Below are positions 1 to 64,000 of a stretch of DNA of 64,000 nt, one piece after another (the first letter of the stretch is position 1; every line of letters begins with the position of its first letter). Source of the DNA: a virus; IMG/VR virus record IMGVR_UViG_3300001918_000004, one strand, 5' to 3'. Both the position numbers and the translations under genes were made by a program. Under the pieces are notes generated by a model. It was not told the origin of the DNA and did not search any database. It saw only the letters and a program-made list of their open reading frames with translations.

Positions 1-799
1 CAGCTAAGTCCGATTCGTACGGAGACATCAATTGGTGTTCAAATACATTGTGTTTGAGTTCGACGCATCGTTTAGCCCGCTTTAAGTGTGTCTCGTAGGT
101 TTCAGTCGTGTCGTTGTTGTAACTAATCCGAGCACAACACGAACCGGATACAGCGAGATGCTTAAGTGGAATGCCTTGTGTCGGTAACGGATCAGGGCAT
201 TGCTCAATGAACGGAATATGCCATTCACCTGGATACAGCATCGTTGGCGTAGATTCGTAATGAATTTCACGAATCTGCTCTGCTAAACGCCGAATCGCCG
301 GATATACCCCGTCAGCACAACGCAATCGAAACCAATTATCCCAACCGTAGTGATCTGCGGTAATCACACAAACAGACCACGACCAGGGATGTAACACTAA
401 GTTGGTTTCTTGTTTATGAATACCAATGCGTTTCAGCCACAGTTGCACGTCGTATGCGCTGTATCGAAAATCATCCCACGCTAAACCAGCTTCGAGACAT
501 TGATCTTCCGTTGCAGGCGCACCTGACATTCCTTTTTGTTCGGCAGTCCACAACGGTTCATACGGGTCTTCGTTAACACGGGCGGCTAATCTGTCAGCGG
601 GAATTGCCCGTGATGAGTTAGCGTTTAAACTCAAATAAGAGTCTGAGGAACCGAGTCCCATTACATCGTCTGTCTGCACAAATAGACGATGAGTTCGCAA
701 CTCGGCTAACTTTACGGTTGGGACTTCAACAAGATAGGTTGTGACGCGAATACCAGTTAACGCCGCAACACTGTCGGCTTTTAATTGAGGTAATTTCAT
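1..799 (-). CDS. thyX: Flavin-dependent thymidylate synthase ThyX (partial; runs off the window edge; absent from the ORF track)
   Basis: Manual translation from ATG at 799: MKLPQLKADSV...LAELRTHR...SLNANSSRAIP...GIHKQETN...WDNWFRLRC...GEWHIPF...CARISY...VFEHQ. The ATG overlaps the dUTPase stop (TAATG). Confidence 0.85.
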   Translation of the reverse strand, partial: MKLPQLKADSVAALTGIRVTTYLVEVPTVKLAELRTHRLFVQTDDVMGLGSSDSYLSLNANSSRAIPADRLAARVNEDPYEPLWTAEQKGMSGAPATEDQCLEAGLAWDDFRYSAYDVQLWLKRIGIHKQETNLVLHPWSWSVCVITADHYGWDNWFRLRCADGVYPAIRRLAEQIREIHYESTPTMLYPGEWHIPFIEQCPDPLPTQGIPLKHLAVSGSCCARISYNNDTTETYETHLKRAKRCVELKHNVFEHQLMSPYESDLA

Positions 800-1419
800 T
801 AGTGTGATCCTGAACTACCGAATCCGTTGACACCTCGCTCATTGTCCGGTTGCGCTTCTGTTAACAGCGTTGGCACGTCTTTCACAGCCGGATCGACATA
901 CACAGCGTTAACTGGATCGTCAAACGCTACTGTTGGATCGTCTGTGGGATCTTCGTCTGGGTCGGCAACCACAACGATGTTTTTGGGTGTGTAAAGCAGC
1001 ACAGGAGCAAACACAACTTGAGCGATTTTTTGATGTTGGGTGATGGTCAAAACATCGCGACTCAAATTGATGATCAAGACTTGGATTTCTCCGATGTAGC
1101 CGTTATCTATAGTTCCAGGGCTGTTGACAATCGAGATGCCAAGGGAACCCAAGCCGGATTTAGGGCGTACTTGCAACTCAATGGTTAGGTCAGCACCTAA
1201 CACCCATTGGCATAGTTTACGCACCCAAAACGGGACTTTTGGAATTAAAGCATGGCAGCCGGTGTCGAAGGTGTACCGGTCTCCAGGCTGTAATTGAACG
1301 GCTGCATCCGACTTTAAATTAGCTCTGACATCTAAACCAGAATCCGTAGCATAGGCACGGGTAGGTTGTAGTTTTTCAGACAGACAGACAAATTGGGCGA
1401 CTCTATTCAAGCGTTTCAT
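799..1419 (-). CDS. dut: Trimeric dUTPase
   Basis: Motifs DSGLDVRA, RPKSGLG, NSPGTIDNGYIGEI, KIAQVV, RGVNGFGSSG. Probable start is the ATG at 1419. There is an acidic linker before motif 5. Confidence 0.95.
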   Translation of the reverse strand: MKRLNRVAQFVCLSEKLQPTRAYATDSGLDVRANLKSDAAVQLQPGDRYTFDTGCHALIPKVPFWVRKLCQWVLGADLTIELQVRPKSGLGSLGISIVNSPGTIDNGYIGEIQVLIINLSRDVLTITQHQKIAQVVFAPVLLYTPKNIVVVADPDEDPTDDPTVAFDDPVNAVYVDPAVKDVPTLLTEAQPDNERGVNGFGSSGSH

Positions 1420-1747
1420 GGGGTAACTCATGCATGCGAAGGATATAACGCAAAACGACAGGGGGTATAACAAAATCAGTTAAGACTTCTGGGTACGTCT
1501 GACTGTCGTATCGCTTTTGAAAACAAATCGGCAATCGTGGAGCCACGTAGCTCCATTGAACTTCTTGGTTCCTGACGGTTAAACGAGCTTCACCGTAGGG
1601 CCACCACGAGTTGTTTGGCGACCAAGATAACGCCACAAACTCATCGGATTCGTGCGACGTTACTCGGGGTTCAGGGAAGTTTAAGTCTTCGAGTTCTGCC
1701 TGAATTACAGACAAAATTCGCTGTCGAGTAATGTGTTCGCGCGTCAC
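1403..1747 (-). CDS. Hypothetical protein
   Basis: 114-aa ORF overlapping both neighbours in the operon. Confidence 0.6.
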   Translation of the reverse strand: MTREHITRQRILSVIQAELEDLNFPEPRVTSHESDEFVALSWSPNNSWWPYGEARLTVRNQEVQWSYVAPRLPICFQKRYDSQTYPEVLTDFVIPPVVLRYILRMHELPHETLE

Positions 1748-2421
1748 GAAAGTACCTCTTCATCTAGTTGAAACTTAGGCATAGTGCCTGACCAAATCAT
1801 GTCTTTTGAGCTTGATTCGCCTGTGTTGGACGAATAGGTTGCTCGATAAAACTGACCCAACCAAAAGAAGTAGCTGCTCAGTCGGTTCAAAAAGCGGCAC
1901 TGGTTGATGTAGCAGTCAGCTAAGTCTGGGTGCAGTCGTAACTCTTTAGTGATTTCGGGCGATTCCCACCATTCAATGAACTGCGATTCGAGTTCTCTTG
2001 TGGCAATGCGAAGTTTGTTGACGGACACACAGATCGGTCTGTAGCTGTGAATAAAGTCGGAAATTGAACCGGCTCGAAGTTTGTACCACTCGATCTCTTG
2101 AGTAATGAATTGGTACGCAGCTTCAGGGAACAAATACTCTGTGCGATTAGGTGAATTACCTTTAAACCACACAAACGCACCAAACGCATGCAATGCTTCA
2201 TTTAGCCACAAGCAGAACCGTACTGAACGAGTCATAGCTAACGGGTCAGACTGAAATACAACATGCTCGTCTATTGCTTGCTGCAACGCCTCAATCTTGC
2301 CGTAGGTTTTACATGCAGCGGAGGACTTTGACAGGATTGCTTTGTTCATGAGCAAGCTAAACCCGATGTCGCCGTTGCTTAAGCCCTCTCGGTATCCTGT
2401 TGTTAAGCGTTCTGTATCCAT
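1744..2421 (-). CDS. PduO-type ATP:cob(I)alamin adenosyltransferase-like protein
   Basis: NGDIGFSLL..SKSSAACKTYGKIEALQQAI resembles TGDxGxTSL..SKDSxRIEAYGTVDELNS. KLRIATRELE resembles ARTVCRRAER. FLNRLSSYFF resembles YLNRLSDxLF. Confidence 0.7.
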   Translation of the reverse strand: MDTERLTTGYREGLSNGDIGFSLLMNKAILSKSSAACKTYGKIEALQQAIDEHVVFQSDPLAMTRSVRFCLWLNEALHAFGAFVWFKGNSPNRTEYLFPEAAYQFITQEIEWYKLRAGSISDFIHSYRPICVSVNKLRIATRELESQFIEWWESPEITKELRLHPDLADCYINQCRFLNRLSSYFFWLGQFYRATYSSNTGESSSKDMIWSGTMPKFQLDEEVLS

Positions 2422-2445
2422 AAGTAACCTGCTGATGTGAGTGCG

Positions 2446-2964
2446 TTACGCGTGAGTTAGCGAAGTTTCAGCCTCAGTGGACTGGTTCTCTGTTTCGGTT
2501 TTATCGACAACTTTGACCGTGTACTTTAGAGTGCGTTTGTAGTATTTCACCAAATCCTTAATCACATCTGCGGTTTCAAAATTCCAAGGAAAATCTAAGG
2601 TGTAGATGAGTTTGTTTAAGGCGTCTTTGGCGCATTCTGGGTCGTTTGGGTCAAACGTGAAGCGGTTTTTATCGTGATCGTCATCGTCGTCATTGGCTGA
2701 CGCGTCGTACGGGTCGTAAGTCGCCAGGATAACCGAGGGATAGTCTAACGCCAGTTGAATCAGAATACCGGCTGCTCCTGAACCTGGAATGGGTCTCAAA
2801 GCAAAGTGAACGTTAATGGAATCTTCGTCATACACCAGCACTACATCGTACTTGTGCCGGATTTTAGGTATAGCGTTCAAACCATAACCTCGGTTAACTG
2901 CCTCTATCTTAAGCCTATTCGTTTGACTTTGAGGAAAGTCGTATTGCGGCGACATACAGCGCAC
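2446..2964 (-). CDS. Hypothetical protein
   Basis: 172-aa ORF in the operon with an acidic stretch. Confidence 0.6.
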   Translation of the reverse strand: MRCMSPQYDFPQSQTNRLKIEAVNRGYGLNAIPKIRHKYDVVLVYDEDSINVHFALRPIPGSGAAGILIQLALDYPSVILATYDPYDASANDDDDDHDKNRFTFDPNDPECAKDALNKLIYTLDFPWNFETADVIKDLVKYYKRTLKYTVKVVDKTETENQSTEAETSLTHA

Positions 2965-3098
2965 ATAGTCCGGTTCCCATTAAGGCGTACTCGATAACCA
3001 TCTCAAGTACACACCCGTACAGAACACACACCAATACCACTGTTGCCGCAATACACGTGTCCGGCCAATCCAACTTAATCATGATGATCTGCTGGAGG

Positions 3099-3398
3099 TT
3101 AAGGCTCGATGCAGCGGTCGTAGCCAATAAAACCTACGGCTGTGTGTGTAGGACTCGGGACGTTGAGTGTGTTCTCTTCGGGGTAGGGTGGTTCGTGTCT
3201 CCGGTAGGGTTCAGCTAACTCTCTCGGCACGTTTTCCATGTCGTGCAGCAGCCGTAGCATGGGATGCATTACGTCAGGCGAAGCTCCAGCTTTAATGAGT
3301 TCAATCAGCGACTCGCGTATTGCTTTACTCAACTGATCGCATACGGAAATGATTGTTTCGTTGTCTCGCATATTTGTAATCCAGGTAATTGTGAACAA
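3099..3398 (-). CDS. Hypothetical protein
   Basis: ORF in the co-oriented block; start uncertain. Confidence 0.5.
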   Translation of the reverse strand: MFTITWITNMRDNETIISVCDQLSKAIRESLIELIKAGASPDVMHPMLRLLHDMENVPRELAEPYRRHEPPYPEENTLNVPSPTHTAVGFIGYDRCIEP

Positions 3399-3737
3399 AG
3401 TCTTATGTGCGTTGCACGCTTACTTAGCGTAGAGTTTGATAACGATGTCGCAGACTAGGATGCTGCCGACGTACCACATCAACCACTCTGTTAACGACAC
3501 ACCTACTTGAGATGCTGCGTGAAATACGCACACGGAAATGCACACTGCTAAGCAGTGACTCCAAAGTGAACTAATCATCGAATCAACGGGGTTAAGGTCA
3601 ACTCGAATTTAGCCGAGCACTCGTACTTACCCGACAAGCATTGAAAGAACCGCTTCGTGTTGTACGCCGTTGCCTCTTTCGTTCTGCACTCAAAAGACAT
3701 GTGAATCAGCCATACAATAAACGAAAGCAGACATCGA

Positions 3738-3953
3738 TCAAGTCCCTTTAGCATTGAGCCGCTCCTTCCGTTTCAGACGCTCAGCTTCGAACTGATCCGC
3801 CAACTGCCAAGCGCAGCTTAAGCACTCAGTAATGTACAGCGGGTTAGGTTTAGGGTTCGCTTCAATAAAGCGATGAACGTACAGGTCAGCCATTAGCGTA
3901 ATACGGTCTAAGGATTCTTCGGCGTCGTACATCGTTTCTGGGTCTTCGTTCAT
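3738..3953 (-). CDS. Hypothetical protein
   Basis: ATG preceded by the AGAGGTTTTTT leader seen before other genes in the window. Confidence 0.65.
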   Translation of the reverse strand: MNEDPETMYDAEESLDRITLMADLYVHRFIEANPKPNPLYITECLSCAWQLADQFEAERLKRKERLNAKGT

Positions 3954-3983
3954 AAAAAACCTCTTAGGTTGTTTGGTAATGGT

Positions 3984-6900
3984 TTAGTTGCCGCCACTGA
4001 TCAGGCATTTGTCGGAATCACACGCCATTCCGCCTAAGCCTTCGTTGCGGTTAGCCTCATCTACAGCCAAGTCGTACTCACGCAAAGCAGCACTAAAGTC
4101 TGAAGTTTTACGGCGTTGTTCAACTTCAGCCACTAGCGTATGGTACGTGCCTGCATCGATAGGCTCAAACGGCAGTCTGGGAAATGTCTCTGAGTCGTTA
4201 AACCGAGCTAACAACGCCGCAGAAATGTATCCTTCATCGCTGTGAATCGCTTCAAAGATACAACGGGCTGCGATAGGAATTTCTTCACGCGTAAGCTCTA
4301 ACGTGGCAGACGTATTGAACGTTGTCCAATGCTTTTGGTTTTGCATGTAAAAATCCCACTGAGCGTCGAACGGCATCGAAGCAATGTCGATGTCGGTTTC
4401 CGCAACAGTATCCGCCCAGGAAACTTTGGTGGGGATTTCCACCAACCATTCCTTAACCCGTGGATCGTACGGGTCGTCTAATAACTTGCCGTTTGCGTCA
4501 GTAGAGCCTTGGCCTGGGACGATTTTGTAACCGTAGTCTTGGCAGGCTAACGCTACTGGATCATTGACTGCGAATGTAACCCGACGAATGAAGTATTGTC
4601 CTTTCGGCAAGTGAATGCCTGGAGACGATCCTGTTAGAAGTGATTTCGTGTTGTGAGAGTTCAGTGCGCCGGTGAAATACCATGCACCGTTATCTTCGTC
4701 CATCGCATCTACGGTAATGTCCCAGGTGCGGAGGTTTCGGATTTCAGCTTCAACTTCATTCAAGTCTCGGACTTCCTGCACTTCGTACAAGAAGGGGTTG
4801 AATGGCCCAGATTGAGCTTTACCTTGAACGCCCTTGTACAGCGGCGAATACTCTCGAAGTAACTCATCCACTCCCCATGGAGTGTTGCGCTCTTGAAAGA
4901 TCAGACGCCATGCAGGGTTCTTGTGGTAATGAATGCTGGGTTTAACGGGTTGTTCAATCAGCAACGGAATGCCGACAGCTTCGGCACACTGCTGAAAGCA
5001 CGATAGCGTTGACCAATTGGAAAACGCCACAGTCACTTTGCGGTCTTTGTTTAACCGCCCTTTCATTTCGATGACTGCACCGATAAAGGCGATAATGGCT
5101 TCCGCAGAGGACTTGCGTACAATCGTCGGTATCCGATCCGGTATGGCGTTGCCGTCAAGCTTTGCTACGCCGGTACGCTCTAACCACCGAGCTAACGCTG
5201 GAAATGTGATACTGGCTTCAAAGACTTTATTGCTACGGTTATTCAGTTTCAGTTTAATTTGAAACAACTCTTTAACCGCATCAGACAACACCTTAAAAGC
5301 ATGCTCACGTTTGGTAGTGAACCAAATAGTATCTTCGCCTTCACCGTACGAATAACCGCATACCCAATACATCGCTAAAAAACGAGCAACAGGTGCAGTG
5401 ATGACGTTTAAATGCTGTACGGCATACACATCACCATCTTCTTGACGCGTAACGTGCGGAAACTTAGACGTGTAATTACCTAACACATGGAAACAAACAT
5501 CCCCAGGTTGCAGGTCTTTAGCGCACTTCCACTCGCCCGTATTGTGCATCTGAATGCGGTGGTTACGGGTGAAGTAGATTTGACGACCGTTACGGAACAC
5601 CACTAAACGCAACGGTTGATAGGTGTTGGTAAAGCTCAGTAGGCTCGGAATGCCGCGAACGGAACGGCTGGAGCATTTTTCAGCTTCGTCGTAATACAAA
5701 AGACCTTGATCTAGGTTACGCACTTGCAGAAGATCTGTGCAGCCTGCGGGTTGGTGTCCCGTAAACCGAGTCGGGCAGCGAAGGTTTTGTTGCTTGCAGT
5801 ACAAGCTAATTGTACGTTCGACAACCTCTTTCCATTGACTTAACAACGTCCGCTCTAAGTACAGAAACACTAAGCTTTCGCAAGCTTGATACCCTGCGAT
5901 GTCATGCTCTTTGTGAATGGACAGCGGGATGTAGTCTAACGTCTGTACTGTTTTACCCCACCGGTGCGGGCGACCGGCTTGCCACCACTCTAACCAACGC
6001 TGACCAAACAACGCTACAAAGTAGTCCACGGCTCCAGTAAAGGTGACTTGAGTAATGGGATCAATCTCTCTACTGTATCTAAAGCGATCTTCGTGGAAGT
6101 TTTGATGCAGGTGACTGGCGTTCATCAACGCACTAACAATAAATGCTAACTTGATGCGGGTTAGATCCCATGGTGTGTTTACGAACCGAATCAAGTGAAC
6201 GTCGCTTAGACTGCACATGAAATCTGATCCGATCACCTCACCGCAGTTATGAACAACCAACTGATTCGCTAACGTAAACCGATGCGTGTCTTCGACTGTA
6301 CAGCAATACACTGGAGCCGTTGTATCTAAGTTGCGAACACGACGCACCGTAAAATACTTGTCGATGCTTGTGGGAATGTCTGGCATGGGGATTGCAGTAT
6401 CTCGCTGCAACCGCTTAAGCGGCAGACGCACCGCAATAGACAACGCATGAATACCTGCACAACGGACTCTAATGCGACGGGTTTCTGGATCTAAACGCCG
6501 AATGGAGTAGATACGGTTCAGTTGCAGCAGCGTTTGCACGACTTGAGCTTCGTCGTCAGAGCGCATGATTACGTCGTACGTTGGTAACAAATTCTTACCC
6601 GCACCTAAGTACGATCCAAACGCATCATAAAAACCAGCCAAAAACGATAACTGATACGGAGATCCGAGCGTAAACACTAGCTGAAGGGTATCCGCATCAA
6701 ACTGGCGTTCGTAACCCCAAACGTACGCATCTTCTTCCGTAACGTTGCTGTCTTTGTCTGCAAGCATTAAAGCGCGCTGACCTGTTTCGGGAGATGTATT
6801 TGCGTAAAGCGGTGTCCAGTGAAGCACATCGCCTTTCACTAACTCATCGGCGTGTTTAGTCTGATCCAGCCCTAACAGAAAGAACTTGTGCTCTGGCGTA

Positions 6901-8846
6901 CACGTAACAGTTAAGCCGCTGTACAGCGTAATCTCAACCAACGGTGAATCTGCTTCGGTTTGTCTAAAGCGGGTATTCACCCATTCCGAACCAGTCCACA
7001 CCGTTACATCTTTCCCTACGATGTCTTTGATTTGACGCACACCTTTGTGGGTTGCAACGAACGTTTCACCAACAAAACATGGATTCGTGCCGTAACGCAA
7101 CAAGCGGTGACGTAATTCGGGGTAAGGCATCTGCGGATAATGCTCTCTAATCCAGGCCTCACCTTGCCCTTCGTCTAATGCTCGAATGAAAGACAGCTTT
7201 TCTGAACGGGTGTGCCATAGGTCAGCGTTACACCGAGCAATTGACTCGTTAGCGTAAAGAATCGCACCTTCACCGGATTCGTACTGTTTCGTGACGGCCT
7301 CTAACACTTCTTCGTAGGTCGGCTTGTGATGGAACACTCGAGACAGATTCGCCATACGCATGGCATCACGGTCTGGATCTATGACCCAACTCCCGTCCGG
7401 TTTCTGCTCCCACAAATTGTCTTTAGCGACTTTGAACCGCTGATCTGCGTAATTTCCGATTTGAATGTTCGCAGAGTTGTGCGTCAACACACCATTCGCA
7501 AAGAAGCAGTGGGCTTCTTCCACTTCGATGTCGAGCACTGGAACGAGGTTGTGTAATCGCTTATGCACAATCAAATCCGGTACTAACCCATCCGGCGTGT
7601 TGCGGAGCATGTAATCGCCGGTGTACGTGAAGATAGCGGGAGACCACACGGCTTCTGGGTAGTAACGGCACGGCGTTTCAGGTTCTTTGCCAGCGATACG
7701 CAAGATGCGGTACTGAAGCGAGTCTTTAATGATTACGGCGTTGCGGTGTCGATCTGTACAACGCAGTGCCGTACCACTTTCAAGCATGAACTCCCACGTC
7801 TGCTGGTAGCCTTGCCGAAAGACGTTTAGCACTTTACGCAGACCGATGGGGGTCTGCACTAAATCCCCAACTTGAATGTCTTTGATTGGGACTGCGCCTT
7901 TGTCTGTGTCTATCGGAGTATCTTCAGGTAAGCAACGACGGACGTTTCCGGCAACCACTGCAAGACCGGCTTCGTTGAGCAACAAGCACGCTGTTACACT
8001 GTCCAAACGTGAATCTAACGCGTTGTTCAAATACCGAGCGGCGTTGATGAAAAGATCAGGCAATCGGCTAGGGTTACTACGACCGCCAAACCCTTTAATA
8101 CGCGCACCTTGTTTACGGACGTGGCTAATATCGACAACGACGTGAATAGGCTCTGTTTCAGATACGCCTTGCGCTACGTTTGGCGGAAGTTCTGTGTCTG
8201 ATGTAGCTAACCGCATGAAAGAGCGATACGCTTCAACCCAGCCTTCTCTACTGTCTCCAACGCGAATCGTGACCTGTAGCACGTTGTCCGAGTTGCGTTC
8301 AGCGTACTTTGTGGTTTTTGGATACCCTGGATGGACTGCACCAAACGAACCTTGAATCTCCACCGAAAGTCTGTGACAGATGAATGGAGCTTTTTCAGGT
8401 TCCAAAAATACAAGCTCTAGGTTTGCACCTGTACCTGAACCTTGACACAGCAAATCAAACAATACGGCGATGTCGTCTGTATTTTCGATGTTGCGGGAGC
8501 AGCAGTTGTACAGCCCGTAATAGTTTTCAGGGCGTTGTGACCATTCGGTTCCGGCGACCCATAAGTTGCGTCCGCTGGGTAGTGCGTACAGCGAATACAG
8601 ATGCGAGTACAGCAGCGAATCTGTATCTAGCTGCCGATAAAAATCCTCGACTTGTTCTGGGGTATAGCCTAACGCCTGTAAAAACTGGCGTTCGTATTCG
8701 GGTGAGACTTTACCCATGGACACGAGTCCGTCATACACGCGTTTGCAGGTTTCTGGCCATGTTTCACGAGACCCATCCTTGTGAAATCGAGCGTATGTCC
8801 GAAAATACACGGGATCTGCGAGGGGAGCGTTAGCGGGGAAATACAT
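3984..8846 (-). CDS. nrdJ: Class II (adenosylcobalamin-dependent) ribonucleotide reductase with three inteins; about 825 aa after splicing
   Basis: PVYFRTYAR..ETW, PSGRNLW, YNCC, VVAGNVRR/SA, TNP/CGE active-site loop, QPAG/TKSLL, C-terminal ACDSDKC. Probable start is the ATG at 8846. Confidence 0.93.
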   Translation of the reverse strand: MYFPANAPLADPVYFRTYARFHKDGSRETWPETCKRVYDGLVSMGKVSPEYERQFLQALGYTPEQVEDFYRQLDTDSLLYSHLYSLYALPSGRNLWVAGTEWSQRPENYYGLYNCCSRNIENTDDIAVLFDLLCQGSGTGANLELVFLEPEKAPFICHRLSVEIQGSFGAVHPGYPKTTKYAERNSDNVLQVTIRVGDSREGWVEAYRSFMRLATSDTELPPNVAQGVSETEPIHVVVDISHVRKQGARIKGFGGRSNPSRLPDLFINAARYLNNALDSRLDSVTACLLLNEAGLAVVAGNVRRCLPEDTPIDTDKGAVPIKDIQVGDLVQTPIGLRKVLNVFRQGYQQTWEFMLESGTALRCTDRHRNAVIIKDSLQYRILRIAGKEPETPCRYYPEAVWSPAIFTYTGDYMLRNTPDGLVPDLIVHKRLHNLVPVLDIEVEEAHCFFANGVLTHNSANIQIGNYADQRFKVAKDNLWEQKPDGSWVIDPDRDAMRMANLSRVFHHKPTYEEVLEAVTKQYESGEGAILYANESIARCNADLWHTRSEKLSFIRALDEGQGEAWIREHYPQMPYPELRHRLLRYGTNPCFVGETFVATHKGVRQIKDIVGKDVTVWTGSEWVNTRFRQTEADSPLVEITLYSGLTVTCTPEHKFFLLGLDQTKHADELVKGDVLHWTPLYANTSPETGQRALMLADKDSNVTEEDAYVWGYERQFDADTLQLVFTLGSPYQLSFLAGFYDAFGSYLGAGKNLLPTYDVIMRSDDEAQVVQTLLQLNRIYSIRRLDPETRRIRVRCAGIHALSIAVRLPLKRLQRDTAIPMPDIPTSIDKYFTVRRVRNLDTTAPVYCCTVEDTHRFTLANQLVVHNCGEVIGSDFMCSLSDVHLIRFVNTPWDLTRIKLAFIVSALMNASHLHQNFHEDRFRYSREIDPITQVTFTGAVDYFVALFGQRWLEWWQAGRPHRWGKTVQTLDYIPLSIHKEHDIAGYQACESLVFLYLERTLLSQWKEVVERTISLYCKQQNLRCPTRFTGHQPAGCTDLLQVRNLDQGLLYYDEAEKCSSRSVRGIPSLLSFTNTYQPLRLVVFRNGRQIYFTRNHRIQMHNTGEWKCAKDLQPGDVCFHVLGNYTSKFPHVTRQEDGDVYAVQHLNVITAPVARFLAMYWVCGYSYGEGEDTIWFTTKREHAFKVLSDAVKELFQIKLKLNNRSNKVFEASITFPALARWLERTGVAKLDGNAIPDRIPTIVRKSSAEAIIAFIGAVIEMKGRLNKDRKVTVAFSNWSTLSCFQQCAEAVGIPLLIEQPVKPSIHYHKNPAWRLIFQERNTPWGVDELLREYSPLYKGVQGKAQSGPFNPFLYEVQEVRDLNEVEAEIRNLRTWDITVDAMDEDNGAWYFTGALNSHNTKSLLTGSSPGIHLPKGQYFIRRVTFAVNDPVALACQDYGYKIVPGQGSTDANGKLLDDPYDPRVKEWLVEIPTKVSWADTVAETDIDIASMPFDAQWDFYMQNQKHWTTFNTSATLELTREEIPIAARCIFEAIHSDEGYISAALLARFNDSETFPRLPFEPIDAGTYHTLVAEVEQRRKTSDFSAALREYDLAVDEANRNEGLGGMACDSDKCLISGGN
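4650..5741 (-). mobile_element. Intein 3 in NrdJ (364 aa, LAGLIDADG-like endonuclease)
   Basis: Begins CTDLLQV, has FTRNH and AFIGAVIEMKG, ends TGALNSHN; +1 residue is Thr. Confidence 0.85.
6246..7079 (-). mobile_element. Intein 2 in NrdJ (278 aa, partial LAGLIDADG region)
   Basis: Begins CFVGETFV, has CTPEH and FLAGFYDAFG, ends LANQLVVHN; +1 residue is the Cys of NP-C-GE. Confidence 0.9.
7476..7934 (-). mobile_element. Mini-intein 1 in NrdJ (153 aa, no endonuclease)
   Basis: Begins CLPEDTPIDT, has block B CTDRH, ends FFANGVLTHN; +1 residue is Ser. Confidence 0.9.
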
Positions 8847-8859
8847 AGTAACCACAGTG

Positions 8860-9852
8860 TTAGGGAAGACAATGAAGCGAACCAATCAACACCTGACTTG
8901 CAGGACTGACCGGCGTGTAGGCGTGTGTAAGTTTTCCGGTGTGCGGAATTTGCTCCACATACCGGACACGTAACTTACTCTTTTCTTGCCGCAATCCGTT
9001 CAACTGGTTGCGACGAAACATCTTGTGATACTGACTTAAAGACCGAACATGTTCTTGCTCTCTGAAAAACCGCAACGCCGGTTCGACAGATAACGGAATG
9101 ACTCGGTGATCAAACTTACGCAGGGTCACATAGTAGCTAAACGGTAATGTGCCCCAGGCCTGTCCTTGGTTCATCAAGTCCAAACCTTTGGATGACGTAA
9201 AGACTTTCTTGCTGTAACAGACTTCAAACGGAAGGTTTAGACGCGCTAAAACAGATGCCAGAACTTGAGCACTTTCTTTGTCGGGCACACGGACACGACA
9301 ACCGATAGTTAAATTTTTGGTGATGTGCCAGTAACCCACTACAGAACACATCCGACCTACAAATTCCCACAAAGATTCTTCTGTAAGTTCTTTGAAATAT
9401 TCAAGCAAATACGCAGCTAGTGATGTGCGTTCAGATACGAGTCGCAGCAGCAGTTCATCATCGTCGTGATACCCGACATTGACGTGCGGAATTTGTTCAC
9501 CGTAACGCCGAATGGATGGCGATGTAGCTTTGACCGGCGGTACATAAAACGCCGGTTGCAGGGCTGTGTTTTCGATAGTGTCTGCTTGGTTTAGGTGTTG
9601 ATGTACAGACATATCACCTAACGCTGTCGGCAATCGTTGATCCTCTGTTACGTCTATGCTGTAGCCATTGCTTAGCGTTAAGCGATAGAGCGCAACAGAG
9701 TTCGGCACAACGATTTGCTTGAACTGCATCGGTAGCCACATCAGTCCGGTGCTAACCAAAACAGGATCGGCGTACTTCCAGGCGTCTGCAACCGACATCA
9801 ATCCAAATCTGGTAATCAGGACATTAGTTCCGAGAACGGCCATTAGATGCAA
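8860..9852 (-). CDS. Free-standing degenerate intein-like (Hint + LAGLIDADG-like) protein
   Basis: AVLGTNVLITRFGLMSVAD resembles block A; LYRLTLSNGYSIDVTEDQR resembles block B with His replaced by Gln; EFVGRMCSVVG resembles LAGLIDADG; the C-terminal beta region lacks the terminal HN. Confidence 0.6.
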   Translation of the reverse strand: MHLMAVLGTNVLITRFGLMSVADAWKYADPVLVSTGLMWLPMQFKQIVVPNSVALYRLTLSNGYSIDVTEDQRLPTALGDMSVHQHLNQADTIENTALQPAFYVPPVKATSPSIRRYGEQIPHVNVGYHDDDELLLRLVSERTSLAAYLLEYFKELTEESLWEFVGRMCSVVGYWHITKNLTIGCRVRVPDKESAQVLASVLARLNLPFEVCYSKKVFTSSKGLDLMNQGQAWGTLPFSYYVTLRKFDHRVIPLSVEPALRFFREQEHVRSLSQYHKMFRRNQLNGLRQEKSKLRVRYVEQIPHTGKLTHAYTPVSPASQVLIGSLHCLP

Positions 9853-10384
9853 AGCCCATAGAACTGCTGTTAGAGCGTGACCGAGGCGGGGGGGATAATC
9901 TGCCGATAGCAGGAGTGGGTATCGGTTGATTGGCTAAAACGTTACCCGAACGATCTATAGCGGGAGTTTGGGCATCTGGTACAACTTCTACTTCCGGTTC
10001 TGGGTCAACCCAATAATCGGGGCCTGTTTCCGGGCCAGCTACAGCGGCAGGTTGAGGTTCATCGGACTGCTCCATGTCTCCGTTTAGAAGCGCAAAGTAA
10101 GCGTCGGCCATATCCATGGATAACTGAACATACCCATACGCCCGATACTGCAATTCGTCAAAGGATTTACCTCGGACTAGCCCAGACAGAATCCGAATAC
10201 TGGTGTCCAAGTAGTCGGGTAGTCCGGGTTCGTACTCGATATAAGGGTCTTGCTCTTGAACTGCTGGCTGAGGCTCTGGAGCCGGAGGTGGGGGTGGAGC
10301 CTGTTTAACCTTAGATTTCTTGGCTTGAGCCGGTTGCGGTGCGGCTGGGGCAGCAGTAGGGGGCTTAGGTTGGATCATTCTCAT
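9824..10384 (-). CDS. Hypothetical Pro/Ala-rich protein
   Basis: 186-aa ORF between polA and the intein-like gene. Confidence 0.65.
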   Translation of the reverse strand: MRMIQPKPPTAAPAAPQPAQAKKSKVKQAPPPPPAPEPQPAVQEQDPYIEYEPGLPDYLDTSIRILSGLVRGKSFDELQYRAYGYVQLSMDMADAYFALLNGDMEQSDEPQPAAVAGPETGPDYWVDPEPEVEVVPDAQTPAIDRSGNVLANQPIPTPAIGRLSPPPRSRSNSSSMGFASNGRSRN

Positions 10385-10439
10385 CTATAAACTCCTAATT
10401 GAAGACGGATAACGTAGCTAAACTCAGCATAACCAATAA

Positions 10440-12356
10440 TTACTTGTCCGACCAGTTCGGCCCGATGCCGACGGTTACATCTACCCGCACACGCTTTAAG
10501 AAGGTTTGGGCGGCTCGAAGCATACAAAACCGGACAAACTCACCGACTTCCTTACCCCGATCCGCATCGGTTTCTGCCACAATTTCATCGTGTACAGGCA
10601 GCAGCAATCGAGCATAGTAGTCAGCCCGCTCAAACCCTTCTTGGATCAAAATGCAGGCAAGTTTTGTGATGTCCGCAGACGAGCCTTGCACGGGAGCGTT
10701 TACCATGGAAGAGTAGATTCGTTGCGAGTCTTTAGGCCAAGCTCTAATGCGTCCAGCTAAGGTTTTGCAGTGTCTAACGCCACGATCAATTGCCCGTCCT
10801 GTTGCTCTGTGGTACTCTGCTAACTTCGGATACGTCTTGAAGAATCGCTCCCGCAGCACAGTAGCTTCTTCCAAAGAAATCGTCTTGTTAAACTTCAATT
10901 TCACATAGTCCTTGAATTTTTTCGCCCCCATTGCATATTGAAACCCTAAAACAATCACTTTCCCGTCACTACGAATTTCTTTCGTAACTTCTTCAATCGG
11001 GATGCCGTACACACCGGATGCAGTGGCTTTGTATAAGTCATTGTTCGGATCATCAAAGACACTCAGCAGTGTTTCGTCTTGACTCAGTTCAGCTAACAAC
11101 CGTGGCTCGATTTGGCTGTAGTCTGCGATAACTAAAACCTTACCTTCATCTGCAATGAACTTGCTACGAAACAACGCCCCTCTAGGGATTTGCATCAAGT
11201 TAGGTTGAACACACGAAAACCGACCTGTATCTGTGCCGATTTGCAAGATGTCTGGGTGAATCCGACCTGTAACGGCGTTGAGCTTGGACGGTAGTTTGTC
11301 CAAGTACATTTTCATGAGTTGTGCGGTTTTACGATACGCCCGTAACGCCTCAATCACCGGATACTCCCCAACAGGCAAGTTCCCCAATTCGGCGTTGCTT
11401 GTAGATTGAATGGGAACACCTAATTCGTGGATTTTCATCAACAGTTGTGACGGACTAGCAGCGTTAAAGCGAGTCGTGCATCTGCCGTCTAAGGTGTAAC
11501 GCTCATAGATGCCTGGTAGTTCGTCTAAGACCGCTTCGCTTTGAGATTCAAGTATCGGCACAAATTCGTCCCGCATTTGATTCCAAGCGGTTAAATCTAC
11601 CCTCATGCCGGTGTACTGCATGCTGGCAACTGCACGTAAACACGAAAATTCAAGTTCCGCAACGTATTCTAGTTTTTCGTGCCGCAACGCCTGAAGTAGT
11701 TTCGGTACTAACTTAACGAACACTAAGGTGTCTTGGGCGGCGTATTCAATCTGTGCGGGAGTAAGCTCAAGATTACCCCAATCGCTGACCTGCATAGACT
11801 TGTCCAGCACTTGCCCGACATAGCGGCGTACCACAGCTTTTAATGAGGATCCCTCACCGTCCTCCGGCGTGATTCCCTTAAGCAGCACCTTGTCTGCCAG
11901 CAACGAATCAAAGTACAAACGGCTTGATAGATCTAAGCCTCTGGCCCACAGTTGCCGTAAGTCGAAGCTTAGATTGTGACCGCACCAGCGAACGTTGCTG
12001 AGACCCAACACAGACATCAACGCATCAGTTAAAGGCGTGAGGTTTTCGAGGTTTTCGTCGAGTGACTTAGCGATGCGGTAATAGTCAATCACTAACGAGT
12101 AAGGTTCTTGTGCGGTTGCGTTGGGTTTGAACTTGTGAACAACTTGATCCGAAGCCTCTGGGATTAGAGCTAACTGAATCGTGCGGATATACGCGGTGTA
12201 GGGATCAAGTCCAGACGCATACGACAAACCTTGATATTTTGGATGCACAAAAGTTTCTGTGTCCAACGCAACGTAGGTTTGTGTTTGTCTGGGCAGCAAC
12301 TCGTTTAGTTCGGATAAACTGCGCGTTAAATCCGTTAGCGTCTGCACATATTTCAT
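10440..12356 (-). CDS. polA: Family A DNA polymerase with 3'-5' exonuclease
   Basis: Exonuclease motifs LDTET, HNLSFD, YAAQD; GTDTGRFSC..PNLMQIP; motif A ADYSQIEPR; motif B K..VLGFQYAMG; motif C VHDEIV. Confidence 0.96.
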   Translation of the reverse strand: MKYVQTLTDLTRSLSELNELLPRQTQTYVALDTETFVHPKYQGLSYASGLDPYTAYIRTIQLALIPEASDQVVHKFKPNATAQEPYSLVIDYYRIAKSLDENLENLTPLTDALMSVLGLSNVRWCGHNLSFDLRQLWARGLDLSSRLYFDSLLADKVLLKGITPEDGEGSSLKAVVRRYVGQVLDKSMQVSDWGNLELTPAQIEYAAQDTLVFVKLVPKLLQALRHEKLEYVAELEFSCLRAVASMQYTGMRVDLTAWNQMRDEFVPILESQSEAVLDELPGIYERYTLDGRCTTRFNAASPSQLLMKIHELGVPIQSTSNAELGNLPVGEYPVIEALRAYRKTAQLMKMYLDKLPSKLNAVTGRIHPDILQIGTDTGRFSCVQPNLMQIPRGALFRSKFIADEGKVLVIADYSQIEPRLLAELSQDETLLSVFDDPNNDLYKATASGVYGIPIEEVTKEIRSDGKVIVLGFQYAMGAKKFKDYVKLKFNKTISLEEATVLRERFFKTYPKLAEYHRATGRAIDRGVRHCKTLAGRIRAWPKDSQRIYSSMVNAPVQGSSADITKLACILIQEGFERADYYARLLLPVHDEIVAETDADRGKEVGEFVRFCMLRAAQTFLKRVRVDVTVGIGPNWSDK

Positions 12357-12376
12357 GAATTGTACCCGTATTACAC

Positions 12377-12877
12377 TTAAGACATTTGGCGAATGTGTTT
12401 AATGGAGAAGCAGTTGCCTTCTCGTTTCGCTCGTATTTGAAAGAATTTACCTACCGGATCAGCCACAGGAAGTTCGTCGTGCGTGATGCGTCCTTCCAAC
12501 TTAATCGTGAAGCTTTTGTCTTTCGACTTTATGACTCGAAATAACCCGTATTCGTACAGTTCGTTGTAGTGAATGCATTGACCAACCACACGCACATAAT
12601 CGTTCGTGTCGTCGTTGCTGCTGTCCACGCCTAAGATTTCGTAGGTCAGATACGGGGGAGTTTTCAAGGTTTTAGGTAACGCCGCAAACGTTCTAGGTTT
12701 AGTTAAGTCTGCGGGGGTGTCTGTTAGCCAAAACGTAAACGAGCGATTGAATGTTACAGGAATGTCCATGTCAGGTGTATGGAGTATCTTAGCTTTTTCG
12801 TCTAAGACTCCATACACACTGCCCACGGCACAACACACAACGGCACTAATTGAAGAAGAATTGTCGGGAATACTCAT
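12377..12877 (-). CDS. Hypothetical protein (possibly beta-barrel)
   Basis: 166-aa ORF in the replication block. Confidence 0.6.
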   Translation of the reverse strand: MSIPDNSSSISAVVCCAVGSVYGVLDEKAKILHTPDMDIPVTFNRSFTFWLTDTPADLTKPRTFAALPKTLKTPPYLTYEILGVDSSNDDTNDYVRVVGQCIHYNELYEYGLFRVIKSKDKSFTIKLEGRITHDELPVADPVGKFFQIRAKREGNCFSIKHIRQMS

Positions 12878-13006
12878 GTGACAGGCCTAACTCGTAAAAA
12901 CCGAATAGACCGACACGGCGCAGAAAACACACGATCACACACGAAACTAGGGGTACACAACACCATGGTTGTGAAGCTATCCCTAGCATAACCCGACTAT
13001 CCCAAC

Positions 13007-14734
13007 TTAACCAGAGGTTGTGGGGGGATTAAGCAACGGAGAAGCTGACGCAATAACAGAGCGAATTAAGTCAGAAATTGCCGCTTTGTGGTCATCACTG
13101 ACTTCTAACTCCATGTTGGTTAGATAGGTCTCGGTTAAGGCATCGGGCGGTGCATCGCCACTAGCTTCGGCCTGGGCGAACGCTTCGATGTCATTCCGTA
13201 AAGCTTTATACCGTTCAAAGAACAGTTTCAACTCTTGGGACAACACCCGATCCGCAACGTACTGCCTAATCTGAGCGTCTGGGAAACGATCCGATAAGGT
13301 CAGATACGCAGCGAAATCTTTCTCTTGAAAGATGCGCTCACACTCTAGAGCTAACGCTTCGACAGTGCTTTCACATAGTGGAGCGATAACCCTTACCGGT
13401 TCAGTGGCGTTGGTAAACTCCACGGCTGTCGGTACAACGTCCTCTAGGTACGGCGATGTTAACGGCAGGCAGTAACGGGCGTAGTGGGATTCGTCCTCTT
13501 CAACGGCACGGTTAAGAATACGCATCCCAACCAACTCGTCTAACACCAAATCCACATCAACATCTTCGACAGGCAATCCGGTTTTGCGTGCTAAGTCCAG
13601 CCGACTCATGTACACGTCTGGGTTTTCAGACAACGCCTCAATGATGATGTCTTCGTAGTTATCCAAACGAGTGCATTCGTCTATGGATACGTCATTGCCC
13701 CGGTCACGCCAACGATACGAAAACCGCTTTTGACGGCTGCGGGGATGGATGTCGATCCCGACTGTAAACTTGATCGGCAGCAACGCACGGGGAATCGTCT
13801 CGAACTTAATCAATGTCTCTGTAGGCGTTGATTTGTTTTCGATGACAATTGCACCGTCCGTACCACCTGGAATTGAACCGGAACCGGAAATCTTGTTCAG
13901 CCCCGACACGTTCTGAGATTTGTTTGTGTGGTGTAGCACCAAACCGCAAATCTCGTTTTGAATCATGAGCCGCTGCAAAGAGTACAGATATTTGGAAAAT
14001 TCTGCACTGTTTTCCGACACAGAAACCGTGGCACTGATCCGACGCAAACTGTCAAAGATAATCAGTTGCGGTCTAAAGTCATCTATCAGCGTTTGCAGTT
14101 TCCGTAACCCATACTGAATGTCAAACTCACGCTCGACCAACACGTTGTCTTTAACAAGGTGATAGTTAGAGCGGTTACGACTAAAACCCATCTCCACAAG
14201 TCTTGCTGTGACGGTGCTAATGGGTTCCTCACACTGAAAGTAAATCACCCGACCTTGCTTAACAGGAAAGCGTTTGAGAAACTCAGTTCCGGTTGCAATG
14301 GCGTAGCACAAATCGTACATCAAGTAAGACTTAAACGACTTGGGAGCAGCAGCCAACATGTACAAACCAACTGACGTTAACAGCTTCGGTACAAGGATTG
14401 GCGTTGAAATAGAATCTAACATCAACAACTCATCGAGTGTGTATGACGTTTTAGATTCCATAGGCGGCGGTGCCGATAACGCTAAAATGTCAGCGTCAAT
14501 GTCTTGACGACTGAAACCTAACGTTTCTCTGTATTGATCAAAGACTTCATTCCGTAACAAACGCCGTTCTACGGGACAGTCTGTATCAATGAGCCTTTGC
14601 ACAGCAGCTTTGTACTGCCGAATCGCCCGTTGAACCGCAGAAGGTGCAGACACAATATCGTCTAAACCTTCTAAAGAAGCGGGCAGCGGAGCGGCCTGTT
14701 CTACTGTCTCTGACATGCGAATACTCCTAAACAA
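13007..14734 (-). CDS. RecA-fold AAA_25/RepA-like replicative helicase
   Basis: Walker A-like AAAPKSFKS, VIYFQCEE, Walker B LIIFDSLR, VLHHTNK, SGSGSIPG; adjacent to the primase domains. Confidence 0.85.
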   Translation of the reverse strand: MFRSIRMSETVEQAAPLPASLEGLDDIVSAPSAVQRAIRQYKAAVQRLIDTDCPVERRLLRNEVFDQYRETLGFSRQDIDADILALSAPPPMESKTSYTLDELLMLDSISTPILVPKLLTSVGLYMLAAAPKSFKSYLMYDLCYAIATGTEFLKRFPVKQGRVIYFQCEEPISTVTARLVEMGFSRNRSNYHLVKDNVLVEREFDIQYGLRKLQTLIDDFRPQLIIFDSLRRISATVSVSENSAEFSKYLYSLQRLMIQNEICGLVLHHTNKSQNVSGLNKISGSGSIPGGTDGAIVIENKSTPTETLIKFETIPRALLPIKFTVGIDIHPRSRQKRFSYRWRDRGNDVSIDECTRLDNYEDIIIEALSENPDVYMSRLDLARKTGLPVEDVDVDLVLDELVGMRILNRAVEEDESHYARYCLPLTSPYLEDVVPTAVEFTNATEPVRVIAPLCESTVEALALECERIFQEKDFAAYLTLSDRFPDAQIRQYVADRVLSQELKLFFERYKALRNDIEAFAQAEASGDAPPDALTETYLTNMELEVSDDHKAAISDLIRSVIASASPLLNPPTTSG

Positions 14735-14744
14735 CTGGCAGGCA

Positions 14745-15377
14745 TTACGTGAGCAGGGTTTGATAGAGATTCGTAGTGGATAAAAACTGGTTAGCTCGAC
14801 TAATAAATGTGTCGGTGCAAGTTAGTTCTGAGTCAGCCAAGTCAAACCCTGGCGGCACAGCATCCGGTTGTGGGGCGTACAATTCTGATGGAATGACAAC
14901 GCATGCCATCTTTGCATGGGCCGCAGCAACAACTACAGCGTTTCTCTTGACAATTCCGGGTTTGTCGCAATCGGGTAAATACACAACTGCATTCAAACCG
15001 AAGTCCCTAACTCTTAGGCGATGGAAGGCTTCAGTCAGATACTCTACGTTCCAAAGACTGCCTTGGGGTGACAGAGCAACTAAACTAAGCTGTGATTGAA
15101 TGTAATCACAGGTTTTTTCACCTTCTGCCATGACGACGGCGTTGCCTGCGGTAATTGGAATCTGTTCCTCGTGATACAACAACCACGGAGTATCGCCTAA
15201 TCCTTTTACCCACCGTCGTCGCGGTGATGTGTTTGTTAAGTGGTACGGGATGATGTCTTTTTTGAGTGACAGGTCTGTTCTAACTACTTTGTGTTCCGAG
15301 GTGTAGTGATAGGTTGTATCGCCGTAACTATCTTTGATTCCGGTTAGCGGTAGGTTGTGGTTAACCTGTTTGAGCAT
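14745..15377 (-). CDS. TOPRIM primase catalytic domain (frame stays open upstream to about 15542)
   Basis: VVMAEGEKTCD and VYLPDCDKPG TOPRIM motifs; GFDLAD. Confidence 0.8.
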   Translation of the reverse strand: MLKQVNHNLPLTGIKDSYGDTTYHYTSEHKVVRTDLSLKKDIIPYHLTNTSPRRRWVKGLGDTPWLLYHEEQIPITAGNAVVMAEGEKTCDYIQSQLSLVALSPQGSLWNVEYLTEAFHRLRVRDFGLNAVVYLPDCDKPGIVKRNAVVVAAAHAKMACVVIPSELYAPQPDAVPPGFDLADSELTCTDTFISRANQFLSTTNLYQTLLT

Positions 15378-15447
15378 TAGTTGTGGCGGTATAGCTGCCG
15401 CAATAGGTTTTGTTAACGCCGGTCGTAAAGCGGGGTCTGGTGTATCT

Positions 15448-15732
15448 TTACGCGGGTAGTAGTAATCTCTTTGCCGGTCTGAGGTAAAAAAAGCGAAGCT
15501 TACCGCTGGCCTCGCTACTATTCGCTTCGTCCGGCGTTTTGGCTAACGCCTGGTAAATGCTTCTGGGTGAGCATCCGTTACCCCAGCACCGAAATGCTCC
15601 CCGGCATTTACCTGAAAGAACTACCTTAAAGTTGTCATCCCCACAAACCGGACAAATAGCGACAACACGCAAATTGTTTTCGTGGACTATCTGTAACCTG
15701 TCGATCCACTGAAGCAGACGAGATTCGGGCAT
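15448..15732 (-). CDS. Primase zinc-binding domain
   Basis: CPVCGDDNF...GAFRCWGNGC, directly upstream of the TOPRIM ORF. Confidence 0.75.
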   Translation of the reverse strand: MPESRLLQWIDRLQIVHENNLRVVAICPVCGDDNFKVVLSGKCRGAFRCWGNGCSPRSIYQALAKTPDEANSSEASGKLRFFYLRPAKRLLLPA

Positions 15733-15740
15733 GGTACGTC

Positions 15741-16271
15741 TCAGCGAGGTAGTAAGTCAATGTTGTAAAGCAGACACAGCCGATAGGCTATGTACAATCC
15801 CGGTATGAGCAGTAACGGTAACGACAACGAAAGCCCGACAGCGATTTGTGCAACATACGCAAGTAACAACACAAGACACGATGTTCGAAACAATACGGCA
15901 AGTTTCTTCTGCTCTACAAACTTGATGGTTGCTGTTTCTCCAGCAACTAAAGCTCGTTTAATCGACGCATCTAACAAAATTGCATGTGCCACGTATTCGC
16001 GTGAGTCGTGTTGGTGAGCATGCTGAAGTACACTGCGGTACATCATGTACTGTTCCGGCGACATAACTGAGAGTAATTGGTACAACCGCTTGCAGGAGTT
16101 GATGTCTTTAGGCATGGCGTTAGACGAAAATTGTTTAGACTGCGTTTTGGGTGGTGTTGGTTCGATAGGCTTGACGTCGGGTGTAAACGTTTCGCAGGAC
16201 TTCAAATACCCAGCTAAATGCCCGAACGTAGAGGCTTGGGGTTCGTTTAATTTGCGAATAGAGTCACTCAT
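15741..16271 (-). CDS. Hypothetical membrane protein
   Basis: Two hydrophobic segments at the C-terminus. Confidence 0.6.
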   Translation of the reverse strand: MSDSIRKLNEPQASTFGHLAGYLKSCETFTPDVKPIEPTPPKTQSKQFSSNAMPKDINSCKRLYQLLSVMSPEQYMMYRSVLQHAHQHDSREYVAHAILLDASIKRALVAGETATIKFVEQKKLAVLFRTSCLVLLLAYVAQIAVGLSLSLPLLLIPGLYIAYRLCLLYNIDLLPR

Positions 16272-17158
16272 AGGCTCTCCTGTTCTGTAGATGATTCCGG
16301 TTCTGTGTCACTGTCTTCTGGATCTGCTGGAACGCCTGTAAGAAGCACCGTATCGGCTACATGACCTTCCAGTTTTGATTGCTGCACGAAAAAGTTCCAA
16401 TCAAAGATTCTGTTGGTGAAATAGCATTCAGTTAATTCTATAAATTTTTGCCAGTACCAGTTAAGGCTGTCTGGGTTTAAATAGTATAACTTAAGCTTAT
16501 CTTCAGTAACACCGATGATCATGGCTCGATTCAATTTGTAATAACCGTTTGTGCGTTGGTTAAGTGCCCCACAATAAGCGGCTAACTGAAGATAATTACT
16601 GAACAAATTTGTCGGGTATTTCATCTTGTTCCAGGTCTTAAAATCACCTAGAACATTGCGTTGACCTTCGTACAGGGGTTCTGTGCTTTTCTTTCGAGCT
16701 AATGCGGCTCCATGCAATCGAAACACCATGTCTGGAGTCCCAGCAAAACCTAACGGAGAAGTAGGATGAGGTCGTTCCCAAAATACCTTTTCTTCAGACA
16801 GTACCGGAATCACAGCCTGAAGCATTGGTTTTAGGTTGTCAAAAAACCGCCGTTCGTCATCCACTAACGCCGGAATTGGTTTGCGGTGCAAAAAGGCTTC
16901 TGCCGCCTGATGAACATGGGTTCCTCGGACGGCAGAGCGGGTTCTAGATCGTTCAGCGGCTTCTTCGCCTGCTTGTTGCGCCCATTTGTTGATGTACCAC
17001 TTGTTCTCAAACTTGCCGATGAGGGTGGTAACAGATGGGTACTTAGGCACAACCCCAACAGCATCAGGTCGGGTGTACTCAACGCCTGTAGGCGTTTCAT
17101 GTCTCTCAAGACGGATTCCAAGAGATTGTATGGTAGTTGTGCCTAAGCCAGAAACCAT
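16268..17158 (-). CDS. PD-(D/E)XK exonuclease (lambda-exo/Cas4-like)
   Basis: YPSVTTLI, RGTHVH, GFAGTPD, GDFKT, QLAAY. Start placed at ATG 17158, just after ssb. Confidence 0.85.
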   Translation of the reverse strand: MVSGLGTTTIQSLGIRLERHETPTGVEYTRPDAVGVVPKYPSVTTLIGKFENKWYINKWAQQAGEEAAERSRTRSAVRGTHVHQAAEAFLHRKPIPALVDDERRFFDNLKPMLQAVIPVLSEEKVFWERPHPTSPLGFAGTPDMVFRLHGAALARKKSTEPLYEGQRNVLGDFKTWNKMKYPTNLFSNYLQLAAYCGALNQRTNGYYKLNRAMIIGVTEDKLKLYYLNPDSLNWYWQKFIELTECYFTNRIFDWNFFVQQSKLEGHVADTVLLTGVPADPEDSDTEPESSTEQESL

Positions 17159-17162
17159 AAGG

Positions 17163-17588
17163 TTAGAACGGAGGCGGATCGTCGGAATACCCACTAGCCT
17201 CTTGCGGTGCGGCCTGGCGTGCGGACGCTGCATTCGGGTTAGAGCCAGAGCCAGGAGCCAGCAAGAACAGGTTGTTGGCTTTAATCTTGAACACCTTCTG
17301 AAGCACACCTACTTTGTCGGTGTAGGTTTCAGTGACTAATTGACCCTCAACAAGCACATGCGCTCCTTTGGGGAACTCATCTGCGTTTTTGAAGTTGTAC
17401 TTAGTACACCAGTATTCGATTTGATACCAGTCTGTTTCGTTGCTGTACTCTTTAGTTTCCTGGTTGCGAACACGGTGGGTTGAGCCGATTGACCCGGAGA
17501 GAATAGTAACTTGCTCACCCTGAGACGTGATCACCCTTTGCTGCATGTCTTTACCGAGATAACCGCGTACGGTTACGTGTGCAGTCAT
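17163..17588 (-). CDS. ssb: Single-stranded DNA-binding protein
   Basis: VRGYLGKD, TDWYQIEYW, KGAHVLVEGQL.TETYTDK, acidic tail DDPPPF. Confidence 0.93.
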   Translation of the reverse strand: MTAHVTVRGYLGKDMQQRVITSQGEQVTILSGSIGSTHRVRNQETKEYSNETDWYQIEYWCTKYNFKNADEFPKGAHVLVEGQLVTETYTDKVGVLQKVFKIKANNLFLLAPGSGSNPNAASARQAAPQEASGYSDDPPPF

Positions 17589-17645
17589 GTCATGAACTCC
17601 TGAATAGTTGGTTGTAACCTGTGTTTATCCTAGCAAGCGACTGGA

Positions 17646-18569
17646 TTAACTCGGGATAACTTCTGCTTCGGCGGCGTTAAGCTCGTCGATCTGAGGACGT
17701 AGCTTCTTGCCGTAAGAGATTAACTCTTCAGACGCCATAGCAAATAGCTGCAACTCAGTCATAGCGTTATCGCCACTCAACTTACCCGCAGCAATCAGCC
17801 GATCTTGGTACTCTAAAATCCGCACAACAAAGCTGACTTTGCTGATGTCTGTGCCTTGCTTGGTTAACCAATGGTAGATGTTTTCGCCCATTTGTGGCGT
17901 GATTTTCAAACCGATTGCTTGTTCCCACATTCCGGTTTCGTCTTTCTCTGCCACAACTGCGTGATTGCGATCTACAATTTCAAACAAAAAGTCGCAGAAG
18001 TATGGCAAGTTAGAGTCTTGCTGCGGAGCTAAACCAACTTTTTGAACGGTGCGTTTACCGTTATCTTCGTTGATCAAGTAATCCATCTTCGAGCGCGCTG
18101 TCATGATGATGTGAATGTGAGAGTGAATGAACGACTCAATAAACTTGTTGTGGAATTGCGCTTTGACTTTGCCCCAATTCTGGAACGAGTTGCCTGTCAT
18201 AGCTGCATGACGTTCATTTATATCCTCCCACTCGGGCGTACAAGAATCGATAATTAGAACGCTGTAACCAGCTTCTTCTGCTGCTGCGATGACGTCAATA
18301 AAGTCTTTGTAAGACACACGCCGACCTTGTGTTTTAACGTCCCATTCAAAGGTGTCAAACTCTAACCCTTCAATCAAGGGATTGCCGACTTTTAAACTAG
18401 CACGTCCAAACTCTGTATCAAACACAGCAACTCGTTTGTTTTCCATGTGACGAACTAAACCGGCAGCCAGCATTAATGCGCCGATGGTTTTACCCGCACC
18501 TGTCGGCCCGGTCAACATTAAACGCAAATATTTGGATGAGCGATCCGCCTTTTTGAATTGAATAGCCAT
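17646..18569 (-). CDS. AAA_24/Sak4-like ATPase (single-strand annealing recombinase)
   Basis: GPTGAGKT, FDTEFG, LIIDS, WGKVK, HIIMTARSK; gene order ATPase-SSB-exonuclease. Confidence 0.8.
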   Translation of the reverse strand: MAIQFKKADRSSKYLRLMLTGPTGAGKTIGALMLAAGLVRHMENKRVAVFDTEFGRASLKVGNPLIEGLEFDTFEWDVKTQGRRVSYKDFIDVIAAAEEAGYSVLIIDSCTPEWEDINERHAAMTGNSFQNWGKVKAQFHNKFIESFIHSHIHIIMTARSKMDYLINEDNGKRTVQKVGLAPQQDSNLPYFCDFLFEIVDRNHAVVAEKDETGMWEQAIGLKITPQMGENIYHWLTKQGTDISKVSFVVRILEYQDRLIAAGKLSGDNAMTELQLFAMASEELISYGKKLRPQIDELNAAEAEVIPS

Positions 18570-18644
18570 TGAAGTTCCTCGAACAAATTAACAAAATAAA
18601 TGACATCGTTAACAAATTAGTGTCGTCATAACAAAACGATGTCG

Positions 18645-19406
18645 TCAGAAGCAAAAATTGGCTCGTTTGCGTAGCAGCGTTTCGAGCGTTCTTTGGCTTT
18701 GGTTTACGTCCTCCCAGCACGACCACGACAGCTTGATTGATTCGGACGCGTTGGGTACAGGTTCAGCTAAGCCCGCTTCAACCAAGAAGTACATGAACGA
18801 ACGGACATGAGCATTTGCGCCTGGATGACTGACACTTAACGCCCGTTTCATGGCGTAAAAGTCACACGCAGATCTCGAAGCCATGGGCTTGAGCAATTCA
18901 GCCACATGCCGACACGACGCAGCTAACTGAACCTCATCTAGCTGGATTGGCGTTGAGTCGAGTAGCTGCAAAACATACAGCACGTTCATGTCTGGGAAAT
19001 CCGCCAGTGTACGGGAGTACAGCGTAACCGCAACAACTTCCATCGCTGGTTTGTTTCTGGGTTCTGCAATGACGTAATCCTCAAGCAACCGTTGACCAAT
19101 AGACAACTTCAGTAAACCGTCTCGCGCCATGAGTGTGTTGCTCCACCGCTTCATCCCTAAGAGATAGAGCAGATTCGCATAGATGTCATTCAACGACCAG
19201 TTGTTTAACGCACAGTATTGGTTAACAACCGAGTTCGCTGATGTCCGACGTTGACGATAGGCGATTTGCAGACAATCAGGGATAGTTTCGGCCGGAACTA
19301 ACCACTCTAACTTAGGCGGGTTATCGTCTCTCAAGATGTACCGATTCCGTATATCTGACAACGTGTGGATCAGCTTCGGTTTACCGACAGGCATCTCTAA
19401 CTGCAC
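18645..19406 (-). CDS. Hypothetical protein
   Basis: 253-aa ORF in the operon. Confidence 0.65.
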   Translation of the reverse strand: MQLEMPVGKPKLIHTLSDIRNRYILRDDNPPKLEWLVPAETIPDCLQIAYRQRRTSANSVVNQYCALNNWSLNDIYANLLYLLGMKRWSNTLMARDGLLKLSIGQRLLEDYVIAEPRNKPAMEVVAVTLYSRTLADFPDMNVLYVLQLLDSTPIQLDEVQLAASCRHVAELLKPMASRSACDFYAMKRALSVSHPGANAHVRSFMYFLVEAGLAEPVPNASESIKLSWSCWEDVNQSQRTLETLLRKRANFCF

Positions 19407-19681
19407 GATATTTTTCGACGGTTCTTCAACCTCTGTTGCTGGCGTAGGTTTAAAGCCATACGAGGGCGCAGGCTGCGGTTCTCTGGCGTTTCTTCGGTAT
19501 CGGTTGTCGGTTGAGTGTATAGGTTTAAGAACGCCTCAACCTGCTCATCTGTACCGTGTTGCGCGACTAAACGCAACAAGTCAATGGGAGGTTTTATCTG
19601 TGTATTCATGATGTAGTGTGGTGTTACGAAACAGCGGGAGAAATAGATAACATGACACGACCTAAATTGTGGGCGGAGCAC
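19397..19681 (-). CDS. Hypothetical protein
   Basis: Short ORF; true start probably at MNTQIK. Confidence 0.45.
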   Translation of the reverse strand: MLRPQFRSCHVIYFSRCFVTPHYIMNTQIKPPIDLLRLVAQHGTDEQVEAFLNLYTQPTTDTEETPENRSLRPRMALNLRQQQRLKNRRKISCS

Positions 19682-20226
19682 GCATCAGCAAAGGCTTTTG
19701 TTGGGTTGTTTCCGATGTAAATCAACGCACTACCCTTGGTGCTGCCTGTGGCTTTTGTGTTGAGCAAATCTAGCTTCTTTTGAAACTTCAACCGCCCTCG
19801 AATGAAGCAAATCGGATAGTCGTACAGCGGCGCAAACCAATGCTCAGATGTGCAGGCGTTAACCAACAACAAGCCAGACTCAAAGTGCTCTAACGCATAC
19901 TCTCTGAGCATTTTGGTCACAAACGCATCTTGACCGCCTCGACCGTACGGAGGGTTGCAAAACACGGTTGAAGCATTCCATGGTTCTGTGAGGCCGTCCA
20001 ATCCGTTATCTAACCCGAAGTAACGCTCGGCTTGTACCCGTTCGTTTGCTTCGGCACAGGACGCTGGATCTAGCTCGATACTACCTAGAAACCAACGGGC
20101 AAATTGAAGAATGTGCGTCGGAGTGTACCACTCATTCGAGTTGCTACTAAACGCAAAACGGGCAGGGCTTACAGGTGTTTCGCAAATGTCTGCGGTGGGA
20201 TCAAGCAGAAGCATTACCACCCCCAA
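19624..20226 (-). CDS. Phage-type DNA N6-adenine methyltransferase
   Basis: SNEWYTP, ELDPAS, VFCNPPYG, CFIRGRLKF. Confidence 0.9.
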   Translation of the reverse strand: MGVVMLLLDPTADICETPVSPARFAFSSNSNEWYTPTHILQFARWFLGSIELDPASCAEANERVQAERYFGLDNGLDGLTEPWNASTVFCNPPYGRGGQDAFVTKMLREYALEHFESGLLLVNACTSEHWFAPLYDYPICFIRGRLKFQKKLDLLNTKATGSTKGSALIYIGNNPTKAFADACSAHNLGRVMLSISPAVS

Positions 20227-20888
20227 TAGCCCATACGCAAAAGACGACCGATGACAGCGTAGTTAGCTAAATCTAAATAGCTGTCGTCGATGCTTTCGTT
20301 TACGGCTTCACGAGAACCGACATACTGAGAGTCTTTGATCCGGATTTGAAACCCGGATAAACTCAACAAGCGCGCCATCTTGTCCCACAGACGAGTAATT
20401 AAACCGATTTCGCCCGTACCTAAAATGTTTGCGGGACTGTAGTCTCGGTTCTTGTCCAAGTGCAAGCGGTACATCCGCATGATTGTTTCCATGAACACTT
20501 TGCACTGATTCGGGTTGTTTTGTTTAGTGGGATGTTCTGGGATGATTGTGCCAGCGTCGCACCACTCGTACACCGGGATTTTTTGTTCGAGCGCATATTC
20601 ATGCTCTGTCCGTGCGCCTCTCGATTCTGTCCAGTTCGGTAGCAGCACAATCGCATCACAACGCCGCAAAAGATTCAGTGAATGCATGATCCAATGCATG
20701 TATTGAGCTTCTGTATCTTTTGTGCCAAACGTAACGTCGTGTTCCAGGTTAGCGGTGTTTAAGTGCGGACACAGCACGGTATGTCCTTGGTTCCACAATG
20801 AGATTGCGACATTACGAGCTACGGCGATATTGAACTCAACCGTCCGTGTTTCACTTGCACTGTAGGGGCCAGCGAGATATAGCAGCAT
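20214..20888 (-). CDS. Nucleoside deoxyribosyltransferase-like (DUF4406-type) domain fused to a DUF1599/Nmad1-like domain
   Basis: N-terminus LYLAGPYS..CPHLN..RCDAIVLLPNWTESRGARTEH; C-terminus KNRDYS..RLWDKMARL..ESIDDSYLDLANYAVI. Confidence 0.75.
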   Translation of the reverse strand: MLLYLAGPYSASETRTVEFNIAVARNVAISLWNQGHTVLCPHLNTANLEHDVTFGTKDTEAQYMHWIMHSLNLLRRCDAIVLLPNWTESRGARTEHEYALEQKIPVYEWCDAGTIIPEHPTKQNNPNQCKVFMETIMRMYRLHLDKNRDYSPANILGTGEIGLITRLWDKMARLLSLSGFQIRIKDSQYVGSREAVNESIDDSYLDLANYAVIGRLLRMGYWGW

Positions 20889-20889
20889 G

Positions 20890-21138
20890 TTACTTCCTTT
20901 TTGATTGCATCATGTGAGTTTGGAGCATTTCTGGTGCGTTTTTCATTACCGCCTTGATTAGGTTTTGGTAATACATCAACGACAAAGCGGCTTGTTCCAA
21001 GTTGTCGATTAACTGTTCGTGAGTCATCTGTTCAAACTGCAAACGCATGATGCGTTGATTCAACAATTGCTCAGTTGTTAGATCGATGCCTTGCTCTATC
21101 GCTTTGTCCATCGGTGTTTTGTCTAGCGGAGCAGACAT
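20890..21138 (-). CDS. nblA: Phycobilisome degradation protein NblA-like
   Basis: IDLTTEQLLNQRIMRLQFEQMTHEQLIDNL..LMYYQNLIKAVMK matches the NblA pattern LSLEQxF..R....V..MS.EQ...L....M....N..K. Confidence 0.75.
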   Translation of the reverse strand: MSAPLDKTPMDKAIEQGIDLTTEQLLNQRIMRLQFEQMTHEQLIDNLEQAALSLMYYQNLIKAVMKNAPEMLQTHMMQSKRK

Positions 21139-21140
21139 GG

Positions 21141-21365
21141 TTAATTCTCCAGTAAGATGAGTCCTTGACGCACGTTGTTCACAATGCGTCGGGCGTTTTG
21201 TACTTGAGTTAAAAGGCGGGTTACTACGCGTAGAAACACCTCGTATTCTTCCGCCGTTGCATCGTTGTAAAGATCGTTCAGTAGTTGTTGGCTTTCCTCC
21301 ACTAAGCGGTTTCCGGCATCAATGTCCAATCTTCGGCTAACAGGTCTGTTTGAGAGGCCAGCCAT
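21141..21365 (-). CDS. Hypothetical protein
   Basis: 74-aa helical ORF in the operon. Confidence 0.5.
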   Translation of the reverse strand: MAGLSNRPVSRRLDIDAGNRLVEESQQLLNDLYNDATAEEYEVFLRVVTRLLTQVQNARRIVNNVRQGLILLEN

Positions 21366-21556
21366 GGTACTCGTCCTTTGGGTGCATGAGGGTTGTTTGT
21401 GACTAATGCAGTCGTGTCGATGTACAGAAACGGTTGAGTTACAAACGTAGATGGGCTAGGAAAGCACATCGCAATGTAAATGCCTTTGCCGTTCCATCCT
21501 TTGCGGGTCAGTTTGCGCCCTTCTTTGAGCAAATACAAAGCAGTCGAAAAGGTCAT
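21302..21556 (-). CDS. DUF2829 family protein (Tad2-like anti-defence sponge)
   Basis: MTFSTAL.LLKEGRKLTRKGWNGKG...PWLASQTDLLAEDW. Confidence 0.88.
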   Translation of the reverse strand: MTFSTALYLLKEGRKLTRKGWNGKGIYIAMCFPSPSTFVTQPFLYIDTTALVTNNPHAPKGRVPWLASQTDLLAEDWTLMPETA

Positions 21557-21604
21557 AAAAACTCCAAAAAGTACACGGGACGGCGTAAAACCGTCCCGCA
21601 GAAG

Positions 21605-22243
21605 TTAGAACATGTTGAAGTCCGATGCACCGGCCAACTGACGTTCTTTGGATTTGTGTCCGTTGGATTTCGGTTGCATGGAAGGTTTAGGGGCTGTTGC
21701 TGCTGTATCTTCAACTTGAGCTACGGGTTCTGGAGTTGCAGCGGCCGTTGGTTCCGGTTCATCTAACGGCAGTTCAGGCTGCTCCGCTATCGCCTTCGTG
21801 ACTTGTTGCCGCAAAGAACGAGAGCGTTTTCCCTGTTTCAACCGTTCACGCGGGATGCGTAGAACGTTACGCACACGGTTGTACAGCAGTTCTTGTCCGT
21901 GTTCAGCTAGTAGCGGTTTGATTTGGTTGAACAGGGTGTCCACTTCAGCCGCTTCTTGTCCGTAGAACCGAGGAAACGCATCAACCAACAACAACGCTCG
22001 GTAGTATTCGATTTGCTCGGGCGTGCCTGTTTGACAGAACTCGCGTGCAACTTTAGCGGCTTCTTCAGCCCACTCGGGAATACGGCGTTCGCCCCGTTGA
22101 CGGGCAGCAGGAACGGGCACTTCTAGCTGGTTTTCGCTAAGTCCAGTAACAGCCATCAACTCCAGCTTCAAATCTTCGTACTCAGCGGAATCGATCTCAA
22201 TGCCGCGCATTTTAGCTACGTGATCTACTAAATTGATGTTCAT
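21605..22243 (-). CDS. Hypothetical protein
   Basis: 212-aa ORF. Confidence 0.65.
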   Translation of the reverse strand: MNINLVDHVAKMRGIEIDSAEYEDLKLELMAVTGLSENQLEVPVPAARQRGERRIPEWAEEAAKVAREFCQTGTPEQIEYYRALLLVDAFPRFYGQEAAEVDTLFNQIKPLLAEHGQELLYNRVRNVLRIPRERLKQGKRSRSLRQQVTKAIAEQPELPLDEPEPTAAATPEPVAQVEDTAATAPKPSMQPKSNGHKSKERQLAGASDFNMF

Positions 22244-22317
22244 GGTGTAAGTCTGTGTGTGTGTATTCGTGAAGGTTAGATCGTCTTACGATCCAGTTAG
22301 ATCGTAGTTATGTGCAG

Positions 22318-23547
22318 TTAAACTGTCAAGGCCTCTGCCTCGTCGTCGATGTCCATTTCAACGACTTCTTCGGCTACAGCCATAACCGTTGCTTTAGTTG
22401 GTCGGGGAAAGATAGGCATGGTTAACGCATAGTAAATGTCTCCGAACTCAGTAGAACTTACCCTAATAGCCGTCTTGGGATCGATGGGATTCCACAGCAA
22501 CGTGAGTCCCAAGTCTTCGCTTGGAACCGCACCAATCAACCGAGAGGCGGCAGTAAAAAACGACAAAGCATCCAAGCTCAACTCAAACGTGTCAGCTTGA
22601 ACACCTTTAAAGCCTGTCGCATCAGAACAAACGCCAGAATGTCGGATGGCTTCTTGCGAAGCCGTCTCTGGCACGTCGTACTCCCACACAAAGTCGTCGC
22701 CGTGTGACCGCAACGTAATGCGGCCGTAAGGACGGTTTGCTGCTTTCGGAAGCTCAAGCAACGTCTTTACATCTGCACTAGACAAGCACAGCATCGTGTC
22801 CTGGTTGCTACAATGCAGCTTCGCCCGTTGAACTTCGTCTATAGTCACCGGCTTGACATGGTTAGATACATCCAACAAACAAGCCGCCGAACGATTCCCT
22901 ACTTTCAGGAACCCTTGGGTGTAACCCAAAAACAAGTCTGGCGTTGGATCACTTTTGCTGCTGATGCGATCAACAAACGCTTTTAACGCCCGTAGTTGGC
23001 TGTACGTCAACGAAAACGATAGCGGGCTATCGAACACTCGAGACGGTTCGTACAACCCTTGCACGGCATACGACGTAAAATCGGTCGAGACCGAGTACCA
23101 CAAGTCCTCGCAGACAAAACAACTAGACTGCGGCAACCCGGAGAGCAGCTTTAACCCCAACGCAAAATGCATGTAGTTAACCGGCTCAACCCGCACACGA
23201 ACATCTTGCATCGGAACTCGCAGCGGTTTGTTTTCCATCGTTTCCGACGCAACAATCTCGCTACCACACAAAACGAGCAACGTGCCTGCGCTATCTGCAA
23301 CCAAAGAATGCTTGGCTTTACGTGCTAGAGACGCCAGCGCACTAAACTGCTCGTACGGGATTGTGTACGGAAGTAGCAGGGTGTCTTCCAAATCCATCGG
23401 AACGCTGATGTAACCTCCAGAGGGGTAAGCCACAACCAGTTTGTGAGGAAACAGAACCACGGAGCAGTCCGCGGAAATAGTAGCGTTAGACAGAACTGGC
23501 TTTAATGCCCCGAGGTCTAACGCCGTTAAAGCGTAAGTGGAATCCAT
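22318..23547 (-). CDS. Divergent DNA sliding clamp (beta/DnaN-like), putative
   Basis: 409 aa, apparent three-domain beta-rich pattern, VSTDF resembling ATDGH, terminal YYALTMPI resembling YxxMPxR. Confidence 0.5.
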   Translation of the reverse strand: MDSTYALTALDLGALKPVLSNATISADCSVVLFPHKLVVAYPSGGYISVPMDLEDTLLLPYTIPYEQFSALASLARKAKHSLVADSAGTLLVLCGSEIVASETMENKPLRVPMQDVRVRVEPVNYMHFALGLKLLSGLPQSSCFVCEDLWYSVSTDFTSYAVQGLYEPSRVFDSPLSFSLTYSQLRALKAFVDRISSKSDPTPDLFLGYTQGFLKVGNRSAACLLDVSNHVKPVTIDEVQRAKLHCSNQDTMLCLSSADVKTLLELPKAANRPYGRITLRSHGDDFVWEYDVPETASQEAIRHSGVCSDATGFKGVQADTFELSLDALSFFTAASRLIGAVPSEDLGLTLLWNPIDPKTAIRVSSTEFGDIYYALTMPIFPRPTKATVMAVAEEVVEMDIDDEAEALTV

Positions 23548-23861
23548 TATGTTTTGAGTCCTTTCTTCAATTCAGCCCGTTGAGAGTTGTCGCCGGTTCG
23601 AGACACGGTACGCAAGGAGGATCGAGACTTTGTGGGTGAGTCCAAGAACGGAAGCTTCATGTAATCAGGTTCGGGATCGCGCACTTGCACTAAACCATGC
23701 AGTTCAGCGTTTTCTTGGTATTCGTATTGAATGATGTCCACGACGACGTAAATACAGTCGGCAACCGTTACTTTTGCACCTTTGGCGGGAAGCCAAAAGA
23801 ACTGCTGAGCTTCGGACACCAACTTACCAGCGTTCGTCTCAACCCGAAACGTTAGTTTCAT
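23547..23861 (-). CDS. Hypothetical protein
   Basis: Overlaps both neighbours. Confidence 0.55.
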   Translation of the reverse strand: MKLTFRVETNAGKLVSEAQQFFWLPAKGAKVTVADCIYVVVDIIQYEYQENAELHGLVQVRDPEPDYMKLPFLDSPTKSRSSLRTVSRTGDNSQRAELKKGLKT

Positions 23862-24526
23862 GTGTAAATAATCCGTAGAGGCACATCTTCAATACCCAAG
23901 GAATAGGCCCGATCCAAGTGGGCCACAACCCGAGACTTAAACAACTGCGTATCCCCGATTACAATGCATCCTTGAGAACCAGGAGCATTCGCATCTCGGT
24001 GTAAACCAAAATGACCTCGGGTTAGATTGCGGTTTTGAGGATTCGTGACAAACACAGGCAAGATGTCGAACCATTCACCTTCGATGCCGATGTTGTCAGA
24101 CCAGTATTGGCGCGTCGATAAACGCAGCCCAGGTAGATTAGGGATCGGGCCTCTGTTCCGTGTCCACAAGTTGTCTAACGTTTGAAAGCCAGGTGCGCCT
24201 GATGTTGCTGCACACGTAAACATCTGACTGCCGGTTTCGCTAAGCAACCGAAATGTACCTTGAATGAGGTGTTGCGTATGGCGTAACTTCATGGAAAACT
24301 CAGCCACAGCTAACCGATTACTAGACAACGCCCGTCCAGGTTGGGTGCTGCCTGGAGTTACGCGTTCTGCGGGGCCGTCTCGGTACTCTAAGGCAAGCTT
24401 GCCTAATAGATCTAATCCGCCCGGAAGCTCCAGTAGGCGTGTCTCGAATTGCTGTAATGCTTGGTTTTGGTGGGGTAAATCTCGGTAATACTTAGCGACG
24501 TTAACCACAGATATTGGGGGAGTCAT
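23858..24526 (-). CDS. Peptidoglycan-active protein: cyanobacterial lysin-type N-terminus plus L,D-transpeptidase-like domain
   Basis: N-terminus VNVAKYYRDLPHQNQAL; C-terminus RGHFGLHRDANAPGSQGCI (H-x-D...GSxGC). Confidence 0.7.
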   Translation of the reverse strand: MTPPISVVNVAKYYRDLPHQNQALQQFETRLLELPGGLDLLGKLALEYRDGPAERVTPGSTQPGRALSSNRLAVAEFSMKLRHTQHLIQGTFRLLSETGSQMFTCAATSGAPGFQTLDNLWTRNRGPIPNLPGLRLSTRQYWSDNIGIEGEWFDILPVFVTNPQNRNLTRGHFGLHRDANAPGSQGCIVIGDTQLFKSRVVAHLDRAYSLGIEDVPLRIIYT

Positions 24527-24567
24527 TGCAAATAACCGCTAATAACTCCCTCAATCTTAGCAGCGGA

Positions 24568-24921
24568 TTAAGTGTTTGATAGGGGCGTTAACGGGACAAA
24601 TGTGAGCTTATCCCGGTTGAAACCGGTCTTGTTCGGCGCATATTCTAAGGCGACTGGCTGACCTTCGATGATCAGCAAGTACACGCCAGCACCAGGCAGA
24701 GATTCTGCAACATAAGTCGCTAAACGCTCTAATTCAGACGAGTGTTTGATGTGTTCAAACTGGTTGCGTAAAGCCCGGATTTCTTGCTCTTTGGCTTCGA
24801 TCTCCTGCTGAAGTCGGTACATCTCGTTGCAGCGGTCATAGTACATGTTTGCACACGATAGCGTATCTAAAGGCATAAAGTAACTCCGAAAAGTAAAGTG
24901 AACTAAACCTTTTAACGACAT
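24568..24921 (-). CDS. Hypothetical coiled-coil protein
   Basis: ORF; true start probably MPLDTL. Confidence 0.55.
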   Translation of the reverse strand: MSLKGLVHFTFRSYFMPLDTLSCANMYYDRCNEMYRLQQEIEAKEQEIRALRNQFEHIKHSSELERLATYVAESLPGAGVYLLIIEGQPVALEYAPNKTGFNRDKLTFVPLTPLSNT

Positions 24922-25018
24922 GCTCAGGTCGTGAAACGCCTTTGTTCGCGCATTTTTGTCGTGCGTTTATTAACGACAAAAATGCTTGTGGCTCATTTTT
25001 CGAGAAATCTTAACGACA
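24912..25018. promoter_or_regulatory. Intergenic cluster of TTAACGACA repeats with a 13-bp inverted repeat
   Basis: TTAACGACA at 24912, 24970 and 25010; GCATTTTTGTCGT/ACGACAAAAATGC arms spanning 24950-24985. Confidence 0.55.
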
Positions 25019-25025
25019 AACTCGT

Positions 25026-25586
25026 TTAAGTCGGCAGCGCGGTCTCGGCTGCGGCTTGAACGGCGTGTTCGTAGTCTGGGTGCTGCTTGGGGATGATTTG
25101 GTAATACCATTCGTCTTCAGGCAGGCTTTTGATAAAGAACATGTTTTGAGAGTGACGCCAGACTGAATGGCATTGTTTAGCTTTTGTGCAAGCTTCTTCA
25201 AACGTACGGGCGTTGACGTAGTATTCAGACGCAAACAAGTCGTACACGCGAATCTTGAACACTTGCTGGTCTGATGCAGGAGCGGCTTCGATTTCGGTTA
25301 TGTGTTCATCCCACCAGTTTCGAGCCACCATGATGTCCAAACCTGCAACGGAAGCAAGGTCTAAAAACTTCTGTTGTTTAACCGAAATCGTTGCGTGGCT
25401 GTATCGCTGCTGCACGACGGAATACAAAGCGTACGCAACGTGGTGTTCTGTTTGACGAATGAGATCGATTCCCTGTAATGTTTGAGTCATTTTAAGCGGT
25501 TTCCTTAGTTTTGATCTGTGTCGGTAAAAGGGTTTGGGCTTCTTTGATGAAGTCATTTTGCTCACGCAACCACCCTTCATGGTCAA
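25026..25586 (-). CDS. Hypothetical protein
   Basis: ORF; true start probably MTQTLQ. Confidence 0.55.
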   Translation of the reverse strand: MTMKGGCVSKMTSSKKPKPFYRHRSKLRKPLKMTQTLQGIDLIRQTEHHVAYALYSVVQQRYSHATISVKQQKFLDLASVAGLDIMVARNWWDEHITEIEAAPASDQQVFKIRVYDLFASEYYVNARTFEEACTKAKQCHSVWRHSQNMFFIKSLPEDEWYYQIIPKQHPDYEHAVQAAAETALPT

Positions 25587-25983
25587 CCCAAGACAGAGCT
25601 TTAACCCTTCGGGGTAGCTCTGACATCTTGAATCGCGTGGAATAAAGTCCTTTTAAGTCTTGAGCAGCGGTGTACAACGGAGTACAGTCTTTAGGCAACG
25701 ACCACAGTTCGGCTTTGAACGTATATCGGTCATCCGTGCTGTTTTTAATCGAGTTCCAAAGAACATCCCCAACACGTACCCAAAAAGAGTTTGTATTTAG
25801 TCCGTGTCTATCGCTTTTCCAGACTTGCTGCAACAGTGAGTCGTACTTACGAAGCCAGTAAAGCACAAGCACTTCAATACGCACTTGCGTGGTGTGGGCG
25901 AATACAGTGGCCGGAGTATCGCAAATCATAGCGTTTATAAACGCCTTAGTAGCTAGCCGTTCTGTGTGTTTGTCGAATTTCAT
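25492..25983 (-). CDS. Hypothetical protein
   Basis: 163-aa ORF. Confidence 0.6.
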   Translation of the reverse strand: MKFDKHTERLATKAFINAMICDTPATVFAHTTQVRIEVLVLYWLRKYDSLLQQVWKSDRHGLNTNSFWVRVGDVLWNSIKNSTDDRYTFKAELWSLPKDCTPLYTAAQDLKGLYSTRFKMSELPRRVKALSWVDHEGWLREQNDFIKEAQTLLPTQIKTKETA

Positions 25984-25986
25984 AGG

Positions 25987-26355
25987 TCACAAGTAGTAGG
26001 TGGACGAGTCGTAATGTTTTTCAAGAGCTACGCATTCAATTGCATCTTCTTGGTAGTCGAAACTTTTGAACCTAAACCATGCAAACAAAAACGCATCAAG
26101 CAATTCTCGTAATGTGAGTGCGCTTGGGTAAAGCAAGCCTAAGTGTATGCTTTCGAGTAAAAAAGGAAACAACAAAAATGCTAACCCTACATGCACATCG
26201 ACTAAAAGGATACACACGAATGCAATACTGTAAGCGCACCGTAACAGCAGTAAAAAGTACCACCACAACGCATGTCGGATAGACACAGTATAGTCGTGTG
26301 GGGCTAATTGCTGTATTCGGTACCGCTTTAACACAAACCTGTTGGTGTTAGACAT
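25987..26355 (-). CDS. Small membrane protein
   Basis: Central hydrophobic hairpin; architecture similar to 29787-30125. Confidence 0.6.
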   Translation of the reverse strand: MSNTNRFVLKRYRIQQLAPHDYTVSIRHALWWYFLLLLRCAYSIAFVCILLVDVHVGLAFLLFPFLLESIHLGLLYPSALTLRELLDAFLFAWFRFKSFDYQEDAIECVALEKHYDSSTYYL

Positions 26356-26411
26356 TAGACTTCCTCGGGTTTTTACAACGCTGGTAATAGTGTGGGTGGT
26401 GTGTCATGACG

Positions 26412-26780
26412 TTAATACTCCGAAGGTAGTAATACCACACGGTCTTTAACCCACACCTTCAACCCATCTAATTCAGAGTCAGTGTGAAACCATTGCTGAT
26501 ACTTAACGATAGATGTTTCCCCATTTTCGTCTGAGATTTTACAGGTTGCCGTACCTGTACCGTGACCGGCTTTGAGGTTTAGCTCCCAAAACTGAAACTC
26601 ATCGGCAGGTAGTTTGAGTTCGGGTTGCACGGACGCAATAACATCCACAAACCAAGCGTGTCCGTTGTCGCAGAGAAATTTTACACCTTCGGTTAAGACT
26701 AACTGCCCTAACCAGTGTTTGTAGTAGCATTCGGTTCCGGTGAACTGAGCGAGATCCGATAAGTCAATAGAGCGTGTCAT
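26412..26780 (-). CDS. DUF6876-like protein
   Basis: LAQFTGTECYYKH..LTEGVKFL..AWFVDVIAS..EFQFWEL. Confidence 0.75.
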   Translation of the reverse strand: MTRSIDLSDLAQFTGTECYYKHWLGQLVLTEGVKFLCDNGHAWFVDVIASVQPELKLPADEFQFWELNLKAGHGTGTATCKISDENGETSIVKYQQWFHTDSELDGLKVWVKDRVVLLPSEY

Positions 26781-27328
26781 GGTTGTTGTGCCTCAGTAAA
26801 ACTAAAAAATACGGGTGTTTGTGTGTCTGCTGTTGTGCGGGGTTGAGCGTGTTCGAGTTGATACTCGCCAAACAGATACGTTATAACTTCTTCGGCTTCT
26901 GAGTAGGAAACTTCGCAGTAAAATACCTCGCAACATTCTCCAGAATATTCTTGGAAAATGAAGGTTTTCCCGATAGCCCAATCATCTTCGTCATTCGCCC
27001 AATTACTACAGGTAACAACAACCCGATCACCCTTCTGAAATCTGGTGTTTGGTTGCGTTGTAGCTTCGGATGGTGGCGTATCTTCTTCTTCGGGGTCTGG
27101 TGTATGCTCACGCACAGCGTTTAACAGGTACTCGTAAATGTCGTCCACAGCAGAAACATACTCGATGTCTCCCTGGTTGAAAGCACCTAAAAAGTCTGTT
27201 TCGTCTGACACACCTTCTGAACCTAAAAACGAGTGCTTGTCCCAAAATAGGTAAAACACAGGAAAGTCTGGGCCAAACTCATTTACGATGCGTTGAGCGG
27301 TTTCAAAGAAATCTCTAGCGGTTGCCAT
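26777..27328 (-). CDS. Hypothetical acidic protein
   Basis: 183-aa ORF. Confidence 0.6.
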   Translation of the reverse strand: MATARDFFETAQRIVNEFGPDFPVFYLFWDKHSFLGSEGVSDETDFLGAFNQGDIEYVSAVDDIYEYLLNAVREHTPDPEEEDTPPSEATTQPNTRFQKGDRVVVTCSNWANDEDDWAIGKTFIFQEYSGECCEVFYCEVSYSEAEEVITYLFGEYQLEHAQPRTTADTQTPVFFSFTEAQQP

Positions 27329-27338
27329 AGCTTAGCTT

Positions 27339-27872
27339 CTAATCCTCTCTTGTTTCGGCGTAGTGTTTAGCCCACTCTTTGATGTTTTTGTAGGGGCTGT
27401 AATGCTTTGTGCCGTCTAGGTTTAAGTGCCACTTGTCCCACGGAGCAATTTCTATGCCTGCGTCTAGAGCAGGTGTGTACGGTTTAAGCGGCTGTTTCAA
27501 CTCAAACCCAAGCAGGTCGTTTCCGTGTTGGATGATGTCGTGGTATTTAGGCCACGACAACTTACCTTTAGATGCCAGGATCAACATACGCCCGTCGTGA
27601 ATGTAGTTGTGACAGGCATGGCATAACGCCACAACACCTACAAACGTCACCTCACCTGTGCGGTAATTGATGTCGTAATGTTCGTGAGCTTCAAGCCAGT
27701 GATGGTATTTTGCTTCTTTTTTCGGAACGTCACACGCGTGACAGCAGTAATTGTTGAATTTGTACGCTTCGTGGCGGGCTGTTTCCCACCACTCGTCTCC
27801 GTATATCGTGCGCGGGTTAACGCCATGTAAAGGTTTTGGGATGTTTGGATGTTTGAGTAAGTCTAGATTCAT
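27339..27872 (-). CDS. HNH endonuclease-like protein
   Basis: CCHAC...LEAHEHY...ALCHACHNYIH. Confidence 0.8.
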   Translation of the reverse strand: MNLDLLKHPNIPKPLHGVNPRTIYGDEWWETARHEAYKFNNYCCHACDVPKKEAKYHHWLEAHEHYDINYRTGEVTFVGVVALCHACHNYIHDGRMLILASKGKLSWPKYHDIIQHGNDLLGFELKQPLKPYTPALDAGIEIAPWDKWHLNLDGTKHYSPYKNIKEWAKHYAETRED

Positions 27873-27898
27873 GAATGCCTCATCTAAGTACTACAAAG

Positions 27899-28126
27899 TC
27901 AAAGCCAACAAGGTTCGTCATGGTTGTCCGCTTCGCAGATGTACATGAATCGCTGCGCTTCTTCGTCTAACTGAAAACCTTTGATGTTTTCAAGTAGCCA
28001 ACGCACGTAGCGGGAGTTCATGCGTATCACGTCAAGAAGGGATTCTCCGCTGTATTTGCCGACTTCAAGTTTGTCGTACAGCGAATACGGTTCAGTTTTA
28101 AATGCTGGTTTGGTCATCTTCGGCAT
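27899..28126 (-). CDS. Small FGKY-type domain protein (DUF3820/ExoX C-terminal-like)
   Basis: KLEVGKYSGESLLDV...YVRWLLEN. Confidence 0.6.
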   Translation of the reverse strand: MPKMTKPAFKTEPYSLYDKLEVGKYSGESLLDVIRMNSRYVRWLLENIKGFQLDEEAQRFMYICEADNHDEPCWL

Positions 28127-28430
28127 CGTTTAGGGTATTGTTTACGCCAGAAACCATCTGCTGTAGGGATTCGTAATACACGATAACCGCGTAGTGAGTT
28201 CTGTCCGTAAAGTTACTGGCGGATAACTCAACCGGTTTGTCGTTTTCGTCACAGACTATAAGCGTATCGTCGTGTATCGTCCTGTGCCCTTTTGGGGGCA
28301 TCATGTACACCGCTTCGGCAGACACCACTGCACTGGCATGTTCGTTGATATAGTGCAGAAGATCTTTTGGTGTTTCAAAGCTGAGGGTTTCTTGAGTAAT
28401 TGTAGGGTATAAGCACATTAAATCCAACAT
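28098..28430 (-). CDS. Hypothetical protein
   Basis: 110-aa ORF. Confidence 0.55.
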   Translation of the reverse strand: MLDLMCLYPTITQETLSFETPKDLLHYINEHASAVVSAEAVYMMPPKGHRTIHDDTLIVCDENDKPVELSASNFTDRTHYAVIVYYESLQQMVSGVNNTLNDAEDDQTSI

Positions 28431-28451
28431 AATGAGCGGTTTTCTCCTGGG

Positions 28452-28802
28452 TTAGTTTGTAGATCGGGTTAACATCCAATGCAGGCACTTCACAATGACA
28501 TCGCCGTGGCATGGTTTAGGGGCACAAAAGCACACGAGTTTCACATGCTGCCGTTGAGCTAATTCCAGCAACGCATTGAGTTCAGACATGACTGCGGCAT
28601 CGTTGTCTTGAACTTTACGCCACAACCATTTTCGATAGTTTGCAATGACCGCTTCTCTCGAGTTGTCTTTGCTTATGTGATACGGGTTAGCAAGTGCGCT
28701 ACCTGGCTTACCCTTGCCGGGACGTCCGATGTACCAGCCATCATCAAACCCAACGATGTACCCGTTTACTACGGACAAGTTAAGCGTTCTTTCTTGCTCC
28801 AT
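28452..28802 (-). CDS. DUF4326 family protein
   Basis: YIGRP..ANPY..REAVIANYRKWL..LVCFCAPKPCHGDVI. Confidence 0.9.
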   Translation of the reverse strand: MEQERTLNLSVVNGYIVGFDDGWYIGRPGKGKPGSALANPYHISKDNSREAVIANYRKWLWRKVQDNDAAVMSELNALLELAQRQHVKLVCFCAPKPCHGDVIVKCLHWMLTRSTN

Positions 28803-28819
28803 ACTCCCGCATACCTGCG

Positions 28820-29611
28820 TTATTTCAAAAAGTCCGGCACAACGAAGTCAAAGAACAAGTTGTTAAGCCCCGCAGCGGACGAACTGAACTTTCCGGCTGT
28901 AAACGCTTGCTTGTGAAACTTATCAAACGTTGTTTCAATCCATGCGTTTAAACCTTCGTTTGGTGCGCCTTTAGAAAGTTCGCCTTGCTGCTTTAGGTTC
29001 AACATGTCTTGGACATCTGTTTTAACGCTGTACGGAATGTCCGAACCTGCCATTAATTTGTGCAACTCAATCGGAGGCATAGACTGCGCTTCGGCAATCC
29101 AAATACACGCCAGCAAAGATCGCACAACGTACAGGTAGCGTTTGTACTCGCATACTTCTTTGCCGTCGATGTACTTCCTGTAATTACCTGACGCTAGATG
29201 CAGGTAGTGGAATGTCGCTGTTTTCGGGTTAAACACATGGGCCATGCTTTGACGTAGCGTTTGAATTGCACCTGTGTCTGTGTACACGATAGGCGAATGC
29301 AACCACTCAAAGAAGCTTGGGTTTGACTTATAGGCCTGGAATAAAGCTTTTTGAATATCCCAACCGCTGAAATCTAGCTTAGTTTCTGGACTAAGCCACT
29401 GTAAGTTATCTTTTCCTGGTGTGATGCTGAGGTAGTTAGACAACGGCCTGCGGTACACGAAACGCACATCCCAATCTGAGTCTTGTGAGGCGAATCCCCA
29501 CGCACGAGAGCCGGATTCAATGGCGAATAAAATCTCAATGCCGTGCGCTTTTTCGAGCCTTTGCAGCACGAGAAGAATGGTCTCTTTCATGATCTTTTGC
29601 GGTGTCTCCAA
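28820..29611 (-). CDS. Pol-beta superfamily nucleotidyltransferase (RlaP/YcgL-like)
   Basis: AIESGSRAWGFASQDSDWDVRFVY; GWDIQKAL; NPSFFEWLHSP; KRYLYVVR. Confidence 0.9.
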   Translation of the reverse strand: METPQKIMKETILLVLQRLEKAHGIEILFAIESGSRAWGFASQDSDWDVRFVYRRPLSNYLSITPGKDNLQWLSPETKLDFSGWDIQKALFQAYKSNPSFFEWLHSPIVYTDTGAIQTLRQSMAHVFNPKTATFHYLHLASGNYRKYIDGKEVCEYKRYLYVVRSLLACIWIAEAQSMPPIELHKLMAGSDIPYSVKTDVQDMLNLKQQGELSKGAPNEGLNAWIETTFDKFHKQAFTAGKFSSSAAGLNNLFFDFVVPDFLK

Positions 29612-29765
29612 ATTCTTGTTGATACGTGTCAGCTAAAGACTCAATGTGCTCTTGCAGACATTCGTTAGCATCTTCAGGATCGTCAAAGCATCCTAATACC
29701 CCGAGTACAGAATCTACGACTTCGTACTGCATGACAGGGCGGATATAAATTTGATTCGTGTACAT
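29535..29765 (-). CDS. Hypothetical protein
   Basis: Short acidic ORF. Confidence 0.5.
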   Translation of the reverse strand: MYTNQIYIRPVMQYEVVDSVLGVLGCFDDPEDANECLQEHIESLADTYQQEFGDTAKDHERDHSSRAAKARKSARH

Positions 29766-29786
29766 GAGTTACTCCCAAAACCACAA

Positions 29787-30125
29787 TCACAAATAATATC
29801 TTTCTTTTTTAGCCGACTTTTCTTTTTCCTCCAGGTCTTTTTTGAATTGGATGTGATCGATTGCTGCGTCAATGCTGTTAAACGACCGTAAGCTATCCCA
29901 TGCAAGTCTGTAAGCAATGTTTAAAAACAAAGGCGGAAATACAACCAAACCTAGAAGAAATAACCACGGATTTAGTGCAGATACGCCAATAGACAGAATC
30001 ACTGCAAATATTATCCCAAAGAATCCGAATACACAGAACTCACCTAAGACAAATCTGTAAACACAATACTCTTCATCCCCGCAGTATCGAATCTTTTTTT
30101 GGATCTTCCATTGTTTGAATTTCAT
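29787..30125 (-). CDS. Small membrane protein
   Basis: Two hydrophobic segments. Confidence 0.6.
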   Translation of the reverse strand: MKFKQWKIQKKIRYCGDEEYCVYRFVLGEFCVFGFFGIIFAVILSIGVSALNPWLFLLGLVVFPPLFLNIAYRLAWDSLRSFNSIDAAIDHIQFKKDLEEKEKSAKKERYYL

Positions 30126-30131
30126 ACTTCG

Positions 30132-30485
30132 TTACCCCTTCAAATACCTTTCCAACAAAGATTCTGATAACTGCACACCTTTGTCTTTACTTTTACCCAC
30201 AGGCTTAGACTGTCCTACAAGCACTACATCACACCAACTAGGTACATAGCATGTGTACCAAACACGTAACTCATCAATATCAAACGCACGCACGAGTTGC
30301 TCTTCTGAAATGTTGGCATTTGCTCCAGTTATTTCTGCTTCCTCTTCGTGATAAGTAAACTTAAAACCATCAGGATATTTGCGATTAGATTGAACCCACG
30401 CATTTACAAGCTGACGTTGCTTGTGTAAATACCGCGTGTAATTAGACCTCAACTCACTTAACACAGCTTCTACATTAAGTTGCAT
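30132..30485 (-). CDS. Hypothetical protein, paralogue of 30714-31079
   Basis: GGAGGTGAAT precedes ATG 30485; LSELRSNY..NRKYPDGFKFT. Confidence 0.65.
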   Translation of the reverse strand: MQLNVEAVLSELRSNYTRYLHKQRQLVNAWVQSNRKYPDGFKFTYHEEEAEITGANANISEEQLVRAFDIDELRVWYTCYVPSWCDVVLVGQSKPVGKSKDKGVQLSESLLERYLKG

Positions 30486-30717
30486 ATTCACCTCCAAACA
30501 TACGATGTAAGCGAAATAATGTGCTTCTTGAACAGGCACTCGACGTAGGGACATTATCCTTAAGCCAATACCAATACGCCTCGATTGAAGCGAAACGTCC
30601 ATGTCCGGTAATGCGGATCGGCGCATAAGCAAAGTTACTGAGCCAACGCCCTAACTCGGTTTTCGCTTTGCTGTAAATGTTGACGTGAGTTACGCCATCT
30701 ACGCCTTCAATAATCAT
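30475..30717 (-). CDS. Short or truncated NADAR-like protein
   Basis: DGVTHVNIYSKAKTELGRWLSNFAYAP..GRFASIEAYWYWL, then an early stop at 80 aa. Confidence 0.55.
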   Translation of the reverse strand: MIIEGVDGVTHVNIYSKAKTELGRWLSNFAYAPIRITGHGRFASIEAYWYWLKDNVPTSSACSRSTLFRLHRMFGGEYAT

Positions 30718-31079
30718 GTGTGACTCGTTGTGTTGCGGGCGTTGTTTTCGTTTAACCTATCTATAGCAAACTCAGGGATAAGTACCTCATTCGTTCCCCA
30801 CACTTCTTCGGCTAAGCACGTATAGGTAAGATAGAATCTGCTTACGTTGTCAGCAGACGGATTGTACGGAACTATACCTGTAACGACGTACTTAACCTCG
30901 TTATCCTTCCCTTTTAAACTGGTAAATTCAAATCCGTTTGCGTACTTCCGTTTTGCGTTTAGGTATTCGTTGATCGCGTTTGACAGTTTTTCAAGGTACT
31001 CTCGCTTCAATTCAGCGATAACTTGACTTAAGTCTGACTCTTCCATGACTGTTGATCCTTCTTGATTTAACGGCCGCAC
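30714..31079 (-). CDS. Hypothetical protein, paralogue of 30132-30485
   Basis: IAELKREY..KRKYANGFEFT..YTC. Confidence 0.65.
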   Translation of the reverse strand: MRPLNQEGSTVMEESDLSQVIAELKREYLEKLSNAINEYLNAKRKYANGFEFTSLKGKDNEVKYVVTGIVPYNPSADNVSRFYLTYTCLAEEVWGTNEVLIPEFAIDRLNENNARNTTSHT

Positions 31080-31438
31080 AAACGCAACTGCTTTTCGTTT
31101 TGATCCGCTTCATACGAAGCGTTCGCAACGTCTTCTGGGCTAGAGAACGCCACTTCTACTACAGCCCACGCTCCTTGTGGTGCTGTGTGACTGTATTCTA
31201 AGGAATCTAATCCAACCCCTTCTTCACGCAACAAAAGCACTTTTTGTCGCGCTTCATCGTCGGTATCTGCGTGTACCGTGTAGTCGCAGTAATGTGTTTC
31301 TTGAACCCGCACCCGACGTATCGACATTTGAGTTGCTCCTATTGGTTTGAAAAGTTCCACTGTAAGTTGTAATCTTCCGCTATCAACGGCAATTCTCGTT
31401 TCCAATACTCCACCGCTTCGCCTGTGTATGCGGGGCAA
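31067..31438 (-). CDS. Hypothetical protein
   Basis: True start probably MSIRRV. Confidence 0.5.
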   Translation of the reverse strand: MPRIHRRSGGVLETRIAVDSGRLQLTVELFKPIGATQMSIRRVRVQETHYCDYTVHADTDDEARQKVLLLREEGVGLDSLEYSHTAPQGAWAVVEVAFSSPEDVANASYEADQNEKQLRLCGR

Positions 31439-31728
31439 GACGCTGGGTAATCGTGCAAATCTTGTAAGTCCACCAGCATGTGAAAATGCTCCCGAGTAAA
31501 CCCGTATTTCGGTACTAGATCAACCCAACCGACGTTTTCGTATTCGTCTTTATACTCGTCGTCTGTCATCAAGCAGCCGATGGAGCAGCTATTTGCACCG
31601 CTTCGATACCAGCAGCGACCTTCTGCGTACGACGGAACGCTTTGGCGCAACAGGTGTGCTGCAACAAAATCAAACACTTCTTGGGCTGAGTGTTCTTGCA
31701 GCGTAGAGATTGATAAAGGTTTAGACAT
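31339..31728 (-). CDS. Conserved phage hypothetical protein
   Basis: QEVFDFVAAHLLRQ..CWYR..CSIGCL..DLQDLHD pattern recognised from phage proteins. Confidence 0.65.
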   Translation of the reverse strand: MSKPLSISTLQEHSAQEVFDFVAAHLLRQSVPSYAEGRCWYRSGANSCSIGCLMTDDEYKDEYENVGWVDLVPKYGFTREHFHMLVDLQDLHDYPASCPAYTGEAVEYWKRELPLIAEDYNLQWNFSNQ

Positions 31729-31751
31729 GATAAATCCTCGGATGTGTGGGT

Positions 31752-32003
31752 TTAGTTACTTGTTTTTCGAGCGTCCTGCTTGAGCGTTAACGCTATAGCT
31801 TCAAAATCAATTGCTTCAGTCATTAAACGCTCAAGAAGCTTTTGCTCAAATACTTCACCTAACGACGTGCGTTCACGAATTTCGTCCCGTATAGTTTCCA
31901 GAACCGAGTCTCCGTCTAATTCGGATTCGCCTAAGATTTTGCAAACGTCAGGTGCGTATTCCTGCAAAAGCTTGTATGTGAATTGAGTGAAATCGACAGC
32001 CAT
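31752..32003 (-). CDS. Hypothetical acidic protein
   Basis: 83-aa ORF. Confidence 0.55.
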   Translation of the reverse strand: MAVDFTQFTYKLLQEYAPDVCKILGESELDGDSVLETIRDEIRERTSLGEVFEQKLLERLMTEAIDFEAIALTLKQDARKTSN

Positions 32004-32035
32004 ACAGTAACCGTCCTTATAGCTTTTCTAAAGGT

Positions 32036-32785
32036 TTACAACGAGCTAAATGACTTAACTTCAGTGATCTTTACCCCAAACACCACACCCGCATTACGGC
32101 ACCACCAGGAAAGCGGTAGAGCGTCGTCGTGTTTGTCGATGTAGCCGGACGCTTTTAACCACTCCACAACACGCTGGTGATAGGCGTCGTTACAACCAAG
32201 TTCGGGTTTTAACGTCATTAAAAGCCTGCCATTTACGCTGATGTCAGCCGATTGGTAGTTTGACCCTGATGTGTGATCTACCCATTCCCGAACATACAAG
32301 AACAGGCTTCTCATCTGATTTTGGCGCATTAAATACGCGCAATAATCGTCAATTCCTACCGCTACTACGTCCGGCGACCACTGTTCTTTAAGTGTTTTTT
32401 GCTGAGCTTCTTCAGCGGAATAAGCTTCAATCTGTACTGTTTCGTAAGTCAAGAACGTAAACGTCACATCGAACTCAGTGGTTGCGCGGACACGAATGTG
32501 TTCGACTTCCCACGGCATTTCGGTAACAAAGTAGCCGGTAATATCGCCATCAAGCCGTCCTGGGCGCACGATGTACTCCCCGTTTTCTTGCCGCACAGTC
32601 CAGATGTTTTTTACATACTGACTCATTACATACTGGTTGTCTGAGTCTTGTGTCGGATTGAACAAATACCCGTTAAATGCTTCTTCGGCTCTAAGATGGT
32701 TGGGCTTTGGGTGGTAGGTTTCGATGAACACTTTGTACGGCAAAGAGATCTCAAGGCTGTATTGGAGAAGAGTTTCAAGGCTCAT
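32036..32785 (-). CDS. Hypothetical protein
   Basis: 249-aa ORF. Confidence 0.65.
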   Translation of the reverse strand: MSLETLLQYSLEISLPYKVFIETYHPKPNHLRAEEAFNGYLFNPTQDSDNQYVMSQYVKNIWTVRQENGEYIVRPGRLDGDITGYFVTEMPWEVEHIRVRATTEFDVTFTFLTYETVQIEAYSAEEAQQKTLKEQWSPDVVAVGIDDYCAYLMRQNQMRSLFLYVREWVDHTSGSNYQSADISVNGRLLMTLKPELGCNDAYHQRVVEWLKASGYIDKHDDALPLSWWCRNAGVVFGVKITEVKSFSSL

Positions 32786-32787
32786 AG

Positions 32788-33072
32788 TTAGGCTTCCTGG
32801 GTTGCTTTTAGTTTTGTGCGTTTTTTCTTGATCGGGCGTTGTGCGACTAGCTGACCTTTCACGTACGTCGTGAATCCGGCATGCGGATCTGCGCTGGCCA
32901 ATCCACTACTGTCCGCGGTTGCGGCTAAGCTTTCGACCACAGCAGCTAAAATCAAGCCTGGATTTAGCACCGCATCAGAGCAGCCGATTACAATTTTCAC
33001 TTCAAGTTCATGCGACGTAGCATCGTGCTTAGGAGTGTTTTCGCCGCGGTACAAGGTTTTACTGATTTCCAT
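32788..33072 (-). CDS. Hypothetical protein
   Basis: 94-aa ORF. Confidence 0.55.
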   Translation of the reverse strand: MEISKTLYRGENTPKHDATSHELEVKIVIGCSDAVLNPGLILAAVVESLAATADSSGLASADPHAGFTTYVKGQLVAQRPIKKKRTKLKATQEA

Positions 33073-33099
33073 GCGTTATCTGGTTTTAAGGTTTAGTTA

Positions 33100-33642
33100 T
33101 TAACCGATGTCTGGACTTTTGAACGGCATTGAGTCATTTAGCCAGTCAAATCCGTCCCAATTCAACGGCTGCGCTAAGGTGCGTTCGATTTCCGCGTTTA
33201 GCTTAGGGTTGATGTATATCTGTGTCCAGCCTCCGTTTGGATCGGTTTGACCGATTAGATTGATGATCCGTTTCTTGTCGGTGCTAAAGATAGCAGAGAG
33301 GCAGCAATACTGTGAGTACAGTGTGCGTTTGAACAACTCATGCAATACTGTACGAACAAACGGTTTGGGTTCGATGCCGTCGTTGATGTCGATCAAACCA
33401 CCTAGCAGCATGTGCCAATCTACGGCGTCCATTATGTGCGACACCAAGCCGTGTTTTGGTAGCTGAGATGAAACCAACTCTTTCAAAACACGTACCTGCT
33501 CTAGTGCGTTGCTGTGCTGTTTAATTTGCTCAGCAGCCGTATCAACAAAGCCGGTATCGTCTTCTAGCAAAAACGTGGTGTACACGTATTCCGTAGCAAA
33601 CTGCATCAAGTGAGTGTCTGACGTAAATCCTGGGTTACTCAT
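33100..33642 (-). CDS. Hypothetical protein
   Basis: 180-aa ORF. Confidence 0.6.
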   Translation of the reverse strand: MSNPGFTSDTHLMQFATEYVYTTFLLEDDTGFVDTAAEQIKQHSNALEQVRVLKELVSSQLPKHGLVSHIMDAVDWHMLLGGLIDINDGIEPKPFVRTVLHELFKRTLYSQYCCLSAIFSTDKKRIINLIGQTDPNGGWTQIYINPKLNAEIERTLAQPLNWDGFDWLNDSMPFKSPDIG

Positions 33643-33938
33643 TACGAACCTCCCACAAGCACGATCAATGCTTTTAATACCATTTCTGAGTAACTAACAC
33701 CGACAGCTACAGCCATACCTAAAAACAAAGCTTCAGACAGGTCTGGGTGGTCGTCTCTAGACACCCAAACTTGGGTGAGTCCGAGTAAGACGAGTAATCC
33801 AAAGTTCCAAATAATCAGGATAGATAAATCCATGGGGGTTACAAGGGAATCCATACGATACCTAAGTAGAGGGGGCTTCAAGGGGTAAATTGAACACTTC
33901 AAACAGCAGCGTTTCGCAAAAGTTGAATTGAACTTCAC
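33642..33938 (-). CDS. Small membrane protein
   Basis: Two hydrophobic segments; start probably MDSLV. Confidence 0.5.
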   Translation of the reverse strand: MKFNSTFAKRCCLKCSIYPLKPPLLRYRMDSLVTPMDLSILIIWNFGLLVLLGLTQVWVSRDDHPDLSEALFLGMAVAVGVSYSEMVLKALIVLVGGS

Positions 33939-34107
33939 TGCTCCAATCGTCCCAATCGCGTTCTTCTAACGCTTGAACTAAATTGATAACTTCTTGACGC
34001 ACTTCAAACGGACAAGCTGCAAATATCGGGTTGTGCAGTAACGTGCGTACTAATGCACTGCAATACAGCAGTCCGTTATCGTCGTACGTGATCTTAGCAT
34101 TGCTCAT
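33862..34107 (-). CDS. Hypothetical protein
   Basis: 81-aa ORF. Confidence 0.5.
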   Translation of the reverse strand: MSNAKITYDDNGLLYCSALVRTLLHNPIFAACPFEVRQEVINLVQALEERDWDDWSSEVQFNFCETLLFEVFNLPLEAPST

Positions 34108-34393
34108 AGACAGGCTCCTTGGAAGTTAGTAAGGGTTGTAGAAACTCTTGCGTGAGTTGTTGAAATACTGCATGCGACACAAATTTGGCGTTAGGGTACG
34201 TGCCAGCAAACATGTTTTTGTGTTTGGTTGTAGTCGGGCTGTATTCCAAGTTTGTGATGTAGGCGGATACGCCATCGAAAAAACCAATGAATGTGTCGTA
34301 CGAAAAGCAAAGCGTGCAGTCGCCAATGCGTACATACGAAAGAGTTCGGGTGGGTGAGGTGAGTCGAACGTTGTTGCCTTCTACTTTAATCAT
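34094..34393 (-). CDS. Conserved phage hypothetical protein
   Basis: FSYDT.IG...YSPTTTKHKN pattern. Confidence 0.6.
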   Translation of the reverse strand: MIKVEGNNVRLTSPTRTLSYVRIGDCTLCFSYDTFIGFFDGVSAYITNLEYSPTTTKHKNMFAGTYPNAKFVSHAVFQQLTQEFLQPLLTSKEPVYEQC

Positions 34394-34748
34394 GAGATGA
34401 GTTTCCTAATAACGCTGTAAACACGTTTTCTTCGTACTCAGCCGTAAACTTAAGTTTTAACGACTTAGCGGCGTTGCGTAAGCATGTCGGTATTGTTGAT
34501 GTTTCTGCTTCGTGGATGATGTTCGACGTTACGTTCAAAACTTCAGCAAGACGAACAGGTACAGTCAAAGACACGTTCCCGTGATTGGGATGCTTGTTTG
34601 AGTAGATTTGAAGCAAGGTGTGAAGCGGGCAGCGATTTTCCAGCACCATGACACAGCACCAATCAAACAACGCTTGCGGGTCTATTTCGGTTCCTGGTTT
34701 GTCTAGTAATTCGTCAAGCTCAAACGGACGTACAGGTGTGTGAGGCAT
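34386..34748 (-). CDS. Hypothetical protein
   Basis: Immediately downstream of the E2 array. Confidence 0.6.
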   Translation of the reverse strand: MPHTPVRPFELDELLDKPGTEIDPQALFDWCCVMVLENRCPLHTLLQIYSNKHPNHGNVSLTVPVRLAEVLNVTSNIIHEAETSTIPTCLRNAAKSLKLKFTAEYEENVFTALLGNSSHD

Positions 34749-34751
34749 GTC

Positions 34752-35123
34752 TTAACCCTTCAATTGAACGAGAAATTCGGATAACGATAAATACATCAAT
34801 GCGCCTGTTTCGCTGTTTTTGCAAAACACATACACGGTGTCTTTTGATTTTGGATGAATGTCTAAAACAAACGCATCGCTTGAATACACCACAGGCACAA
34901 ACAAATGCTGTAAGTTAGCCACTTTCAAGCGAGACAGAAGCGTATTGATGGAGCTAGTACACCAATTCCATACGGCTTCTGGGTAGGTTGGATCGACGGT
35001 GTTGACTGCAATCGAAGATAACCAAGAACGAAACGGCGGCAGTAGTAGTGTTTCTGGTGTGGACATTGGAACTTTAATCGCTAAGATAGGAGCTTTGTCC
35101 ACATCGCTAAATCGAATGATCAT
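34752..35123 (-). CDS. Hypothetical protein
   Basis: Starts 2 nt after the stop of the last E2-like gene. Confidence 0.6.
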   Translation of the reverse strand: MIIRFSDVDKAPILAIKVPMSTPETLLLPPFRSWLSSIAVNTVDPTYPEAVWNWCTSSINTLLSRLKVANLQHLFVPVVYSSDAFVLDIHPKSKDTVYVFCKNSETGALMYLSLSEFLVQLKG

Positions 35124-35124
35124 G

Positions 35125-36318
35125 TTATACCCTTGGGTAGTGGAACAGGTCTTTACTTTTTTTGGTTGGTTTGAAGCTTTTGATTGCTAATACATGCTTG
35201 TTATAGGTGTACATCTGTATCCCCGTCCAAGGACGTTCAAACACAATCAAATTTCGGTGAAGGTGATAACGCCCAAAATACGGTATTGGGGTGTCTAATG
35301 GTCGATAGTACTTTTCGATACCTTCAAGTTCGTGTAAATCATACAAACGAATTGGCGTAGGCCTGACAGGATGCAATCGCCACAACAATTTATTTCGAGT
35401 CTCGGGTGCTCTTGGATGCTCTGACAGTTTCTTACTTCCTTCTGGAGTCCGAAGCAAGGGTGTTTCTGCGTGAGCTAAGTCATTGTTAAACGGACTGGCC
35501 CAAAACGTTTGGGGAACTTCACAAATGCGTGGTGTTTGTCCGCCCCAGCAAATGTTTCCGCTATCGTACACGTTTGTAATCGGAAACGGAGATGACCACA
35601 TCCGCAGTGTGTCCGGCAACGTATCCGCTTCCATGTGTGTCAGCAGCATTCTGACGCTGTGACGCGCCATATCAGAATACAGAGCATTACCGTTGTCATT
35701 TGTTTGCACTCTCAAAGTAAACGCATGCGGTGGGGTGTAGATTGTTTGAAGTAATTGTTTTGTTCCGATGTACGCTTCAAACCCTCTGGGGCAGTCTGTT
35801 GGATCGATTTCTTTTGCGGTGTTGCATGGAGGCTCGTCCTCGGGGTCGTTGAAATACGCTTTACCGCAGTTTGAACAGTAGGTCTCGTAGAACTCTACAG
35901 CATTCATTCGAGCGTTTGGGACTTCAACTACGGTAGAAAGTTGTTTAGGTTGACTGAACCCAAAAAACACGTTGTCCAAGTTACCCAAGTGGATGCCTGT
36001 CCATTCGTGCTTTGGCAGAGAAAACGACCCATAGTTTAAACGCTTAGATAGCAGGTCTATGATCGTGTGCAAAACACTATCTACCGCCTCAGAACATGCA
36101 AACACATGCATAGAATCTGTCGATGGGTGAGTGTTACCGGAAAGAGAAAGCTCTAAGTAGCAGGCATCTGCGGGTGTTGGTGGCAGTATTTTGGAGGTAA
36201 CAACCCATACGTGGTCTGCTGTAGGAGCAGCGCGCTGAGCGTCACGCAGCAAAATTTTTGTTAATGGGTCAGACAGTAACTTATTTACGTTTGACCACTG
36301 TTCTTCAGTAGGGTACAT
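35125..36318 (-). CDS. Prokaryotic E2-like protein 6 (Prok-E2_D/PRTRC-B-like) with Cys-rich insert
   Basis: PFPITNVYDSGNICWG..FWASPFNNDL; EFYETYCSNC..C..CP. Confidence 0.75.
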   Translation of the reverse strand: MYPTEEQWSNVNKLLSDPLTKILLRDAQRAAPTADHVWVVTSKILPPTPADACYLELSLSGNTHPSTDSMHVFACSEAVDSVLHTIIDLLSKRLNYGSFSLPKHEWTGIHLGNLDNVFFGFSQPKQLSTVVEVPNARMNAVEFYETYCSNCGKAYFNDPEDEPPCNTAKEIDPTDCPRGFEAYIGTKQLLQTIYTPPHAFTLRVQTNDNGNALYSDMARHSVRMLLTHMEADTLPDTLRMWSSPFPITNVYDSGNICWGGQTPRICEVPQTFWASPFNNDLAHAETPLLRTPEGSKKLSEHPRAPETRNKLLWRLHPVRPTPIRLYDLHELEGIEKYYRPLDTPIPYFGRYHLHRNLIVFERPWTGIQMYTYNKHVLAIKSFKPTKKSKDLFHYPRV

Positions 36319-36324
36319 ACGGTG

Positions 36325-37734
36325 TTAAACATCCTTGCATGACGTAACGATGATGGGGTAGCAACTACCCAATAAACCGCCGTATAGTTCAACGGAGGTT
36401 GTTCCGACTGGAAACAAAAACACAGCCGACGAAGTGAACCGATTACACGAACCTCTCCCGCCAGGTTCCCCGCCAAGTAACACAGCTTGGTTTAACTGAT
36501 ACTCTTCAGACGAAGGTTTGGCGATGCGGTAAAGTGCTGCGTTATTTATTTCGGATGTTAGTTGTTGGATACGCTCTGCGCCTGCAACACCGCTAGACAA
36601 GTGATACCAATCGTCATGCTCCAGGTCGGAGTTAAAGTAAGCACACCAAAACTTTTCGATGGCGTCTTGCATGCCGTGTCTGTCGATGTTGTCACCGAAA
36701 CAGATACGACCTGAGCCGTAAACGTTAAAGAACCGAAGCGCACGCAGCAAAAGAATGTCGTTACCAAACGCATCAGTTTGAAACGCGTGAGAACTAATGT
36801 ACATATCCTGGTTGTCTTGGTCATTGAGTAGTGAGTTTAGATTGTGTCCGTAACCGTAATTGTGCGGAGGCAGCGTGATGCTACACACTTTGATGTTGCT
36901 GGTTTCTTCGTCGTCTAAAACATTACCTTCAGGGCACTCGTCTAACTCCATCCAACTTGAACTCATCATGCCGGAGCAGCGGGATCGTTCATGATACCGA
37001 CTTTGAATGTTCATTAAAATAGAGTTCGTGCTGTAATAATCAGGCATCATGGACTCGTATGACTCGTTCCACAACGCTTCAATGTCTTCCGGTGTCAGGT
37101 CTCGTCCCAACTCTGCACGGCGTTCGTTAACTAAGTCGTAATCAAGCAAAGACCGAGCGATAAAATCCGTGTCGTACACCGCTAAAAAGCCTTCTTCATC
37201 GCAAATATCGTGCGCGAAGTCTTCGATGCTTTCTTGGTAGTTGCTGTACAGAGGACAATCCAAACAATACTCGTTAAAAAACTCACGGCGAGGCTGGTCG
37301 TCGCTTTGGGCCGATTGGTACTGAATTTGAGTCGTAACAAACTCGTCTCGAAAAGACAGCAGCACACCATTTACGCCGTCGTCTAGAATAATGCCTGAAT
37401 GTTTGTGTCGTTTCGGTAACTTGTGAACGACTGGATCTGTGCTGCCGTATCGAACCGCAGGATACTTCTCACACTCCGTCAGTTCCTCAAAAGCACACAA
37501 CTGCACACACAAGTCCAGATTTAACCACTCGATTACGTCTTCAGTTGCGTTTAGATACGTGTAAGCCAGTGGGAAACGCAATTCATCGTACAGGTGAGCT
37601 AGTAGTTTGGGATCGCGTTGAGCAAGAGCGTTGCTTAACGCCGGAGTGATCAAGATGCTAGGTAAAATAACAACCTCACGGGCAGATTCGGCCTCAGCAT
37701 GTGCTTGACGCAATGCTTCGTTGAGATAGTCCAT
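36325..37734 (-). CDS. Prokaryotic E2-like protein 5 with Cys-rich insert
   Basis: LRFFNVYGSGRICFG..FWCAYFNSDL; EFFNEYCLDC..C..C..CP. Confidence 0.75.
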   Translation of the reverse strand: MDYLNEALRQAHAEAESAREVVILPSILITPALSNALAQRDPKLLAHLYDELRFPLAYTYLNATEDVIEWLNLDLCVQLCAFEELTECEKYPAVRYGSTDPVVHKLPKRHKHSGIILDDGVNGVLLSFRDEFVTTQIQYQSAQSDDQPRREFFNEYCLDCPLYSNYQESIEDFAHDICDEEGFLAVYDTDFIARSLLDYDLVNERRAELGRDLTPEDIEALWNESYESMMPDYYSTNSILMNIQSRYHERSRCSGMMSSSWMELDECPEGNVLDDEETSNIKVCSITLPPHNYGYGHNLNSLLNDQDNQDMYISSHAFQTDAFGNDILLLRALRFFNVYGSGRICFGDNIDRHGMQDAIEKFWCAYFNSDLEHDDWYHLSSGVAGAERIQQLTSEINNAALYRIAKPSSEEYQLNQAVLLGGEPGGRGSCNRFTSSAVFLFPVGTTSVELYGGLLGSCYPIIVTSCKDV

Positions 37735-37748
37735 AATAAACCTCTGAA

Positions 37749-38579
37749 TTAAAGGGATGAGTGAGTTTTAACGACAAATCTGTTCAGGTTAACTGCTTCT
37801 GGGTCAGGTGCGTACAGCGTTATTGCTTCGGTACCAGCGGGCAGCTTTAATACGGGTTTGGAACCTGGCTCTTTGCGTTGGGGTGCATTAGGTTCAAACA
37901 CATTCCAAAGCGAGTGTATGTTGTATTTGACGTGTGCAACAGCATCGGATTTAGTTGCCTCACCAAATCCGAAGCAGTCTGCATAGTCCACTTCACCTTC
38001 ATCATTGAAGGGCGTAGCCCAAAACAACGTGCAGACATCCACCAAAGAAAGTATGCTTCGTGACCCGTAACATATTTCACCGTCGGTATAGGTGTTCAGA
38101 ATTGGATACGGTGTGACAGCGATCTGATCTGTCCACGTGCGGTTTATCTCTGTTGCATCACACATCATGTACAAACGCGCACGATCAAACACATATTCAA
38201 AGTTGTCGCTGTTGTTACGCCAGTTCTGGATTAGACTTACTTTGTACAGATGAGGGGCGATCCAAATGTCTTTGTAGTCTGCCAAACTATCGATTTCCGA
38301 TAAAATGCAGCATTGTACTTTACGCATTTGGTCGTAACAGACAACGACAGAAATCACCTCCCACATATCTGAAACCGACAAACCTACCCAACTACAGCTT
38401 TTCGGAACAGGGTGGTTCATTAACCAGGCTGTTGGCGGATCGTCTGTTTCAAACAACTGCGCCATACGAGTTGCTGCCATTAGATCGTTTTCAGGAGACG
38501 AAACGACGATTTGGTAATCCGGTAAAGAGTCGGGGTCGTCATCAGAAAAGGTTCTGGGAATGTACCAGTAATCTGCCAT
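37749..38579 (-). CDS. Prokaryotic E2-like protein 4
   Basis: DYWYIP; PYPILNTYTDGEICYG..FWATPFNDE. Confidence 0.75.
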   Translation of the reverse strand: MADYWYIPRTFSDDDPDSLPDYQIVVSSPENDLMAATRMAQLFETDDPPTAWLMNHPVPKSCSWVGLSVSDMWEVISVVVCYDQMRKVQCCILSEIDSLADYKDIWIAPHLYKVSLIQNWRNNSDNFEYVFDRARLYMMCDATEINRTWTDQIAVTPYPILNTYTDGEICYGSRSILSLVDVCTLFWATPFNDEGEVDYADCFGFGEATKSDAVAHVKYNIHSLWNVFEPNAPQRKEPGSKPVLKLPAGTEAITLYAPDPEAVNLNRFVVKTHSSL

Positions 38580-38589
38580 TGTGTAACCT

Positions 38590-39459
38590 CTAAGATGTGT
38601 GTGTGCGGAACATGGTGTGCCGTGTTTCGTAGTCTTTGAATACGGTCACAGACTTAACGTTTTCTGGGAACAAGATCAAGGTATTTAGATGCGGTTCAGA
38701 CATAAGTGGATATACCTGTCGGTCATCGCTGTGATGAAACACGGTGCAGCTACGGCACAAATCTGGACGCTCGTCTTTTACGTGACGTTCTAGCTCGTCC
38801 GCTGTAAGAGGCGAAAACCCAATCATTTCACTTCGGGGAAAGTCGCCATCTGTATTGAATGGCGATGACCAAAACAACTGCACAGCTTCGTCAAATGATT
38901 TCGGGTAATTTGAGCCGAAGCACACATACCCGTTGACACCCATGTTGTACTGCCGAAGGCCTGTGAAAAAGTCTTCACCTGTGCCGTTTAGCGGTAAATG
39001 TGTGTGAATGAAAGGCCCAGAAAACGGTCGTGACAAATCGTGGAAATGGTAACAAAACATGTGCGGCGGAACATGCAAAGTTATGTCGCTTGTTTCGTAC
39101 GATTCGCTGTAGTTGTTATACGTTTCCATAACGCTGTGCATTACCGTTGGTTTTTCATAACCTATAGCCAGCGCAACGTTGGTATAGTGGTCGTTGTGGT
39201 AAAGAATACCGGCCCAGGTTTTAGCTGAGGGCAGCTTCATCTGTGGAACCATGTGCGGTAGTTTTAGCTTTTTGACGAACTCGGTTTGGTTTCTAAGCAC
39301 TAGATCCCAAACTCGCATAACTTTGTAGTCTATGTCGTCGTTCGCAGGAATCCGAATGTAACTAGACCGGCTGAGTATTTTTTTCCATTGCGGCGTTTCG
39401 TCGCTACACACCCAATGCTCTGGTATGTACCAGTATTCTGTGACGTCAGGCTTTTGCGT
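38590..39459 (-). CDS. Prokaryotic E2-like protein 3 (start uncertain; the homologous start position is ACG)
   Basis: EYWYIP; LRQYNMGVNGYVCFG..FWSSPFNTD. Confidence 0.7.
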   Translation of the reverse strand, partial: TQKPDVTEYWYIPEHWVCSDETPQWKKILSRSSYIRIPANDDIDYKVMRVWDLVLRNQTEFVKKLKLPHMVPQMKLPSAKTWAGILYHNDHYTNVALAIGYEKPTVMHSVMETYNNYSESYETSDITLHVPPHMFCYHFHDLSRPFSGPFIHTHLPLNGTGEDFFTGLRQYNMGVNGYVCFGSNYPKSFDEAVQLFWSSPFNTDGDFPRSEMIGFSPLTADELERHVKDERPDLCRSCTVFHHSDDRQVYPLMSEPHLNTLILFPENVKSVTVFKDYETRHTMFRTHTS

Positions 39460-40321
39460 GGGTTCGGATGAGCGTTGTACCGCCGCACTGACTCGACCAA
39501 ACAGTGACCGCACGCGTGTGATTAGGGAATTTAACAAAGTAGATCACCTCGTCTTTAGGGCATAAGCTGAATGGGGTTTTAGGTTCTGGTTCTACAAAAC
39601 CAAACAGGTGTTTGTTTTTGTCTGGTACGGTTTTCATGTATTTGTCCGCTGCCTCTGATGTAAGACGTACCGGCAGATCAGACTCCAGTACCAGTTCGTC
39701 ATCGAACGGCGTGTCCCAATAAGCGGATAGCAGTTCGCTGAACGACTGCGGATCCGCATCACCTAAACAAACCGCACCGTCATCAAACACGTTGTAAAAC
39801 GGTAGCGGAGCTATACTGAACGCGTCTTGAGAGGTGTTCGATACTAAATACAAAAACGGACACTCAAACGGATCGTCTTCAGAAAAACCACATTCAATAG
39901 ACACCATGTGTTTTGGCACATCGAACGTGAAGATTGAGTCGGGTTTTTCTGATGGTGATCCGTCTGTTATGTGTTTGAGCACACCTACTTTCTGACGAAT
40001 TACATTAGGCACAAGCGCATGCAGCAGCACAGAATCTTGCTGGATACCTTCGATGCCCTCTTCGACGTAGCTAAATCCGTGGATGCAGTGTTTTGATAGC
40101 GGTGATAGACCCATCCACTTATAGAACATGTAATCTTTGTGTTCCTGATTCAGTAAGCGACCCAAACGAGTGTTCAACCCTGGAGTAGCTGGCAAAGCCA
40201 CATACTCTGTTTTGCCCTTAACGTGAACGTCAAAGTCAGGTAACTTGATTGATGCCGTTTCGAGGTTGGACACAAACGAAACAGGGATGTACCAGTATTC
40301 TGTTGTGTCAGTCGGTTGCAT
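39446..40321 (-). CDS. Prokaryotic E2-like protein 2
   Basis: ATG 40321; EYWYIP; PLPFYNVFDDGAVCLG..YWDTPFDDE. Confidence 0.78.
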   Translation of the reverse strand: MQPTDTTEYWYIPVSFVSNLETASIKLPDFDVHVKGKTEYVALPATPGLNTRLGRLLNQEHKDYMFYKWMGLSPLSKHCIHGFSYVEEGIEGIQQDSVLLHALVPNVIRQKVGVLKHITDGSPSEKPDSIFTFDVPKHMVSIECGFSEDDPFECPFLYLVSNTSQDAFSIAPLPFYNVFDDGAVCLGDADPQSFSELLSAYWDTPFDDELVLESDLPVRLTSEAADKYMKTVPDKNKHLFGFVEPEPKTPFSLCPKDEVIYFVKFPNHTRAVTVWSSQCGGTTLIRTHAKA

Positions 40322-41168
40322 AGGTTCGGAAGATGGCTGCGTGTGTGTACAGGCATGTCCAGCTTGAAACGCGCCTGGTTGTGTCGGGGAATTTAACAAA
40401 GCGAAGTACCTCATCTATAGGATGGACATCAAAAGGTTCGTTAGGCTTAGGCTCTACCAAGACGTAAGTATGGTGGAATCCGCAAGCATCTGATTTAAAG
40501 TGGTCGCTTACCCGTTCTGGCGTTAAGTCGAATAGAAGATCTGATTCGTCTCCCATTTCATTGCTAAAAGGCGTGTCCCAATACGCCGAAAACAGTTCGT
40601 TAAACGATGTAACGTCAACTCCGCCTAAACATACAGTGGCATCGACATAGACGTTGTAAAACGGAAGTGGACATGCTTGAAACTGGGCGTGTACGGTGTC
40701 AGAAATCAGGTAAAAATGCGGGCTTCCAAATGGATTTCCGCCAAAATAGCAGTCGATAAGTACCATGTGTTTTGGTACATCGAACGTGATCTTTGAAATC
40801 GGGCGTGTGTCTGATTCGTTCTCGCTAGGGTGTTCCAGCTTAAGTAAGCCGGTTACTTGACGCTTTACGGTGGGCCTGACCACATGCAAGAATGTACCTT
40901 TGAACGAATGCGCCGGAAGCGTTTCGTCACTATAGCTAAACCCGGCATAGCAGCTTTTCGGTATCGGTTGCTGTTCCAGCAGCGGTCTAAACCGTTCACC
41001 CTGGCTTGAAGCAAACAGTGAGTTTATGCGTGTATCTACATCAGGCGTAGCCGGAATAGCTATATAGCCAGTACCGGCCGGTCTAGGGTAGGTTTGGTTA
41101 AGGTTAAACTCGAAGGTCTTGCGATCCCCTAAAAAGCAATACGGGATGTACCAGAACTCGTTTTCCAT
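40308..41168 (-). CDS. Prokaryotic E2-like protein 1
   Basis: EFWYIP; PLPFYNVYVDATVCLG..YWDTPFSNE. Confidence 0.78.
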   Translation of the reverse strand: MENEFWYIPYCFLGDRKTFEFNLNQTYPRPAGTGYIAIPATPDVDTRINSLFASSQGERFRPLLEQQPIPKSCYAGFSYSDETLPAHSFKGTFLHVVRPTVKRQVTGLLKLEHPSENESDTRPISKITFDVPKHMVLIDCYFGGNPFGSPHFYLISDTVHAQFQACPLPFYNVYVDATVCLGGVDVTSFNELFSAYWDTPFSNEMGDESDLLFDLTPERVSDHFKSDACGFHHTYVLVEPKPNEPFDVHPIDEVLRFVKFPDTTRRVSSWTCLYTHAAIFRTYATD

Positions 41169-41171
41169 GCG

Positions 41172-42248
41172 TTAACTGCCTTGGGTGTAATAGAAGGGGT
41201 CAAGGGTTTCGTCGTAGTCGAGTTTGCTTGCAGGCAAAGCTTTGATTTCCAGTGCAGGTTTTTGTGTGTTGGTGTACTGTTTTTCGTACCCTGCGTACTC
41301 GATACTGACTAACGCCTCAGCTAAATGGTCAAACGTGAGATCATCGCCATAAGTTGTCATTAGCTGTTCGATAAAGGTTTCAAACTCGATCAACGCTTCT
41401 TGTAGTTTGGAATAATGCTGCCCGAGTGGAGTGCGTGCAGGTGTGTCTTGCTCTTTCCGACCAGGCAGAAGTTTGGACAAATCAAACCCATACGAGTTGC
41501 GCTTGCCGTAGCTTTTAGAGTTAAAGGTCTGCCAACGCCGCTTGTAGTGTTCGCTGTAAACACCGTCCGCATAGTCGGTGTAGTACGAATGTTGGCTGAT
41601 GAATGAAAACACACTCTCGTGCGGCTTGGTTGGTTCCTCACCTTCTGCACCGGCCAGTTCGATTAAGTCAGCCGCAGCAATTTTGTAACGCTTGCGTTGC
41701 TGCACGATAGAGGCGTCAGGTACATATTCCATCTTGGCAAGACTGATGCTGCGAACAAGAATGTGCGCCCCAGGCACGTCTAACTCGTTGGCGTCATCTA
41801 CGGCGGAAAAGCTGCACGACATAACATGATGCGAGTGCGATGATCCGGCATGCAGCCAACCGGCAGGCGGAAACTGGTCGTAAACTTCGCCCGTAATAAG
41901 GTCGATGCAGTTTGCAAAGTCTTCAGCGTGAACGCTTGCACCTGTGACGGTTTGTTTGGGTACAACAACTTTCCACTGCTGTTTTGTAGCAGCGTCACGC
42001 AGCAACAGCACAGATACTTCTAAGCTGCTGATGCGGGCGTAGTGAAAGTACAGGTCAATGATTGCAGACCACAGAGAATACGGGATTTTGGGGATGTCTG
42101 GACGTAACTGAAACTCAACCGGCACTTTGTCCACCGTTGCGAGTGGGTCTGGAATTTGCTGGTAGTACGCACCCCAAGCCGTAAGTTTGGGTAGATACAC
42201 GCCACTGAAGGGGGTACGAATCAACTGATCGTTAGCGTCGTTAGTCAT
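41172..42248 (-). CDS. JAB/MPN+ metalloisopeptidase (prokaryotic JAB, PRTRC-A-like)
   Basis: LEVSVLL, VPKQTV, SHSHHVMSCSFSAVDDANE (HxH..S..D motif). Confidence 0.9.
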   Translation of the reverse strand: MTNDANDQLIRTPFSGVYLPKLTAWGAYYQQIPDPLATVDKVPVEFQLRPDIPKIPYSLWSAIIDLYFHYARISSLEVSVLLLRDAATKQQWKVVVPKQTVTGASVHAEDFANCIDLITGEVYDQFPPAGWLHAGSSHSHHVMSCSFSAVDDANELDVPGAHILVRSISLAKMEYVPDASIVQQRKRYKIAAADLIELAGAEGEEPTKPHESVFSFISQHSYYTDYADGVYSEHYKRRWQTFNSKSYGKRNSYGFDLSKLLPGRKEQDTPARTPLGQHYSKLQEALIEFETFIEQLMTTYGDDLTFDHLAEALVSIEYAGYEKQYTNTQKPALEIKALPASKLDYDETLDPFYYTQGS

Positions 42249-42303
42249 AACGTAAACCTAGGTATGTGAATAAAAAAAATCCAACCAATCGGCCCGGTAG
42301 TCA

Positions 42304-42335
42304 TGCAGGTGTGAGAGTTATTGCTCACACCTGCA
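42304..42335. terminator. Perfect 12-bp hairpin between E1 and JAB
   Basis: TGCAGGTGTGAG...CTCACACCTGCA. Confidence 0.55.
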
Positions 42336-42344
42336 CACCGCTAC

Positions 42345-43064
42345 CTACGTGAGGGCTTTCATTTTGTGAGTGGACAGATCGAACAGAATCTCAGTCGGTG
42401 GTTCAGAGGTGAAACGACCGCTTAAGAAACATTCGAGATAGTGCAGCGATATGGTTGCTGCCATTGCATTTGCTGTAATGAGTTGCGGCGTTGATTCTTG
42501 CGCCTCAAAACAACCACGGCGGTTGTTGCTTGGGCGACGATCTTTCGGTGCGCCGATGTCGGGGTACACCTCACGAGGATCGGCACAAATAGCCGTACCG
42601 TGTTCGTCTCGACCGAAGATAAGCACGCGTCCAGTGTCGTAATCGTTGCCTGGGCTGATGTACAGATACGAACATCCGACCGCATCGCAGGTGTCTAGTA
42701 CAAGCTTGCGTGTGGCGTGATTGTCAACAGCACAAAGCACAACTAACGGACGTTCGGTGCCGGTGCGTCGATGGGATTCAATCACCTCACGCAACTGATA
42801 CGTGTCTGCGTACACGGGACGAGTTTCGACAGTGAGAGCTTCAAGCACATCGGGACTAATTAAAGCAGCAGCGGCTTCGGCTTTGTTTGCATCAGGGATG
42901 TAACCGAGTTGTCGCTGGGCATTTTTAGCCTCGTAGGTATCGCCGTCCATAATGACAAGGCGTTTGGGTGCATCGGGGTGGTACGCCAGTAAGCGAGACA
43001 ACGCTGGCAACATGTGCGTACCTGTGCCTCCGGCACCTATGAGTAGTGCAGTAGAGGTGGACAT
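42345..43064 (-). CDS. E1/ThiF-family ubiquitin-like activating enzyme
   Basis: LIGAGGTG, DGDTYEAKNAQRQ, CAVDNHATRK, ISPGN, C-terminal CFE..PQLITANAMAA with candidate catalytic Cys. Confidence 0.92.
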   Translation of the reverse strand: MSTSTALLIGAGGTGTHMLPALSRLLAYHPDAPKRLVIMDGDTYEAKNAQRQLGYIPDANKAEAAAALISPDVLEALTVETRPVYADTYQLREVIESHRRTGTERPLVVLCAVDNHATRKLVLDTCDAVGCSYLYISPGNDYDTGRVLIFGRDEHGTAICADPREVYPDIGAPKDRRPSNNRRGCFEAQESTPQLITANAMAATISLHYLECFLSGRFTSEPPTEILFDLSTHKMKALT

Positions 43065-43110
43065 GTTATTTTGATGGTGATGTGTGTGTTACGAAAATCG
43101 TGACCATCCC

Positions 43111-43156
43111 GTATTGTTTGGGGCGCAACCGTTACACGACAACGCCCCAACAATAC
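43111..43156. terminator. GC-rich hairpin between Ubl and E1
   Basis: GTATTGTTTGGGGCG...CGCCCCAACAATAC. Confidence 0.55.
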
Positions 43157-43166
43157 TTTTTAGGGA

Positions 43167-43460
43167 TTAGCAGCCTTTAGATTCGGCAGAGATGGAGAGA
43201 GTAACAACGTCACCGGCTTTGACAACGGTACTGAAGGGTTGCACGCTGCCATTGAGACGGGCAGTGGTGATCCGGTCAGGACGAAACCCGAGTTCATTGG
43301 CAGCAGCAGAAAGAGCTTGCCCGATGGTCAAGCCTTCAGTGACAGGGATTTGGGTTTCTTCGAGAGCGAATTGCACGGTAACGGTGGTGGGAACGGGAGC
43401 GGAATCAGCAGGAGCGTTGTTGGCAGAGTTGTTGTTGTTGTTGAACAAGAAGTTAAACAT
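43167..43460 (-). CDS. Ubiquitin-like beta-grasp protein ending in SKGC
   Basis: VTVQF..IPVTEGLTIGQAL..ARLNG..VVKAGDVVTL..ESKGC; first gene of the Ubl-E1-JAB-E2 run. Confidence 0.85.
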   Translation of the reverse strand: MFNFLFNNNNNSANNAPADSAPVPTTVTVQFALEETQIPVTEGLTIGQALSAAANELGFRPDRITTARLNGSVQPFSTVVKAGDVVTLSISAESKGC

Positions 43461-43469
43461 GGTAGTTAC

Positions 43470-44000
43470 CTAGTAATGTGTGTGTTGAGTGGACAAAAAA
43501 GAACAGTGCAACGTATTCGGAAAGGAGTCCTTAACGGTTTGCACGTCCTGCGCTGTTAAGCGCACACAGTCATCTAAGTCGATAACTGTCGCCTCTGTGC
43601 CGTTGGCGTCGGATACGGTATGTCTAACCCACAATTGGCCCAAGATACCAAGGGATAGACAGCTACCGCACGGCACGATTATTGAATTTTCACGCACGTA
43701 TTCGTTGCCTTGCGCGAGGGCGCACAGGTCATCAAACTTAGCGATTTGGTGCAAAACATACACCAACCCGTTTTCACGGTGTAGTCCGTGTACGACATAC
43801 GTGGGTAAAACACAAACTGGATACACGTCGGAAATGTTGGATTTGCCTAACATAACCATAACCTGATCCAACGATCCGGTTATTGCAAGTTCAACATTAT
43901 CTACAAACTCGTAGGCTAAACCTGTGTTGGTTAAGTAAGCGGGATATTTACCGGCGACTGTAGCCAGCGCAATGACTTCGTTAGGCTGCGATGAGGTCAT
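43470..44000 (-). CDS. Hypothetical protein
   Basis: 176-aa ORF directly upstream of Ubl. Confidence 0.6.
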   Translation of the reverse strand: MTSSQPNEVIALATVAGKYPAYLTNTGLAYEFVDNVELAITGSLDQVMVMLGKSNISDVYPVCVLPTYVVHGLHRENGLVYVLHQIAKFDDLCALAQGNEYVRENSIIVPCGSCLSLGILGQLWVRHTVSDANGTEATVIDLDDCVRLTAQDVQTVKDSFPNTLHCSFLSTQHTHY

Positions 44001-44286
44001 GAGTTAATGGACAGATAGGCCTGGTTACGACGGCTTCCAGATCATAATCGTAAACCGTCATCCGGCTTTGTGTCCTCCGTAACAATGCGAATGTTACGTC
44101 GGACTGATAATGCTCCGGGTCAAACTGGTCTATCGAGACCGTAAACGACCACGGTACGGATGGGTGAAAGCACCGAAAACAGTGACCATCTACGGGATTC
44201 CAAACGACCGGCCCGTGGGAAATTCCGTGAGCGTTTAACCACTCACTAACTTCCGTTAGGTCGGTTTGAGAGGGATGTGTCAGCAT
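43981..44286 (-). CDS. Hypothetical protein
   Basis: 101-aa ORF. Confidence 0.55.
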   Translation of the reverse strand: MLTHPSQTDLTEVSEWLNAHGISHGPVVWNPVDGHCFRCFHPSVPWSFTVSIDQFDPEHYQSDVTFALLRRTQSRMTVYDYDLEAVVTRPICPLTHDLIAA

Positions 44287-44840
44287 GGCATTTTTACCTC
44301 AAGTGGGGCTTTGAGTAACCATATCCGGTCATCAACAGAGGGTAACTCGTATAACCCTGTGCGTTTGTCCAACTGCTGTACCAGCTTGGGCGTCACAGCG
44401 TTAATCGAGAGTTTAGTAGCCGTGCTGTAGGACAGCAGCGGCACATTTTGGAAGTTGCAGAAGAGTTCAACGTGCGGTTGCGGTGCAGGCTTAGGTGGAC
44501 GCACATAACCACGGTCGTACTGCTTATAACGCTTTTCCGCATAAGGCTTGTGCCAATCTACTTCATAGACTTCACCGCCTACGTTGAGATGCAACGAGAA
44601 ATCGTACACCGACTCAAACGCGCTCAACTCGTGATACAAAATTTCGGCTAAGAACGCCTTACGAGTTGTGATGGTCGTATCGTCCTTAAGTCGAGGGCGA
44701 CGAAAGAAGCGGATCAACCGCTCCTGTTGAGCGACGCTGATTTGCGTCTCGTGTGCAGTCCATTGATTGAACCGATCACGTCCGAGCGCGTAGAGCACGT
44801 TATCCCGATACATAGACACCTCTAAAAACAACAACAACAA
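44280..44840 (-). CDS. Hypothetical protein
   Basis: True start probably MYRDNV. Confidence 0.6.
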   Translation of the reverse strand: MLLLFLEVSMYRDNVLYALGRDRFNQWTAHETQISVAQQERLIRFFRRPRLKDDTTITTRKAFLAEILYHELSAFESVYDFSLHLNVGGEVYEVDWHKPYAEKRYKQYDRGYVRPPKPAPQPHVELFCNFQNVPLLSYSTATKLSINAVTPKLVQQLDKRTGLYELPSVDDRIWLLKAPLEVKMPC

Positions 44841-44894
44841 CCGCAGCAGAGTTTAACGACATCAGCAGCAGTCAATTTGGTCGTCTGTTGTCGG

Positions 44895-45251
44895 TTATTG
44901 GTCGTCAAACGCTTTGTCAACTAGCTTTGAAAGCAAAGCCCCAACCTCGCTGCGGGCTTCTTCAAAACGTTCAGTTGTCATGCCGTGTATGTCCCTCCGA
45001 ATACATTCGGCATTGCGTTTGATGTTTGCAGACGCAGCAAATAACTCATCAGCGAGATGGGTATTGCCTACAGTTTCTAACGCCAGAGCCAACTCGCTTA
45101 GATGCGTCGCAATTGCATGCAACTCAACGCATCGGTCTAGAGCCGACGTTACTTTTTCTGAGTTCGCCACTGCTAATCCTCTACAAAACAACAACAAGTT
45201 TTCGGCGTGTACGAGCGACGTTATTGCGGAGTGCGTGTAGGTTTTGGACAA
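44895..45251 (-). CDS. Hypothetical helical protein
   Basis: 118-aa ORF. Confidence 0.5.
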   Translation of the reverse strand: MSKTYTHSAITSLVHAENLLLFCRGLAVANSEKVTSALDRCVELHAIATHLSELALALETVGNTHLADELFAASANIKRNAECIRRDIHGMTTERFEEARSEVGALLSKLVDKAFDDQ

Positions 45252-45540
45252 ACGCTATACGGTATTCTCCGTCTGAATCACGCCGCAATCGAACGACGTT
45301 AGGGAAACGTCCAGTGAGTCCGTGAATTATGATGACTAACGCCACTGCAATTTCTTGCAGCTTTGGTAGCACAATACACACTTCGGAAGCCCCCTGGACG
45401 TAGGGTTCGATATATTCCGTGAGTTTTGCGTACATGGACGCATCGTTGAGGTTTACGTGGGGTGAAGGCACGTCCACGAAACCTTCAGCTTTTAGCACTT
45501 GGTTTTCGTGCCCTGACAGGTTTAGTTTGATTTGCTGCAT
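45181..45540 (-). CDS. Csx15-like protein (cyclic-oligoadenylate binding/ring-nuclease family)
   Basis: LNLSGH...VLPKLQEIAVAL..IHGLTGRFPNVVRLR..YRIAFVQNLHALR..ARTRR follows the Csx15 pattern LNFSH..PxL..A..LxxLHGxxGxFP..RLR..F...E..NLQxxR..AR. Confidence 0.7.
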   Translation of the reverse strand: MQQIKLNLSGHENQVLKAEGFVDVPSPHVNLNDASMYAKLTEYIEPYVQGASEVCIVLPKLQEIAVALVIIIHGLTGRFPNVVRLRRDSDGEYRIAFVQNLHALRNNVARTRRKLVVVL

Positions 45541-45895
45541 TTACATTAAGTACCTCGATCAAGTTAGCGGCTGCGTCGTTTGTGATGTACAAATACCGAC
45601 CCGGCCAGCCCACACTGAGTCGGTACACATCGGAGCGATGTCTTAAGGGTGCCAAGTCACTGACGTGGTTCGGATTAACCCACGTGTTGTCAGCGACTTG
45701 CACATACTTGTGTTCTTTAGCCATGCGCTGCAAGTACAGCAATTCATGGTTGTTGTTTCCGATGGTTTCGGCGTAGTATTCACCCCGCTCGAAAACCACA
45801 ACTTTATTTCGGTCTGGCCAATACACAAACGCTGAAATGTGGTCAGGATCGCACATCAGCGTGTACGGCTTGGTGGTTATTAACAGTTCAGGCAT
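45485..45895 (-). CDS. LytTR-like domain protein, putative
   Basis: DPDHISAF and YVQVADNTWVNPNHVSDL resemble LytTR I.YIE and F.R.HRS..VN...I. Confidence 0.4.
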   Translation of the reverse strand: MPELLITTKPYTLMCDPDHISAFVYWPDRNKVVVFERGEYYAETIGNNNHELLYLQRMAKEHKYVQVADNTWVNPNHVSDLAPLRHRSDVYRLSVGWPGRYLYITNDAAANLIEVLNVNAANQTKPVRARKPSAKS

Positions 45896-46181
45896 GATTT
45901 AGTTCGTCCATCGCGGTATCAATTTGGTTACGAACCCGATTGATACCGCCGATGTAGGCGTTATCGTCCGTAGCCATCCGTGTGATTGTTTCTTGGGTGA
46001 ACAGTCCTGCTGCTTTAAGCATGACTAAACACCGTTCCTTTTGCCCTGTCTCGAGTTCCTCCAGTCTTCCGCATGCGACGGCGCAAATGGTGCTGGCTAG
46101 GAACCAACTATCGACCACGGCACGCCCATCAGGGAGCGGCTCAAAGTCGGAAAATCCATGCAGCCAGTTGTTTATTAGCAC
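45888..46181 (-). CDS. Hypothetical protein
   Basis: 97-aa ORF. Confidence 0.55.
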   Translation of the reverse strand: MLINNWLHGFSDFEPLPDGRAVVDSWFLASTICAVACGRLEELETGQKERCLVMLKAAGLFTQETITRMATDDNAYIGGINRVRNQIDTAMDELNHA

Positions 46182-46190
46182 GTAATCTCC

Positions 46191-46385
46191 TTACTCACGG
46201 CACGGTAATTTTGCCAATTCTTCTTGCACACGGATCAGCGTTTCCTCTGCCTCACGCCGTGCCTGTTGTAGGCGTTCTTGAGCAGTTAGGTTATCCGCTA
46301 CATCGACCGGTTTTTTGATTACTCGGACAATTCGAGGTGCCATTATGCAGCCTCCTGGGTTACGCATGCACGGGTTAACTGCCAA
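46191..46385 (-). CDS. Hypothetical protein
   Basis: True start probably MAPRIV. Confidence 0.45.
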   Translation of the reverse strand: MAVNPCMRNPGGCIMAPRIVRVIKKPVDVADNLTAQERLQQARREAEETLIRVQEELAKLPCRE

Positions 46386-46594
46386 GACAGCCTTAGAGCG
46401 TCTTGATTAGACATCATCAACGCGCCTTTGCGACGTAATCGCCGCACCATGCGTTCGTCGATGGCGTACCGTACGTCATCGTAGTTGATGGCAAACCAGT
46501 TGGATAATGCAGCGTCGTAGCAGACGGCTACAATCGTGGATTCCGGCATAAAACACCTCCGTGTGCGTGTGGTTACGAAAAAGTAACGGCACAA
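46343..46594 (-). CDS. Hypothetical protein
   Basis: True start probably MPEST after GGAGGT. Confidence 0.5.
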   Translation of the reverse strand: MCRYFFVTTRTRRCFMPESTIVAVCYDAALSNWFAINYDDVRYAIDERMVRRLRRKGALMMSNQDALRLSWQLTRACVTQEAA

Positions 46595-46692
46595 CCGAAG
46601 TCATGCCGCTACGTTGTTGTGTGTGTGGTAGAGGGAAGGGTTATTTATATTGCGCCACCACTTCAGGCACATCGGCTTAAGGGATAAGCCTA

Positions 46693-46778
46693 CGCCCCAG
46701 GCTGGACTCGAACCAGCTACACAACGCTATCAGGAGGCCCGAAGGCTGATAACGCCATGTATCCCACGTAACTGGAGC
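46693..46778 (-). ncRNA. tRNA-like RNA 1 with non-canonical anticodon arm
   Basis: Acceptor GCTCCAG/CTGGGGC; T-arm GCTGG-TTCGAGT-CCAGC; 10-bp stem GCGTTATCAG/CTGATAGCGT with a 12-nt loop. Confidence 0.7.
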
Positions 46779-46786
46779 ACAGGAGG

Positions 46787-47071
46787 TTAGGTAGCGTACC
46801 GCTTAGCTACCTTTTCGCCCCACAAACAGCAGCCTAACGCCGCTACTGTGGTTTGAACTAAGGCTTTTGCCTCTGCGTGCCCTAACTTAATGGGCTTAGC
46901 GTTGGGTTGAGTGCGGTACAAACGCCCGTTTCGGGCCGTAATGCAGATTTCAGACTGCACACCAACTAACGGCTGGATGTGGTAGCCGAAAATTAACTGC
47001 ACACCCAATTTGTACCCGACAAACTCACCTTGGGCGTTAAAGAAAGCTTCAGACAAACGAATCGTAAACAT
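46787..47071 (-). CDS. Hypothetical protein
   Basis: GGAGA precedes the ATG. Confidence 0.55.
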   Translation of the reverse strand: MFTIRLSEAFFNAQGEFVGYKLGVQLIFGYHIQPLVGVQSEICITARNGRLYRTQPNAKPIKLGHAEAKALVQTTVAALGCCLWGEKVAKRYAT

Positions 47072-47080
47072 GTTTATCTC

Positions 47081-47269
47081 CTACTTATGGAGGGTGACTT
47101 TTAGCGTGTCTCCACCTTCGGGTGGCGTGTATGTGAAAGTAACGTTGTCGTTGGTCGTGAACCCTAATGCACGCAACAAGCGCAGCAACAAATACCGCCG
47201 TCGGGTGACGACGTTGAAGCAATAGCGTTGTGCTGCACGCAGTATTGCTTCGATGCCTTCAGTTGTCAT
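47081..47269 (-). CDS. Hypothetical protein
   Basis: GGAG precedes the ATG. Confidence 0.55.
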   Translation of the reverse strand: MTTEGIEAILRAAQRYCFNVVTRRRYLLLRLLRALGFTTNDNVTFTYTPPEGGDTLKVTLHK

Positions 47270-47297
47270 GTTTTAACTCCTGTTCAATTTGATGACG

Positions 47298-47723
47298 TCA
47301 ATCGCAGGGTTCCTCTTGGAAATCTTTGAGAACCTTACGCAATGCGTCGGACACCGTAGGGTCTCCGTAGTCTGTGAGTAACGACCACACGGTATCGCCT
47401 ACCCACAGCAACGCCCCGTCTGTGTCGTTGTTAGATACCTCCACATACGTCGTGTTGTTGAATTGCTTTTTAACGGTGCATCCGTATCCGGCTGCTTCAA
47501 GCTCTTTGACGATTTGGTTCACTAGAGGGGTCTGACGAATCTTAATCGACACTACTGTTTCGGTGTCGTTGTCTCGTCTGATAACCCATTCGTTGCCACT
47601 TTGCCGCATGTACCCTAGTGCTTTGAGCACTGTAACTAAAATTTCGTCCCGCAGGACAAACGACACGTCGTATTGAGCCTGAATGGACTCGACGACGGCG
47701 GTCAAAATATCCAGTAACGCCAT
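47298..47723 (-). CDS. Hypothetical protein
   Basis: ATG 47723 follows the repeated leader. Confidence 0.65.
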   Translation of the reverse strand: MALLDILTAVVESIQAQYDVSFVLRDEILVTVLKALGYMRQSGNEWVIRRDNDTETVVSIKIRQTPLVNQIVKELEAAGYGCTVKKQFNNTTYVEVSNNDTDGALLWVGDTVWSLLTDYGDPTVSDALRKVLKDFQEEPCD

Positions 47724-47738
47724 AATAAAAAACCTCAA

Positions 47739-47966
47739 CTACACAGCTTCGATGGCTTCGCGCTCTTCGCGCTCGACTAAATCCCAATACCGGGACAATT
47801 TTGCCTTTTCGACGGCACGACTGAAATGCTCGTGCGTGCCGACATAATGCATGTTCTCGGCGGGCACGGTCAATCGGACATGGTGCTCCATTGAAGCGAA
47901 CTTGTGCTCCATAACGTACCAAGGGGTACGTTTTATTTCTATGTACTCGTGCGGGTTATTCCGCAT
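47739..47966 (-). CDS. Hypothetical protein
   Basis: ATG follows the repeated leader. Confidence 0.65.
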   Translation of the reverse strand: MRNNPHEYIEIKRTPWYVMEHKFASMEHHVRLTVPAENMHYVGTHEHFSRAVEKAKLSRYWDLVEREEREAIEAV

Positions 47967-48090
47967 AAAAAAACCTCAACTACACAACAAAAAAACAGCG
48001 ACACACCTAAAAGCATGTCGCTGCCTGTATTACCTTATGGAGATAGATAATTACTTATTATGCGCCATTACCCACGGCGCAGAATGGGAC

Positions 48091-48372
48091 TTAATCTTCG
48101 TCGGCGTCGTCCTCCCACTCCATGAGCCGTGTTATCCAGTTGTGCTCTACGGAGTTCTGTTCTTGCGGGTAATGTTCACCTCGTCTATAAAACCTTTCCG
48201 ATGTTTTTTCCATACCACCGCACGGCATTCGCTCCCACGTCTGTATGCACAGCAAGCTCCAGCCGGTGTACCGCTGGAAAAACTGCAAAATTCCATGCAA
48301 ATCCGTCGATTGATTGGGGTCTCCGTGCAGTAAATATTGCTCGTCCCGTTTAGTCACATACAGCGTTTTCAT
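48091..48372 (-). CDS. Hypothetical protein
   Basis: ATG follows the repeated leader. Confidence 0.65.
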   Translation of the reverse strand: MKTLYVTKRDEQYLLHGDPNQSTDLHGILQFFQRYTGWSLLCIQTWERMPCGGMEKTSERFYRRGEHYPQEQNSVEHNWITRLMEWEDDADED

Positions 48373-48428
48373 AATAAAAAACCTCTCAACTACACAACAA
48401 CAAAATTAACCGCTGCAATGAACGGTTA

Positions 48429-48513
48429 CGCCTCGTGCAGGAATCGAACCTGCTGCTACGTCGCAAACAAACTCCACTAAGTTTGCAACGCATCCTCCCA
48501 TGAGGTACGAGAC
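48429..48513 (-). ncRNA. tRNA-like RNA 2 with non-canonical anticodon arm
   Basis: Acceptor GTCTCGT/ACGAGGC; D-arm CTC-ATGG-GAG; 10-bp stem CGTTGCAAAC/GTTTGCGACG with a 12-nt loop; T-arm GCAGG-TTCGATT-CCTGC. Confidence 0.7.
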
Positions 48514-48557
48514 AAAAAACACACGCCGTAGCAAGTTATTGTTGTTGCGGCGTGTGT
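48514..48557 (-). terminator. Rho-independent terminator-like hairpin
   Basis: ACACACGCCG/CGGCGTGTGT arms followed by a T run on the minus strand. Confidence 0.55.
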
Positions 48558-48622
48558 GTATGTATTCAATATGTCCCATCATTTGCGTGGTACTTTAACG
48601 TCATTTCACGCCGGACTGAGTA

Positions 48623-48862
48623 TTAGCCGATAATGACACGTTTCAGTGTCTTCAAATGCGTCTGCACGTGCTGCGGCTGTAACGCAATTTTTGCGTCACG
48701 TTTCGCACGTTTTCGCTCAATTATTTTCTCGACTGTGCGTGGTTCCGGCAGTGGGACGCCGGTAAGGTTACTAAGCTGCGTTTGCCATGCGTCGGGCACG
48801 TAGTTAGGCCCGACAGCAGCAACGGTTGCATTGTTTTTACGCAATTCAATTATTTTCGGCAC
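48623..48862 (-). CDS. Hypothetical basic protein
   Basis: GGGAGG precedes the GTG start. Confidence 0.55.
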   Translation of the reverse strand: MPKIIELRKNNATVAAVGPNYVPDAWQTQLSNLTGVPLPEPRTVEKIIERKRAKRDAKIALQPQHVQTHLKTLKRVIIG

Positions 48863-48970
48863 GGTACCTCCCTAACGCTACAAAAAAAACCGAAACGACA
48901 ACTGTTTTAACTTAGAAACCCCAAGCACTCGCAGTTGTTTCACGAATGCTTGGGGTTATCCTTTTGTCGA

Positions 48971-49315
48971 TTAGAGGGCGATTAGATCACCTTGGGCGGG
49001 CGAATAGGCTCCGGCTCCCCATGTGGTCGTGTAGGACGTGGAGTTGATTGAATAGCCGGAGAACCTGCGGTCGTACACCTTAATTGCTTTTTGCATCTTG
49101 TTTTTTCGGTAGGTGCATATCTGCCTTAAGTCGGCGTAGTAACCGTCCCAATGGGCGCATGGCGTGCTGTACCATGACACCTCTAACGTTGTTGCTGTTG
49201 CGTCGGATTCAAATTCTAAAAGAACGTCTCGAAAATCGTTTACAGGTTTGTCTCCATAAAAAGCGGAGTATCCGGTTTTACGATCACATTTCATTGTTCC
49301 GTATGCGGTTGACAT
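48971..49315 (-). CDS. Hypothetical protein
   Basis: AGAGGA precedes the ATG. Confidence 0.6.
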   Translation of the reverse strand: MSTAYGTMKCDRKTGYSAFYGDKPVNDFRDVLLEFESDATATTLEVSWYSTPCAHWDGYYADLRQICTYRKNKMQKAIKVYDRRFSGYSINSTSYTTTWGAGAYSPAQGDLIAL

Positions 49316-49482
49316 AACAAAATCCTCTCTGTGAATACCACGTACTTATATCCCGCTGGTGGTGTGCAGCGGCATGGAATTAAGCCCCACGCACGTGTAC
49401 GCACTTAAAAAAAAGCGTTACGTGGTGGGGCCTAATAAAAAAAACCTAAATGCTTCCTCTTTCGGTTTTTAGGCAGCACAAA

Positions 49483-49520
49483 GACCCCAGCCAGTATCCG
49501 AGGGGATACCAGCCAGGGTC
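49483..49520 (-). terminator. 17-bp hairpin downstream of the first early gene
   Basis: GACCCTGGCTGGTATCC/GGATACTGGCTGGGGTC pairs fully (with G-U pairs) only on the minus-strand RNA, followed by TTT. Confidence 0.65.
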
Positions 49521-49552
49521 TAAGGCTACCGTCTTTATGCGCTAGGTGCGGT

Positions 49553-50647
49553 TTAGGTGGTGGTGGTTTCGGTGGTTTCGGCTTCTACAGGCTTGGCCTG
49601 GGCCTGGGCCACTTTCTTGGTGCGCGGGGTGCGCGCTTTCTTGCTAGGGGCAGGGGTTGGGGCTTGGGGTACAGATTGTAACCCAAGGTTGGCGATGTAA
49701 TCAACAGCGGCCATGATGTCGTCAATCGCATTGAGTGCGACGATCTGACCATCCGATAGCATACCAGCATCAGCCAGTTGATTAAACTTGATAGCCAAGC
49801 TAATCGCACTCTGAGTGCTATGGGACGGCACTGGACGGGGTAACGGCTCGATAATACCTTTGGCGGCAAAGGTATCCATTACCGCACCCCAAGGGTTATC
49901 GGTAACGTACTTGAGTACGGCATTAGCTTCAGACAAGGCTTCAGCGTCAGCATTGGCTATCACAGTGTACCGACGGGCAACTAACTCAGACATAAAACTG
50001 TCCACGTGTTCCCATTCCCACTTAGAAGGGTTAGGCTTGGAATTGGCACGTTCCCAATCCACCAGGGCCTTGGGCTTGACCGTACCATAAACCATCTTGT
50101 CAGTGGTATATTCAATGGTCACGCGTCCGGCCTCACGGGCTTTAGCGTAGTTAGCCAAGAATCTACTAGCATCCTGACAAAACTTGGGAAGCTTACCCTT
50201 AGCCATGTCCGGTGATTTAGCTTTGAGTTGGTTGCGATACCACTCAACAGCCGGTTTAATCACGGGTATGGTCTTGTTGAGCCATTCCAAAGATTCATCA
50301 TGCAAATCGCTCATGTGCATCGCATTGAGCGCGACGTGTATCTTATTCTGGCCGGTCAAGCTATAGTTAAGCGCAATGAACACGATGTTAACGGCAACGC
50401 TTGGGTTATTAACATCCGCACAAAACTGAGCCAAGTTATACACTGCGCTGTCGATCAAGCCATCTTTGCGGTACTGTAAACGCTCAAGAGCATAGCTAAA
50501 CACGTCACCCTGGCAGGTGAACACGTTTTGTGCCAGTTCGCTCTTGATAAAATCAGCTAACGCTTGATCCCACAAGAGATCAAACTTAGCTTTAGCCGTT
50601 TTAGCGGCCGCATAGATGGCATCGTACGCGTTTTGAGTGTATTCCAT
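49553..50647 (-). CDS. Hypothetical protein, first gene of the leftward block
   Basis: AGGAG precedes ATG 50647; Lys/Ala/Thr-rich tail; distinct codon usage. Confidence 0.75.
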   Translation of the reverse strand: MEYTQNAYDAIYAAAKTAKAKFDLLWDQALADFIKSELAQNVFTCQGDVFSYALERLQYRKDGLIDSAVYNLAQFCADVNNPSVAVNIVFIALNYSLTGQNKIHVALNAMHMSDLHDESLEWLNKTIPVIKPAVEWYRNQLKAKSPDMAKGKLPKFCQDASRFLANYAKAREAGRVTIEYTTDKMVYGTVKPKALVDWERANSKPNPSKWEWEHVDSFMSELVARRYTVIANADAEALSEANAVLKYVTDNPWGAVMDTFAAKGIIEPLPRPVPSHSTQSAISLAIKFNQLADAGMLSDGQIVALNAIDDIMAAVDYIANLGLQSVPQAPTPAPSKKARTPRTKKVAQAQAKPVEAETTETTTT

Positions 50648-51143
50648 GATTTGTCTCCTTAAAGTGAATGAACAATGAATGAACAAAAGTTTAGTCAGTT
50701 CACACTACGGGACGATCATGCCCTCACTCATGGGGGCGTGATCGCCCCCTAGCGCATAGGTTTCGGATTCAGTTGTCAAGGTACAGAACATAGGCCCATC
50801 GCAGTTTGAAAGCTGCTGTTACCTATGCCGATTACATAAGTGGCACACACACCCTTGTAAGGGGTGGGTGGGATGTGGTAGGCTATCTTCCCCCCACAAC
50901 CTAAGTATGCCTCACTCCACCCCTCAAACTAGGGTAGGCTGGGCTAAGGTTAGGTCTGGAGTATGCCTGTTTACAATGGATGCAGGGTATTGGGATGCCG
51001 TCTAAAAAAACCTAATAACCCCATCCAAATTTTCCTCATATCCCCCAGCCAAAAAGCCTCAACCAGCCCTCAAATTCACAAAACCTGCGTTAACCCTACA
51101 CTAAGATCAGTTAATCCCTGTTAGTTCAAACGCCATAAAAGCC

Positions 51144-52025
51144 ATGACTTACGTCCAACATCTGCTGTGGGATATATACCCAAACGAAGTCGAAGCCATT
51201 CTTCGCAAAGCCAAAGTATCCCCAGACATCACCGCCACAATCCCCACTGACCTAGAGCCTCCAGCAGCCCTCAACAAATACTCACCCGAGGAACTTGAAG
51301 CTCTACGCCTCGAACCGTGGTCACACCTCAACGCCGAACAACAAGCCATCCGCAAATACTTCAAACGAGTCAGTGCCATCAAGCAACGCAGCAACCGAGC
51401 AAGAGCTTTAACGCACACTCAAATCCGGCACGTGGACATCGATTGGGAACAAGTCGAGCAAGAATACATTCAAGGCAGCACCAATGCCAGAGGCCATCAT
51501 GTCTATCCCACGCACGAAGCCTTAGCCGAGAAATACGCCTGTTCCATCACCACACTCCGCAACAAAGCCAAAACAAACCAATGGACACTCAAGCGCAACC
51601 TGTTCCGACAAAAGCTGCGTCAATTCCGTGAAACCGAGTTCATTGGTGCGTTACTCACAAAAGGCACCAATCTCGACGAAAAGCATCTCAGCAAAATCGA
51701 GATGATGCATGAGTTCATCGACAGCTACTTTGAAGACATCCGCAACCGCAGTGCAGACACTCCTTTAGACATCAAAGGCTTAGAAAGCGTCATGCGAATC
51801 CTCAAAGAAGCTCACGCCTTAGCGAAAGACATCACGCTGCAAGGTCAAATGACCCGTGACGAAGCTAAGAAGTTCATCGAAGAGATGCGTACAGCCCAAT
51901 TGGTCGAAATGGCTCGACAGAGTGGTGATGTGGCTGCTGCGGAAAACAACAACAAGCTAGACGCTCTCAAAGCCGAGCTTGCTGCCACAGAAGCCCGTAA
52001 ACGTGAACTGCTCGGACAACTCTAA
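51144..52025 (+). CDS. Terminase small subunit-like HTH protein
   Basis: IDWEQVEQEYIQG..THEALAEKYACSITTLRNKAKTNQW followed by coiled coils. Confidence 0.6.
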   Translation: MTYVQHLLWDIYPNEVEAILRKAKVSPDITATIPTDLEPPAALNKYSPEELEALRLEPWSHLNAEQQAIRKYFKRVSAIKQRSNRARALTHTQIRHVDIDWEQVEQEYIQGSTNARGHHVYPTHEALAEKYACSITTLRNKAKTNQWTLKRNLFRQKLRQFRETEFIGALLTKGTNLDEKHLSKIEMMHEFIDSYFEDIRNRSADTPLDIKGLESVMRILKEAHALAKDITLQGQMTRDEAKKFIEEMRTAQLVEMARQSGDVAAAENNNKLDALKAELAATEARKRELLGQL

Positions 52026-52027
52026 CC

Positions 52028-52219
52028 ATGCAGCACTACCAATCCGTCTCCGACAACCTTGACGAACATAAAGACCATCCTTGCTATGTCTTTGCACGTC
52101 AAATCCTCAACGCACTCAAAGACCTAAAACTAGATGCACCGGACACAAGCATCTACTTCGACTCCAATCGCATTGACTTTAAGTGGCGCAATGGGGCGAT
52201 AATCAGCATCAGCAATTAG
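52028..52219 (+). CDS. Hypothetical protein
   Basis: Starts directly after the TerS-like gene. Confidence 0.5.
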   Translation: MQHYQSVSDNLDEHKDHPCYVFARQILNALKDLKLDAPDTSIYFDSNRIDFKWRNGAIISISN

Positions 52220-52572
52220 CTGGTTTTCTACAGATGCACAACGACGACATTTTAGACAACGCTCTCAATTACGCCAAGCAACACTACCCACAAGCAGCAC
52301 CACAACAATGGGCTGCATTTGCAAATAGCGTGTACTATCTCATGACAGGCTGGAGTGGTGGTTACGGTGGCCCAAGCTTAAGAGAGCACATCATCAACCA
52401 TCTCTACAGCGTATCTTCAGGCAACTACCTAACGTGGGATAACGCCGTATCAAAATGCGCTGACATCTGCTTTGCACCGCCAGAGCAACTCAAAGACTAC
52501 TTCAAGCAAATGCGTGACCTTGACCTACCGCACTTCGACGACTTAGCGGCAGATCTTGAAGCCTTAGACTAA
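52183..52572 (+). CDS. Hypothetical protein
   Basis: True start probably MHNDD. Confidence 0.6.
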   Translation: MAQWGDNQHQQLAGFLQMHNDDILDNALNYAKQHYPQAAPQQWAAFANSVYYLMTGWSGGYGGPSLREHIINHLYSVSSGNYLTWDNAVSKCADICFAPPEQLKDYFKQMRDLDLPHFDDLAADLEALD

Positions 52573-52604
52573 ATACATGTTCAACAATCCAAGGTTAAGT
52601 CTGT

Positions 52605-53876
52605 ATGTCTGTCGCATCGTTCAGTTCCGCTGCAAGAAACGCATGGCGTAAATTTCATCTACGAGATGCTGCTCGTACACAAGCTGTAGATCAGTTAGCT
52701 CGGGTCGATTCTGATCCCGACTATCGTTTCCCCTTACCGCTACAACGTGCTGAAAGACGTAACCCTCACATTCTGCCGTTGGACTGGATACCCAGAAACA
52801 CAGGCGCAATCAAAAACCCAACCTGGAACAATCGGGTGGTTAAAGAAGCGTCACGCCTACGCAACGCTCGAATCGAACGACCTAATCCTGTCGGTCGTGC
52901 AACACAGCAGCAAAAAGCTAAACTACGCCAAACCATCTCGCAACTCTCTCCCGAAGACAAGGCTCAACTTGTAGCTGTAAACCAAGAGCGTGCTGCCTGG
53001 TACAGGCGAATGAAACTCACGCAGCCTGCTGACACACAAATAGGCAAAATACAGCCGAGAATTGGGCATGATTCCACACATACCTTGCTGTCGTCTAGTG
53101 CAGTAACACCGAGCCTACGTCAACGGGCGTTAACTACCTCACCTGTGAACGAAGAAAAGACACGGGCTATTGAGTCACTTTTAGATCGGGTTCCTGTACG
53201 CACCGTAAAAGGCGACGCAGAAGAATACATGGGACAGCTTCGCAAACAGGTTCCGAATGCAAAAGACCTTCCTGCAACAAGCGATTGGGTAGATGACTAC
53301 GACCGAACGCTTCGAACAGGTGCTAACCCAAGAGTGTTGAACGCTCACAACACGGTAATGCGTATTGCCGCAGACCGTCAAAAACAAACCAGCGCACGGA
53401 TAGCTCGGTACAGCAGCATTAACTACCTCGCAGACTTCAGTACCGGGACGTCGTACTACTTCGAGCAAGACACGAAAGATCCAAACATCTACAACGCCGT
53501 TGAAGGGTATGCCACAACACGAGGTCAATACCCTGCAACCGAATACGAAATGGTTGATCCAGACCGCTACGGTCGTGAGGTAGCGAAAAGCACCCGACGG
53601 TACAACAGACGTGAGTGGGGTAAATCCCTAGCAGCAGGTGGAAGCACATTAGGTGCATTAGCCGGAGCAACCGGAGCTTACAACTTGCTTGTACGCAATA
53701 AACCCAGAAAACCACTTCAAGCCGCAGGCATCATTGCAGCCGGTATAGGTGCGGGTTCGTTAGCTGGAGCTACACCCGGAGGTGTGTTAGCACTACTCAA
53801 CCGGTCTAGACGCACAGATCATCCGATTCGTAACAAACGCACAAAAGAAGTCGTAGATTCCATCCCGATTAGCTAA
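52605..53876 (+). CDS. Basic protein with GHDSTH domain and C-terminal Gly-rich hydrophobic hairpin; putative internal virion protein
   Basis: Shares a long domain with 53873-55771; GGSTLGALAGATG..AAGIGAGSLAG. Confidence 0.6.
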   Translation: MSVASFSSAARNAWRKFHLRDAARTQAVDQLARVDSDPDYRFPLPLQRAERRNPHILPLDWIPRNTGAIKNPTWNNRVVKEASRLRNARIERPNPVGRATQQQKAKLRQTISQLSPEDKAQLVAVNQERAAWYRRMKLTQPADTQIGKIQPRIGHDSTHTLLSSSAVTPSLRQRALTTSPVNEEKTRAIESLLDRVPVRTVKGDAEEYMGQLRKQVPNAKDLPATSDWVDDYDRTLRTGANPRVLNAHNTVMRIAADRQKQTSARIARYSSINYLADFSTGTSYYFEQDTKDPNIYNAVEGYATTRGQYPATEYEMVDPDRYGREVAKSTRRYNRREWGKSLAAGGSTLGALAGATGAYNLLVRNKPRKPLQAAGIIAAGIGAGSLAGATPGGVLALLNRSRRTDHPIRNKRTKEVVDSIPIS

Positions 53877-55771
53877 AAGATCGGACGCCTACCTTCTGGA
53901 TACGGTCTCAGTGCGTTAGCGGGCCGACGTCCTTTGTATTTGCGATACCGTACAGGATGTATCATACGCACGGTCGTTACTGTACGTGTGGGTTTACCTG
54001 TAGCGGACACACCTTCTTTAGTAATAAACCGCAGCCCTTCCCACGGGTAATCTCGGTGTCCTCTCAAGAACCCACTTAAGATGTCCGTTTCTCCAATGCG
54101 CTCAAAAGAGTCCGAAGGCACACCCATCTTTAGGCGTTGTCGAGCGACTCTTTCCCACCGAGCTTTGGTCATCTCCTTAAACCCGAAATTAGCCGCCGTA
54201 GCTCCACTACTAAACCGTGCAGCACGACGGTTTTGCCATGGGTTTGCAATTCCTTGACGCTCTGCTGCCAAACGCATCTGGTAGTTATGAGCACGCCATG
54301 CACGACCTCTGTTTGCACCGGACTGCCGGATGCTCTGGTCTAAGTTATCTACCCAACGCACAGGCTCACTTGGATCGGTCTGCACGAACTCACGTACGGC
54401 TTGTACCGGTTGGCGATCCAACAGTTTCTCTGTAGCTAACGCTGCAATCTCAGAGTCCAAGTCCGTGTTAAGTGCAGGATACCTGGGTGTGTTGCCTCGT
54501 TTCTGTGCCGGATACACGTGAGTGCTGTCATGTCCCGTACGAGCATACAAATTCTCATAGCGGCTGCCTGGTGTTTCTCGTTGCGTCATCTTCATGCGGC
54601 GATGCCATGCTGCACGGTTCTGATTAAGCTGAATCAACTGTTGCCGTTCACTCGGATCAAGCCCTTGCATCACACGCCGTAACGTCTGCTTCTGTTTGGG
54701 AGTTGCTTTGCCTGTAGGTGTTGTGAGAGTGCTGCCACCGGGACGTCTTGAACGCCCAATCTGCTGATTAAGCTCGTCGCCGGTTAAGTCCCGCAAACCT
54801 TCATTGATGCGTTGACTGTATGCCTTATCTACTTTGCGTTCCCAGGTCGGATTGAGACGTAGATTTTCAACTCTGTTGCGGCGTCCGGCTCCGGTAACGC
54901 CATCACCAATGTCTCGAGTGCTACGAGGTAGCTGATCAAACCGACCGGGAATGCTACGAGCCTTAGTATTACCTGGCACCGTATGCCGCCATTCTGACGG
55001 CACAACCATGCTGTTGCGTTGTTCGGCTCGTTGCAGAGGGAGTCGATGAATGGTTTGCGGTTCGTTGTTGCGCTGCCGCATCAAGTCATCTGCCCGACGA
55101 TCAATCTCGGAACGCATGGCAGCTTTACGCCACACACGTCGCTCACGTCCTTTAAGCCCACCAATAAACGCCGAAGATGTACGTCGTGCCCATTCGTCAG
55201 GTGAGTACGGTGTGGGTCTTGGTATGGCGAGTTTCTTAAACTCAGCAAGTCGCTGCGATGCGGCAAACTCAGGTTTACGCAATGCACCAACATAGGTTTT
55301 CATGTATAACGTCCTTCCCGGCAAATAACGAGTACCAAGCACTTCTTTGTAGCGTTGTCCGACTTCATCGGTAATGGGTTGAATCTCCACTTTCCGAGTG
55401 TTGGGCAACCGAGCATTTGAGGCGATGTGTGACTTTAACGCCGGTACAGCACCGCCTCGAAATCCTGGTTTCGGATTGCCCATTAGTAACTCCACTTTAA
55501 AAGCGTTATCCTGCGGGTTGTCGATAGTCTTGGCTAAACCAACAGTGCGGCGACGCTTACCGTCTCGCTGAATCAGAAAGTTTAGATTGCGTCCGTCATT
55601 CATGCGGGCTTCTTCGCGCATCCAATCCGATATAAGCTGCCGGTCTAGGGCTTGTGATGCATTCACATCGGTTTGTGCAGCAACGTTATCCCAACGATCT
55701 AACACTCTCAACCAGCGTTTCTTGTTCATGGGCTGAAACGCAAAGTTTGCATAGCTACCGATGTATCGCAT
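53873..55771 (-). CDS. Arg-rich multi-module protein with GHDSTH domain; putative internal virion protein
   Basis: Start probably ATG 55771; internal repeat ANF(A/G)F..M.K.RW.RV; domain shared with 52605-53876. Confidence 0.6.
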   Translation of the reverse strand: MRYIGSYANFAFQPMNKKRWLRVLDRWDNVAAQTDVNASQALDRQLISDWMREEARMNDGRNLNFLIQRDGKRRRTVGLAKTIDNPQDNAFKVELLMGNPKPGFRGGAVPALKSHIASNARLPNTRKVEIQPITDEVGQRYKEVLGTRYLPGRTLYMKTYVGALRKPEFAASQRLAEFKKLAIPRPTPYSPDEWARRTSSAFIGGLKGRERRVWRKAAMRSEIDRRADDLMRQRNNEPQTIHRLPLQRAEQRNSMVVPSEWRHTVPGNTKARSIPGRFDQLPRSTRDIGDGVTGAGRRNRVENLRLNPTWERKVDKAYSQRINEGLRDLTGDELNQQIGRSRRPGGSTLTTPTGKATPKQKQTLRRVMQGLDPSERQQLIQLNQNRAAWHRRMKMTQRETPGSRYENLYARTGHDSTHVYPAQKRGNTPRYPALNTDLDSEIAALATEKLLDRQPVQAVREFVQTDPSEPVRWVDNLDQSIRQSGANRGRAWRAHNYQMRLAAERQGIANPWQNRRAARFSSGATAANFGFKEMTKARWERVARQRLKMGVPSDSFERIGETDILSGFLRGHRDYPWEGLRFITKEGVSATGKPTRTVTTVRMIHPVRYRKYKGRRPANALRPYPEGRRPIF

Positions 55772-56181
55772 ACCTAACCTCAACTCGCAAATGCTTTTTT
55801 AAAAGGATTACTAATATTCCTTAATTAAAGGGAGAGTCATTTTATTTCATCCTTAACGCAATAATCTACGGACTATTACAGATGGACGATGTACTGGTGA
55901 GCCGCTGCTTACAGGTTGGGTATCCCCCCTCGACATTCACGCCCCTTCATGACTCGGTAATCATTACTCAGCGTTCACGGCTGTACCCGCTCCTTCGTCA
56001 TTGGATAGTGTGCTTACGCACTTCTCTCAGGAGACATACACGCTATAGACCCGACCAGATTTGCGTGTACGGGACGGAGTTAACATTACGTCGGGGTTAG
56101 CTTCTCCGTAACTATAAGATAGCACCGCACATGTCGAAATAACTGCCAAAAATATACACATTGCTAGGATATGTATAAGTT

Positions 56182-56685
56182 ATGCGTGTTTTCTATACAG
56201 GTTGTGGCATGAAAGCGTCTAGGTATCAAAAGCGGTATTTACGCAAACTCAAACAAATGCTCACACCGCAGCAGAACCGTGAGTTGATTGCATTAAACAA
56301 AGCAACAGCGCAATGGCATCGTGACATGTTTCCAAATCAAAAACCACGCTTTCGTATTGGGCACGACGTCAATCATGTGTACGCCCGACACAAAAACCTG
56401 CCTGGTTATCGAGCGTTTGAAGGTGTTACTCCGATGCACGAACGTCACGTGTCAGGCTTAGAGCGTGCGTACGAACTCGGTAGTGCTGCACGGAATCCGC
56501 TGCACGCAGACGCATTAGCCTCTATGCGAACAGATCCTATCTACAACGCTAGAGATGCGTTACACCGTTTAGCTGTTAGTCGGCAACATCCTGCGCTGTA
56601 TCACGGTAAAGTGCCGTCACGTAAGAAAGATAAGCTCGGACACATGCGCTTTAGAGGCAAAGATGCCTACTTTATGTGGCGTTAA
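56182..56685 (+). CDS. Stand-alone GHDxxH domain paralogue
   Basis: LIALNKATAQWHR..RIGHDVNH..HERHVSGLE..LHRLAVSRQ. Confidence 0.6.
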   Translation: MRVFYTGCGMKASRYQKRYLRKLKQMLTPQQNRELIALNKATAQWHRDMFPNQKPRFRIGHDVNHVYARHKNLPGYRAFEGVTPMHERHVSGLERAYELGSAARNPLHADALASMRTDPIYNARDALHRLAVSRQHPALYHGKVPSRKKDKLGHMRFRGKDAYFMWR

Positions 56686-59405
56686 GTGATGATTTGCAGC
56701 CCACGACGAGAGTTAACTGGCGGTAAGAATCGTCCGTAAGACACAGATACAGTTTGAGACGAAACAACATCTTCGTTTGTGACATCTTGCCGAGGCACAA
56801 AGATACGCTCGACGACTTCAATCTCTCGTTTACGGAAACACCCAACGCCGATGTTAGTGGACTGACATTGTGCAGCGATGTCACCCAACGGATCTATTCC
56901 GTCAAACCGAATTGCAAATTGGTTTGTTGTGACACGTAATACTCCTTCTTCTGCGCGAGGTCTTAGCTCTGGTATGTCTGTAATGTTCAGATAATCACCT
57001 GGACGCAAATACTCGTGCATCCCAAACAGCGTTAAGTTTGACGTTTTAAAGTCCTGCCAGTGACGAATACTTAGGTCTGTCTCGACGGCAACTTTAGCTT
57101 TGGCATACGAAGTGGTCGGATACGAGCCTAAATTCTCACCGTCCTGTTGTGTCTTATCGATGTCTCCGACGTAGCGATAGTTGTCATAATCTTTGCTACG
57201 CACATACCACAGATACCGTGGCGGCAAACGCAAACTTGCGTCTAGCAACACGTAATCCGGCGCAATAATTGTCGGCGCAGGTGGACGACCGACGTTTTCA
57301 GAGGAACGTGTGTTTAAAATAGCTGTGCGTGCATCCGGGCCTTGATATTTAACCTCTCGGATGAACTCGTTGTACATCTCAAACGGTTCCTCCCGTTGTT
57401 GTCCCGTGCGTGGATCTGTGACGCGACGAGTAGTGTTGCGAAGTTCTCGACGTACACGGTACGAGTCATACGAACCGCTGTGTAATTTAGGTCGATCTTC
57501 TAACGCCTCAATCTCAGCCAGTCGTCTAACGATGTCAATAATGGCTGGATCTGGGGGTTCCTCTTCCGGGTTATCCCCGAATGGGTTTTCAGACGTTACA
57601 TCAAACTCGGATTGCAGTCTCTCTTCTAAGTACAGCCGCTCAGTTTCCCGTTGAAATTGAACCATGATCTGATCCGGGTTGTTGCGGGGTCTGCCTGCTC
57701 CACCGCTCTCACGCACTTCTTCTGCAACGTACATAGGCGGAACCCAGGCCGGATTAATCCAACCGACGTATGCAAAGCCCTGCGAATCCACGGTCATAAG
57801 TGACGCTAACGATTCTGCAAACACACCCGGACGCACGCGAAACACACTAAACGGCAAGTTACGGTTTGGAGGTTCTGGGTATGCTACGGCGTCGATAGTG
57901 CCTCTAGATGTTGTGCGTTGCGTGGTGTAATCCATCAACTCTGCTTTTGCACGCAGCATTTTGATTTCGGCTTCCATTAACGCCTTTTCATACCGCAAAC
58001 GTCGTGTTTCTTCGTCGTCTTCTTCGCCTATTGCTTGAGAAATGTCCCACGTCATTTTTTGAATCAAAGACTGTTTCTCTTCGATTAGGTTTTCTACGAC
58101 CTGTAAATCTCGACCCAGCGCATTACTTTCGGAGATGTAGCGGAACCAGTTGATTGTCGTAGATGTAATTCCAGACAAGATTTGCAGACCGATGTTAAAC
58201 ACAGGCAGTCCAAATCTAGTTTCTGGTGGGAGTTGTATCGCAGAGTCGATTAGAAATACAGGTACAACTTCACCTGTGCGTGCTCGTACTGTCGCAAACG
58301 GACGAGAGATAGACAGTGGTGCGTATTCATAACGCACAAATGACACACTAATAGGTTGCCAACGTGCCCAATTAACGTCGGCGGTTCGCATCGTAAAGAT
58401 GTAGGAAAGGACGTCGGTCGTTTCTTGAACCAACGCCCCATTAGAAAATAGGCTTTCACGGAACGTCAAGGTAGGGCCAGCTTGTTCACCAGTCAGAAAG
58501 GGTGACTTAGCACTGTTGTCTTGGAATAGCTCACGCCCACTTAAGTCGCCGCTGCGTAAGAAATAACTCGGTAACACGTTTCTGACGTATTGCGGTGACG
58601 ACAGTAATCCTTCATCTGCTTCTTCTTGATCGAAGGTTTCGTACAGCACACCGACCGTAGCTCGACGGAATACAAACGGCGTGTTTTGTTGGATGGGGAA
58701 CTGATACACCACATCCCAACTCGACATCGTGTAGCTATTGCCCCACATTAACTCCCGAGCATACACCGCATCAGGTTGCGTGTAATCTGCGTAGCATCCG
58801 TTTATCCGCAGATACGACTGCATTTGTCCGTTGAATGATGTAAACACTTCTCCGGTTAAGTCGTTAGCATCTGGCAGACGTACCAAGATATTCGGGCCAC
58901 GGTACGGCACATCTAACGACTGCGATAACTCTGTCAACGAGACACGCTTCCGCAAGTAAGTTTCGATGCTGTTGTTGACCTGTGACAGCAGCAAGGTTCG
59001 TCCACCGAGTAGCTCCCACTTAGAGCGAAACTGAATCGTTAAGGAATGTCGGGTTATGTTTTGACCATTAACGATGTCAGATTGCAGATTTTCGGAGTAG
59101 GAGTACACCAGAAACGGTACGCCGTAAAACGTAAACTCTTTATTGATTCGAGCGTAAAACGCCTTGTAAGCAGACAGGTCTTTTGGATGGATGTTTTCTA
59201 TGTTTAATGCAGCAGCAGGAAAGCCTTCTAAACTCATCGACATTTGAAAGCCGCCTGACAAAATAGGCATCGCCGCAAATGCAGTTAGCTTACTCGCAGG
59301 CACTTTGGTTGTACGAATGTGACTACCGTCAGGCGCAGTGGGCGGGACATACGTGTTTAGACGTACGTTGCGGCGTATTTTGAAGACTAAGACTCTCGAA
59401 GACAT
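56682..59405 (-). CDS. Large putative tail/baseplate structural protein
   Basis: 907 aa, beta-rich, in the operon downstream of the tape-measure-like gene; no specific motif recognised. Confidence 0.45.
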   Translation of the reverse strand: MSSRVLVFKIRRNVRLNTYVPPTAPDGSHIRTTKVPASKLTAFAAMPILSGGFQMSMSLEGFPAAALNIENIHPKDLSAYKAFYARINKEFTFYGVPFLVYSYSENLQSDIVNGQNITRHSLTIQFRSKWELLGGRTLLLSQVNNSIETYLRKRVSLTELSQSLDVPYRGPNILVRLPDANDLTGEVFTSFNGQMQSYLRINGCYADYTQPDAVYARELMWGNSYTMSSWDVVYQFPIQQNTPFVFRRATVGVLYETFDQEEADEGLLSSPQYVRNVLPSYFLRSGDLSGRELFQDNSAKSPFLTGEQAGPTLTFRESLFSNGALVQETTDVLSYIFTMRTADVNWARWQPISVSFVRYEYAPLSISRPFATVRARTGEVVPVFLIDSAIQLPPETRFGLPVFNIGLQILSGITSTTINWFRYISESNALGRDLQVVENLIEEKQSLIQKMTWDISQAIGEEDDEETRRLRYEKALMEAEIKMLRAKAELMDYTTQRTTSRGTIDAVAYPEPPNRNLPFSVFRVRPGVFAESLASLMTVDSQGFAYVGWINPAWVPPMYVAEEVRESGGAGRPRNNPDQIMVQFQRETERLYLEERLQSEFDVTSENPFGDNPEEEPPDPAIIDIVRRLAEIEALEDRPKLHSGSYDSYRVRRELRNTTRRVTDPRTGQQREEPFEMYNEFIREVKYQGPDARTAILNTRSSENVGRPPAPTIIAPDYVLLDASLRLPPRYLWYVRSKDYDNYRYVGDIDKTQQDGENLGSYPTTSYAKAKVAVETDLSIRHWQDFKTSNLTLFGMHEYLRPGDYLNITDIPELRPRAEEGVLRVTTNQFAIRFDGIDPLGDIAAQCQSTNIGVGCFRKREIEVVERIFVPRQDVTNEDVVSSQTVSVSYGRFLPPVNSRRGLQIIT

Positions 59406-60190
59406 TAGCTTTCTCGCATCGGTAAAAACGTGTCGTAATTCGTCACGGTGTATTCAGACGCATTTGCTGTGTGAGTGGCGTTATTAAATCCTACTGTTTT
59501 GCTGAAGAGTTCCGGCTCGTCTGTCGTAGCGACAAACACTTCACCGATGCGTTCAGCAGGTAACGTCACATCTACAACAGCCGTCGCTGCTAACTCATTC
59601 GGATACAGTCGAGCGTCACCTAAATGCAGGTACAGCAACGAGCCTAGTCGGACGAATTGTTTTGCGCTTAATGCAGACACGCTGCTGCCTTCCACAAACA
59701 ACACGCCTCCCGCAGAAATCTCTGTTACCGTGCCGTTTGGGGCAGCAGTTGTGATGATGTTGTTTTTGTGTGTAGTTGTGTCTAACGCCAATGAAACACC
59801 TTTTTGAGCGTTAACGCCGGTCAAAACATCTCCAGACGTGCCGAACACAATCGCTTCTTCGGGCGAGAGAACATACGCAAACGGATATGTGCCGTATTCT
59901 GGATGTTCCGAATCAAACAACGCCGCAACCTCTGGATCACCTAAATCCTGTAGCGGCAACCCGTCAGTGAAGCGCAACACGCCCAAGGTATTCTCGACAC
60001 GCCATAACCACAGTTCGACTTCAACCGTGTCACCCACATAAATAGGCGGATTTGGATCTGCTTTACGCAGCCAGGCCAGGCTGTGCGTCGCCAAGTCCGG
60101 GTTCGGTTTAACCGAGAACGATGTTTTAGATCTAAAACCACTGCTTTGCCGAAGCTCTTGCTGTGGTGGGGTAGCCACCAACCAACTCAT
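59405..60190 (-). CDS. Putative structural protein
   Basis: Beta-rich 261-aa ORF translationally coupled to the 907-aa gene. Confidence 0.45.
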   Translation of the reverse strand: MSWLVATPPQQELRQSSGFRSKTSFSVKPNPDLATHSLAWLRKADPNPPIYVGDTVEVELWLWRVENTLGVLRFTDGLPLQDLGDPEVAALFDSEHPEYGTYPFAYVLSPEEAIVFGTSGDVLTGVNAQKGVSLALDTTTHKNNIITTAAPNGTVTEISAGGVLFVEGSSVSALSAKQFVRLGSLLYLHLGDARLYPNELAATAVVDVTLPAERIGEVFVATTDEPELFSKTVGFNNATHTANASEYTVTNYDTFLPMRES

Positions 60191-60193
60191 GCT

Positions 60194-61567
60194 CTACCTC
60201 CGTGAACGGGAGCGAGACCGAGAAAACGGAACGAACTGTGTTCGAGGCGGTGCGCTAAACGGTGCGGTGGTTTGATTACGGTTCGCAAGTCGGCGCAACC
60301 GAATTTCCATGGCTAACGCCGGATCACGGGGAACTCTGCGTAAATCCCGCAAGCTTAAGGGTTGTGCGTATTGGGGTGAAAACTCTTCCGACCAAGGCTG
60401 CACAGCACCGGCCTGCATCCGTTCCACAGCTTGCTGCTCACGGCTTTGGCGTAGGCGTTGCTGCTGTGCTGGCGTTAGGTAGTTTTGATCTACATTGGCT
60501 GCTGGTGGAATGTTTTGCGTTTGTGCCGGACGATACCAGTTTCCACCACTCTGTCTTCCACTAGGAAATGCGGCTTCAGGTAATAGTTCTTGAGGTTGCC
60601 ACCGTCCTGGTGCAACCATGGGTGAACGTGGTCTTTGTCGTGTAGCAGCGGGAGCCGCTTGCGGTAAAGCTGTGTTTGATACACGAACTGCTGGGACATC
60701 AATCGTTATCGGTTCACGCACCGCAACGCGGTTAGGGGGCATGCGTTGTGCAGGTGCGGCCATGGCCACGCCAGACATCGGCAGTGCCGGAGAGCCTTCA
60801 TCAAAACCGCGCATGTTTTGATACGCCGGAGCAGCTTGTTGTGGTTGTGGTTGTGGGGGTCTTTGGGCTTGTGAGGTAATCGGAGCAGCTACAGAGGTGC
60901 GACGTGCAGGGCGTACAGGTAGCTGCGGCTCGTCAAGCCACGGATCTGGTACAGGCTGTCTCTGCCTAGATGCGGGTTGCTGTGCTTGACGTGCCGGTTG
61001 TAGGTTTTGATTCCATGGAGCAGTTTGCGGCGTAAACTCCATGGTGCGTCTGTTGCGTTGAATGAGATCGTTTAAGCTTAATGCCGGAGCTTCTGCTGCC
61101 GGTGCTTGCGCGACTTGTCTAGGTTGTCGTGGGGCAGTTACACGATTCCACCAAGACCGTACCCGTGAACGAATCCGCCCAGGTTGGCGTTGTTGGGTTT
61201 GTTGTTGATTTGCGACGTTCGTGTTGGTGGGGTTCGTCGTAGCTGCGTTGGATGAGGTTGCAGCGACGCTGGCAGGCGGAGAACCGGCTCCAGGCATAGA
61301 TTGCACAGGAGAATCTGCTGCCATTACTTCGGCTTTAGCGGGTGCTGCGGCATCCTTTGCACTGTCAGCAGCTTTTGCAGCTTGACGGCGTTTGTACCAT
61401 TTTCGTGCGCCGTACCCACCTAACGCCAACGCACCTACACCTAACCCCGCAACAGCTAAGTTGCGTAACGTGTTGTCTTCACGCCGAGGCTGTGGGGGAA
61501 CTTGATCCACGTAAGGATCGACTGCCGTGTTAAATCTTGCGTACCTGTGGTCAATAAGCCTGGGCAT
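60194..61567 (-). CDS. Low-complexity Pro/Gln/Ala/Arg-rich protein with an N-terminal Gly-rich TM-like segment
   Basis: LAVAGLGVGALALGGYGARKW followed by a long low-complexity, probably disordered region. Confidence 0.6.
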   Translation of the reverse strand: MPRLIDHRYARFNTAVDPYVDQVPPQPRREDNTLRNLAVAGLGVGALALGGYGARKWYKRRQAAKAADSAKDAAAPAKAEVMAADSPVQSMPGAGSPPASVAATSSNAATTNPTNTNVANQQQTQQRQPGRIRSRVRSWWNRVTAPRQPRQVAQAPAAEAPALSLNDLIQRNRRTMEFTPQTAPWNQNLQPARQAQQPASRQRQPVPDPWLDEPQLPVRPARRTSVAAPITSQAQRPPQPQPQQAAPAYQNMRGFDEGSPALPMSGVAMAAPAQRMPPNRVAVREPITIDVPAVRVSNTALPQAAPAATRQRPRSPMVAPGRWQPQELLPEAAFPSGRQSGGNWYRPAQTQNIPPAANVDQNYLTPAQQQRLRQSREQQAVERMQAGAVQPWSEEFSPQYAQPLSLRDLRRVPRDPALAMEIRLRRLANRNQTTAPFSAPPRTQFVPFSRSRSRSRR

Positions 61568-61611
61568 ACTATAACCGCGTAAATCTGTGTCTATCTTAAC
61601 GATAGCTGCAA

Positions 61612-62073
61612 TTAACTCCAGGTTGCGTTGTTAGATACAACAGCGACACGCAGAAAGTCGTAGTACGTCACTCCGTTAGAGATGAAGGATTCTCCCGGAT
61701 CTATCCGAGACAAGATCCCGTTGACTAACGCATAGCCATGCAGGTTTGGTGCGTTGATGTACGTCGGCAACTCTTTGTTGAGCAGCGCATTGAATTGGTT
61801 GGATTGGAACTGACGTAAATCATTTAACACGTCATTTGTTAGCGCAAACTCGCACGTACCGTACAGCACTAAATTAAATGCGTTTTGACCAAACGCCAGC
61901 CCTTGCAGCACTCGAGTGCGTCCGTCTCTGATTAAGTAAGCTTGTTCGTTTGATTTGGTTTTTTGGATGTCGTCAACGCCGATAACAAACCGATAGCTGA
62001 ACGGCTGTCCTGTCGATCTAGTACCGGCAATAGTCAGTGTAGGTGCAACGGAATTAGCGTAGGAAACTGTCAT
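61612..62073 (-). CDS. Putative tail protein downstream of the tape measure (Dit-like position)
   Basis: 153-aa beta-rich ORF; the call rests on position only. Confidence 0.4.
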   Translation of the reverse strand: MTVSYANSVAPTLTIAGTRSTGQPFSYRFVIGVDDIQKTKSNEQAYLIRDGRTRVLQGLAFGQNAFNLVLYGTCEFALTNDVLNDLRQFQSNQFNALLNKELPTYINAPNLHGYALVNGILSRIDPGESFISNGVTYYDFLRVAVVSNNATWS

Positions 62074-62076
62074 GGA

Positions 62077-64000
62077 TTAAGACCCGATGTTACTGCGGTT
62101 GTTAGCGGTACGCAACGCTCCGGTTAATGTTTTTATCGTACCCCGATCCATTTCGTCCCAATTAAGCTCAGTCCGTGACGCCCGTTGATCCGGCGTTTCC
62201 GCAGCTTGTTCTGGTTCTTTGTCTGCGATTGACTGCAAGGTGTCGTAGATCTTCTCCGTTGTGGTTACTAGCTTTGCGGTGTTATCCACGACCGCAGCTT
62301 GTAACGCCGCCAGTTTGTCTGTCCGGGCGTTAAAGTCTGCGGCGTTGCGTTCACGGTGTTCTTTTTGCTGCTGCGTTTCGACTTCTGGAGCTTTACCTAA
62401 CAGCGTTGTCACGTAAGCACCAATATCCCCAATCGCAGCGGAGCCTGCTTGTGCAGGTGCGGGTGCGTCATCTGGACGTCCAGGCACTCGTCGAGTCACT
62501 GGAGCTACGGCCGGTACAACCCGCTGTTCAGGGCGAACTTGTGTCCGAGGTACAGTTGCTTGCGGGGTTGATCTGGGAACTTGCGTGTTACCTAAGTTGT
62601 ATTCGCCGGAAGCTAACAGGTCTGCCAGTGTCCGAGGTGCTCGATTTAATACCGGATCATCTGGAGACACTGTGACCAACGGAGCTAACGGCTCCCACTC
62701 CGGTCTTGGGTTTGTAATTGGGTTTTCTAAATCCAACGCCCGTTGTCCGGGTCGGATCAAACGAGTTTCATGTGTTGACGCAATCCGATTTGCCGCATTA
62801 TCCCGAATGGTCTGAGCATCGGCTTCCATGTCACCTGTAAACCGAGCGTTATCGCTGGTATCGAAGGTTCGGACAACTTCTTCTCGGGTTTGTTCTCGCA
62901 GTCTGTTGCGTTGTTGTTGGATGGCTCCTTCTAAGATTCGAGCAGCCTGACGCTGACCTGCTCTACCTCGCTGTGATCCAGCCACAGCAGCTTCCGCCAA
63001 CGCTAGTTCAGTCGCTTGACGGTCTTCCCGCATTCGCTGCTCTCGCTCGAAATTCGCACGTTGGGCTTCTTCGTCCCGCACAAACAAGCCAGCCATTTCT
63101 TCCTGCTTCGTAAGCAGTCTGTCGTACATCGACAGCTTGGCCTCGGCCTGGGCTAACTCTTCTTCGGTGACGCCTTTCGTGTTAGCTAAACGCTGCAACT
63201 CTAACGCTGCAACTTCTCGCTCAGTTTCCAACTTGATTTTGGCGATATTTAGCTCGATTTTTTGACGCTCTAGCAAGATGTCGAATTGAGCACGTTCTGC
63301 TTCAAGCATCTCTTGCTCAAGTTTGTGGCGTTCTAGTGTAATCTCATACTCGAGTTTGGCCGCTTCACCGGCGATGTTCCCGCCAAACGGTTGTTGTCCT
63401 CGGGGTAAGTTACCGGCGACGCCTTGTAATGCACCGAACAGCGACGTTAAATTACCTTGCGTTGACGCTATGGCATTGAGTCGGCTTTGAGCATCTAACA
63501 AGTCTTTGTTTAACCGAGCCTGAGTTTTTTCTCGATCCTCGAATAGCTCGTTAATCTGCTTGTCCAATTGGTATTCGAGTCGTTTGAGACGAATGCGTTC
63601 CTCGTCTAAACTGCGGAGTCGCTGTTGCGTGGTTTGTTGCTGCTCTAACGCTCTCAGATTTTCCTGAGCCTCATTCACTCCTATGGTTGCGGCTCGATAG
63701 GCGTCTCTAATTTCCTGTTCTTGTGCAGGCGTTCTCGGAAGTTTTTGCAGAGCGTCTCTGGTTTCAGTGTAGGTTTTTTGAAGTTCCTGTAAGGCTTCTT
63801 CGGTGAGTTCTAGCGTTTGATTCTTAGCTGCAACCACGTTCGCCTGGAACAAATCTAAAGCCTGTTGGAGTTCGGCTACTTCCTTATCGGTTATAGGAGC
63901 AGTTTCTCTTGCTTTCAAAATAGCTGTAGCTGCGGTGTAGGTTTGCTGAAGCTCTGCTTTAACGTCAGGGTCGATCAAACTGTTGTTTAATAGGGCGGCT
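62077..64000 (-). CDS. C-terminal part of a tape-measure-like coiled-coil protein (5' end outside the window)
   Basis: Frame stays open to the window edge; long E/Q/A/L heptad coiled coils. Confidence 0.55.
   Translation of the reverse strand, partial: AALLNNSLIDPDVKAELQQTYTAATAILKARETAPITDKEVAELQQALDLFQANVVAAKNQTLELTEEALQELQKTYTETRDALQKLPRTPAQEQEIRDAYRAATIGVNEAQENLRALEQQQTTQQRLRSLDEERIRLKRLEYQLDKQINELFEDREKTQARLNKDLLDAQSRLNAIASTQGNLTSLFGALQGVAGNLPRGQQPFGGNIAGEAAKLEYEITLERHKLEQEMLEAERAQFDILLERQKIELNIAKIKLETEREVAALELQRLANTKGVTEEELAQAEAKLSMYDRLLTKQEEMAGLFVRDEEAQRANFEREQRMREDRQATELALAEAAVAGSQRGRAGQRQAARILEGAIQQQRNRLREQTREEVVRTFDTSDNARFTGDMEADAQTIRDNAANRIASTHETRLIRPGQRALDLENPITNPRPEWEPLAPLVTVSPDDPVLNRAPRTLADLLASGEYNLGNTQVPRSTPQATVPRTQVRPEQRVVPAVAPVTRRVPGRPDDAPAPAQAGSAAIGDIGAYVTTLLGKAPEVETQQQKEHRERNAADFNARTDKLAALQAAVVDNTAKLVTTTEKIYDTLQSIADKEPEQAAETPDQRASRTELNWDEMDRGTIKTLTGALRTANNRSNIGS

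What the first reader, a model, noticed from the sequence alone, without database searches (positions are those of the whole stretch)
46693..48513. Two tRNA-like RNAs sharing a non-canonical architecture
Both elements (46693-46778, 86 nt; 48429-48513, 85 nt; minus strand) have a 7-bp acceptor stem, G discriminator, canonical T-arm (TTCGA.T loop) and a GG-containing short D region. In place of the anticodon arm, both have a 10-bp stem with a 12-nt loop, with different stem sequences that each pair fully. One loop contains a CC-TTCG-GG mini-hairpin. Retention of the same abnormal geometry in two divergent copies argues for selection rather than decay. Inference: they may be tRNA mimics, such as decoys for anticodon nucleases or other tRNA-sensing defences, RNase P/RNase Z processing signals in the early transcript, or a new ncRNA class.
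Basis: partly seen in the sequence, partly recalled or inferred. Interest (0 to 1): 0.75.

Follow-up and report, generated by a model that had tools for sequence, protein, structure and literature searches.

The report
Anticodon-less tRNA-Arg look-alikes in a phage
An uncultured, cyanophage-like virus carries two genes for RNAs that copy the top half of its probable host's arginine tRNA but have a sealed rod where the codon-reading loop should be, so they are tRNA look-alikes that cannot decode, and what they do has not been tested.

Summary
E1 (46693-46778, minus) and E2 (48429-48513, minus) share one fold: a 7-bp acceptor stem, G73, no encoded CCA, a canonical T arm, a reduced GG-containing D arm, and a 10-12 bp helix closed by 12 nt in place of the anticodon arm. 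A covariance model built from E1 alone finds E2 (31.8 bits, E 1.5e-5) and nothing else in the window. All 25 pairs form in both copies, and 12 differ on both sides.

New here: the two are derived from cyanobacterial tRNA-Arg(UCU). E1's acceptor stem (including U3·G70), U8, T arm and G73 are identical to that tRNA in two filamentous cyanobacteria. Its 25-nt 3' half occurs in only 5 of 185,579 species genomes.

They are not decoding tRNAs. Rfam's tRNA model gives no hit, and ARAGORN's "tRNA-Cys" reading of E2 costs 24 kcal/mol against the minimum-energy fold.

I found no homologue in phage, viral-contig, metagenome or genome collections. No RNA data were available, so the function is inferred. 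The readings I rank highest are a stable tRNA decoy cut out by RNase P and RNase Z (about 0.35) and a processing signal in the early transcript (about 0.25).

This scan has noted similar anticodon-less tRNA mimics in other phages. In print, the T4 small RNAs C and D are the nearest kind.

The parts
46693..46778 (-). E1, an 86-nt tRNA-Arg(UCU)-derived non-decoding tRNA-like RNA gene. Acceptor 5' strand 46772-46778; D region 46756-46771; long arm 46724-46755, with its 12-nt loop or UUCG cap at 46734-46745; variable region 46718-46723; T arm 46701-46717; acceptor 3' strand 46694-46700; discriminator G at 46693.
   Evidence: Sequence; fold; covariance models R1 and R2; identity to cyanobacterial tRNA-Arg(UCU).
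48429..48513 (-). E2, an 85-nt diverged paralogue with the same fold. Acceptor 5' strand 48507-48513; D region 48491-48506; long arm 48459-48490 (extendable to 48457-48492), with its 12-nt loop at 48469-48480; variable region 48454-48458; T arm 48437-48453; acceptor 3' strand 48430-48436; discriminator G at 48429.
   Evidence: Found by the E1-only model at 31.8 bits, E 1.5e-5; pair counts; fold.
48519..48557 (-). Strong hairpin plus U-run (terminator-like) ending 6 nt before the first base of E2. It is either the end of the upstream unit or a structured 5' leader of the E2 precursor.
   Evidence: One search found the 16-pair stem on the + strand. On the minus strand it is followed by UUUUUU.
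48407..48428 (-). Hairpin starting immediately after the E2 discriminator, followed by AUUUUGUUG. It is the 3' trailer of E2, and the first trailer base is U.
46674..46690 (-). Small hairpin (GGCUUA/UAAGCC) beginning 3 nt after the E1 discriminator. It is the 3' trailer of E1, and the first trailer base is U.
   Evidence: Read directly.
46583..46612 (-). Terminator-like hairpin (13 pairs, UUCG loop, U-run) about 80 nt downstream of E1. It is the probable end of the transcription unit that contains E1.
46787..48372 (-). Five small ORFs of unknown function (93, 75, about 141, 62 and 94 aa) bracketed by E2 and E1. Three are preceded by the leader motif GUGUAGUUGAGG(U)n-AUG. The last ORF stops 8 nt before E1.
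   Evidence: No Pfam or PHROG family matched any of them.

Best explanation
E1 and E2 are two paralogous genes for non-decoding, tRNA-shaped RNAs that descend from a cyanobacterial-type tRNA-Arg(UCU).

Shown: they keep a 7-bp acceptor stem, G73, no encoded CCA, U as first trailer base, a canonical T arm and GG in the D loop. The 7-nt anticodon loop is replaced by more helix. The result is a 5-bp proximal stem shared by both copies (GCGUU with AGCGU or GACGU) that continues into a copy-specific distal helix closed by 12 nt. In E1 the closure can be a cUUCGg cap with a CUCC bulge.

Inferred: host RNase P and RNase Z cut them out of the early transcripts, as they do the host's CCA-less tRNA genes, and they receive CCA. 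The mature RNAs of about 88 nt cannot reach the decoding site. They accumulate as stable look-alikes of the upper half of host tRNA (E1 exactly that of tRNA-Arg(UCU)). There they occupy a host factor that recognises the tRNA body or 3' end, most plausibly a tRNA-directed defence or toxin enzyme. Trimming of the neighbouring early mRNAs would be a side effect.

My odds: a selected non-decoding tRNA-Arg derivative, about 0.85. Excised by RNase P and RNase Z, about 0.6. Acts in trans as a decoy or competitor, about 0.35.
For: Shared fold and selection. The E1-only model finds E2 with all pairs standard. Pairing is 100%, and 12 of 25 pairs are compensatory, 8 of 10 in the long helix. The arm is 32 nt in both copies although its distal sequence differs (alignment).

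tRNA-Arg origin. In 151 evenly sampled cyanobacterial genomes, the eight best matches to model R2 were all tRNA-Arg(UCU). E1's acceptor (both strands, with U3·G70), U8, T arm and G73 are identical to tRNA-Arg(UCU) of Cyanobacteria bacterium FACHB-471 and Leptolyngbyaceae SM1_4_3. The 25-nt 3' half is exact in only 5 of 185,579 species genomes. It is the only DNA shared between window 44-64 kb and those two genomes.

Not decoding. There is no Rfam tRNA hit even at E 10. The ARAGORN cloverleaf for E2 scores -14.1 kcal/mol against -38.1 for the minimum-energy fold.

Processing signals. Host tRNA-Arg genes also lack CCA and have U after G73.

Context. The elements sit in an early region of small accessory genes. 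The same phage encodes RlaP (PF10127, 1.6e-65), an RNA-repair nucleotidyltransferase reported to be required for restoring aminoacylation of heavily damaged tRNA (bioRxiv 10.64898/2025.12.29.696909). tRNA damage is therefore a plausible selective pressure on this phage.
Against: There is no expression, end-mapping or binding evidence of any kind.

No homologues exist outside this contig, so all covariation rests on two paralogues.

E2's acceptor differs from E1's at 5 of 7 pairs and has no match within 3 mismatches to any tRNA in the five cyanobacterial genomes tested. Exact mimicry of one host tRNA therefore cannot be the whole requirement.

A nuclease that reads the anticodon loop would have nothing to recognise.

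E2 starts right after a terminator-like hairpin and has no obvious promoter.

RlaP lies 17 kb away, and no RNA ligase, Pth, TROVE or toxin-related gene is adjacent.
Confidence: 0.38

Rival explanations
1. Cis-acting processing signals (tRNA punctuation). The tRNA-shaped modules exist so that RNase P and RNase Z cut the early transcript at defined points. E2 sits before, and E1 8 nt after, a cassette of five small genes. The cuts would set the ends and stability of the mRNA, and the excised RNAs would have no role of their own.
For: E2 and E1 bracket exactly one block of five small ORFs, and E1 begins 8 nt after a stop codon. The acceptor, T arm and elbow, which are what these enzymes need by established knowledge, are the best-kept parts. 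E2's acceptor sequence is free to drift while its pairing is kept. Terminator-like hairpins are dense in this region, 16 found against 6.4 expected, which suggests elaborate transcript architecture.
Against: A processing signal does not need an anticodon arm at all. Yet both copies keep a perfect helix of the same total length through 8 compensatory changes. It also does not need E1's exact identity to host tRNA-Arg(UCU). A strong terminator lies inside the cassette, after the first gene.
Confidence: 0.25
2. Non-ribosomal aminoacyl carriers. E1 and E2 would be charged (E1 perhaps by ArgRS, through A20 in the GGGAUA D loop and the host acceptor). They would then hand the amino acid to a transferase rather than to the ribosome.
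For: E1 has an intact host-type acceptor stem, G73 and a D loop keeping GGAUA as in host tRNA-Arg. Non-decoding aminoacyl-tRNA donors exist in bacteria by established knowledge, for example in cell-wall Fem-type transfer.
Against: By established knowledge of E. coli-type ArgRS, charging depends strongly on C35, which here would sit on a much longer arm. No aminoacyl-transferase family was found near the elements. E2 has a different acceptor.
Confidence: 0.08
3. Decaying relics of phage tRNA-Arg genes (pseudogenes), with no function.
For: Related cyanophages carry a real tRNA-Arg(UCU), for example Pam2. AGA and AGG are minor codons in this phage, so such a tRNA might be dispensable. No homologues show conservation.
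Against: All four helices are perfect in both copies although the copies differ in sequence throughout, and 12 pair changes are compensatory. The inserted segment extends the helix rather than disrupting it. The T loop and acceptor are intact.
Confidence: 0.07
4. E1 is, or contains, an attachment or recombination site for the host tRNA-Arg(UCU) gene.
For: E1 shares 25 nt of exact identity (34 nt at 94%) with the 3' end of the host-type tRNA-Arg(UCU) gene. This is the usual layout of tRNA-targeting integration sites.
Against: No integrase family was found in any ORF tested, including the 364-aa gene nearby. The 5' acceptor strand is also present at the right distance to close a full tRNA-like fold. 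E2 has the same fold without host identity. No window protein is encoded next to tRNA-Arg(UCU) in 10 cyanobacterial loci. About 25 kb of the 88.9-kb source contig could not be inspected.
Confidence: 0.04
5. Genuine decoding tRNAs whose anticodon arm carries a short intron or an unusual loop.
For: In intron mode, ARAGORN can draw E2 as tRNA-Gln(UUG) with a 19-nt intron. At a lowered threshold it can draw E1 as tRNA-Glu(UUC) with a 5-nt intron. Without introns it calls E2 tRNA-Cys(GCA).
Against: These drawings require C at position 33 or 37, non-canonical intron positions, or an anticodon stem with only 3 of 5 pairs. The Cys drawing is 24 kcal/mol worse than the minimum-energy fold. The three readings disagree with one another. 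No splicing route for such mini-introns is known in bacteria or phages (established knowledge). The Rfam tRNA model gives nothing.
Confidence: 0.02

Closest known systems
Cyanobacterial tRNA-Arg(UCU) (canonical tRNA, Rfam RF00005)
   Same: For E1, the acceptor stem with U3·G70, U8, the T arm and G73 are identical. The D loop keeps GGAUA, part of the variable region is alike, CCA is not encoded, and U follows G73. tRNA-Arg(UCU) is the best match to the E1+E2 model in the eight top-scoring of 151 sampled cyanobacterial genomes.
   Different: There is no 7-nt anticodon loop and no anticodon. The arm is a 10-12 bp rod closed by 12 nt. The D stem is reduced to 3 bp (or absent in E1's minimum-energy fold). 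The RNAs are 85-86 nt long instead of 73-74. There is no Rfam tRNA hit.
Phage T4 small stable RNAs rnaC (species 1, 139 nt) and rnaD (species 2, 119 nt)
   Same: These are phage-encoded small RNAs of unknown function beside tRNA genes. In T4 they directly follow tRNA-Arg. rnaC ends in a tRNA-type T arm and a closing stem, with long hairpins where the anticodon arm would be.
   Different: There is no sequence or model homology. R2 scores 14.1 bits on rnaC, below T4's ordinary tRNAs. They are much longer and have different internal helices. They lie in a tRNA cluster, whereas E1 and E2 lie among early protein genes with no ordinary tRNA in the window.
YrlA-type bacterial and phage Y RNAs (Rfam RF02553)
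   Same: A non-decoding RNA with a tRNA-like T arm and D arm and a long helix in the anticodon-stem position. There is a weak Rfam hit on E1 (18 bits).
   Different: The score is far below the gathering threshold (69). YrlA is circularly permuted: its ends lie in the long stem and its acceptor is closed. E1 and E2 have tRNA topology. No Pfam family at all, and so no Ro60/TROVE match, among the ORFs scanned, including every ORF of at least 450 aa except three that PHROGs identify as ribonucleotide reductase, DNA polymerase and primase/helicase.
tRNA-like domain of tmRNA
   Same: An acceptor stem plus T arm, a D region that may be a stemless GG loop (E1's minimum-energy fold), and a long helix replacing the anticodon arm.
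   Different: The helix is closed after 10-16 bp instead of leading to an mRNA-like domain. There is no tag reading frame. The wobble pair is U3·G70, not the G3·U70 alanine determinant. ARAGORN and the Rfam tmRNA models are silent.
Anticodon-less tRNA mimics noted earlier by this scan in other phages (unpublished AI notes, e.g. e1-5374137, e1-4035357, e1-4090673)
   Same: By their descriptions, they have the same design idea: the tRNA body is kept and the anticodon loop is sealed into a hairpin. Some are said to derive from tRNA-Arg and to carry a UUCG cap.
   Different: I could not compare sequences. A look-up by sequence found no look-alike of E1. Several of those families sit behind a peptidyl-tRNA-hydrolase-like gene or a GIY-YIG nuclease, and neither is present here. 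In E2 the loop is an open 12-mer, not a tetraloop.

Membership tests
Canonical tRNA (RF00005) | 7-bp acceptor stem, discriminator, and 5-bp T stem with a UUCRANY loop | tested here: met
   Both copies meet this.
Canonical tRNA (RF00005) | 5-bp (at most 6-bp) anticodon stem with a 7-nt loop carrying U33, an anticodon and a purine at 37 | tested here: not met
   The helix is 10-12 bp with a 12-nt loop, and pair probabilities are 0.97-1.0 for all but E1's innermost pair, which instead joins the UUCG cap. Alternative ARAGORN drawings need mismatches or introns.
Canonical tRNA (RF00005) | Reaches Rfam's gathering score or is called by tRNA finders | tested here: not met
   There is no RF00005 hit at the gathering score or at E up to 10. 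ARAGORN misses E1 and calls E2 tRNA-Cys through a fold 24 kcal/mol worse than the minimum-energy fold.
tRNA-Sec (RF01852) and allo-tRNA | 8/5, 8/4 or 9/3 acceptor/T-stem configuration with a long variable arm in addition to an anticodon arm, and the Rfam gathering score | tested here: not met
   The configuration is 7/5, and one long arm stands in for both. E2 scores 18.6 bits against a gathering score of 47.
YrlA Y RNA (RF02553) | Permuted tRNA-like module with ends in a Ro-binding stem, an rsr (TROVE) gene nearby, and the Rfam gathering score | tested here: not met
   E1 scores 18 bits against 69. The ends lie in the acceptor stem. No Pfam family at all, and so no TROVE match, among the ORFs scanned; the three long ORFs not put to Pfam are ribonucleotide reductase, DNA polymerase and primase/helicase by PHROGs.
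tmRNA | G3·U70, a tag-peptide reading frame, and pseudoknots between the halves of helix 2 | tested here: not met
   The pair is U3·G70 in E1 and C3-G70 in E2. The helix is closed by 12 nt. There is no ARAGORN tmRNA call and no Rfam tmRNA hit.
T4 rnaC / rnaD | Sequence and structure homology to the T4 genes | tested here: not met
   R2 scores 14.1 bits on rnaC and has no full-length match on rnaD, only a 5.6-bit fragment (E 5.2) over 23 model positions. Both are below T4 tRNA-Arg at 21.4 bits.
Phage antisense RNAs processed by RNase P (P1 C4 / P4 CI type) | Loop sequences complementary to target sites in the same phage | tested here: not met
   Complements of both 12-nt loops occur in the window no more often than in shuffles. 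There is no Rfam hit. Only the 64-kb window could be searched.
Scan-noted 'anticodon-less tRNA mimics behind a Pth-like gene' | Located directly downstream of a peptidyl-tRNA-hydrolase-like gene | tested here: not met
   No Pfam or PHROG family, Pth or otherwise, matches any ORF from 45.9 to 50.6 kb. A fold-level comparison was not done.
RNase P / RNase Z substrates (functional class) | Cleavage at G1 and after G73, followed by CCA addition | not testable with these tools
   Only the sequence prerequisites are present: an acceptor/T-arm minihelix, no CCA, and U at +1 as in the host genes.

The most novel reading that the evidence does not exclude
E1 is a bait. It is an uncleavable and unusable copy of the acceptor and T-arm half of host tRNA-Arg(UCU), mounted on a rigid rod. 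The phage makes it early to titrate a host immune enzyme that attacks or modifies tRNA bodies or 3' ends, or to hold a tRNA-Arg-specific factor. E2 would be a second bait with a different acceptor. If so, this is one instance of a broader, still undescribed phage strategy of anticodon-less tRNA decoys.
Probability: 0.22. Interest if true: 0.75.

Novelty: new variant of a known kind. Interest (0 to 1): 0.5.

Why it matters
Phages are known to carry spare or resistant tRNAs against tRNA-cutting defences. A tRNA copy that has deliberately lost its anticodon would be a different tactic, acting by mimicry rather than replacement.

This pair is a clean test case for three reasons:
- Its parent tRNA can be named.
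- One copy is letter-for-letter host-like in the half that processing enzymes and many toxins recognise.
- The same phage encodes the tRNA-repair enzyme RlaP.

The exact match also points to a Leptolyngbyaceae-like filamentous cyanobacterium as host of an otherwise unplaceable virus.

If the elements turn out to be only transcript punctuation, that would still be a rare example of tRNA-shaped mRNA processing signals outside organelles.

Tried and rejected
**Homologue searches, all empty or yielding only ordinary tRNAs:**
- blastn of the 3-kb region, and of E1 and E2 alone, against 50,697 phage records.
- An exact scan and two degenerate pattern scans of IMG/VR.
- Two pattern scans of JGI metagenomes.
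- Three further pattern scans of 185,579 species genomes. The exact E2 half and the insertion-tolerant tRNA-Arg pattern found nothing; the exact E1 half matched only ordinary tRNA-Arg(UCU) genes in two cyanobacteria and three archaeal MAG contigs whose genes I did not examine.
- Model R2 on Pseudanabaena phages PA-SR01 and Pam2, three PolA-related viral contigs, one contig related through the ubiquitin-like operon, and 151 cyanobacterial genomes.

**Neighbouring proteins as handles:**
- The 94-aa and 364-aa neighbours have no relatives. The only hit was the source contig itself, 88,870 bp.
- Extending beyond the window failed because the proteins are not on record.

**Sequencing runs:** none was listed for the region, and no RNA holder was listed.

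**Antisense-target idea:** loop complements occur at chance level.

**Kissing-loop idea:** CUCC in E1 against GGAG in E2 is only 4 nt, which is chance level by my own reading.

**Pseudoknots between the D region and the loop:** at most 3 bp.

**Other readings dropped:**
- ARAGORN's tRNA-Cys, Gln+intron and Glu+intron readings are rejected on energy and on positions 33 and 37.
- The idea that E1's UUCG cap is the sealed Arg anticodon loop (GCCUUC is shared with the host anticodon arm) is kept only as a possibility. The alternative alignment treats the proximal GCGUU stem as the old anticodon stem and the distal hairpin as an insertion replacing the loop. It is at least as good and is supported by the 34-nt match.
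- No CRISPR-spacer-like match to the two candidate host genomes was found for window 24-64 kb.
Full report
**What is there.** Each has:
- a 7-bp acceptor stem;
- a G discriminator, with no CCA after it;
- a 5-bp T stem with loop UUCGAGU (E1) or UUCGAUU (E2);
- a short D region with GGGA;
- between the D region and the T arm, a perfect helix of 10 bp (12 in E2) around 12 unpaired bases.

Both fold far better than shuffles, with z-scores of -3.4 and -4.3. A covariance model made from E1 alone (R1) found E2 full length at 31.8 bits, E 1.5e-5, with every one of the 25 pairs standard. It found nothing else in the 64 kb above noise.

On the model-derived alignment, 100% of cells pair, against 33-43% when partners are slid by 1-3 columns. 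Twelve pairs differ on both sides, 8 of them in the 10-bp long helix. With only two sequences this is a small sample, but the pattern is what selection on structure gives, not decay.

The D arm is the uncertain part:
- The model pairs CGU/AUG in E1 and CAU/AUG in E2.
- E1's minimum-energy fold instead lengthens the rod to 15+3 bp with a UUCG cap and a CUCC bulge.
- E2's prefers a 4-bp CCUC/GAGG stem.

**Not a decoding tRNA.** Rfam has no tRNA hit at the gathering score, nor at E up to 10. The only weak hits are tRNA-Sec (18.6 bits against 47) and YrlA (18 bits against 69).

ARAGORN misses E1 and calls E2 tRNA-Cys(GCA). Its drawing uses an anticodon stem with 3 of 5 pairs, taken from inside the long helix. 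That fold scores -14.1 kcal/mol, against -38.1 for the minimum-energy fold.

In intron mode ARAGORN offers Gln(UUG) with a 19-nt intron for E2. At a lowered threshold it offers Glu(UUC) with a 5-nt intron for E1. These readings disagree with one another, put C at position 33 or 37, and have no known splicing route in bacteria.

**Where they come from.** A scan of 185,579 species genomes with a degenerate form of the two 3' halves returned mostly tRNA-Arg genes. The hits that ARAGORN did not call were tRNA fragments, not E-like elements.

Model R2, built from E1 plus E2, was run on three cyanobacterial genomes and then on 151 evenly drawn ones.

Aligned to these, E1 is identical to tRNA-Arg(UCU) of Cyanobacteria bacterium FACHB-471 and Leptolyngbyaceae SM1_4_3 in:
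- both acceptor strands, including the U3·G70 wobble;
- U8;
- the whole T arm;
- G73.

It also keeps GGAUA in the D loop and much of the variable region. The 25-nt 3' half is exact in only five species genomes. Two are these cyanobacteria and three are archaeal MAGs. It is the only DNA that window 44-64 kb shares with the two cyanobacterial genomes, as 34 nt at 94%. The host genes likewise lack CCA and have U after G73.

E2 is further away. Its 3' half has no exact match anywhere and no match within 3 mismatches in five cyanobacterial genomes. It is 21 of 25 identical to the common cyanobacterial tRNA-Arg(UCU).

E1 and E2 share features that the tRNA lacks: UGGGA in the D loop, and AUG(G)CGUU at the base of the long helix. 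I therefore read them as paralogues that split after the arm was remodelled. E1 has stayed, or has been refreshed to be, host-identical.

The simplest anatomy is a 5-bp proximal stem (GCGUU with AGCGU or GACGU) standing for the old anticodon stem, with a copy-specific hairpin replacing the 7-nt loop. An alternative is that E1's GCC-UUCG-GGC cap is the old CUUCUAA loop sealed shut. That rests on a 6-nt match and stays open.

**Surroundings.** The window is a phage-like contig with minus-strand genes from about 50.6 kb downwards. They include ribonucleotide reductase, family A DNA polymerase, primase/helicase, an exonuclease and a ubiquitin-like conjugation operon.

The nearest polymerases are those of Pseudanabaena phages PA-SR01 and Pam2, at 29% identity. 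This fits a cyanobacterial host.

E2 and E1 lie in the first 4 kb of that transcription direction, among small ORFs without any Pfam or PHROG family. They bracket five such ORFs. Three of these have the leader GUGUAGUUGAGG-U-run-AUG, which occurs exactly three times in the window, all here.

E2 begins 6 nt after a 16-pair hairpin with a U-run and is followed at once by another hairpin. E1 begins 8 nt after a stop codon and is followed by a small hairpin and, 80 nt on, a strong terminator. There is no ordinary tRNA in the window.

No integrase, homing nuclease, peptidyl-tRNA hydrolase, TROVE or RNA ligase family was seen in the ORFs tested. Seventeen kb away the phage encodes RlaP (PF10127, E 1.6e-65). 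RlaP is an RNA-repair nucleotidyltransferase that adds one or two nucleotides to damaged RNA 3' ends and is reported to be needed to restore aminoacylation of heavily damaged tRNA (bioRxiv 10.64898/2025.12.29.696909; PMC7824862).

**Relatives.** I found none. The searches and their call numbers are listed under Tried and rejected. The source contig (88,870 bp) could not be extended, and no sequencing run was listed.

Everything about conservation therefore rests on the two paralogues and on the comparison with the parent tRNA.

**How it most likely works.**

Shown:
- the fold;
- its maintenance by compensatory change;
- the tRNA-Arg(UCU) ancestry;
- the loss of the anticodon loop.

Inferred from established knowledge of tRNA maturation: the acceptor/T-arm minihelix with a GG/T-loop elbow, no CCA and U at +1 is what RNase P, RNase Z and the CCA-adding enzyme need. 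The RNAs are therefore probably cut out and finished like host tRNAs (about 0.6).

What happens next is open, and I rank the options as follows.
- **Trans-acting decoy or competitor for a factor that reads the tRNA body or 3' end: about 0.35.** The rod is kept at constant length by compensatory change, and E1 keeps exact host identity in precisely the half such factors contact. Neither feature is needed for mere processing. The presence of RlaP shows that tRNA damage matters to this phage.
- **Transcript punctuation: about 0.25.** It is favoured by the bracketing of one gene cassette and by E2's free-drifting acceptor.
- **Aminoacyl carrier: 0.08.**
- **Relic of a tRNA gene: 0.07.**
- **Attachment site: 0.04.**
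- **Odd decoding tRNA: 0.02.**

A decoy for nucleases that read the anticodon loop itself is unlikely, because that loop is gone.

**Comparison with what is known.** These RNAs are tRNA derivatives but fail the defining anticodon-arm feature. I therefore do not file them as tRNAs, and they fail the tests for tRNA-Sec or allo-tRNA, YrlA and tmRNA (membership table).

In kind they resemble the unexplained small stable RNAs of T4, rnaC and rnaD. Those sit right after T4 tRNA-Arg, and rnaC ends in a tRNA-type T arm. There is no homology, however: R2 scores 14.1 bits on rnaC, below T4's tRNAs.

This scan has noted about three dozen 'anticodon-less tRNA mimics' in other phage genomes. Some are said to derive from tRNA-Arg and to be UUCG-capped. 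Those are unchecked AI notes. A sequence look-up found no look-alike of E1, and the gene neighbours reported for several of them (Pth-like genes, GIY-YIG nucleases) are absent here.

**Verdict.** The finding is a real, selected pair of non-decoding look-alikes of host tRNA-Arg(UCU) in a novel cyanophage-like genome. It is a new variant of a known but poorly understood kind. The function is inferred only, the interest is moderate, and direct experiments to settle it are available.

Noticed in passing
window 28820-29611 (-): A full-length RlaP nucleotidyltransferase (PF10127, E 1.6e-65; phrog_14344), which belongs to an RNA-repair pathway. The next gene downstream is a DUF4326 protein (28452-28802). 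No RNA ligase was seen in the window, although RlaP usually accompanies one.
   Followed up: partly
window 47734-47744, 47975-47985, 48385-48395 (-): The leader motif (U)UGUUGUGUAGUUGAG(A)GG plus a U-run and AUG precedes three of the five small genes between E2 and E1. Its core GTGTAGTTGAG is exact only at these three places in 64 kb. E1's variable region and T-stem start (GUUGUGUAGCUGG, 46714-46725) resemble it in 11 of 12 positions, which may be chance or shared descent.
   Followed up: partly
window 45500-51200: The early region is unusually rich in terminator-like hairpins: 16 found against 6.4 ± 2.5 in shuffles. Nearly every small gene has one of its own.
   Followed up: no
window 3984-8885 (-): A 1633-aa ribonucleotide reductase ORF matches the PHROG profile in four separate stretches. 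This suggests one or more inteins or other insertions.
   Followed up: no
L022:1711-1792 (+), L011:566-653 (+) and L011:2194-2275 (-) (IMG/VR contigs): These are unrelated viral contigs with tRNA-shaped elements that ARAGORN does not call. Each has a 7-bp closing stem and a canonical T arm but non-standard internal hairpins. For example, L022 has z -3.5 with two hairpins in place of the D and anticodon arms. Odd tRNA-like RNAs seem common in viral contigs.
   Followed up: partly
window 46693-46778 versus L147 and L148: The exact match of E1 to tRNA-Arg(UCU) of Cyanobacteria bacterium FACHB-471 and Leptolyngbyaceae SM1_4_3 points to a Leptolyngbyaceae-like filamentous cyanobacterium as the host lineage. 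No spacer-like matches to those two genomes were found in window 24-64 kb.
   Followed up: partly
window 49553-50647 (-): The first gene of the minus-strand early unit (364 aa, Pro/Ala/Lys-rich tail) has no family and no relative among 5.8 billion proteins other than itself. It is followed by a very strong terminator at about 49480-49520.
   Followed up: partly
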